A DNA stretch of 32,000 bases from Candidatus Saccharimonadota bacterium (GCA_002952755.1 CP025011.1:390001-422000), one strand, 5' to 3'; shown: positions 1 through 32,000, counted from the first letter of the stretch. Program-made: numbers and translations. Notes: a model not told the origin generated them from the letters alone.

Positions 1-1
1 A

Positions 2-565
2 GATGGGCAGAGAATAGATTCAACGCCCATTCGTAGCAACGGACAATATGACGATTACTTTGACGCAAAAGTGCTCCCCAATCCTGAGGCAAAGCCAGTG
101 CCATCCATGCTGACGAAATTTGCACACTCAGCAGGTGGCTGGGCGCTTGGTTTGGTGGTTGCTGATGCCGCTGGATATGCGCTGTATAAAAGTCGTCGCC
201 AACTCCGCAAGCCGGTAGATTTCTTAAGACGATCGCGTATTGCGGCTCTTGAGGATGATTTAGTGGCTATGGGGAGTGAGAACATTGGTCTTGCTTATGC
301 GACGATCCAAAATACGCTATACGACAAATCAGGCGATCCATTAGCTTCTGCGCTTGGCGATGTTGTGCCACTGGCCGCAGATGATTTTCTCGCCAAACTT
401 CCTATACAGCCCGCCCTTTTAGACAGAGAAACAACCGCTAAGCTACGCGACCGGCGAAAGGCTACGTCGGATGTAGGCGAGCAACAGCAAATCAGGCTTG
501 CCGAGAACCTGATCCGGGTAGTGCTCAAGCTTGAAAAACGTAAGCATCAATCCAGCGCGATGTAA
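2..565 (+). CDS. 3' portion of a membrane-protein gene whose start lies upstream of the window; apparent paralogue of the last gene in the window
   Basis: The frame is open from base 2, with no stop before the GTG at 71 used by the ORF track. Order of elements: ..RIDSTP.., Pro-rich linker, TM segment GGWALGLVVADAAGYALY, basic KSRRQLRK, about 110-aa tail. The 30386..32000 protein has the same order (..IIDATP.., linker, TM, RRRRRQQ, tail). Confidence 0.45.
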   Translation, partial: DGQRIDSTPIRSNGQYDDYFDAKVLPNPEAKPVPSMLTKFAHSAGGWALGLVVADAAGYALYKSRRQLRKPVDFLRRSRIAALEDDLVAMGSENIGLAYATIQNTLYDKSGDPLASALGDVVPLAADDFLAKLPIQPALLDRETTAKLRDRRKATSDVGEQQQIRLAENLIRVVLKLEKRKHQSSAM

Positions 566-1560
566 TCGAAGCCGAAGGTCTGTACTGCCGGTGCGGCGTT
601 ACCGCTGCAAATGTCAAAGCCAGACGTCGTACGCGTAACGTAGTATTGCAGGTCTGCCGCATAAGAGCCGACCGGGGTAATGACTATGTGCGGCGTGCTG
701 CTGAATTTTTGGCTGAATACGACACTGGCAAAACATCCAGCTGGCGGCGAGCTGCCGGTGTTAATCGTGATTGACCCCGAAGTATCCGACCCGCTGAGCG
801 ACACCGTGCCGCCGCCGCCCACGGCCGTCCCTTTGCTGATAGATGGAATAGTACCACCGGCGGTAATATGGTGGGTGAGGTTCAGGTCGCCGTTGAGTTG
901 CAGCGAGCCGGTATTCACGGCAGAGGCCGTTAGAGTGCCGCTAAAGCTAGTGCTTCCCACTACGCTCAGTCCATTTTTGATATTCAAGCCGCCAGTAAGA
1001 TTGAGCGTGCCGGCCACGCTCAGGTTGTTGACCTGCGTGTCGCCGAGCTGTGTTATGCCTGACACGCTCAGGTCGCTGAGTGATAGACTGCCTCCCACAC
1101 GTAATGATCCGGCCACCTCCAGATTACTGCGAACAAGTACGCCTCCCGAAAAAACAGCATTAGCCTGCACGGTAAGAATCTGCTTAGGATTGCCCACAGT
1201 AACGTCAGTAGTGGCAAGTTGCTTGAGATCGTCCTGTGATAATCCTTGCGAGGTGAGTGTGTGCTGTGCGGTCTGTTTGCTTTTGGCGATGCTTATGATC
1301 AAAACGCCTACGGCTATCACGATGACCAATATAAAAAGCAGTAAGTAAATATTGAATTTACGCCAGAATTTCTTAATAAACGATTGTTTAGGTTCCTCGG
1401 GGGCGGTGCTTGGTTGCTGACCGCCAGTGGTATCGGTTAGATTCGGGTCGGTGCTGCTGCCGTTCTGCGGACCCGGGGTGGCTTTGGTGTCGCCCTCGGT
1501 TTGTTGTTCCAGCGAGTGCACGTCATTACCAGATTCGGATTGTACTTGGGATGGGTCCAT
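547..1560 (-). CDS. N-terminally anchored surface protein with beta-helix-like repeats and a possible H-type-lectin-like C-terminal domain
   Basis: 337-aa ORF. Disordered Pro/Thr/Gln N-terminus, then TM helix IYLLLFILVIVIAVGVLIISI. A long run of short G/S/L/V/N repeats follows (LEVAGSLRVGGSLSLSDLSVSGITQLGDTQVNNLSVAGTLNLTGGLNIKNGLSVVG). C-terminal block is VVFSQKFSSTPHIVITPVG..YYVTRTTSGFDI..FGFDYIA. The antisense ORF 680..1348 is a shadow. Confidence 0.7.
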   Translation of the reverse strand: MDPSQVQSESGNDVHSLEQQTEGDTKATPGPQNGSSTDPNLTDTTGGQQPSTAPEEPKQSFIKKFWRKFNIYLLLFILVIVIAVGVLIISIAKSKQTAQHTLTSQGLSQDDLKQLATTDVTVGNPKQILTVQANAVFSGGVLVRSNLEVAGSLRVGGSLSLSDLSVSGITQLGDTQVNNLSVAGTLNLTGGLNIKNGLSVVGSTSFSGTLTASAVNTGSLQLNGDLNLTHHITAGGTIPSISKGTAVGGGGTVSLSGSDTSGSITINTGSSPPAGCFASVVFSQKFSSTPHIVITPVGSYAADLQYYVTRTTSGFDICSGNAAPAVQTFGFDYIALD

Positions 1561-1621
1561 AGCCTCTACTCTTTATATCTAATGATACTAGAGCCGCTCA
1601 AAAACCGTAAGAGGAATAGCG

Positions 1622-2476
1622 TTATTCTTCGTGGACTGCATGCTCGCCATGTCCTGGAATAGCTGTGCCCAAGCTCCATAGCATTTCAAAAAAATGACGC
1701 TGGGCGTTAGCAATTTCCTGGTTGTATACCTCAATGCCAAAGATTTCGCCGTTTTGCCAGTTGTAGTAAGCGACGACATCATCGTACGTGATGGTAGAGT
1801 GGGTTATATGAAAGGTGGTGCCGGGTAAAAGGCGACCTTCCCAAAAGCGGAGCTTCTCGTTATCGTGGTCCGCGTACCAATCCCGTTGGGTGGCTAGGAA
1901 GTGTTCGCCAACGAGGCTGCGAAAGCGCAGTTCGTTCTGGTTGCAGCGTGCCACCCACCGTTCAAAAAATGCCAGGTTGGTCTTATTTTGCATATTTTCG
2001 TAGAGTATCGACAAGGTTTCGTTGCGAGCTTTGGTCTGATTCCAAAACATCTGTTTAACGCCTTCATTACCCCGGTAAAACTGCACATGTGTGAGGGGTG
2101 AATGCAAAGTTTGCGGCTGAAACGTGTCTTGCAACGCCAAGAAATCTCTTTGCAGATCGCGTATCTCCTGTTCTTTGCGGGTAATAAGTATCTGGAGGTT
2201 GCTGATTGGCGCGGCTTTATATATCTTCCGTTTATCGTATGTCTCGATCTCGACCAGGTGTGAGTCGGTTAGGGTGTCGATAAGTCGATACAAGCGGGTC
2301 CGCTCAATCTTGGCATTACGCGCGAGCTGCAGCAAGCTCTGCGGGCCATAGGCGTTGAGCGCCAAATAAGTGTCGGCAATCTCCGGCTCGAGGCCGAGTT
2401 TGGCAAAATATTCGTGCATAGGGCTAATATCGCCGGACATCCGCCTATTGTCTAACAGGTGTGCATATTTGCGCAA
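1622..2476 (-). CDS. TrmB-family helix-turn-helix transcriptional regulator (start uncertain: 2476, 2440 or 2419)
   Basis: The N-terminal block FAKLGLEPEIADTYLALNAYGPQSLLQLARNAKIERTRLYRLIDTLTDSHLVEIE matches the TrmB winged-helix pattern (lGLs..Ea.vY..L...G..ta.ela....i.r..vY..L..L...glv). It is followed by a coiled-coil and an effector-type C-terminal domain. Confidence 0.7.
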   Translation of the reverse strand: MRKYAHLLDNRRMSGDISPMHEYFAKLGLEPEIADTYLALNAYGPQSLLQLARNAKIERTRLYRLIDTLTDSHLVEIETYDKRKIYKAAPISNLQILITRKEQEIRDLQRDFLALQDTFQPQTLHSPLTHVQFYRGNEGVKQMFWNQTKARNETLSILYENMQNKTNLAFFERWVARCNQNELRFRSLVGEHFLATQRDWYADHDNEKLRFWEGRLLPGTTFHITHSTITYDDVVAYYNWQNGEIFGIEVYNQEIANAQRHFFEMLWSLGTAIPGHGEHAVHEE

Positions 2477-2568
2477 CAGATATATTACTGTTCGCCTACT
2501 GCCTACACTCCGGGGTGAAGCATGGCCAAAAGGTCGGCATAACTACCGAAAGGGAGGTGTATTTTTGT

Positions 2569-3990
2569 ATGTCCAATTTTCCGGAAACTGACATAACAAA
2601 CAGAGTATTGAGCCTTGGCATACCTGCCGAGTCGGCAGTAGTCGTTGGAGATACAGCATTGGAGTCGGCGCTCGGAGCTGATGTCTACCGTGCCGATACG
2701 CTCGAAGTGGCATTAAGTGAAGATGCCTACCGGTATATACGAGTGCAGCCAGGGGTAGAAGAGACGGTGTTGTCGAATGGCGACTATTGCCTTGCTGGTG
2801 ATGATTTTACCGCCAGTCTCCAGTGGGCCGGACGCACTCCACGCGAGCTGCGGCAAGGCGGCTATGTGCAGGAAGGTGTTGCGTTTGCCGGATTGCCTGA
2901 TGTGTATGGGCACAAACAGCAACGCGGTACCGAGCAAGACCAGCGCGATCTGGCTCAACTCCGCGGTCATCTGTATGGCAATCGTCTATTGCCCGCAGTA
3001 ATGTTGGCAGGCGAGCGGTCGTTTATTACCGATTGTGTGCCAGAACATCTCCACGAGCGGCCAGAATTAGAAGTTGCCGCCAATGGTTTATATATTGTGC
3101 GCACGGTATTCGGGCATGAAGATGGCGAGATCCACACCTATAGTGGCAGCGCCGAAGAGGGGCCCGTGCCAGCCAGTTTCCATGCCTGGCGCCACACTGC
3201 GCTTGGCACGCGCGACGGCCAGCGTAACATAGATGTATTGAACCAGGAGTGCGTAAACGCAGGTCGCCCGCCTCTGTTTTCGGACGACGATCGCATGGCC
3301 ACGCTGGTTGGCTACTCGTGTCACGATGCTATTCTCGGCCATGGACGCCGCAGGGTTAATCCCGAGGGGCACGACGAACGGCAATCGGCCGATCTCGCCG
3401 TTCGACACTTAGAAGCGGCAGGTGTAACCAAGGGTAACGTGCTCGAAGGAGCTCATGCTGGCGGTATGGCAACTACTTACAACGAGATTACCCGAAGGCA
3501 GGATGTCGACCCGAGCAGAGGGTATGTACATATCCAGGAAAACACCGCCGGCAGCGATTTTTCGGGCTTAAGACGGAAAGATGGGGCCTTGAATGCGCTG
3601 CGATTAGCTCCTGAGGATTTGGGCCGGACTGGTGCAGGCTACGACCAACCGCTTGCAAGGTTGGTTGAGGCGCTGAACGCAGAGCAGCCTGCGGGTACTC
3701 CTCCCATTCGTATAACTTCGGCGAGCGATGCATTCCGCTTGATCGATGCTCATCCCGATTTTCCGGCTACGGTGAATGGAGAACATATGACACTCCGCGA
3801 GGCGACTGCCCGGCACATCGCAGGCAACAAAGCCTTCTTCCTAAAACACCAGCCGTTTGAAAGCTGGCGGATTGGGGAGCCAGGCATCACGATTGAACAT
3901 GCCGAGTGCCTGGCTGCAATCGCCCAAGGGGTAGCCGCAGGAGAACTAAAACTCGAAGAAGCGCACAATGAGCTTGTTGCTCTACAGTAA
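2569..3990 (+). CDS. Hypothetical 473-aa cytoplasmic protein; possible HD-type phosphohydrolase motif in the C-terminal half
   Basis: ATG at 2569 is preceded by GGGAGG (2552-2557), so it is preferred over the track start 2461, which overlaps the TrmB gene. The motif string FHAWRH..(about 40 aa)..SCHDAILGHG..EGHDERQSADLAVRHLEAAG..GAHAGG resembles H..HD..GHe..sa......L in HD domains. No signal peptide or TM. Confidence 0.6.
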   Translation: MSNFPETDITNRVLSLGIPAESAVVVGDTALESALGADVYRADTLEVALSEDAYRYIRVQPGVEETVLSNGDYCLAGDDFTASLQWAGRTPRELRQGGYVQEGVAFAGLPDVYGHKQQRGTEQDQRDLAQLRGHLYGNRLLPAVMLAGERSFITDCVPEHLHERPELEVAANGLYIVRTVFGHEDGEIHTYSGSAEEGPVPASFHAWRHTALGTRDGQRNIDVLNQECVNAGRPPLFSDDDRMATLVGYSCHDAILGHGRRRVNPEGHDERQSADLAVRHLEAAGVTKGNVLEGAHAGGMATTYNEITRRQDVDPSRGYVHIQENTAGSDFSGLRRKDGALNALRLAPEDLGRTGAGYDQPLARLVEALNAEQPAGTPPIRITSASDAFRLIDAHPDFPATVNGEHMTLREATARHIAGNKAFFLKHQPFESWRIGEPGITIEHAECLAAIAQGVAAGELKLEEAHNELVALQ

Positions 3991-4042
3991 AGCCGCCTTC
4001 CCGGTTGTGTTTTACCGGCCAATGTTAGAAAATACGTACAAT

Positions 4043-4813
4043 ATGAGATGGCGACGGGGGTTAGGAACGCTTGGCGGGGTGGTGTCGGTGTTTGTGTTGG
4101 TTGGCAGCCCCTTGGCTTCAGCGCAATCTTCATCCAGTCATTACCAGGTCAACGAAGTTTTTTTTGGGAGCGGCGGTGAGCTCAATAGTTGCTCCGCAAG
4201 TTATTGCTCAAAACAAACCGCCGGCGAAATTGCTGCAGGCAACGCTGCCGGAACGGCGTTCAAAACACAAGCCGGCTTTAACACGCAGCGGGATCCCTAC
4301 TTGGCTTTTAGTGTTGCGGGGGGTTCAACCGACCTCGGTACACTTAGCACCGCTGCAACGGCCACGACCACCAGCACCTTCGCGGTAAAAACCTATCTAG
4401 CAAGTGGGTATGTCGTGCAGTTCGTATCTAATCCGCCCTCGGTGAACGGGACAATTACTCATCAGCTGACGCCACTATCGTCCCCAACGGCATCAGCCAT
4501 CTCATCAGAACAATTCGGTCTGAACCTGGTACAGAATAATGTGAACTGTGCCGATGGTATCCATCATGCTCCGGCTAATTTTGGCGCCGCGCCAGTACAG
4601 GTGCCCGATAATACCTTCAGTTTTGGAACGGTTGCCTCCGATTACGGCACGTGCGGCCTTTTTAAATATGCCAAGGGCGACACTATCGCCAGTTCTACTA
4701 AAAGTTCCGGCGAAACCGATTATACGGTGTCATTTATGTACAATATTAGCCCGCTTACCCCGGACGGATTGTATACGTTTAACGGGACACTTGTGGCAAC
4801 CTCGACGTTCTAG
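4043..4813 (+). CDS. Secreted beta-rich surface subunit, single-domain member of the three-gene paralogue family
   Basis: Signal peptide MRWRRGLGTLGGVVSVFVLVGSPLASA|QS. Shares PYLAFSV..DLGTL, ASGYVVQF, EQFGLNLVQN and the terminal GLYTFNGTLVATSTF-stop with the C-terminal halves of the 5805 and 6948 proteins. Contains several Cys, consistent with an extracellular location. Confidence 0.75.
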   Translation: MRWRRGLGTLGGVVSVFVLVGSPLASAQSSSSHYQVNEVFFGSGGELNSCSASYCSKQTAGEIAAGNAAGTAFKTQAGFNTQRDPYLAFSVAGGSTDLGTLSTAATATTTSTFAVKTYLASGYVVQFVSNPPSVNGTITHQLTPLSSPTASAISSEQFGLNLVQNNVNCADGIHHAPANFGAAPVQVPDNTFSFGTVASDYGTCGLFKYAKGDTIASSTKSSGETDYTVSFMYNISPLTPDGLYTFNGTLVATSTF

Positions 4814-4817
4814 TTTT

Positions 4818-5372
4818 TTATACAAGTGGTGGTAATCGATATCCGGCGAGTTTATTGAGCTGCCTGGCTAGACGTCTGTACTGAAGCGAAAATGGCGCAG
4901 TACCTGACAGCGTTATGATACTTTCGTTAGATTGGGGCGATTCAAATGCGGCGGCATATTGATCGAAAATATGCGGGGGGATAATCCGCACGACCCGGTC
5001 GACAAAGCCTGCGTCACGAGCAGTGCCGGCGCGGGCTTTGGCCGTCGCCACAGGAACCTGTAGCCAGATTCCCACTGCCCAGACACCGTGTTCATGGGCG
5101 AGCGTGGCAATCGCAGTACGCTGCGACACTGTGTTAGCTGCAGCGTCATATAATACTGATTGGCCCGCTCGCAGCGCGCGGCTGGCACGCTCATTCATTT
5201 CGTCATACACTATCCGCCGCTCATGGACGGAGTACGTTGGAAAGCGGAATAGCTCTAATCCAATCTTGTCACCACGTAGGTGTTCTCCTTGTAACACACT
5301 CGTTAAACTGCGCGCTAGCGTCGTTTTGCCAGCTCCAGGGTAGCCCACCGTATAAAAAAGTATCGGCTCCAT
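4818..5372 (-). CDS. P-loop NTPase / small-molecule kinase-like ATP-binding protein (AAA_33 / zeta-toxin-like fold class)
   Basis: 184-aa ORF with N-terminal Walker A ILFYTVGYPGAGKTTLA. Size and layout are typical of stand-alone P-loop kinases. Convergent with the 4043 gene, 4 nt between the stops. Confidence 0.75.
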   Translation of the reverse strand: MEPILFYTVGYPGAGKTTLARSLTSVLQGEHLRGDKIGLELFRFPTYSVHERRIVYDEMNERASRALRAGQSVLYDAAANTVSQRTAIATLAHEHGVWAVGIWLQVPVATAKARAGTARDAGFVDRVVRIIPPHIFDQYAAAFESPQSNESIITLSGTAPFSLQYRRLARQLNKLAGYRLPPLV

Positions 5373-5449
5373 CTGTTTGCATAATAGTTCACCCTTGACC
5401 TTTTCTCAAGAGAACATTATCTAAAAATGAGCAATGGCTGCTATCTCTA

Positions 5450-5487
5450 CCTCTCCTTTCGTCATCCCGGGCTTGATCCGGGACCCC
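5450..5487 (+). repeat. REP-like small palindromic intergenic element, copy 1
   Basis: Sequence is cctctcctttcGTCATcCCGGgcttgatCCGGgacccc. Stem TCCCGG (5465-5470) pairs with CCGGGA (5478-5483). It is similar to copies at 9989-10022 (+) and 10072-10104 (reverse complement). Confidence 0.6.
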
Positions 5488-5729
5488 TTCTATCAGTCTT
5501 CCACATGATCGGACTACAGGATATTGAATTAAAGTCCGGTATGACAATAGGAGGTTGCTTCGGAAGTGAAGGGCTTTAGCAACCATTTGTTTATTGACCC
5601 GTGCAGACTCCAGGCCGTACCATAAGGGGAATTAGTTAAGGGTTGGTGGCGATTCTAACGGCCATGCCGATATTTACATTTCCCAAACGGGTTTTTAACG
5701 ATTTATTAATATCTCGTATAAAAGTTCTA

Positions 5730-5759
5730 TTGATTGGTAAATCATAAGCATGTTACTAT
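5730..5759 (+). promoter_or_regulatory. Candidate sigma70-type promoter for the 5805 surface-protein gene
   Basis: TTGATT (5730-5735), 18-nt spacer, TACTAT (5754-5759), in an AT-rich tract. The gene also has a Shine-Dalgarno AGAGGAGA a few nt before ATG 5805. Confidence 0.3.
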
Positions 5760-5804
5760 TATGATATAAGTTATACAATAAAACCAAACAACAGAGGAGA
5801 ACAC

Positions 5805-6935
5805 ATGAAAATACAGAATAAAGTGGGACGCACGCTGTATGCGGTCGCTGCTTTTTTGCTGGTTGTTACCGGAATATCCTCGGGCTTTATTGGGCATGCA
5901 TCCGCTAATCAGGTGACGGCACGAAGCATAACTATCAGCAACTCCAATGGCGGCACGAACAATGTTGCCTATACACTTGCCTTTACAACGGCTACCACAA
6001 GCAATGTTGGCGGTATTGTGGTTGATTTTTGTTCCAACGACCCTATTATTGGGGACTCGTGTACTGCACCGGCAGGTTTTGACGTTAACAAATCAACCAC
6101 TACTATCGGTACTCAAGTGGGTATTACTGGTAACTCTATAGACACAACTAACAGTACTGCCAACAAACTGATCCTAACCCGGACTGCCAGCTCGATATCT
6201 ACGGGTACGGCCGTATCCATTCCTTTGGGGGATGGTTCAACGACAGGGTTCCATAATCCAACCGCTATCGGTAGCTACTTCGCACGCATTTACACCTATG
6301 CTACGACTGCTGCAGCTCAAGGCCACAGCACCAACAGCCCAAGTGGCTACGTAGACTATGGTGGTATCGCACTGTCGACAGCTGCAGTTATTAACATTAC
6401 AGCCAAGGTGCAGGAAACGCTGAGTTTCTGTGTGTACAAGACTGCCTGCGGCGATGACCCCAGCTTTACCCTCGGCCACGCTGTCGGTACCGCCACCGTT
6501 ATCGATAGTACTGCTGTGGACACGCAGCCGGCTAACTTTAGTATTTCGACAAATGCCAACGGGGGTGTAGTAGTGCGTATGAAAGGTGACACCCTCAAAT
6601 CGGGCTCTAACACTATTGCTGCTGCTGGCTCTTCTGCTGCAACAATTACAGCAGGCACAGCGGCTTTTGGTGCGCGGGTCTCGACATCAGGCACAAACAT
6701 TACGCCAACAGCACCTTATAACAACGGTTCTGGTACGCAATATGGTCTTGATATAACGACGAGTAACACGCCAAACACTAATGTCACCAGTACCTATGGC
6801 GGACAGATTGCTACGTTAAGCGGTCCAACTACGGCATCGGTGAGCACAGTCACTTTTGCTGCTACCGCCAGTGCAACCACGCCCGCCGGTACGTACACTG
6901 CGGCAGAACAACTGATTGCGACTGGTACCTTTTAG
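5805..6935 (+). CDS. Secreted two-domain beta-rich surface subunit (paralogue family)
   Basis: Signal peptide ..FIGHASA|NQ. The N-domain motif VVDFCSNDPIIGDSCTAPAGFD ... STANKLILTR ... GSYFARIYTYA parallels the 6948 protein. The C-domain has LSFCVYKTAC, FSISTNANGG and ends GTYTAAEQLIATGTF-stop. Strong SD. Confidence 0.85.
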   Translation: MKIQNKVGRTLYAVAAFLLVVTGISSGFIGHASANQVTARSITISNSNGGTNNVAYTLAFTTATTSNVGGIVVDFCSNDPIIGDSCTAPAGFDVNKSTTTIGTQVGITGNSIDTTNSTANKLILTRTASSISTGTAVSIPLGDGSTTGFHNPTAIGSYFARIYTYATTAAAQGHSTNSPSGYVDYGGIALSTAAVINITAKVQETLSFCVYKTACGDDPSFTLGHAVGTATVIDSTAVDTQPANFSISTNANGGVVVRMKGDTLKSGSNTIAAAGSSAATITAGTAAFGARVSTSGTNITPTAPYNNGSGTQYGLDITTSNTPNTNVTSTYGGQIATLSGPTTASVSTVTFAATASATTPAGTYTAAEQLIATGTF

Positions 6936-6947
6936 GATTCCAAATGG

Positions 6948-8006
6948 ATGGGTTGTTTCTCGCGTAACATAATAAGCAAAACAGCACTTTATTCTTTGAT
7001 GGCTGCATCTTTTGTCGGGATGGGGCCATTTTCTTTGGCGCATATTTGGGCTGATCAGATCGCGCCGAGGTCACTCACATTGAGCGATTCACTAGGTGCG
7101 CAGCATGGTGTGACCTACAAAGTAGCAATGGGTATTCCTACGACGGCGACCGTTGGCTCGGTGCGTGTCCAATTTTGTTCCAATACATCGCTCACCGATG
7201 ATCCATGCGTGGCGCCCGTGGGTTTTGATGATAGTGGTGCGGTATTAAGCACTCAAACCGGAGCGGCTGGATTTTCTATCTCGAATAACTCCACGGCTAA
7301 TGAACTAATTTTAAGTCGTCCGCCCATCGTGCAGGCTCCGGTAATAGCGACCTATACATTCGACAATATTACCAACCCAACTGATGGTGGCTCATATTAT
7401 GCCCGCGTCTATACCTATGCATCGAGCGACGGATCAGGCGCCTCAACCGACGACGGAGGCTTGGCTTTTGCTATCAACCCATCATTGTCGGTAAGCGCTG
7501 AGGTGCCACCGTATCTGACCTTCTGTGTGGGCGAAAGTATCACGGGTTTGGATTGCACGAGCGCTACCGAGCCATTTTCCGACTTGGGTGATCTTACTCC
7601 GACTACAACGAGCGCCGCGCAGTCACAACTACTCGTCGCTACAAATGCTGGCAATGGTTATAGCATGTATGTACTCGGCAATACCATGACGTCAGGTAAT
7701 CATACGCTCACGGCCATGAACGGCAACACGGCCCAAAAGGGGACGAGCCAATTTGGCTTGAACCTACGAGCTAATACTGTGCCTGCAGTGGGCCAGGATA
7801 CGTCTGGCCCCGGCTTTGCGGCTGTGACGAGTGGCTATAGCCAGCCAGATCATTTTAGGTTCCTTTCGGGCGACAGCCTCGCTTCGTCGCCATCTGCCGA
7901 CGATTATCGAAAATATACCGTTAGCTATGTTATCGACGTTGCCGCTAATCAGCCGGGCGGTGTGTATTCCACCACGCTCACCTATGTTTGTTTAGCAAAT
8001 TTTTAA
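6948..8006 (+). CDS. Secreted two-domain beta-rich surface subunit (paralogue family)
   Basis: Signal peptide ..SLAHIWA|DQ. Contains VRVQFCSNTSLTDDPCVAPVGFD, STANELILSR, GSYYARVYTYA, PYLTFCVGE..DLGDL, GNGYSMYVLGN, SQFGLNLRAN, and ends GVYSTTLTYVCLANF-stop. Starts 12 nt after the preceding stop. Confidence 0.85.
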   Translation: MGCFSRNIISKTALYSLMAASFVGMGPFSLAHIWADQIAPRSLTLSDSLGAQHGVTYKVAMGIPTTATVGSVRVQFCSNTSLTDDPCVAPVGFDDSGAVLSTQTGAAGFSISNNSTANELILSRPPIVQAPVIATYTFDNITNPTDGGSYYARVYTYASSDGSGASTDDGGLAFAINPSLSVSAEVPPYLTFCVGESITGLDCTSATEPFSDLGDLTPTTTSAAQSQLLVATNAGNGYSMYVLGNTMTSGNHTLTAMNGNTAQKGTSQFGLNLRANTVPAVGQDTSGPGFAAVTSGYSQPDHFRFLSGDSLASSPSADDYRKYTVSYVIDVAANQPGGVYSTTLTYVCLANF

Positions 8007-8047
8007 TGTTTCTGTTACCATAAATGCAAATATAAGTGAGGGAAAAC

Positions 8048-9046
8048 ATGATTCAACGCAGAATCCTGACCGCAGTTGTAGTGGTTATGATTGCTGTCAG
8101 TGCGGTAGTGCCGGCACTTAAAGGTACGGCTTTTGCAGCGCAAACGTCACTGGTGGGCGGTAACGCGCTCAAGATTTCGCCGGTGCGCCAGGACCTGACG
8201 ATGGACCCCGGGACGAGCAAGAAGCTGGTCGTCTTTATTACCAATGTCACAAGCGTCACCACAACACTACACATGGCGATTAACGACTTTGTAGCCAGCG
8301 GCGACGAAAGTGGCAAGCCTAGCGTTATTCTCGACGAGAATCAGTATGCCCCTACGCACAGCTTCAAACAATTCGCTACACCCGTTAAGGACTTCACGCT
8401 CAAGGGCAACGAAACTAAAGAGATTGATGTAGCGGTTAACATCCCCAAGACCGCTCCCGGCGGTGGCTACTACGGCGCCATCCGTTTTGAACCGGCAAGT
8501 GCGTCGGGAGACAGGAGCCTGAACTTATCTGCTAGTGTCGGTTCGCTGGTGCTACTCAAGGTGAATGGCACGATCACCGAAAAAATGACCGTCGCCAGCT
8601 TTGATGTGCAGCAAAATAAGAAGAGCGCCTTTTTCTTCACCAGCAGCAAAGGTTTGACTAACGTCGTACGCTTTCAAAACAGCGGTAACGTGCAGCTAGA
8701 ACCTTTCGGCAAGGTTATCTTGAAGCGTTTCGGCAAGCAAGTCGCCGAATACGAAATTAACAACGAATCACCACGTGGTAGCGTACTGCCCGACAGTATT
8801 CGTCGTTTTGATACATCACTCAACAAAGTGAGCTCGTTTGGTAAATTTACTCTCAGCGGCAATTTCGGCTATGGCTCCTCTGGCCAGCTGGTATCTGCAT
8901 CGGCAACCTTTTATGTTATTCCGGTTACGATGATAATCCTTATCGGTGCAGCTATTGTAGGGTTGGTTATACTGATTTTTGTCCTACCGAAACTCATCCG
9001 GTCGTACAACAGCCGGATTATCCGCAACGCCAACCGGCGGCGCTAG
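8048..9046 (+). CDS. Membrane-anchored DUF916/DUF3324-like (CscA-like) protein; candidate chaperone or assembly factor of the locus
   Basis: ATG 8048 is preceded by GAGGG. Signal peptide ..KGTAFA|AQ. Contains LKISPVRQDLTMDPGTSKKLVVFITN, APGGGYYGAIRFEP, and a second beta domain (VRFQNSGNVQLEPFGKV..VLPDSIRRF). Ends in a single C-terminal TM helix VIPVTMIILIGAAIVGLVILIFVL plus an Arg-rich tail. This matches my memory of DUF916+DUF3324 proteins in WxL clusters. Confidence 0.75.
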   Translation: MIQRRILTAVVVVMIAVSAVVPALKGTAFAAQTSLVGGNALKISPVRQDLTMDPGTSKKLVVFITNVTSVTTTLHMAINDFVASGDESGKPSVILDENQYAPTHSFKQFATPVKDFTLKGNETKEIDVAVNIPKTAPGGGYYGAIRFEPASASGDRSLNLSASVGSLVLLKVNGTITEKMTVASFDVQQNKKSAFFFTSSKGLTNVVRFQNSGNVQLEPFGKVILKRFGKQVAEYEINNESPRGSVLPDSIRRFDTSLNKVSSFGKFTLSGNFGYGSSGQLVSASATFYVIPVTMIILIGAAIVGLVILIFVLPKLIRSYNSRIIRNANRRR

Positions 9047-9059
9047 GCAACTTGAGATA

Positions 9060-9959
9060 ATGGGGGTGCATGTGAAGAGAGTCGGTGACTGGCGAGCGAT
9101 AATTGCCGCTCTGACGGTTACCTGTCTGCTCTGTACTCCTGTCTTAGAGGCGCATGCGACTATTCCTCCGCCTGGTCCGGCCTCTGGATCGGTCGGTTTG
9201 CAAGGCAAGGTCCAAACACCACCGCCCAAGAACCCGGCAACTATTGGCACTCCTAGCAATGGCCAGTCGTTCACTACAACACCTATTACGGTAACCGGTC
9301 TATGTACCACTGGCTTATTGGTAAAGATTTTTGCTAATAACGTGTTTGTAGGGTCGGTATTATGTGCGAACGGCAGCTATTCGTTGCAAGTGTCTCTATT
9401 GGATGGACGTAATGACTTGGTGGCTCGCATTTTTGACAGCTTAGACCAGGCTGGGCCGGATTCCAATATTGTAACAGTTAGCTACAATACCCAATTCGCC
9501 ACGACGGGTATTCCTATTTTGAGCCTCAGCAGTGTGTATGCGCGACGCGGTGCCAATCCTGGTGAGCAGTTGCAATGGCCCATTAGCATTAGCGGGGGTA
9601 CGCCCCCATACGCGCTCAGTATGGACTGGGGTGACGGCAAACCGACGTCGCTGTACAGTGCGCCGATTAGCGGCACGATCACGACGACGCACGTTTACAG
9701 TGCTCCAGGTACCTATGTGGTGATTGCCAAGGCAACCGACGCCAATGGATTAACGGCCTTTCTGCAGCTTGTAGGGCAGGCCAACGGCGCGGTCACGCAG
9801 TCGGCGACTTCATCGTCGGGTAACAGCGGAAGTGGCGCGAGCAGGACAGTCGTGGTGTGGATTCCGGCTGCAGCCAGTATTCCTCTCATTGGTATTTCGT
9901 TTTGGCTGGGCAGACGATTCGAACTATTGAGTTTGCGCCGCCATCTCGAGCGCCGTTAA
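9060..9959 (+). CDS. Secreted Ig-like + PKD-domain protein with C-terminal TM anchor
   Basis: Signal peptide ..PVLEAHA|T. Ig-like segment ITVTGLCTTGLLVKIFANNVFVGSVLCANGSYSLQV. PKD signature ISGGTPPYALSMDWGDGKPT...THVYSAPGTYVVIAKATDANG. C-terminal WIPAAASIPLIGISFWLGRRFE.. forms a TM helix plus basic tail. An alternative GTG start lies at 9072. Confidence 0.75.
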   Translation: MGVHVKRVGDWRAIIAALTVTCLLCTPVLEAHATIPPPGPASGSVGLQGKVQTPPPKNPATIGTPSNGQSFTTTPITVTGLCTTGLLVKIFANNVFVGSVLCANGSYSLQVSLLDGRNDLVARIFDSLDQAGPDSNIVTVSYNTQFATTGIPILSLSSVYARRGANPGEQLQWPISISGGTPPYALSMDWGDGKPTSLYSAPISGTITTTHVYSAPGTYVVIAKATDANGLTAFLQLVGQANGAVTQSATSSSGNSGSGASRTVVVWIPAAASIPLIGISFWLGRRFELLSLRRHLERR

Positions 9960-9988
9960 TATTTGCGATCCCCTCTCTCATCTCGAAT

Positions 9989-10022
9989 CCCTTTTGTTGT
10001 GCCGGACCTGATCCGGGCATCC
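9989..10022 (+). repeat. REP-like small palindromic intergenic element, copy 2
   Basis: Sequence is cccttttgttGTgCCGGAcctgaTCCGGgcatcc. Stem 10002-10006 pairs with 10012-10016. Related to 5450-5487. Confidence 0.55.
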
Positions 10023-10071
10023 GCAGAAAAAGAAATTCATATACCTCATCGTTATGTGTCAAAAAACGGTA

Positions 10072-10104
10072 GATTCCGGCTCCGAGGCCGGCATGACAAA
10101 GAGG
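10072..10104 (-). repeat. REP-like small palindromic intergenic element, copy 3 (inverted relative to copy 2)
   Basis: The reverse complement reads cctctttGTCATgCCGGCctcggaGCCGGaatc. Stem 10076-10080 pairs with 10087-10091. With copy 2 it forms an inverted pair between the surface locus and mnmA. Confidence 0.55.
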
Positions 10105-10112
10105 TGAAGAAT

Positions 10113-10121
10113 TGCTAAAAT
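10113..10121 (+). promoter_or_regulatory. Extended -10 promoter (TGcTAAAAT) for mnmA; implies a leaderless or very short-leader mRNA
   Basis: TGc (10113-10115) plus TAAAAT (10116-10121). Only 9 nt lie between the hexamer and ATG 10131. No SD in that gap. Confidence 0.45.
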
Positions 10122-10130
10122 AGAACTAAT

Positions 10131-11180
10131 ATGACAAAAAAAGTATATGTCGGCATGAGTGGAGGCGTTGATTCGTCTGTCACTGCAGCCCTGCTGAAAG
10201 AACAGGGCTATGATGTGACCGGTGTATACATGAAGAATTGGAGCCAGGATCTACCCGGCATGCGCTGTCCGTGGAAGGAAGATTACCAAGACGCCAAGCG
10301 GGTTGCCGTGCAGCTCGGCATCCCCTTCAAGATGTACGACTTCGAGAAGGAGTATCGGCATAAAGTAGTCGACTATATGATTGCCGAGTACCAAGCGGGC
10401 CGTACTCCCAACCCCGACATCATGTGCAACCAGGAGGTAAAGTTTAAGCTCTTTCTAGAGACAGCTCTCGAGGACGGTGCGGATATGATCGCCACTGGTC
10501 ATTATGCGCAAAGTATCGACGGCCAACTACATGCTGGCGTCGATGGTAATAAAGACCAGAGTTATTTTTTGTGTCGTGTGAGTGAGGCCGCATTGCGTAA
10601 AAGCCTCATGCCTATCGGGGCATACGAGAAACCGCAGGTGCGCGGATTGGCACGCAAGTTCGGCCTAGCAACAGCCGAAAAGAAAGATAGTCAGGGCATT
10701 TGCTTTGTAGGTAAAGTAGGTATTAAGGATTTTTTGCAGCAGTTTGTTTCGAGCCAGCCCGGCAAGATTATTGACCGATCAGGCAAGTCCATCGGCCAGC
10801 ACGACGGCGCATTATTCTATACCATTGGCCAGCGTCAGGGCTTGGGGGTGGGTGGTGGTCTGCCATATTACGTCACTGGCAAAAACATGGAAAAGAATGA
10901 AGTGTATGTGAGCACTGATCTGCAAGACGCCCGCTTATGGTCAGACGAGATGACCCTCGCAAGCATACATTGGATTAATCGACCTCCAAACGAGAGCGGG
11001 GCCTACATGGTCCGTACGCGGTATCGTGCTGAGCTATTGGATGTTGCGAGCTTGCGGCAGCTGCAGGATGGCAACTGGCATGTCACGTTACATGACGAAG
11101 TACGGGCGTTAACGACGGGTCAGTCGGCAGTCCTGTATGAGGGCGATCGGGTGGTAGGTAGTGGCATCGTGTGTAGCTAG
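10131..11180 (+). CDS. mnmA: tRNA 2-thiouridine(34) synthase MnmA
   Basis: PP-loop start KKVYVGMSGGVDSSVTAALLKEQGYDVTGVYMKNW. Also contains NPDIMCN and SQGICFVG motifs, and the length (349 aa) is typical of MnmA. Confidence 0.92.
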   Translation: MTKKVYVGMSGGVDSSVTAALLKEQGYDVTGVYMKNWSQDLPGMRCPWKEDYQDAKRVAVQLGIPFKMYDFEKEYRHKVVDYMIAEYQAGRTPNPDIMCNQEVKFKLFLETALEDGADMIATGHYAQSIDGQLHAGVDGNKDQSYFLCRVSEAALRKSLMPIGAYEKPQVRGLARKFGLATAEKKDSQGICFVGKVGIKDFLQQFVSSQPGKIIDRSGKSIGQHDGALFYTIGQRQGLGVGGGLPYYVTGKNMEKNEVYVSTDLQDARLWSDEMTLASIHWINRPPNESGAYMVRTRYRAELLDVASLRQLQDGNWHVTLHDEVRALTTGQSAVLYEGDRVVGSGIVCS

Positions 11181-11371
11181 CGGTACTCGTTGGCTAATAT
11201 CCCGTTGAGGCTGAATGACCTTGCTGTAGTGTGGTTCAGCAGCGTCTACACACCGGTGTGTATCAGGGAGGTCTACGAGAGAATGGCGTCCTCGGCGCAT
11301 AAGGCAGTACTGCACAAGCAGATAGACGGTCCACCTCAAGGTGCTAATTGATCAGTCGTACTTGCGCCATC

Positions 11372-11380
11372 TGTTATACT
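11372..11380 (+). promoter_or_regulatory. Extended -10 promoter (TGtTATACT) upstream of the 11428 small gene
   Basis: TGt (11372-11374) plus TATACT (11375-11380). This one has a leader of about 40 nt ending in AAGGAGG before ATG 11428. Confidence 0.35.
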
Positions 11381-11427
11381 AAAAAAGCGTAAGCAAATAA
11401 CATAAAACTCAAAAAAAGGAGGGCTTT

Positions 11428-11820
11428 ATGGGCCTCTTCGGTCACCACGACAATAATGACAACCAGGCCGCGGGCCAGGATCAAACGCAGGCAGTCCCAC
11501 CGGCTCCCGCAGCTACACCAGATGCCGGCGTGGACACCAGTCAGCCGATGGGCACTGCTGATATGGGTGGCATGCAGCCCCCAGCAGACACGGGCGCACC
11601 AATGGCTCCGGGCGTGGGCACGCCTCCTGTAGGCGCTCCAATGCCTCCAGCTGCTAGCGGCGGCGATGCAATGGGTACAAGCGATCCTATGGGCGTCACT
11701 CCAGACGTTTCTGCTACTCCACCAGCAGAAGATGGCGCGACGCCTGCTGGCATGCCGAGCACGCCAGCGCCAGAGGACCCAGCGGGTTCCGAGGCAGACG
11801 TACCACCAAAAAGCTGGTAG
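11428..11820 (+). CDS. Small (130 aa) intrinsically disordered Pro/Ala/Gly/Met/Asp-rich protein
   Basis: Strong SD AAGGAGG about 7 nt upstream of the ATG, and a strong terminator directly downstream. The sequence is low complexity throughout (..PMGTADMGGMQPPADTGAPMAPGVGTPPVGAPMPPAA..). Long ORFs in other frames and on the other strand here are composition artefacts. Confidence 0.6.
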   Translation: MGLFGHHDNNDNQAAGQDQTQAVPPAPAATPDAGVDTSQPMGTADMGGMQPPADTGAPMAPGVGTPPVGAPMPPAASGGDAMGTSDPMGVTPDVSATPPAEDGATPAGMPSTPAPEDPAGSEADVPPKSW

Positions 11821-11836
11821 TCTAGCTCTAAGAAAT

Positions 11837-11870
11837 AAAAAGGCCTGCGTTTTTTCGTGGGCCTTTTTAT
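11837..11870 (+). terminator. Rho-independent terminator (potentially bidirectional)
   Basis: AAAAAGGCCTGCG (11837-11849) pairs with CGTGGGCCTTTTT (11856-11868) around a TTTTTT loop. The A-run and T-run flank a GC-rich stem, and the T-tract runs into 11868. Confidence 0.8.
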
Positions 11871-11909
11871 TACGCCACGCACGTAGTGCTATTATGCTAG
11901 GAGGTGAGC

Positions 11910-12350
11910 ATGTTAGGTCCTCATACGATAACCACAAAAAGAGTACCTGCCGAAGAGGGTGTTGGCTTTTTCACTGGAGAGAATCCGGATGACGGGGACA
12001 TGTACTTTAGGGCTGCTTTTCAGCCGCCGCTCCCCGCTATCTATTTTGACGTTGAGCACATTACTAATCCCGCTTTCGGCGGTAGTGCTATACATCCGGA
12101 GACTACTTTTACGAGTGCCACTTTTGCTACTGACGAACGCGACTTAGTGAATGATGTATACGCCAGGGTGGCTAAAAAAGATCAGGCTGATCTCGGCGAG
12201 TTGTCTTATAGGGTAGCGCTCACCGGCCGTGCGTTTCGTGCCTTAGGCCATATGGGCATTGGCGGCGTGATAGATATGTTGGCGCTGCTGTCGCCTAATG
12301 GTTTAATGGGCGATAATCTGGCTGGCGATAGGCAGATATCCCGTTTTTAA
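11910..12350 (+). CDS. Hypothetical protein (146 aa)
   Basis: AGGAGG at 11899-11904 lies 5 nt before ATG 11910. The composition is plausible for a protein. I recognise no domain. Confidence 0.55.
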   Translation: MLGPHTITTKRVPAEEGVGFFTGENPDDGDMYFRAAFQPPLPAIYFDVEHITNPAFGGSAIHPETTFTSATFATDERDLVNDVYARVAKKDQADLGELSYRVALTGRAFRALGHMGIGGVIDMLALLSPNGLMGDNLAGDRQISRF

Positions 12351-12367
12351 TACAAGCGTTGTTACTC

Positions 12368-12376
12368 TGTTATAAT
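12368..12376 (+). promoter_or_regulatory. Extended -10 promoter (TGtTATAAT) for alaS; leaderless geometry
   Basis: TGt (12368-12370) plus TATAAT (12371-12376). ATG 12384 lies 7 nt after the hexamer. No SD. Confidence 0.5.
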
Positions 12377-12383
12377 ACAAATA

Positions 12384-14273
12384 ATGAATGCACAACAAAT
12401 TCGCGCTGCTTACCTAGACTTTTGCAAAAAAAATGGCCATGTAGTGATTCCGCGCGCCTTGCTGGTACCCCAAAACGATCCAACTACGCTGTTTACCGGT
12501 TCCGGCATGCAACCGCTTATGCCATATTTGTTGGGCGAAGCGCACCCTGAAGGGACCCGTTTAGTGGACAGCCAGACCTGTCTGCGTGCTCAGGATATAG
12601 AAGAAGTGGGCGACAATCGTCATACCACCTTTTTTGAGATGCTGGGTAATTGGTCGCTCGGCGACTATTTTAAGGCCGAGCAATTGCCGTGGTTTTTTGA
12701 GTTTTTGACCGAAGTAGTGGGTATCGACCCTGCAAGGCTATATGTGACGTGTTTCATCGGCGACGAGGAAAACGGTATTCCTAAAGACAATGACAGCGCC
12801 GACATATGGAAGAAGCTGTTCGACGCAAAAGGCGTAGCTGCCGAGCGGGCCGATATCGGTTCAGAAGCCGATGGTTACGCACGTGGCATGAAGCCTGGCG
12901 AACGCATCTTTTTCTACGATGCCAGCAAAAACTGGTGGTGGCGCGGCAACAAAATCAAAGACATGCCCGTCGGCGAACCAGGCGGCGGCGACAGCGAGGT
13001 ATTTTACGAATTCGACTTCGTAGAGCATAACGCCGATTTCGGCCCACATTGTCATCCTAACTGCGACTGCGGCCGTTTTGTGGAAATCGGCAACAGTGTA
13101 TTTATGGAGTATGTCCGAGGCGAGAACAGGTTTGAGAAACTCCCCAAGCAGAATGTGGACTTCGGTGGCGGTTTGGAGCGCATTGCCATGGCGGCTATCA
13201 ACAGCCCAGATGTCTACAAAATTAGCCTGTTGTGGCCTATCATCGAGAAGTTAGAAGCCTTGTCTGGCAAGAAATATGATTCGTACACCACAGCTATGCG
13301 TGTGATTGCCGACCATCTACGCGGTGCCGCTTTCCTGGCGGTTGACGGGGTGGTGCCGAGCAATAAAGAGCAGGGCTACGTCATGCGCCGCCTCATGCGC
13401 CGTGCAATCCGTTTTGCCTTCGACCTTGGCATCGAGCAAGCGTTGTGTGAACACGTAATCCCCGTTATTGCGGAACTCTACCGGGCTGATTTCCCGGAGG
13501 TTTTGGAACGCGAGCAGCAGGTAATCGACGTACTCATAAAAGAAGAAAAGATTTTCCGTCAGACGCTACGCAAGGGCTTGCACGAATTTAGCAAGCTTAC
13601 TCAGGAAGGACTCACCGGGGCGACGATTTTTAAGCTATACGACACGTATGGGTTCCCGGTTGAGCTGACCTACGAAGAAGCATATAAACAAAACATTCAA
13701 TTATCCGATACTGCCAAACAGGACTTCGAGCAACTCATGCAAGCGCAGCGTGAGCGCAGTCAAACCGCTAGCAAGGGCGTTTTTAAGGGCGGGTTGGGCG
13801 GCCATACCCTGCAACATAAGAAGTACCACACTGCGACGCACTTAATGTATCAGGCGTTGCGGCAGGTACTGGGCGATCACGTGATCCAACGTGGCAGCAA
13901 TATTACCGAAGAACGCTTGCGATTTGACTTTTCTCATCCCGAAAAAGTGACGCCGGAGCAGCTTAAGCAGGTCGAAGACATCGTCAACGAGCAGATCGGT
14001 AATGATCTCAAAGTCTCATGGGCCGAATATCCTACCGAAGAAGCCCGCGGTCCGCTCGGCGCGCTCGGCCAATTTGGCGACCGCTATGGTGACACCGTGA
14101 AGGTGTATAAGATGATCGCCGATGGCGCCGACAAGCCATTCAGTTTCGAAATTTGCGGCGGCCCGCATGTTGACCATACCGCGCAATTGGCCGAAGATGG
14201 CAAACGTTTCAAAATCGTCAAAGAAGAAGCCAGTTCCGCCGGCGTGCGCCGTATTAAGGCAGTTTTACAGTAA
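12384..14273 (+). CDS. alaS: Alanine--tRNA ligase, short form (catalytic, tRNA-recognition and editing domains; no C-Ala domain)
   Basis: N-terminal IRAAYLDFCKKNGHVVIPRALLVPQNDPTTLFTGSGMQ, then FFEMLGNWSLGDYFK and CHPNCDCGRFVEIGNSVFM. Editing-domain motifs HTATHLMYQALRQVLG and CGGPHV are present. The protein ends at ..GVRRIKAVLQ, at 629 aa. Confidence 0.92.
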   Translation: MNAQQIRAAYLDFCKKNGHVVIPRALLVPQNDPTTLFTGSGMQPLMPYLLGEAHPEGTRLVDSQTCLRAQDIEEVGDNRHTTFFEMLGNWSLGDYFKAEQLPWFFEFLTEVVGIDPARLYVTCFIGDEENGIPKDNDSADIWKKLFDAKGVAAERADIGSEADGYARGMKPGERIFFYDASKNWWWRGNKIKDMPVGEPGGGDSEVFYEFDFVEHNADFGPHCHPNCDCGRFVEIGNSVFMEYVRGENRFEKLPKQNVDFGGGLERIAMAAINSPDVYKISLLWPIIEKLEALSGKKYDSYTTAMRVIADHLRGAAFLAVDGVVPSNKEQGYVMRRLMRRAIRFAFDLGIEQALCEHVIPVIAELYRADFPEVLEREQQVIDVLIKEEKIFRQTLRKGLHEFSKLTQEGLTGATIFKLYDTYGFPVELTYEEAYKQNIQLSDTAKQDFEQLMQAQRERSQTASKGVFKGGLGGHTLQHKKYHTATHLMYQALRQVLGDHVIQRGSNITEERLRFDFSHPEKVTPEQLKQVEDIVNEQIGNDLKVSWAEYPTEEARGPLGALGQFGDRYGDTVKVYKMIADGADKPFSFEICGGPHVDHTAQLAEDGKRFKIVKEEASSAGVRRIKAVLQ

Positions 14274-14328
14274 ATAATAGCGGTACCTATAGTAGTTAAC
14301 CGCACTCTATGAGGGAGTCCCTGCGGCG

Positions 14329-15301
14329 TTACTCAAGACGAGATTGCCAGGCATCAAGTTCCGACCAGTCCATATCGGGACGCCAGGTCTGCAGGAATGT
14401 TCGATTGCTTGGAAAGAGATCTTGATACGTTTCTTCTTGTAGGGTATGGATCAATCCATTCACAACGCGCCCAACGCCCCAAAATTCAACCTGCTCGAAA
14501 GTTACCTCTAAACCCTTCGTTCGCAGTGTCTCATTACAGCTCCCAATAGAGCTTCTGCCCAGACGGTATAGTCCTCGCATTTCTTCCATAATATCGCCAC
14601 GGCGTGTTCCGCCGAAGTCGATAACCCCTGAAAGTGTGTCGCCGGTGAATATAAGGTTACCAAACCGAAGGTCTCCATGGATTGGCCGACTTTGAGCTGC
14701 AGTTATGCCGCTGGGATAGAACTGTTCGTACCTTGCCTGCATGTCGGCAGCGAGTCGCGACAGAGAAGGGTAGTTTTGCTTGTCGTGGAAACTGGAAAAT
14801 TTGAAGTGACTGTCCCAGTTTATCGTATTCGGATTACGGGAAGCTGCTCCACTTTCTAGGAAGCCAGGATTTACTGCATCCCCAAACCAAAGTGCAAATT
14901 GGGCAAGCTGTCCGCTGATATGCTTTTTTTTGCTGGAGGGACATAGTCGATATACTTCTTTTACTGCGTACCTCCGCATTACCGGGAATGTATGAGGTTA
15001 CCAAATAGGGCCAATCACAGGATGCATCTGCGACGTCAAGTGTTTTGGGAACGGTTAAGGGGCTGGTTGTTTCTGCCTCGTTTATGGCCTGTAGGGCTGC
15101 AGCTTCAGCCTGAACTTGAAGGAGGGCATGTTCGGTAGAGTCGCCCTTTGGTATTTTTATTATGTATGGCTCAGGGGCATTTGGCTGCAGGATAACTGTA
15201 TTATAGGCCCCGGTGTAGCTTATGGTGGGTGTATCCACACCGCCATATTGTTGTCGGGTCTGATCGATAATCCCTGAGATAATATTTTCTCTTGCCATCA
15301 C
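14329..15301 (-). pseudogene. Aminoglycoside/choline-kinase-type phosphotransferase (APH family), split by a frameshift at an A8 tract
   Basis: ORF 14834..15301 encodes the N-lobe (..YIIKIPKG.., ..YLVTSYIPG). ORF 14329..14979 encodes the C-lobe with the catalytic IHGDLRFGNLIF...GVIDFGG. The frames overlap around T8 at 14924-14931 on the + strand (A8 on the coding strand). Deleting one A gives ..STMSLQQKKHISGQLAQFAL.. Confidence 0.75.
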
Positions 15302-15392
15302 TCAAGATTAGTATGAAATGTTTTGAATTGTAAGCATGCTTTTTGTACATCACGTTTTACGCATTTTGCTGTCCGTAGTAGCCCTTCGGGCG

Positions 15393-15401
15393 TGCTATAA
15401 T
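15393..15401 (+). promoter_or_regulatory. Extended -10 promoter (TGcTATAAT) for the ftsA-like operon
   Basis: TGc (15393-15395) plus TATAAT (15396-15401). ATG 15412 lies 10 nt after the hexamer. No SD. Confidence 0.5.
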
Positions 15402-15411
15402 TGAACCGATT

Positions 15412-16743
15412 ATGCTAGATAAGTTCAAAAGCTCTCTACAAGGCGCTGCGGGCAGGGTTGCCGCTAAAGCCAATGAAGTAAATACTAAGGTCGCTCAGAA
15501 TGCTAAGAAGCAGGAAGAGGACCAATATGTTGTTGGTTTGGACATTGGTACCGAGTTTGTTAAGGCGCTTGTCGGTAAGGTAACCGAAGAAGGTGTTGAT
15601 GTTATTGGGGTCGGCCGCGCGCATCAGGGCTTAAGCGACATGCAAGCCGGGGCAATTGCAGACATTGCCGGCGTAGTCGAAAACTGCGACAAAGCTCTAA
15701 ACGAGGCCGAACAGCAGGCGGGCGTCAGTGCGCGCAGCGCTGTTATTGGCATTGCTGGCGAGCTGGTGAAGGGCATGACGACCACGGTGCGTGTCCAGCG
15801 CAAAATCAGCGAAAAGCCACTCGATATGTATGAGGTAGAGCGAATTATCAAGCTAGTACAGGCCCGCGCCGAAGCCAAAGCACGCAAGCAGCTGGCCTGG
15901 GAGCTAGGCGGTAAAGAAGTTGAAGTGCGTCTAGTAAACAGTGCGCTAGTAGGTATTGAGATTGACGGCTATAAGGTGACTAGCCCCATCGGCTTCCAAG
16001 GCAAAGAGGTGGTCGTACAACTCTATACGGCCTTTGCACCGCAGATTCATATTGGCGCCTTGGAGCGTACTGCGCAGCAACTCGACCTTGAGTTATTGGC
16101 AGTCGCTGCTGAGCCATTTGCCGTCGCGCGGTCAGTCATTGGTGACGACACTAGCGCCAGCATGAATGCCATCCTGATGGACGTTGGTGGTGGTACAACC
16201 GACATTGCCGTTATTACCGATGGCGGCGTACAGGGTACAAAAATGTTTGGCATTGGCGGCCGGGCCTACACTCGCTCGGTGGAGCGGGATTTAAGTATCG
16301 AATTTTCCGAAGCCGAAGCGCTCAAAGTTGGCTTAAGCACCGATAAAGTGCCAGCCAACAAAATAGCAGCTGTTGAGGGTGCTCTGCAAAAAACACTCGA
16401 TGTCTGGATTAGCGGTGTCGAGCTGGCACTTGGCGAGTTCGACAAAATAGATCATCTGCCACATAAGTTACTACTGTGCGGCGGCGGCTCCAGCCTCGAT
16501 CTGCTCATGGAAAAACTGGAAGATAGCAATTGGTATACAGAATTGCCCTTCACCAAGAAACCGAGCGTGCAGCATATGCAGCCCGGCCAAGTCGTAGGCA
16601 TCATTGACAAAACGTCGACGATCGTCGACCATACATTCATAACCGCAATGGGACTTTTGAGGGTAGGCCTCGATACGCTCCAATTTTCGGCCACTCCCAC
16701 CGGCTCGGTCAAAGAAAAAATTGATAGGATCTTAAAGATATAA
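15412..16743 (+). CDS. ftsA: FtsA-like actin-fold ATPase (cell-division protein FtsA family)
   Basis: VVGLDIGTEFVKALVG..VIGVGRAHQGLSDMQAGAIADIAGVVENCDKALNEAEQQAGV, then ILMDVGGGTTDIAV, GIGGRAYT and LLLCGGGSSL match the FtsA phosphate, adenosine and connect motifs. There is a 38-aa N-terminal extension. It is not followed by ftsZ. Confidence 0.75.
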   Translation: MLDKFKSSLQGAAGRVAAKANEVNTKVAQNAKKQEEDQYVVGLDIGTEFVKALVGKVTEEGVDVIGVGRAHQGLSDMQAGAIADIAGVVENCDKALNEAEQQAGVSARSAVIGIAGELVKGMTTTVRVQRKISEKPLDMYEVERIIKLVQARAEAKARKQLAWELGGKEVEVRLVNSALVGIEIDGYKVTSPIGFQGKEVVVQLYTAFAPQIHIGALERTAQQLDLELLAVAAEPFAVARSVIGDDTSASMNAILMDVGGGTTDIAVITDGGVQGTKMFGIGGRAYTRSVERDLSIEFSEAEALKVGLSTDKVPANKIAAVEGALQKTLDVWISGVELALGEFDKIDHLPHKLLLCGGGSSLDLLMEKLEDSNWYTELPFTKKPSVQHMQPGQVVGIIDKTSTIVDHTFITAMGLLRVGLDTLQFSATPTGSVKEKIDRILKI

Positions 16744-16745
16744 GC

Positions 16746-18500
16746 ATGAATACGGCAGGCACCAACAACGGCAAAGATGTCATATACATAGATGTTGAGG
16801 ACGAAATTACCAGCATCATCGATAAGGTGCGCGGCAGCCAGCAGAAGATTGTAGCACTGGTACTCCCCAAGCGTGCCAGTGTGCTGCAAAGTATTGTCAA
16901 TATGAAGCTGCTCAAGCGAAGTGCCGACGAGGCTAAAAAGAATTTGGTACTGATAACCAGCGAAGCAGGGCTTATGCCTCTTGCCGGCACCGTGGGGTTG
17001 CATGTGGCCAAAAGTTTACAGAGCAGGCCCGAAGTTCCTGATGGACCTGGCCGTTTCGAAAACAAGCCGGAAATGGTTGATGAGGACGAGCCTGCAGATG
17101 AAGCGCCCCTGTCTGCGCCTATCGACAAGACAAAAACCGTTGGCGAACTGGCCGGTGCGGCAGTTATGGATCAAGAAGCCGACGACGCTGAGGATACCAT
17201 CGAATTGGGTGACGAAGACGAACCTGGTGACGACGAAACACCGGTTGTTGATATGGGTAAACCTAAGAAAGGGTCCGATAAAAAGCTAAGAGTACCCAAC
17301 TTCAACAAATTCCGACTACTCCTAATACTTGGTGGTGTACTGCTTGTAGGCCTGATTATAGCGCTGTACGTTTGCCTCAAAGTACTACCCAAAGCCCATA
17401 TCGTTATTAAGACAGATAGCTCGGCCATCACCAGTAATACTAACTTAGTACTAAAAATAGATCCGGCAACGACGCTCGACACAAAGAGCGGTAGGATGTT
17501 AGCGAGCATCCAGCAAACTCAGAAAACACAGAGCCAGCAAGTGCCGGCTACCGGTCAGCAGAATAACGGTACCAAGGCGACAGGCAATATTAAGTTCTAT
17601 AACTGTAACCAGGCTGATACACTTGCCGGCACCATGCATACTATTCCAGCTGGTACTGGCGTGACAGCCAATGGCCATACCTTTATTACGAATCAGGATG
17701 TGATTGTACCGCCCAGCCACTTTACAGGTGGGGGCGCCTGCAAGAGCGATCTGCCAAGCTCTACTATTGGCATGACGGCACAGGTTGCCGGTACTGCATC
17801 GAACCAGTCGGCTACTAACTACAGCGTGGCAGGTTATTCCAGTATCACCGGCGTAGGCACTGACACTACAGGCGGTACCGACAATATCACCAAGATCGTT
17901 ACCCAGGCAGATATCGACAGTGCAAAGCAAAAGATTACGGCGCAAGAAACCGATCCAATCAAGCAAGCACTCAAGAGCAGTCTTATTGCCAAGGGATTGT
18001 ACGCCGTGGATGCGACCTTCAATGCTGGCACGCCAGACGTTAAAACGAGCGCCAACGTGGGTGATACTGCCGATACGCTCACTGTTACCGAAGTGACCGC
18101 CTATACTATGTTTGGCGTCCACGAAAGCGATTTGCAAAAGATTGTTGCGAGCGACGTCAATACGAAGATTGATCCATCCAAGCAGAGCATCCTCGATTAC
18201 GGCTTGGCTAATCCAGTCATTACGGTACAGAGTCAGGATCAAAATGGTGCAACAGCTACTATGCAGGCAACTGTTATTGCGGGTCCCGATCTCAAAGTTG
18301 GACCGATTATCCAGGCAGTAGCAGGTAAGAAGGCGGGAGATGCAACTGCAGTCATCAAAGCAAACCCGGGTGTTACTGACGTTACGGTTACATACAGCCC
18401 GTTCTGGGTAAGCTCTATTCCAAAGAACGCCAGCAAAATCACGGTTGTTATTGATAAACCAACCACCACCACAACCACCAATGCAAACGCCAAGCCCTAG
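16746..18500 (+). CDS. Bitopic membrane protein: cytoplasmic N-domain, acidic linker, TM helix, about 370-aa extracytoplasmic domain (possibly the family often labelled baseplate J-like in CPR genomes)
   Basis: Starts 2 nt after the ftsA-like stop. N-domain VIYIDVEDEITSIIDKVRGSQQKIVALVLPKRASVLQSIVNMKLLKR. Acidic stretch DEDEPADE..DQEADDAEDTIELGDEDEPGDDE. TM helix FRLLLILGGVLLVGLIIALYVCL. The ectodomain has ATGNIKFYN..LAGTMHTIPAGTGVTANGHTFIT..AQVAGTASNQ. The baseplate J resemblance is from memory only. Confidence 0.7.
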   Translation: MNTAGTNNGKDVIYIDVEDEITSIIDKVRGSQQKIVALVLPKRASVLQSIVNMKLLKRSADEAKKNLVLITSEAGLMPLAGTVGLHVAKSLQSRPEVPDGPGRFENKPEMVDEDEPADEAPLSAPIDKTKTVGELAGAAVMDQEADDAEDTIELGDEDEPGDDETPVVDMGKPKKGSDKKLRVPNFNKFRLLLILGGVLLVGLIIALYVCLKVLPKAHIVIKTDSSAITSNTNLVLKIDPATTLDTKSGRMLASIQQTQKTQSQQVPATGQQNNGTKATGNIKFYNCNQADTLAGTMHTIPAGTGVTANGHTFITNQDVIVPPSHFTGGGACKSDLPSSTIGMTAQVAGTASNQSATNYSVAGYSSITGVGTDTTGGTDNITKIVTQADIDSAKQKITAQETDPIKQALKSSLIAKGLYAVDATFNAGTPDVKTSANVGDTADTLTVTEVTAYTMFGVHESDLQKIVASDVNTKIDPSKQSILDYGLANPVITVQSQDQNGATATMQATVIAGPDLKVGPIIQAVAGKKAGDATAVIKANPGVTDVTVTYSPFWVSSIPKNASKITVVIDKPTTTTTTNANAKP

Positions 18501-18909
18501 CACAATCCTGGCACTGGATGTGGGGGAGCGGCGTATCGGCGTGGCAATAGCCAGTCTAGAAACACGTTTGCCAAGTGCGCTCACGACACTGCTCCGTAGC
18601 GAAGAATCGCCGCAGGATATTCAGCATTTACTTGAAAAGCATAGCGCCACGGCGCTCGTTGTGGGCTTGCCCCGTGGCTTAGACGGTCAGCACACTGCAC
18701 AGACCAGTGCTGTAGAAGCATTTGGCAAAACACTCGCCGCAAAGGTACAGATTCCGCTATACTGGATAGACGAGGCAGTGACGTCTCGTCAGGCCGAAGC
18801 GGAGCTCATTGCCCGCGGCAAGCCCTATGCCAAGGGCGATATTGACGCCCTGAGCGCTGTGTATATATTAGAAGATTTTCTCAGAGATCATTCAGAGGAC
18901 ATCGTATGA
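18481..18909 (+). CDS. ruvX: Putative pre-16S rRNA nuclease / Holliday-junction resolvase-like YqgF (RuvX)
   Basis: ILALDVGERRIGVAIAS..., ALVVGLPRGLDGQHTAQT and YWIDEAVTSRQAE fit the YqgF family. ATG 18481 overlaps the upstream gene end by 20 nt. The track start 18445 is less likely. Confidence 0.85.
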   Translation: MQTPSPSTILALDVGERRIGVAIASLETRLPSALTTLLRSEESPQDIQHLLEKHSATALVVGLPRGLDGQHTAQTSAVEAFGKTLAAKVQIPLYWIDEAVTSRQAEAELIARGKPYAKGDIDALSAVYILEDFLRDHSEDIV

Positions 18910-19955
18910 GGTATTCTACCCGACCCCAAAAGCGTACATGGCCTAAGCGCCTGCTTATCTTGTCGATAGTTCTCGTAGTGGGGCTAGCGGCCGCTACAGC
19001 CGTGGTGCGCCGTATATACTTCCAAGATTTGCGCGCGGTAACTCCAGGAAGCCAAAAAACGCAGCTGTTTACCGTGCAAAAGGGCGCTTCGGCCGATAGC
19101 ATTGGTAAGCAATTGAAAGATGCCGGGTTGATTCATTCTGCGTGGGCCTTTAAACTCTATGTCACCGGCTCGGCAGCGCGCGACTCCTTGCAGGCAGGCA
19201 CGTACTCTTTGAGCCCCAGCCAAAGCATGGCGCAAATTGTGTCACAGCTTACTCATGGCAAGGTGGCTACCGACTTGGTGACCATTATCCCCGGGCAACG
19301 ACTCGACCAAGTACGTACCATGCTCATTAACTATGGTTTTAGCAAAAATCAGGTGGAGGCGGCGCTCGATCCTACAACGTATAAGGACAACCCGGCACTC
19401 GTGGATAAACCCGCCAGTGCGAGCTTGGAAGGGTACCTCTATCCTGACTCGTACCAAAAGGATGCTACGACTTTACCGAGTGAGATTATTACCGAATCAC
19501 TAGCCGAAATGGGCAAACAGCTGACACCAGACATACGCGCTGCCTTCGCCCAAAAAGGCCTGAGTACCTACCAAGGCATTGTCGTCGCCTCCATTATCGA
19601 ACAAGAAGTATCTAAGCAGAGTGACCGTGCCACCGCTGCACAAGTGTTTCTGAAGCGTTTGCAAAATGGTATCCCGCTCGGTTCGGACGTTACCGCTTAT
19701 TACGGCGCCTTCATAGCGGGCAAGGGGCATACACTGCAATATGATTCACCCTACAATACGCGACTCCATACCGGCTTGCCGCCCGGCCCGATTGGCAGTG
19801 TGAGTGCCCGCTCGCTGCAGGCCGTTGCCCACCCTTCCCAAACCGATTATCTCTATTTTGTAACCGGCGACGATGGTGTTACTCACTTTTCAAACACCCT
19901 CGACGAACACAACGCAGCTACCGCTCAGTACTGCCACAAACTATGCTCAGAATAG
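18906..19955 (+). CDS. mltG: Endolytic murein transglycosylase MltG (YceG family)
   Basis: ATGA overlap with the ruvX stop. N-terminal TM helix, then FTVQKGASADSIGKQLKDAGLI, LQAGTYSLSP, IVVASIIEQE, YNTRLHTGLPPGPIGSVS and DYLYFV. Confidence 0.88.
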   Translation: MRYSTRPQKRTWPKRLLILSIVLVVGLAAATAVVRRIYFQDLRAVTPGSQKTQLFTVQKGASADSIGKQLKDAGLIHSAWAFKLYVTGSAARDSLQAGTYSLSPSQSMAQIVSQLTHGKVATDLVTIIPGQRLDQVRTMLINYGFSKNQVEAALDPTTYKDNPALVDKPASASLEGYLYPDSYQKDATTLPSEIITESLAEMGKQLTPDIRAAFAQKGLSTYQGIVVASIIEQEVSKQSDRATAAQVFLKRLQNGIPLGSDVTAYYGAFIAGKGHTLQYDSPYNTRLHTGLPPGPIGSVSARSLQAVAHPSQTDYLYFVTGDDGVTHFSNTLDEHNAATAQYCHKLCSE

Positions 19956-19972
19956 GATACGCGTGGCTCTTC

Positions 19973-20473
19973 TTAGGAACTGGCGGCACGTGCGCTGGGA
20001 GTATGACGCCCTTTCGTCCGCCTTTTGAAGGCGCTAAAGCCGCTCCGATCACAGAGTTTGGTCATGACGGGCTCCTGACTCGCTGCTTCTGCCTTACCGG
20101 CACTTCCCGTAAAGAATGAAAGCGACCTAGACGTCTCGCCTTCCTCGGGAGCGAATGGGGCCGCGTGTGCATCGAGGGTGTATGAAATGCTAGAGGAGCC
20201 GACCCGTTTATAACCCAATTTTGCCTCGTTATGCGCCTTCCGTGCATCCTCGCCAGCCTCATATGCTGCATTGACGGCAGCTCTGCCGACGTACTGTCCA
20301 TTGACGGGGTTGCGCACTTTTCCGTCAGGCTCAAAGACGAGTGCACATAAAGAGCCAGCAACTTCTTCTATGGGGAGCGTTGGAACGGTGGGTGGGAATT
20401 CGCCGGTCGCTGCAGTATCTGCGTTTGTCATTCTTAGATGTCCCATACTAGCATAATAGGTATGTATTATCAA
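19973..20473 (-). CDS. Hypothetical protein (start uncertain; alternatives at 20446 and 20431)
   Basis: 166-aa ORF with plausible composition and no recognisable domain. Convergent with mltG. Confidence 0.4.
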   Translation of the reverse strand: MIIHTYYASMGHLRMTNADTAATGEFPPTVPTLPIEEVAGSLCALVFEPDGKVRNPVNGQYVGRAAVNAAYEAGEDARKAHNEAKLGYKRVGSSSISYTLDAHAAPFAPEEGETSRSLSFFTGSAGKAEAASQEPVMTKLCDRSGFSAFKRRTKGRHTPSARAASS

Positions 20474-20826
20474 TATCCCCGGTAATGGCGTTTACGCCAG
20501 TGAGGGGCGGCTACGATTCGGGTTGCAGCACAGAACGCCGGTCCTGTGATGTGGTAGGTTGCGGGATCTTATATAACCCGAGTGTCCGTTACGATAGTTG
20601 TGCAAGTTGCGATAATATGTCACTATATATGGATGATCACCCCATCTGAGGGGCTTTATAGCTTGCGTGCCGACAATACAGATGCTTCCCAGGAGCATGA
20701 GGTAGTGCTGCCCAACTCCGCCCCTTTAGTTATATATCCAGATAGGAATGCGCGGAGCATAGTCCATGCTGCGGTAAAGTCTGCCCTGGGTGTATCGTGG
20801 GAAGTGGAAACCGACCCGAGCGGCCT

Positions 20827-21591
20827 ATGGCCGCATACGAGCGAACTCTCGACGCTTTGCCACCGAAAGAAAGATCCTACGCCGCCCATAGCTTGGTAAT
20901 CGGCGATATGTCGCCTACAGTTAAAGCGTTAATCGATAACGCGCTTGAGACTCCTTCTAGAGAGGTGGGTTTTAATACGTTCCAGGAGCTAATCCTGACC
21001 GCTTATGCAGCAGCTGCTGGATATTACAAAGAAGCTTACCCTGCCCGATATCAATATGCCAACAAGGCACATAAGGAGGCTCGTGGCGGTATCGGAGATG
21101 CGTATGCATCTATAGTGGCCGGAGGAGGGTCCGGGAGTATAACCAGTATAGCCGCTATGCGTTCATTGCCCTACTATTACGCGCAACGATATGGCGGTAC
21201 ATTCGACGCTTTTCCTAAAAAAGAAGTGCAAAGTAGGCTATTCGATACTGGCTTTCGACTCGTACTTCTGCTTGCTAGCCAACAAATGACTGTTTTTGAC
21301 GGAAGTGAGGAATTTACGGTGACAACGCCTACGGGCGCAATGATAGATCCCAGGCTGGTAGATTTCGCCCCAAACGGTACGGTTACCGCTTCGCCAGAGC
21401 TGGAGCATAGGCTCAAATCAATTGTCATGACAGCCGGTGGCACGCCGTGGTTAGGGTGTCCAATATTATTTGACGCTCGAGCCCGCGAAGGTATGAAAGG
21501 AATATATTACACGTTCGCTGGCAAGATAAAAAAGAATCCCGGGAATTTTTATATGCCTAAAACGCTTGAGCCAATCCCGCCCAAAGATTAG
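20827..21591 (+). CDS. Hypothetical protein (about 254 aa; the track start is the GTG at 20797)
   Basis: Long ORF with a helical-looking N-terminus (MAAYERTLDALPPKERSYAAHSLVIGDMSPTVKALIDNALE) and no recognisable domain. An upstream ORF in another frame (20633..20899) may be a frameshifted 5' part. Confidence 0.5.
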   Translation: MAAYERTLDALPPKERSYAAHSLVIGDMSPTVKALIDNALETPSREVGFNTFQELILTAYAAAAGYYKEAYPARYQYANKAHKEARGGIGDAYASIVAGGGSGSITSIAAMRSLPYYYAQRYGGTFDAFPKKEVQSRLFDTGFRLVLLLASQQMTVFDGSEEFTVTTPTGAMIDPRLVDFAPNGTVTASPELEHRLKSIVMTAGGTPWLGCPILFDARAREGMKGIYYTFAGKIKKNPGNFYMPKTLEPIPPKD

Positions 21592-21641
21592 CCAAACCAA
21601 GAGTGATAGAAGCTGCAGGACGACTAAACTGAAGCTGTTTA

Positions 21642-21650
21642 TGATATAAT
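21642..21650 (+). promoter_or_regulatory. Extended -10 promoter (TGaTATAAT) upstream of the LysM-CHAP gene
   Basis: TGa (21642-21644) plus TATAAT (21645-21650), 34 nt upstream of ATG 21685. Confidence 0.4.
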
Positions 21651-21662
21651 TAGGTGCGTAGC

Positions 21663-21684
21663 ATCCAGAGATAGGTCTCTGGAT
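21663..21684 (+). promoter_or_regulatory. Perfect 9-bp hairpin abutting the start codon of the LysM-CHAP gene
   Basis: ATCCAGAGA (21663-21671), loop TAGG, TCTCTGGAT (21676-21684), immediately followed by ATG 21685. It lies inside the predicted short 5' leader. Confidence 0.4.
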
Positions 21685-22857
21685 ATGAGCTTTATCATCG
21701 CTACATTTGGAGATAGATTTATTAGTAACGCTCACGAACAAACTGCTGCCGCTCATGTGCATGTGGTGCGGCCGGGCACTTTCTGGCGACAGCTAAACAA
21801 GATATTTCATCGGCTCATGGCCAATCGCCGTGTGGTTCGTTCTTCTCTTGCTGCCTTCAACGTATTGCTGTTGGTAGTTATTGGCGTATTCGCTTTTCGT
21901 GGAGCGGGCACGGGCTTGCCCACCAACCAACAGGCGGTGCTGAACACTAACAATAAGAGCGCCAGCCAACCGCTCGACCAACTATCTTCGGCGGATATTG
22001 CCGCGAATGCCTCGCTGATTACGCATTTACCCGAAACAACTGCAGTGATCAACCAAGCCGACAGTGCCAAAGCCGACCTGGCCATTGCTTCTGCAGACAC
22101 TGTCGTAGTGGCTAAGCCGCAAGCGGTAGCTACCGCTCTCAAGAGCAACAAAGATATCAAGAAATATGTGTCTCCGGCTGATGATACGGTAGCGGACATC
22201 GCGGCCAAATTTAACGTCACTTCGGACAGTATCATGTGGTCGAACAGTTTAACGTCGAGTTCGATAAAAGCGGGCGGCACGTTATGGATCCCGCCAGTGA
22301 ACGGGATTGTGTACACCGTGCAGGCCAACGATACGCTAGACAGCATTGCTTCCAAGTACCGCGCCAACAAAGACCAACTGATTGCCTATAACGATGCCGA
22401 GATTAGCGGCATTCACGAAGGCGAAGTTATCCTGGTCCCTAACGGTCAGCAGCCGGCGCCTGTTATTACGTACCGCGCATCGCAGGCGGTATACAGCTAT
22501 AACGGCTACGACTACGGTTTTTGTACCTGGTACGTCGCCAACCGCCGGGCGCAGATCGGCCGGCCGCTGCCATCTAACTTGGGTAATGCTAATACCTGGG
22601 CAATCTTGGCCGCCAGTTTTGGCATTGCCACGGGGTCGACACCGCAAGTAGGCGCAGCGGCAGTGAAACACAGCGGCCCCCCGGGCCATGTGGCGTTTGT
22701 GGAGTCGGTAAACGCCGACGGCAGCTTCTGGATTTCAGAGATGAACTCCTACGGCCAGGCATCAATGACGGATACCACAGGCCGCGGCGGTTGGGGCACG
22801 GTGGACTGGAAATTAATCCCGCCCGAATTAGCCGGCACTTATTCCTACGTTTACTAG
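21685..22857 (+). CDS. Membrane-anchored peptidoglycan hydrolase with two LysM domains and a C-terminal CHAP domain
   Basis: TM helix LAAFNVLLLVVIGVFAF. LysM repeats YVSPADDTVADIAAKFNVTSDSIMWSN and YTVQANDTLDSIASKYRANKDQLIAYN. CHAP motifs GFCTWYVANRR (Cys) and PGHVAFVESVNADGSFWISEMN (His). An alternative start is ATG 21817. Confidence 0.85.
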   Translation: MSFIIATFGDRFISNAHEQTAAAHVHVVRPGTFWRQLNKIFHRLMANRRVVRSSLAAFNVLLLVVIGVFAFRGAGTGLPTNQQAVLNTNNKSASQPLDQLSSADIAANASLITHLPETTAVINQADSAKADLAIASADTVVVAKPQAVATALKSNKDIKKYVSPADDTVADIAAKFNVTSDSIMWSNSLTSSSIKAGGTLWIPPVNGIVYTVQANDTLDSIASKYRANKDQLIAYNDAEISGIHEGEVILVPNGQQPAPVITYRASQAVYSYNGYDYGFCTWYVANRRAQIGRPLPSNLGNANTWAILAASFGIATGSTPQVGAAAVKHSGPPGHVAFVESVNADGSFWISEMNSYGQASMTDTTGRGGWGTVDWKLIPPELAGTYSYVY

Positions 22858-22886
22858 TAGCCAGACATCTGTTTTACTAAGAGCAG

Positions 22887-24170
22887 ATGAACTTCATTGA
22901 TAAAGCAAGTATTGTGATCCGGGCGGGCGATGGCGGCGACGGCCGGGTTAATTTCCGGCACGAAAAATTTATCGACAAGGGCGGCCCCGATGGCGGCGAC
23001 GGCGGCAAGGGCGGCGATGTTATCCTGGTCGGCAGTCGCAACCAAAATACGCTGGCCAACTTTCGTTATCAAAAAGAAGTAGTGGCCCCCCCAGGCGAAC
23101 CTGGCGACAAGCGCCGTAAACATGGCAGAAATGGTGCCAATGTGCTGGTGCCCGTGCCCGTAGGCACCTTGGTTATCGACGAAGCTGGCCGCATTGTGGC
23201 CGACGCGAACGAAGATGGCAAACAGATCGTCATCGCCAAAGGTGGCAAGGGGGGCTTTGGCAATGCTCACTTTGTTAGCAGCACACGCCAGGCGCCGAAG
23301 GTTGCTGAAAAGGGTGAACCGGGTGAGGCTTATGCGGCAACGCTCGAACTCAAGATTATCGCCGATGTCGGCCTGGTAGGGCTACCGAATGCCGGTAAAT
23401 CAACCCTTCTCAGCGTGATCAGTAATGCCCGTCCTGAGATCGCTGATTATCCGTTTACTACGCTTGTGCCTAATCTTGGGGTAGTTGACGTCGATAAAAA
23501 ATATAGCCTCCTACTGGCCGATATCCCTGGGCTAATTGAAGGTGCCGCCGAAGGCAAGGGCCTGGGCGACGATTTTTTGCGCCATGTGGAGCGTACCGCA
23601 GTACTCGTGCACCTTATTGATGCCTATCAGGAAGATGTCGTCCAAACGTATAAGACCATTCAGGGGGAATTGCAGGCTTACAAGGTGGACCTATCCACCC
23701 GTCCGCAGGTAGTTGCGCTGACTAAAATCGAGGGGCTTGATAGCGATATCATTAAGGATCAGCTCACAAGGCTTAGGAAAGTACTCCCCAAAGACACGCC
23801 GCTCACAGCGATTTCTGCCCATACCAAGCAAGGCATGCCGGAACTGCTGCGTACTTTGCGCGATATTGTCGAGGCCGAGCGTACCAAAGAGCGTACGGCA
23901 GAAGCTGCCATCGCTGCGCCCTCTATACCGGTACTAACGTTAGAAGACGAAGGCGACGCTTGGGAAGTAACCAAAGCAGAAGATGGGTACCAAGTCCACG
24001 GCACCAAGATCGAGCGCTTTGCCGTACGCACCGACTTTAACAGCCCCGCAGGTGTCGAGCGTCTGCGCGACATCATGCAAAAACAGGGTATTATGCACGA
24101 GCTCGTGCGGCAAGGCGTAACTCCCGGCGATTCTATCCGCATCGGCTCCAAAGGCGAAATTACTTATTAA
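22887..24170 (+). CDS. obg: GTPase Obg/CgtA
   Basis: Glycine-rich Obg fold FIDKASIVIRAGDGGDGRVNFRHEKFIDKGGPDGGDGGKGGDV. G-domain motifs GLVGLPNAGKST, DIPGLIEGA and LTKIE. C-terminal OCT-like domain TKIERFAVRTDF..GVTPGDSIRIG. Confidence 0.93.
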   Translation: MNFIDKASIVIRAGDGGDGRVNFRHEKFIDKGGPDGGDGGKGGDVILVGSRNQNTLANFRYQKEVVAPPGEPGDKRRKHGRNGANVLVPVPVGTLVIDEAGRIVADANEDGKQIVIAKGGKGGFGNAHFVSSTRQAPKVAEKGEPGEAYAATLELKIIADVGLVGLPNAGKSTLLSVISNARPEIADYPFTTLVPNLGVVDVDKKYSLLLADIPGLIEGAAEGKGLGDDFLRHVERTAVLVHLIDAYQEDVVQTYKTIQGELQAYKVDLSTRPQVVALTKIEGLDSDIIKDQLTRLRKVLPKDTPLTAISAHTKQGMPELLRTLRDIVEAERTKERTAEAAIAAPSIPVLTLEDEGDAWEVTKAEDGYQVHGTKIERFAVRTDFNSPAGVERLRDIMQKQGIMHELVRQGVTPGDSIRIGSKGEITY

Positions 24171-24196
24171 TTTTCGTTAACAATTACCCGTGATGC

Positions 24197-24233
24197 TTGT
24201 CACATTGACAAATATACCGTCTGCTACGACACT
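24197..24233 (+). promoter_or_regulatory. Promoter/operator module A: palindrome TTGTCACATTGACAA overlapping a -35 TTGACA
   Basis: The palindrome is at 24197-24211 (TTGTCA cat TGACAA). TTGACA is at 24205-24210, followed by a 17-nt spacer and a weak -10 GACACT (24228-24233). ATG 24243 lies 9 nt after the hexamer. The same 15-mer recurs at 24683-24697. Confidence 0.5.
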
Positions 24234-24242
24234 ACCAATAGT

Positions 24243-24656
24243 ATGAGTACGCAATCCTTTTGTGAAGGGGGTGGGCTGTACAGAGAGACCAGCGTGTCCG
24301 CGCAGCTCCGGGACTGCAGGCCCTATCTAGAAGAAATAGGCGACATCCTAAATGATCCTAACCAGAGCGACATACTGAAGGGATGGCTAGGCGTCCAGCC
24401 GGGCGACTCTATCCAATATTTAGAGCTCAAGGAAGACAATCCCCATGTCAAGGATCCGTCTTGGAGGGAGGGCGCAGTGCTCAACCAAGATGATCTGGTT
24501 GTTTGGCGCTTTACGCTTCGCGCGGAGCTTCCCAGTGCTCTAAAGTATCTTGTTGCGAAAGCCTTAGGCTCCTTCACGACCCGGGTAGTGCAGCCTCGGG
24601 GTCATCTGTCCGGCAGCATTACACCCATCTTCCGAAGGTTCGAACCTCAGGATTAA
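24243..24656 (+). CDS. Hypothetical protein (137 aa)
   Basis: ORF directly downstream of promoter/operator module A. I recognise no domain. Confidence 0.5.
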   Translation: MSTQSFCEGGGLYRETSVSAQLRDCRPYLEEIGDILNDPNQSDILKGWLGVQPGDSIQYLELKEDNPHVKDPSWREGAVLNQDDLVVWRFTLRAELPSALKYLVAKALGSFTTRVVQPRGHLSGSITPIFRRFEPQD

Positions 24657-24682
24657 TTCCTGTTAATAATTTCATGTGCTAT

Positions 24683-24719
24683 TTGTCACATTGACAATTA
24701 CCTTTCATAATGCTATAGT
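24683..24719 (+). promoter_or_regulatory. Promoter/operator module B: the same palindrome overlapping -35, plus an extended -10
   Basis: TTGTCACATTGACAA is at 24683-24697. TTGACA is at 24692-24697, followed by a 16-nt spacer and TGcTATAGT (24711-24719). ATG 24729 lies 9 nt after the hexamer. Confidence 0.6.
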
Positions 24720-24728
24720 TTACACATT

Positions 24729-25205
24729 ATGGCGGTTATTACAGGCCAAGAGAAAAGCATTGCTGTTAAACAAGTAGATTGTGATACGTGTACAGCTGCA
24801 TGCTGTAGAAGCGGTATACAGATGAGACTAAACGATTCTGAAGCTGATTTTATGCAAACTGCCGGTACCGATCTTACTAAAGAACCAGGTACGCGCCATC
24901 AAAAACGCCGCCTTTTGCCACTAGTCAGTGTGCGTCATCCAGAGACAAACGTCTATACGCTCGAGAATGATTGCGGGCACCTGACCGAGGACGCTTTAGG
25001 CCAACTGGTGTGTAGCTCCCATGAAGATCCCGCTCGTCCCGATACTTGTAAAGGCCTTGAGCCTGGTTCCTATGTTTGTAGGAGTATACGAGTACGAGCG
25101 GGCGTAGATACCGAGGGTGAGTGGGCTGCATACTTGCATATAACAAGCCAAGATTCGCCCCAGAATGCGATCGCCGCAGGCCCAGTGCAGGAACAACCAG
25201 CATAG
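24729..25205 (+). CDS. YkgJ-family cysteine-cluster (CxxCxxxCC, zinc/iron-chelating UPF0153-type) protein
   Basis: N-terminal CDTCTAACCRSGIQMRLNDSEADFM and a second cluster CGHL..LVCSSHEDPARPDTCKGLEPGSYVC match the YkgJ/FliB-like cysteine-cluster pattern. Confidence 0.65.
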   Translation: MAVITGQEKSIAVKQVDCDTCTAACCRSGIQMRLNDSEADFMQTAGTDLTKEPGTRHQKRRLLPLVSVRHPETNVYTLENDCGHLTEDALGQLVCSSHEDPARPDTCKGLEPGSYVCRSIRVRAGVDTEGEWAAYLHITSQDSPQNAIAAGPVQEQPA

Positions 25206-25251
25206 AGGTGACTGCCATCGTTTACAAAAGTACGTTACACTGGTAGCTATC

Positions 25252-26691
25252 ATGGCTGCCAGTTTTTTCTTTTACGATTTGGAAACAAGCGGGTTTAGCG
25301 CGCGGGATCACCGTATTATGCAGTTTGCCGGTATGCGCACCGATATGGAGTTGCGGCCGGTGGGGGAGCCAGTCAACGTGCTCATCAAAATGGGCGATGA
25401 CTCGTTGCCTGATGTGGATGCTGTGTTTATTACCGGTATCACACCTCAGCAGACGCTGGCCGAGGGGATTACTGAAGCCGAGTTTTTGCATCGGTTTGAA
25501 CACGAAATTGCCATTCCAGGGACTATTTTCCTGGGCTTTAACACGGTGCGCTTCGACGACGAATTTATGCGTGCGCTGCACTACCGTAACTTTTACGACC
25601 CCTACGAGTGGCAATGGCAGGATAACCGCTCGCGCTGGGATTTGCTCGACGTGGTGCGTATGACGCGCGCATTACGCCCGGACGGTATCGCCTGGCCGTT
25701 TGACGCCCAGGGCAAGGCCACCAATCGGCTGGAGCTACTCACCGCGCTCAACAAATTGTCCCACGAGCATGCCCACGACGCCCTCAGCGACGTAGAGGCA
25801 ACTATCGAGGTGGCGCGTCTCATTCGCAACAAACAATCCAAATTATTCGACTACTTGCTGGCTATGCGCGACAAAAAGAAGGTGGCCGAATTAGTGGAAA
25901 AGGGCGAACCCTTCATCTACACCAGCGGCAAATACTCCGCAGAGTACGAGAAAACAACCGTTGCCGTACAGGTTTGCCCGCAGCCTGACCGTAACGGGAC
26001 ACAGCTAGTGTACGACCTCCGCAATGATCCGCGCGACTGGCTCGATAAAACACCAGAGCAATTGGCCGAAGCTTGGCGTTGGAAAAAGGATAGTAATGAG
26101 CCACGCTTGCCGGTTAAGAAGCTGCAATACAACCACTGTCCGGCGGTGGCGCCGCTGGGCGTGTTGGATTCTGCCAGCCAAATGCGCCTGCACATCGACG
26201 TGAAGCGGGTCGCCGTGCATCATAGGTTGCTCCGCGAAGATGCGGCGTTCGCTGGTAAAATCTGTAAAGCGCTGGAGATTTTGGAGAAAAAGCCGCAGGC
26301 CAGCCTGGTAAGCACCGAGCAAGATGTCGATGGTGCCATGTATGATGGTTTTTTTGGCACAGAAGACAAGCATGCGATGCAGGTAGTGCGCGCCGCTTCG
26401 CCAGAGGAATTATCCAATCTGGGACTGCGCTTTAAAGATCATCGCCTCGAAGCGATGCTGCCACTCTACAAAGCTCGCAATTACTCCAAGAGTCTGAGTA
26501 GCGAGGAGCGCGAAACTTGGGAGCAATTCCGCGCGCATAAGCTTTTGAGCGGCGGCCAGCATAGTAAGATAGCCCGCTACTTTGCTCGCCTGCAAGAGGT
26601 TGCCGCGCGCGGCGGCCTCACCGGGCATCAAGAATACCTATTAGAAGAACTCAAGCTGTACGCAGAAAGTATCCTGCCAGAGCAGGTGTGA
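25252..26691 (+). CDS. sbcB: Exodeoxyribonuclease I (ExoI)
   Basis: DEDDh exonuclease start FFFYDLETSGFSARDHRIMQFAG, then GFNTVRFDDEFMR and HDALSDVEATIEVARL. The length and C-terminal SH3-like and helical region are typical of SbcB. ATG 25252 is preferred over the track start 25165, which overlaps the ykgJ end. Confidence 0.88.
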   Translation: MAASFFFYDLETSGFSARDHRIMQFAGMRTDMELRPVGEPVNVLIKMGDDSLPDVDAVFITGITPQQTLAEGITEAEFLHRFEHEIAIPGTIFLGFNTVRFDDEFMRALHYRNFYDPYEWQWQDNRSRWDLLDVVRMTRALRPDGIAWPFDAQGKATNRLELLTALNKLSHEHAHDALSDVEATIEVARLIRNKQSKLFDYLLAMRDKKKVAELVEKGEPFIYTSGKYSAEYEKTTVAVQVCPQPDRNGTQLVYDLRNDPRDWLDKTPEQLAEAWRWKKDSNEPRLPVKKLQYNHCPAVAPLGVLDSASQMRLHIDVKRVAVHHRLLREDAAFAGKICKALEILEKKPQASLVSTEQDVDGAMYDGFFGTEDKHAMQVVRAASPEELSNLGLRFKDHRLEAMLPLYKARNYSKSLSSEERETWEQFRAHKLLSGGQHSKIARYFARLQEVAARGGLTGHQEYLLEELKLYAESILPEQV

Positions 26692-26798
26692 GTGGGAGAC
26701 CTGTCCCCTCATTCAGTAGAGCGTTACACGCAGGCCGACTAAAGTCGGTCTGGCTGCACTACGCTTGACTCTACTGAATGAGGGGACAGGTCTCCCAC
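26692..26798. repeat. 107-nt inverted repeat with perfect 30-bp arms and a 47-nt structured spacer, between convergent genes
   Basis: GTGGGAGACCTGTCCCCTCATTCAGTAGAG (26692-26721) is the exact reverse complement of 26769-26798. The spacer contains CCGAC-taaa-GTCGG (26735-26748). It starts 1 nt after the sbcB TGA and ends 2 nt before the stop of the minus-strand ORF at 26801. No flanking T-tract. Confidence 0.9.
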
Positions 26799-26800
26799 AG

Positions 26801-26980
26801 CTACGCGATCTGGATGTTACTGCGGCGCATAATGAGGGCAATATGAAGCACTGTCACTAGTGAGCGAAGCCGCTTTGCGGCTGCATACGCTGCAAGTAAT
26901 CCTATGATAATTAACCAGGAATTAAACGTCACTTGAAAACCTGTGCCGGGAATCAATCCCAGTACAATAAAATTAGACAT
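26801..26980 (-). CDS. Possible small membrane protein (59 aa from ATG 26980)
   Basis: MSNFIVLGLIPGTGFQVTFNSWLIIIGLLAAYAAAKRLRSL.. has one or two hydrophobic helices. This is an AT-rich region with competing ORFs on both strands. Confidence 0.3.
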   Translation of the reverse strand: MSNFIVLGLIPGTGFQVTFNSWLIIIGLLAAYAAAKRLRSLVTVLHIALIMRRSNIQIA

Positions 26981-27253
26981 ATGCCCAACCTTTAATAATG
27001 AAAATGTATTACTTAGTATTCTACACATATTTGCATTGTGGGCAAGTATGTTTTTAGTACTTATGCTTATATTCAACAACGCAGACTATGTAAAACGGCG
27101 TCCACGAGTGTCCAAAAGATCTCCCTGAGCGCGAGGCAAGTATACTAAAAGGTATGGCTGCGATAATCGTTAGTTTGGCACTTGTTTGCTCGGGCGTAAC
27201 GCTTGTTTTTCTTTCTAAGAAAAACAATGCGGTGCTCAAGGTGATTTTCAGGT

Positions 27254-27445
27254 GTGCTGTATATTGCCATAATAGCTGTAGTAATTAACACCTATCAGGC
27301 GGCCGTTACTGCCGACAACAAGGGTTTGTCCGACGATAGTATGGGTTGGTTTGGCGGCGGGTGGTTGTATGTGCTTGCGCTTCTTGTGGTGGCAATTGCC
27401 ACATTGCAGATTGTTCTATATAAGCGTCGGCCTTACAAATCATAG
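27254..27445 (+). CDS. Possible small membrane protein; may be the 3' part of a frameshifted gene starting at ATG 27154
   Basis: Two hydrophobic helices (LYIAIIAVVINTYQAAV and WLYVLALLVVAIATLQIVLY). An upstream 44-codon ORF (27154..27288) in another frame encodes MAAIIVSLALVCSGVTLVFL. It is preceded by TATACT (27141-27146) 7 nt before its ATG. Confidence 0.3.
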   Translation: MLYIAIIAVVINTYQAAVTADNKGLSDDSMGWFGGGWLYVLALLVVAIATLQIVLYKRRPYKS

Positions 27446-27560
27446 GCAACGAGGCGGTAGGACATTGAGGCACCTTGCCTGTCTGTGTAACCTAAGGCCC
27501 AACGATGTGATTAATATCGCATAGCCGGGTCAGCGGATGGAAAAAGATGCTCAGTTAGGC

Positions 27561-27566
27561 TATACT
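27561..27566 (+). promoter_or_regulatory. Candidate -10 (TATACT) for uvrA with a very short leader
   Basis: TATACT is at 27561-27566 and ATG 27579 lies 12 nt after the hexamer. No SD in between. Confidence 0.3.
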
Positions 27567-27578
27567 TGAACTCTGTTT

Positions 27579-30389
27579 ATGAGTGAGAAGATCGTGGTTA
27601 AGGGTGCGCGGGAGCACAACCTCAAAAATATTGATGTTGAGCTGCCGCGCAACAAAATGGTGGTTATTACCGGCCTGTCTGGGTCCGGTAAATCTTCGCT
27701 GGCTTTCGATACGATTTACGCCGAAGGGCAGCGACGTTATGTTGAGTCACTCAGCTCCTACGCCCGCCAATTTTTGGGCATTATGGAGAAGCCGGATGTC
27801 GACCAAATTGATGGCTTATCTCCGGCGATCTCGATTGATCAAAAGTCTACCAGCCGCAATCCGCGCTCAACCGTCGCGACGGTGACAGAGATTTACGACT
27901 ATTTGCGCCTGTTGTTTGCCCGTATTGGTATCCCGCACTGCCCGATTTGCGGCAAGCCGGTTACGCGCCAAACAACGCAGCATATTGTCGACCAAATTGC
28001 CCATTTGCCGGAGAATGCCCGCCTGATGATCCTCTCTCCCGTCGTGGCTGACAAGAAAGGCGCCTTCGAGCACATTCCCGAGCAATATAGCCGCGCCGGT
28101 TTTGCCCGCGCACGTATCGACGGCGTAATTTATGCACTGGATGAGTTTCCGGAGCTGGACAAGAACTACAAACACACCATCGACATCATCATCGACCGCC
28201 TGGTGAACGACGAAGCCAGCCGCAGCCGCTTGGCGCAATCGGTAGAGCAAGCGCTGGAAGTTGCCGAAGGCAAGATCGTGGTCGTGAATGCCGATACGAA
28301 CGAAGAAGCGCAGTACAGCTTACTCTACGCCTGTGTTGACCACCCTGAAGTTGTGATTCCCGAGCTGGAGCCACGCACCTTCAGCTTCAACTCGCCGCAT
28401 GGCGCCTGCCCTGTCTGTACAGGCTTAGGCTCCCGACTGGAGGTCGATCCCGAGCTAGTCATCCCCAATGGGCGTTTGACGATAGCTGAGGGGGCTATCC
28501 GACCTTTTAATCGCATCAATTCTGACGCCTGGTACATGAAGAAGATGCAGGCGGTGGCCGATCGCTATGGCTTTAGTTTGCACGTGCCCACCGGCGAACT
28601 TAAAAAAGCCGATCTGGAGCGCTTGATGTACGGCACTGGCACTGAAAAATTCAAGATAACCCTTGGTGGTGGCCGGATGTTCGAGACCACTTACGAAGGC
28701 GTGGTGCCTAACCTGGAACGCCGCCACAAAGAAACCGAAAGCGAGTTCATGCGTGCCGATATCGAGCGCTTTATGGTCGAGAAACCCTGCTATGCCTGCA
28801 AAGGGCGTCGTCTGAAGCCGGAAGTGCTGGCTATCACCATAGCCAACCATTCCATTATGGATATCTGTGAAATGTCCATCGACGAAGCCATCGATTACTT
28901 TAAAGCGCTCAAGCTGAACGACAAAGAAATGCAGATCGCGGCGCTCATTCTTAAGGAAGTCTGTTCCCGGTTGGGCTTTTTGCAAGATGTGGGACTCAAT
29001 TATCTGACATTACTCCGCAGCGCGACAACGCTGTCTGGTGGTGAAGCGCAGCGTATTCGCTTGGCTACGCAGATCGGCTCTGGCTTGCAGGGCGTGCTGT
29101 ACGTGTTGGATGAGCCGAGTATTGGCCTGCACCAGCGCGACAACGACCGGCTGATTAAGACACTGAAGCATTTGCGCGATCTAGGTAACACCGTGCTGAT
29201 CGTCGAGCATGACGAAGACACCATGCGTACCGCCGACTATCTGGTAGATATCGGCCCTGGTGCCGGTGTGCATGGTGGGCATATCGTTGCCAGTGGTACC
29301 CCCTCAGAGGTGGAGCGTGATCCTAACAGTATCACCGGCCAATATTTGGCGGGTAAAAAGAAGATCGCTACGCCTAAAAAGCGCCGGGCGGGCAATGGTA
29401 AGAGTCTAATCGTTAAAGGAGCACGCGAGAATAATCTGCGCAATCTTGATGTAGAAATCCCTTTAGGCGTACTTGTAGTGGTGAGCGGCGTCTCTGGCTC
29501 CGGCAAGTCCAGTCTCATCAATGACATTTTGGCCAAAGAATTACAAGCTCGCCTGATGCGCGCCAACACTGTCCCGGGCAAGCACGACGAAATTGAAGGC
29601 ATCAAAGAGCTCGACAAAGCAATCATCATCGACCAGTCGCCGATTGGCCGTACGCCGCGCAGTAACCCAGCAACTTATACTGGCTTGTTTACTCCCATCC
29701 GCGAACTGTTTGCACAGACTCCCGAGGCAAAATTACGCGGCTACGGGCCTGGGCGCTTTAGCTTCAACGTCAAGGGTGGGCGCTGTGAGAATTGCGCAGG
29801 CGATGGAATTATCAAGATCGAGATGCACTTTTTACCGGATGTATATGTGCCCTGCGAAGTCTGCCATGGCAAGCGCTATAACCGCGAAGCACTCGAGATC
29901 CACTACAAAGGCAAAACCATTAGCGATATCCTGGAAATGACCTGCGAGCAAGCCCTAGAATTTTTCGCTAATCTGCCGGCCATCGCCCGCAAATTGGAAA
30001 CATTAGTAAATGTGGGCCTGGGCTACATTGGCCTTGGTCAATCAGCCACAACCCTTTCCGGCGGCGAAGCACAGCGCATTAAGCTCGCCAGTGAACTTTC
30101 ACGCCGTCCCACCGGCCGCACACTCTACATTTTGGATGAACCGACTACCGGACTGCACATGGCGGATGTCGATAAGTTGCTGCATGTCCTCCAGGCTCTG
30201 GTTGATACCGGCAATAGCATGGTCGTCATCGAGCATAATCTGGATGTGATTAAGAGCGCCGACTATGTCATCGACATGGGTCCAGAAGGTGGCACGGGCG
30301 GCGGGCAAGTGGTAGCGCTCGGCACCCCAGAGCAAGTGGCCAAGAACCCTAAATCCTACACAGGCCAGTACCTTAAGCGCATGCTTTAG
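27579..30389 (+). CDS. uvrA: Excinuclease ABC subunit A (UvrA)
   Basis: [55 protein letters not shown]. Zinc modules CPICG..CPVCTG and [17 protein letters not shown]. Two ABC signatures ([12 protein letters not shown] and [12 protein letters not shown]). 936 aa. Confidence 0.96.
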
Positions 30390-32000
30390 TTCGTACGACG
30401 ATATACGGCAGCTCGCCTGAGGGCGCGGCGCATATCGCGCTTGGTTTGGCGTGATATGACGTCGGTAATATTCGCCCGGCTACTTCTTTCTTGCATGCGT
30501 GCCTGTATGTCTTTGTAAGACAGATTCTCGGCAGACATCATTCCCGACAATCGTACTTGAGCAGATCGCGGTGCGTCGGTATTTTGATCTTGGCGGGTAA
30601 ATATGGTTCGGTCATCAATAGGGGTATTTGGGCTTCCAAACTGGACACGCCCTATGACTTCCAGAGCAGTTTCAAGCCATGGATTATCGCCCGTAAACCA
30701 ATCCACAGCCTGCTGACGTCGTCGACGCCGTATATATTCCGCAGCAAGTGGAGAAATCTCGGCTCCTAGGCGTAAACTACCGGCAGAGCCTGCAAGTATG
30801 CCAATGCCTTCGATAACTGTTTTTGTAATGTCTGGATGAGAGGTGGATGGTTTTTCGTACGGTGTAGGCGCGGGCGTCTTGACATCGCCTGAGGTTGGTG
30901 TGGCGTCTATGATCTGAGCGTTCTTGCCGACAACAAACTGATGTGATTCGGATTGTGAGAGCACCTTGTCGCCGTCGTTATGGAAGCCATCGGCTAGATT
31001 AAGGAAATTATCATCGCCGCCTACGCCCTTTGTTGCGAGGACTTCGGTGAAGTTAGCCACATTACAGTCTGCGCTATCCATTTCTGCTGCATTTTCGCCT
31101 ATTGCGCCGAGGATTGGGCCTATTGCGAGGCTATCGTCAGCAGCAATTAACTTTTGAGGTTTAGCGTCTGCGTATGGGGTATAACTGTAGCTCCGGGTAT
31201 TGGCAATAGCCGCGGCAACCTGTGACGCAGTAGCGTTTGTGGGCACGCCAATCTCCTGACGTATCTTGGCAACATCTTGCGTAGGAAGCGTATTCAACGG
31301 CACGCTAGTCGACGCATATCTTTGCATCTCCATAGGGCGTTCTGCGTGAACGGGGAGGGCGTTGGTAGCATGGGGATCTAGCGTATACTGAATTGCCAGG
31401 TAACCTTGGTTGCTCGGAATTTGATTGCTCACTAACAAGTGGAAGGTGCCATCTGTACGCTGGTAGATCTTTGATGGCAGTGCCTTAATGACTTTATTAT
31501 TGGTAAGATCATTAAGGGTAATGTTGGCTGCCACAATGTCACCGCCTTGCAGCACAGGCAGGCTGAAATCCTGGAAAGAGGTCTGGGGCCCGTCTGGCAG
31601 GCCGTATAGTACGCTATTACTATTTTTAGACGCAAGTGCTTGGCGGCCGTTTACTATGATGAGCTGTCGGCCCTGAGCTTCGACCGCGTTTGGCAGATTA
31701 TTGAGTTCGCGTACTGCCTCTACCTGACTTTGTGCTTCGGGCGGCACACTTGTGCCCATAGGAACGATAGCATCCCTCGAAGTTTCAAAGGTGATCCCTA
31801 ATTGTTTAAAGGGGGGAATATCACCGCTTGCCGAATCGACGAAGATGCGATCTTGGACATTCTCTATCCAGTATCCATTAGTCGAAGCGCCATTGACTGG
31901 GGACAAACCCCAAATAGCGGGATTTTTGGGGTCCAAATGTACATCGCCCATAGTAGAGCTAGCGCCCCCATATAGATTGTAACGTTGCTCGAAGTCGGCT
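30386..32000 (-). CDS. Large membrane protein with a transglutaminase-like (Cys-His-Asp) ectodomain, TM helix and basic cytoplasmic tail; the 5' end probably lies beyond the window
   Basis: The reading frame stays open upstream of the ATG at 31951 through base 31999. Candidate triad: [13 protein letters not shown] (Cys), SHQFVVG (His), IIDATP (Asp), with spacing like transglutaminase cores. Then a Pro-rich linker, [22 protein letters not shown] and RRRRRQQ. Overlaps the uvrA stop by 4 nt (convergent). Confidence 0.55.

Follow-up and report, generated by a model that had tools for sequence, protein, structure and literature searches.

A locus predicted to encode a Pam pilus, an usher-free donor-strand-exchange fibre, in an uncultured member of the Saccharimonadales

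We conclude that five genes lying between positions 4043 and 9959 of a 32,000-nucleotide stretch of DNA (the window, i.e. the whole stretch analysed) very probably encode a Pam pilus, in an uncultured member of the Saccharimonadales. Such pili are CPR-specific, usher-free fibres that assemble by donor-strand exchange; for this locus the filament itself is predicted. The locus is a new example of an already known kind of system, first described in 2026 in Candidatus Mycosynbacter amalyticus, where it comprises PamA, PamB, PamE, PamT, PamC, PamD and PamR and where cryo-EM of PamA and PamB revealed donor-strand-exchange filaments, with strand exchange between pilins (bioRxiv 10.64898/2026.03.03.709456). 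That preprint presents Pam pili as thin fibres of ultrasmall CPR bacteria in which a membrane-anchored helper replaces the outer-membrane pore, and offers a model, built on AlphaFold predictions, with PamC and PamD as chaperones, PamT as the tip and PamR as the anchor. Four of the five proteins at our locus belong to the family by sequence models, and the gene set is conserved. An earlier note, written from the sequence alone, had read the region as chaperone-pilin-like but without usher or sortase; the NCBIfam Pam matches, the chaperone fold and the failure to find an usher or sortase all agree with this. Its statement that no characterised equivalent was known is outdated, given PamT and PamR matches above the equivalog cut-offs and the cryo-EM description of 2026.

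Layout of the locus and its conservation in relatives

All five secreted-protein genes proposed earlier are present on the plus strand: pamT (4043-4813, 256 aa), two two-domain Pam pilins, B (5805-6935, 376 aa) and C (6948-8006, 352 aa), a membrane-anchored two-domain chaperone (8048-9046, 332 aa) and pamR (9060-9959, 299 aa). The starts of the 352-, 332- and 299-aa proteins are the same in independent gene calls on identical contigs. That of PamT at 4043 is uncertain, with alternatives at 4022 and 3968, and the exact 256-aa sequence has no copy in the protein collection. In each of the five, the N-terminus is basic and then hydrophobic, as expected from the Sec-type signal peptides with AxA-like sites that had been noted; the predicted cleavage sites (marked by a slash) are, in gene order, PLASA/Q, HASA/N, HIWA/D, TAFA/A and EAHA/T, and a Kyte-Doolittle scan gave a weak h-region for pilin C.

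The genes do not, however, form the uninterrupted unit implied by the term five-gene locus. A minus-strand gene for an AAA_33 P-loop kinase (4818-5372; Pfam E 1e-17), which we place outside the pilus system, lies between the first and second genes; it occupies this position in the 14 closest relatives only and is missing from the other related loci. Genes 2-5 are operon-like, with gaps of 12-41 bp, and gene 1 stands separate. Promoter and terminator scans at the locus gave results no better than chance. The window flanks carry mnmA, alaS, ftsA, ruvX, mltG, obg and uvrA; the ORFs of the 32-kb window include no ATP synthase family, and CorB and MFS genes are missing near the locus. In line with the earlier note, which saw no such gene adjacent, sortase, usher and type IV pilus families are absent from the window ORFs, and neither LPXTG nor a literal W-x-L occurs in any of the five proteins. 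Sortase-dependent Gram-positive pili were rejected on these grounds, i.e. the lack of a sortase among the window ORFs and of LPXTG in the five proteins.

A search for relatives recovered 56 related loci in Saccharimonadales species genomes; by their titles nearly all are Saccharimonadales, Saccharibacteria or Patescibacteria, with one Bacillota and a few named only 'bacterium'. The order PamT, one or more pilins, pilin, chaperone, PamR is shared by about 50 of the 56 genomes, with chaperone identities of 40-71%, which answers the earlier suggestion that a common gene order be sought in relatives. Order and orientation are strictly kept across these roughly 50 species-level genomes despite protein identities of 40-70%. 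Both the CPR restriction of the system and the conservation of its operon are borne out in the 56 related loci.

PamT, the pilins and PamR

The product of 4043-4813 matches the NCBIfam equivalog NF058579 (CPR_pilus_PamT) at 293.9 bits (cut-off 240), over model positions 10-241 of 241. As a predicted single-domain tip pilin, it carries one Pam pilin C-terminal domain (NF058581, residues 91-256) after a signal peptide and some 55 residues of mature N-terminus, and ends in ATSTF; at least 36 related loci have an ortholog upstream of their pilins. The proposal that the three subunits are paralogous holds, in that all match NF058581 (cut-off 55), with scores of 142.9, 91.3 and 159 bits and E-values of 7.5e-42, 6.2e-26 and 8.3e-47 for subunits A (i.e. 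PamT), B and C, respectively. The alignment of pilin B with pilin C spans both domains (35% identity over 300 aa, E 3e-35), and A aligns with the C-terminal half of C (27% identity, E 9e-12), with no BLAST match between A and B. Moreover, a profile built from relatives matches only these three ORFs within the window. The description of the subunits as rich in Thr, Ser, Gly and Ala is also accurate, these residues making up 44-53% of each.

Pilin B combines a beta-sandwich N-terminal domain, a linker strand and the Pam C-terminal domain (NF058581 at residues 224-376), and has cysteine pairs at 76/86 and 209/215. Across the related loci it varies more than any other component (median ortholog identity 38%, lengths of 292-483 aa, one to three copies per relative), and this variability in sequence and copy number fits an exposed major subunit. 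Pilin B probably forms most of the exposed shaft and would take the place of PamA. Pilin C (NF058581 at residues 208-352) is conserved in length and sequence, with 347-369 aa across 54 related loci; it probably acts as the proximal pilin or as an adaptor, in the place of PamE. The placement of B and C as PamA and PamE follows a gene order deduced from accession numbers in the preprint. In the AF2 model of pilin C the N-terminal beta domain (42-185) has a pLDDT of about 90, the linker (187-197) falls below 50 and the C-terminal beta domain ranges from 55 to 84, as would be expected of a monomer model if these parts needed a partner strand. The strongest conservation falls on the linker (181-210) and on the strands at the C-terminus (321-352), with N351-F352 invariant in the family, a sequence pattern that matches the donated strand and the groove described in the preprint.

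The product of 9060-9959 matches the equivalog NF058578 (CPR_pilus_PamR) at 399.4 bits (cut-off 300) and would be an RbmA-like terminator and anchor. It had been described as an Ig-like plus PKD protein with the same kind of anchor as its neighbour, and it does exceed the Pfam PKD cut-off (26.7 against 23.5 bits) and possess the C-terminal helix. Its layout comprises a signal peptide, a conserved mature N-terminal segment, Ig-like and PKD-like domains, a Ser/Gly spacer, a TM helix (residues 263-284) and an Arg-rich tail; in both PamR and the chaperone a single hydrophobic helix near the C-terminus leads into such a tail. The mature N-terminus of PamR (41-50) has a conservation of 0.71, compared with 0.2-0.4 in the signal peptide. 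Further upstream, a minus-strand gene (547-1560, 337 aa) encodes a TM-anchored, tail-fibre-like protein with beta-helix-like repeats, a TM segment at 64-97 and a weak PHROG tail-fibre match (E 5.5e-4). [quoted passage not shown]

The anchored chaperone and alternative readings of the locus

In the protein encoded by 8048-9046, a signal peptide precedes two Ig-like beta domains, and the C-terminus carries a TM helix with an Arg-rich tail. Its AF2 model (pLDDT 82.8) shows two beta domains and a TM helix (293-331), so that the model and the hydrophobicity support the second beta domain, single C-terminal TM and Arg-rich tail that had been perceived. It matches Pfam PF06030 (DUF916/WxLIP_PGBD) at 34.7 bits (cut-off 27.3), as do 39 of 51 diverse relatives. 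The suggested resemblance to DUF916+DUF3324 proteins was upheld for DUF916, by Pfam, hhalign and Foldseek; for DUF3324 the signals are mixed, its Pfam model (PF11797) being unmatched by the chaperone and by the 51 relatives. With hhalign, the chaperone profile matched an Enterococcus DUF916+DUF3324 protein at 97.6% (96.3% minus signal peptide and TM), the whole-chaperone alignment spanning both domains (254 columns); the second domain alone gave weak signals of 23.9% and 0.5%. Foldseek against the PDB placed EfmWxLIP1 of E. faecium first (9i25_C/9i1y; E 3e-12, 270 columns aligned with the solved WxLIP), followed by CfaA, CsuC, DraB, YadV and Caf1M (E 1e-8 to 3e-7). The profile and structure searches that had been advised therefore found similarity both to DUF916 and to chaperone folds. 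Since no NCBIfam model matches the protein, its equivalence to PamC/PamD was drawn from fold, architecture and gene position; no second copy of it occurs in the window. PF06030 family membership and the fold resemblance are supported by sequence and model comparison, and we infer a membrane-anchored chaperone of the PamC/PamD type within the WxLIP/DUF916 family, with a predicted chaperone role.

These properties bear on whether the locus is instead a csc/WxL-type complex as in Lactobacillales, a resemblance that the earlier note had also raised. In such a complex a DUF916 protein would keep non-filamentous WxL-like proteins at the wall, with no pilus formed; csc/WxL clusters have at least two adjacent WxL-domain proteins with a dual W-x-L motif and an LPXTG protein (CscD). 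The chaperone lies above the WxLIP_PGBD cut-off, WxLIP is its closest solved structure (one entry being 'bound to long WxL'), and hhalign reaches 96-98%. Enterococcus loci likewise combine a small subunit with larger ones and a two-domain protein anchored by a TM helix. Subunit strands such as GYSMYV and GGVYSTTLTYV also superficially resemble GWTLTA and TTYTTTIVWNL. The subunits, however, have no WxL-domain homology detectable by Pfam or profile-profile comparison, and therefore do not make up a csc/WxL cluster: the WxL domain (PF13731) is unmatched by the three subunits and 44 relatives, and when a 42-sequence WxL alignment was compared by hhalign with the profile of the Pam C-terminal domain, the probability was 0.2%. 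Additionally, the five proteins lack a W-x-L tripeptide or LPXTG, the window lacks a sortase, and the subunits and anchor exceed the cut-offs of Pam models whose M. amalyticus members form filaments. We consider such a complex improbable.

A classical chaperone-usher (CU) pilus of the Pap/Fim/Csu type, with its usher gene elsewhere in the genome, is very improbable. The chaperone model does match CfaA, CsuC, DraB, YadV and Caf1M at the E-values above, and tip adhesins and FimA are among the pilin model's weak matches; but TM-scores to CU chaperones are low (0.3-0.5), with WxLIP closer, and the window ORFs contain no Pfam match to usher (PF00577), PapD_N or Fimbrial. Furthermore, the chaperone is TM-anchored, whereas periplasmic CU chaperones are soluble and without an anchor, and Saccharibacteria have no outer membrane to house an usher (established knowledge, and bioRxiv 10.64898/2026.03.03.709456). 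That the proteins might be unrelated secreted adhesins or wall proteins, brought together by chance and forming no joint structure, could be argued from the generic two-Ig adhesins (SdrE, ClfB, AgI/II) that Foldseek returned for the pilin model at TM ~0.2, and from the chance-level promoter and terminator scans. It is hardly credible in view of the strict order and orientation kept in the species-level genomes, the C-terminal domain common to the three subunits and the tight spacing of genes 2-5.

Proposed assembly and relation to known systems

For the Pam pilus, we can only infer the chaperone role, the order of assembly, the terminator function of PamR and the contact with a host, and would picture them as follows. 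All five proteins would be exported via Sec, and the chaperone, kept at the cytoplasmic membrane through its C-terminal helix, would fill the open groove of the incomplete Ig-like C-terminal domain in each new pilin. PamT, having the groove domain without an N-terminal sandwich domain, would begin the fibre at its distal tip; the variable pilin and then the conserved pilin would enter from below, each placing its inter-domain linker strand in the groove of the previous subunit. Growth would end when the conserved N-terminal strand of PamR entered the last pilin, and the PamR TM helix would fix the fibre to the membrane. The fibre would probably make the first contact with the host bacterium.

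The locus resembles the M. amalyticus system in having PamT and PamR at equivalog level, three subunits that all carry the Pam pilin C-terminal domain, paired cysteines in the pilins (as in PamA and PamB), and a TM-anchored two-domain chaperone, compared by fold, architecture and position. [quoted passage not shown] All parts are predicted to be Sec-exported, without usher, sortase or ATPase, in a CPR (Saccharimonadales) host, and the order corresponds to the PamT-PamA-PamE-PamD-PamR operon half, as deduced from accession order. In contrast to M. amalyticus, there is one chaperone rather than two, there are two two-domain pilins rather than three, mnmA instead of a PamB-PamC module follows PamR, the first pilin has 376 aa (PamA is ~55 kDa) and a kinase gene separates PamT from the pilins. 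ATP synthase, CorB and MFS genes are not nearby; an ATP synthase neighbourhood is common there but not defining. Filaments were seen there by cryo-EM and are predicted for this locus.

The likeness to CU pili (Pap, Fim, CFA/I, Csu, Caf1) is at the level of fold only, no match to PF00345/PF02753 or PF00419 being found at E <= 1 in Pfam. It comprises a two-domain chaperone by fold match, incomplete Ig-like domains completed by the next subunit's strand (which the preprint demonstrates in PamA and PamB), a tip subunit without donor strand and a terminator that ends growth. Unlike CU pili, the present system has no usher or outer membrane and its chaperone is anchored; Pam pilins carry an extra N-terminal sandwich domain, the donor strand comes from an internal linker and not from an N-terminal extension, and the fibre is extended, not coiled (bioRxiv 10.64898/2026.03.03.709456). 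TasA and archaeal bundling pili (PMC9245690) share Sec-exported beta-rich subunits, donor-strand polymerisation without an usher and a single membrane. Their subunit, however, is a Peptidase_M73 jelly-roll (PF12389), unmatched by our proteins, and they have other accessories (TapA, SipW) instead of a dedicated two-domain chaperone.

The main new lead concerns WxLIP, the DUF916 + DUF3324 + TM protein (CscA) of Firmicute csc/WxL clusters (PMC10599100). Like WxLIP (PMC10599100; PDB 9I1Y, 9I25), the chaperone has a signal peptide, two Ig-like domains set perpendicular to each other and, at the C-terminus, a TM helix with a basic tail, and WxLIP is predicted to put a beta strand into its WxL partner, an act of the kind proposed for Pam chaperones. 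The two differ in that the partner domains have no detectable homology (WxL against Pam C-terminal domain, hhalign 0.2%), the conserved motif NQIDKxxxYFDLK of WxLIP sits in an 11-residue insertion absent from this chaperone, and there is no LPXTG partner here; no filament is reported in the WxL-cluster studies consulted. That true homology links the Pam chaperone to Firmicute WxLIP (DUF916/CscA), with Pam pili and csc/WxL clusters descending from one ancient assembly module, is a tentative idea that we think rather unlikely, and one absent from the preprint, in which WxL and DUF916 go unmentioned (bioRxiv 10.64898/2026.03.03.709456). If true, the ancestral module would be an anchored chaperone of single-membrane bacteria that completes beta-rich subunits and hands them over by strand insertion, and WxL clusters might also use strand complementation, perhaps forming short polymers. 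The present locus, with one chaperone, one tip, two pilins and one anchor, would then be simpler than any other known version and the one best suited for reconstitution.

Identity and layout of the pilus locus

The locus adds a smaller member to the Pam pilus systems, with one representative of each Pam functional type. It comprises five forward-strand genes, encoding the tip pilin PamT (4043-4813, 256 aa), a variable pilin, B (5805-6935, 376 aa), a conserved pilin, C (6948-8006, 352 aa), a chaperone (8048-9046, 332 aa) and PamR (9060-9959, 299 aa). The starts of the last three are those in the gene calls of identical public contigs. As the earlier note had proposed, all five N-termini resemble signal peptides, being basic and then hydrophobic up to ASA↓Q, ASA↓N, IWA↓D, AFA↓A and AHA↓T, respectively; the hydrophobic core of pilin C is weak on a simple hydrophobicity scale. 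The chaperone and PamR each end in a single hydrophobic helix followed by an Arg-rich tail, and neither LPXTG nor the W-x-L tripeptide occurs in any of the five proteins.

The genes are co-directional, as that note had stated, but it had missed the minus-strand gene for an AAA_33 P-loop kinase (4818-5372) that interrupts them between PamT and pilin B and converges on PamT with a 4-bp gap. Because of this intervening gene PamT stands apart, while the other four genes lie close together, 12, 41 and 13 bp from one another. The kinase gene is found at this site only in the window and its 14 closest relatives, unlike in the described Pam system. Consensus scans for sigma-70 promoters and terminators gave counts similar to those of shuffled sequences (12 versus 7.1±2.9 and 7 versus 6.4±2.5, respectively), and no claim of a transcription unit is therefore based on them.

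PamT matches the NCBIfam equivalog 'CPR-type pilus protein PamT' (293.9 bits; cut-off 240), and PamR the family 'pilus system RbmA-like protein PamR' (399.4 bits; cut-off 300). PamT and both pilins match NF058581, 'Pam pilus system pilin subunit', well over its cut-off, and a profile of this domain built from relatives picks out these three alone among the ORFs of the 32-kb window. Their paralogy, already suspected from the sequence, is supported by this common domain together with BLAST alignments of B with C (35% identity over 300 residues, E 3e-35) and of PamT with the C-terminal half of C (27%, E 9e-12); BLAST found no link between PamT and B.

The Pam nomenclature is taken from a preprint of 2026 on Candidatus Mycosynbacter amalyticus, in which extended filaments of PamA and PamB were solved by cryo-EM at 2.8 and 3.6 Å (10.64898/2026.03.03.709456). 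In each pilin a single linker strand connects an N-terminal beta-sandwich with a truncated Ig-like C-terminal domain, and in the filament the linker of one subunit completes the C-terminal domain of the next (10.64898/2026.03.03.709456). From AlphaFold models, the same authors proposed that PamC and PamD are PapD/FimC-like chaperones with C-terminal TM helices, that PamT is a single-domain tip pilin and that PamR is a TM-anchored RbmA-like terminator (10.64898/2026.03.03.709456). With the PamT and PamR equivalogs matched here, the statement that the locus has no characterised equivalent is outdated; the structural reading that went with it, a chaperone-pilin-like assembly, was largely right, the system being Pam.

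The window encodes one chaperone and two two-domain pilins, whereas M. amalyticus has two and three, respectively, as well as a PamB-PamC module after PamR that is absent here. From the accession order in the preprint we infer that B lies at the position of PamA and C at that of PamE (10.64898/2026.03.03.709456), B being smaller than M. amalyticus PamA. Unlike the reported Pam neighbourhood, the 32-kb window contains no ATP synthase, CorB or MFS genes.

For the pilins, neither single sequences nor a 44-sequence profile matched a solved structure, in a set evidently without the PamA and PamB entries (25PZ and 25QA). When the pilin model was compared with PDB structures by Foldseek, only generic two-Ig adhesins were returned, at TM ~0.2, which are not informative about family. 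In the monomer model of C, confidence is high for the N-terminal domain, below pLDDT 50 for the linker and mediocre for the C-terminal domain, which fits a domain that requires a partner strand. A phmmer search of PamR against the PDB led to designed armadillo-repeat proteins, an artefact of weak low-complexity Ser/Gly/Ala matches summed over repeats.

Similarity of the chaperone to WxL-interacting proteins

The earlier note had likened the chaperone to the DUF916 plus DUF3324 proteins (WxLIPs) of Firmicute csc/WxL clusters. For DUF916 the likeness holds at the level of Pfam, profile and fold. The chaperone exceeds the gathering threshold of Pfam WxLIP_PGBD (DUF916; 34.7 bits, threshold 27.3), as do 39 of 51 diverse relatives, in a family of 4164 representatives (50% clustering, E <= 1e-3). 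Its AlphaFold2 model (pLDDT 82.8) has a pair of beta domains and, at the C-terminus, a long helix. Among solved structures the WxLIP of E. faecium comes first, in its free form as well as 'bound to long WxL' (9i1y and 9i25; E ~3e-12, TM 0.5). The next relevant matches are chaperones of chaperone-usher systems, namely CfaA, CsuC, DraB, YadV and Caf1M (E 1e-8 to 3e-7); RbmA and generic Ig-domain proteins are scattered within the list.

Direct comparison was made with WxLIPs of Enterococcus WxL clusters from plasmids. The chaperone family profile aligned with an annotated 'DUF916 and DUF3324' protein at 97.6% probability over 254 columns, and at 96.3% when signal peptide and TM helix were removed; a second WxLIP gave 61.7%, and reversed-sequence controls 0.1-0.2%. 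The second domain by itself gave only weak signals (23.9% and 0.5%), and the DUF3324 Pfam model matched none of the 51 diverse relatives, so that the DUF3324 half of the resemblance is backed by overall architecture and by fold, whereas sequence on its own does not support it. These results place the Pam chaperone in the WxLIP/DUF916 family, a lead worth following and one of which the Pam preprint makes no mention (10.64898/2026.03.03.709456).

This similarity does not extend to the subunits. The WxL Pfam domain matched none of them, nor any of 44 relatives of C, and a profile-profile comparison of 140 Pam C-terminal domains with 42 WxL sequences gave a probability of 0.2%, as did a second run. 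The aligned piece was the last beta strand alone ('GiYt...' against 'TYTTTIV'), a common strand pattern that we reject as evidence, and no WxL chain was among the best 50 PDB Foldseek matches of the pilin model. The GY-x-x strings and TF/NF endings that had been noted are real (GYSMYV and ...TYVCLANF, compared with GWTLTA and ...TIVWNLSEG in a small WxL protein) but carry zero statistical weight. A TasA-like fibre was rejected, as neither a Peptidase_M73 match nor SipW was found.

Conservation and neighbourhood of the locus

A chaperone profile scan of species-representative genomes yielded 56 loci, nearly all titled Saccharimonadales, Saccharibacteria or Patescibacteria, with one Bacillota and a few just 'bacterium'. 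The earlier note had treated its genes as a unit that should recur in relatives. Indeed, the order tail-fibre-like gene (minus strand), PamT, pilin B (one to three copies), pilin C, chaperone, PamR, mnmA, alaS is kept in about 50 of the 56. Median identity to the window proteins is lowest for B (38%) and rises through C (47%), PamT (50%) and the chaperone (51%) to PamR (54%); the flanking mnmA stands at 72%. The one locus titled 'Bacillota bacterium' (DATIJU010000009.1) has the full Pam-type gene set, a chaperone of 65% identity and mnmA/alaS flanks as in Saccharimonadales; it is probably a mislabelled or misbinned MAG and not a Firmicute Pam operon.

Of all components, pilin B varies most, whether in sequence, copy number or length (292-483 aa), which is what one expects of the main exposed shaft subunit; C is steady at 347-369 aa. 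In the related loci L020, L032 and L057, B is present in two or three tandem copies upstream of the chaperone; the tandem copies and range of lengths suggest diversification of an exposed shaft subunit. Conservation within the C family peaks in the linker (181-210) and the last strands (321-352), and the C-terminal Asn-Phe is invariant, a pattern that the preprint likewise describes for the donated strand and the groove receiving it (10.64898/2026.03.03.709456). In PamR, residues 41-50 at the mature N-terminus are also conserved, consistent with the proposed terminating donor strand.

Two side observations concern these families. A second, distant PamR-like ORF lies downstream of alaS in six relatives (L024, 17936-19069; L028, 16695-17855; L033, 16166-17314; L038, 14862-15923; L043, 14945-15940; L057, 19121-20272; E 1e-24 to 1e-36 against the window PamR) and is absent from the window. 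Pfam DUF2808 (PF10989) is detected in the N-terminal sandwich domain of 10 of 44 pilin C relatives at E <= 1 (e.g. P0144, 48-161), the best match scoring 26.8 bits against a cut-off of 25.3 and the window's pilin C falling below threshold. If DUF2808 occurs beyond CPR, probably mainly in cyanobacteria, then so do relatives of this domain.

Upstream, the tail-fibre-like gene (547-1560, minus strand) encodes a 337-aa protein that combines beta-helix-like repeats with a single TM helix (64-97) and a disordered N-terminus; its PHROG tail-fibre (E 5.5e-4) and bactofilin matches are weak. It neighbours PamT, nearly always divergently, in at least 37 related loci, and is probably the 'tail fibre-like protein' central in the preprint's Pam neighbourhood network (10.64898/2026.03.03.709456). 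Between it and PamT lie a TrmB-like regulator (1622-2476, minus strand) and a 473-aa ORF without family match (2569-3990, plus strand). Both lack counterparts throughout the 56 related loci, in which the tail-fibre-like gene and PamT generally lie side by side. The stretch 1622-3990 thus looks like a lineage-specific insertion; GC reaches the window maximum (0.567) at 3001-4000. The other flank (10131-32000) is housekeeping, with mnmA, alaS, an APH-like kinase, ftsA, ruvX, mltG/yceG, a LysM-CHAP hydrolase, obg, an exonuclease I-like gene and uvrA, besides ORFs without family match at 16746-18500 (584 aa), 20797-21591 (264 aa) and 30386-31951 (521 aa). No tRNA or tmRNA gene, nor any Rfam family at gathering score, was found in the whole window (1-32000).

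Proposed assembly and significance

For this locus the analysis establishes family membership, the fold of the chaperone and the joint conservation of the genes. From these we infer a working scheme in which Sec would carry all five proteins across the membrane, where the tethered chaperone would cover the groove of each pilin. PamT would start the fibre and remain at its tip, strand exchange at the membrane would add B and then C, and PamR would stop growth and anchor the fibre, whose likely function would be initial contact with a host bacterium. Exchange between pilins has been demonstrated in the M. amalyticus homologues only, and by analogy would operate here.

As a class of bacterial fibre, Pam pili have been recognised only recently, and many ultrasmall CPR episymbionts probably use them to make first contact with their host cells. 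The strictly conserved order in about 50 Saccharimonadales species marks out a core gene set of membrane-anchored chaperone, tip, one variable pilin, one conserved pilin and anchor, and the smaller version offers a simpler target for reconstitution. In annotation, PamT, Pam pilins, Pam chaperone and PamR should replace 'hypothetical' or 'DUF916'. Finally, the chaperone resembles WxLIP/DUF916 proteins in sequence and fold, which connects this CPR system with widespread, poorly understood Gram-positive surface clusters, and provides a testable hypothesis for how the WxL clusters work.
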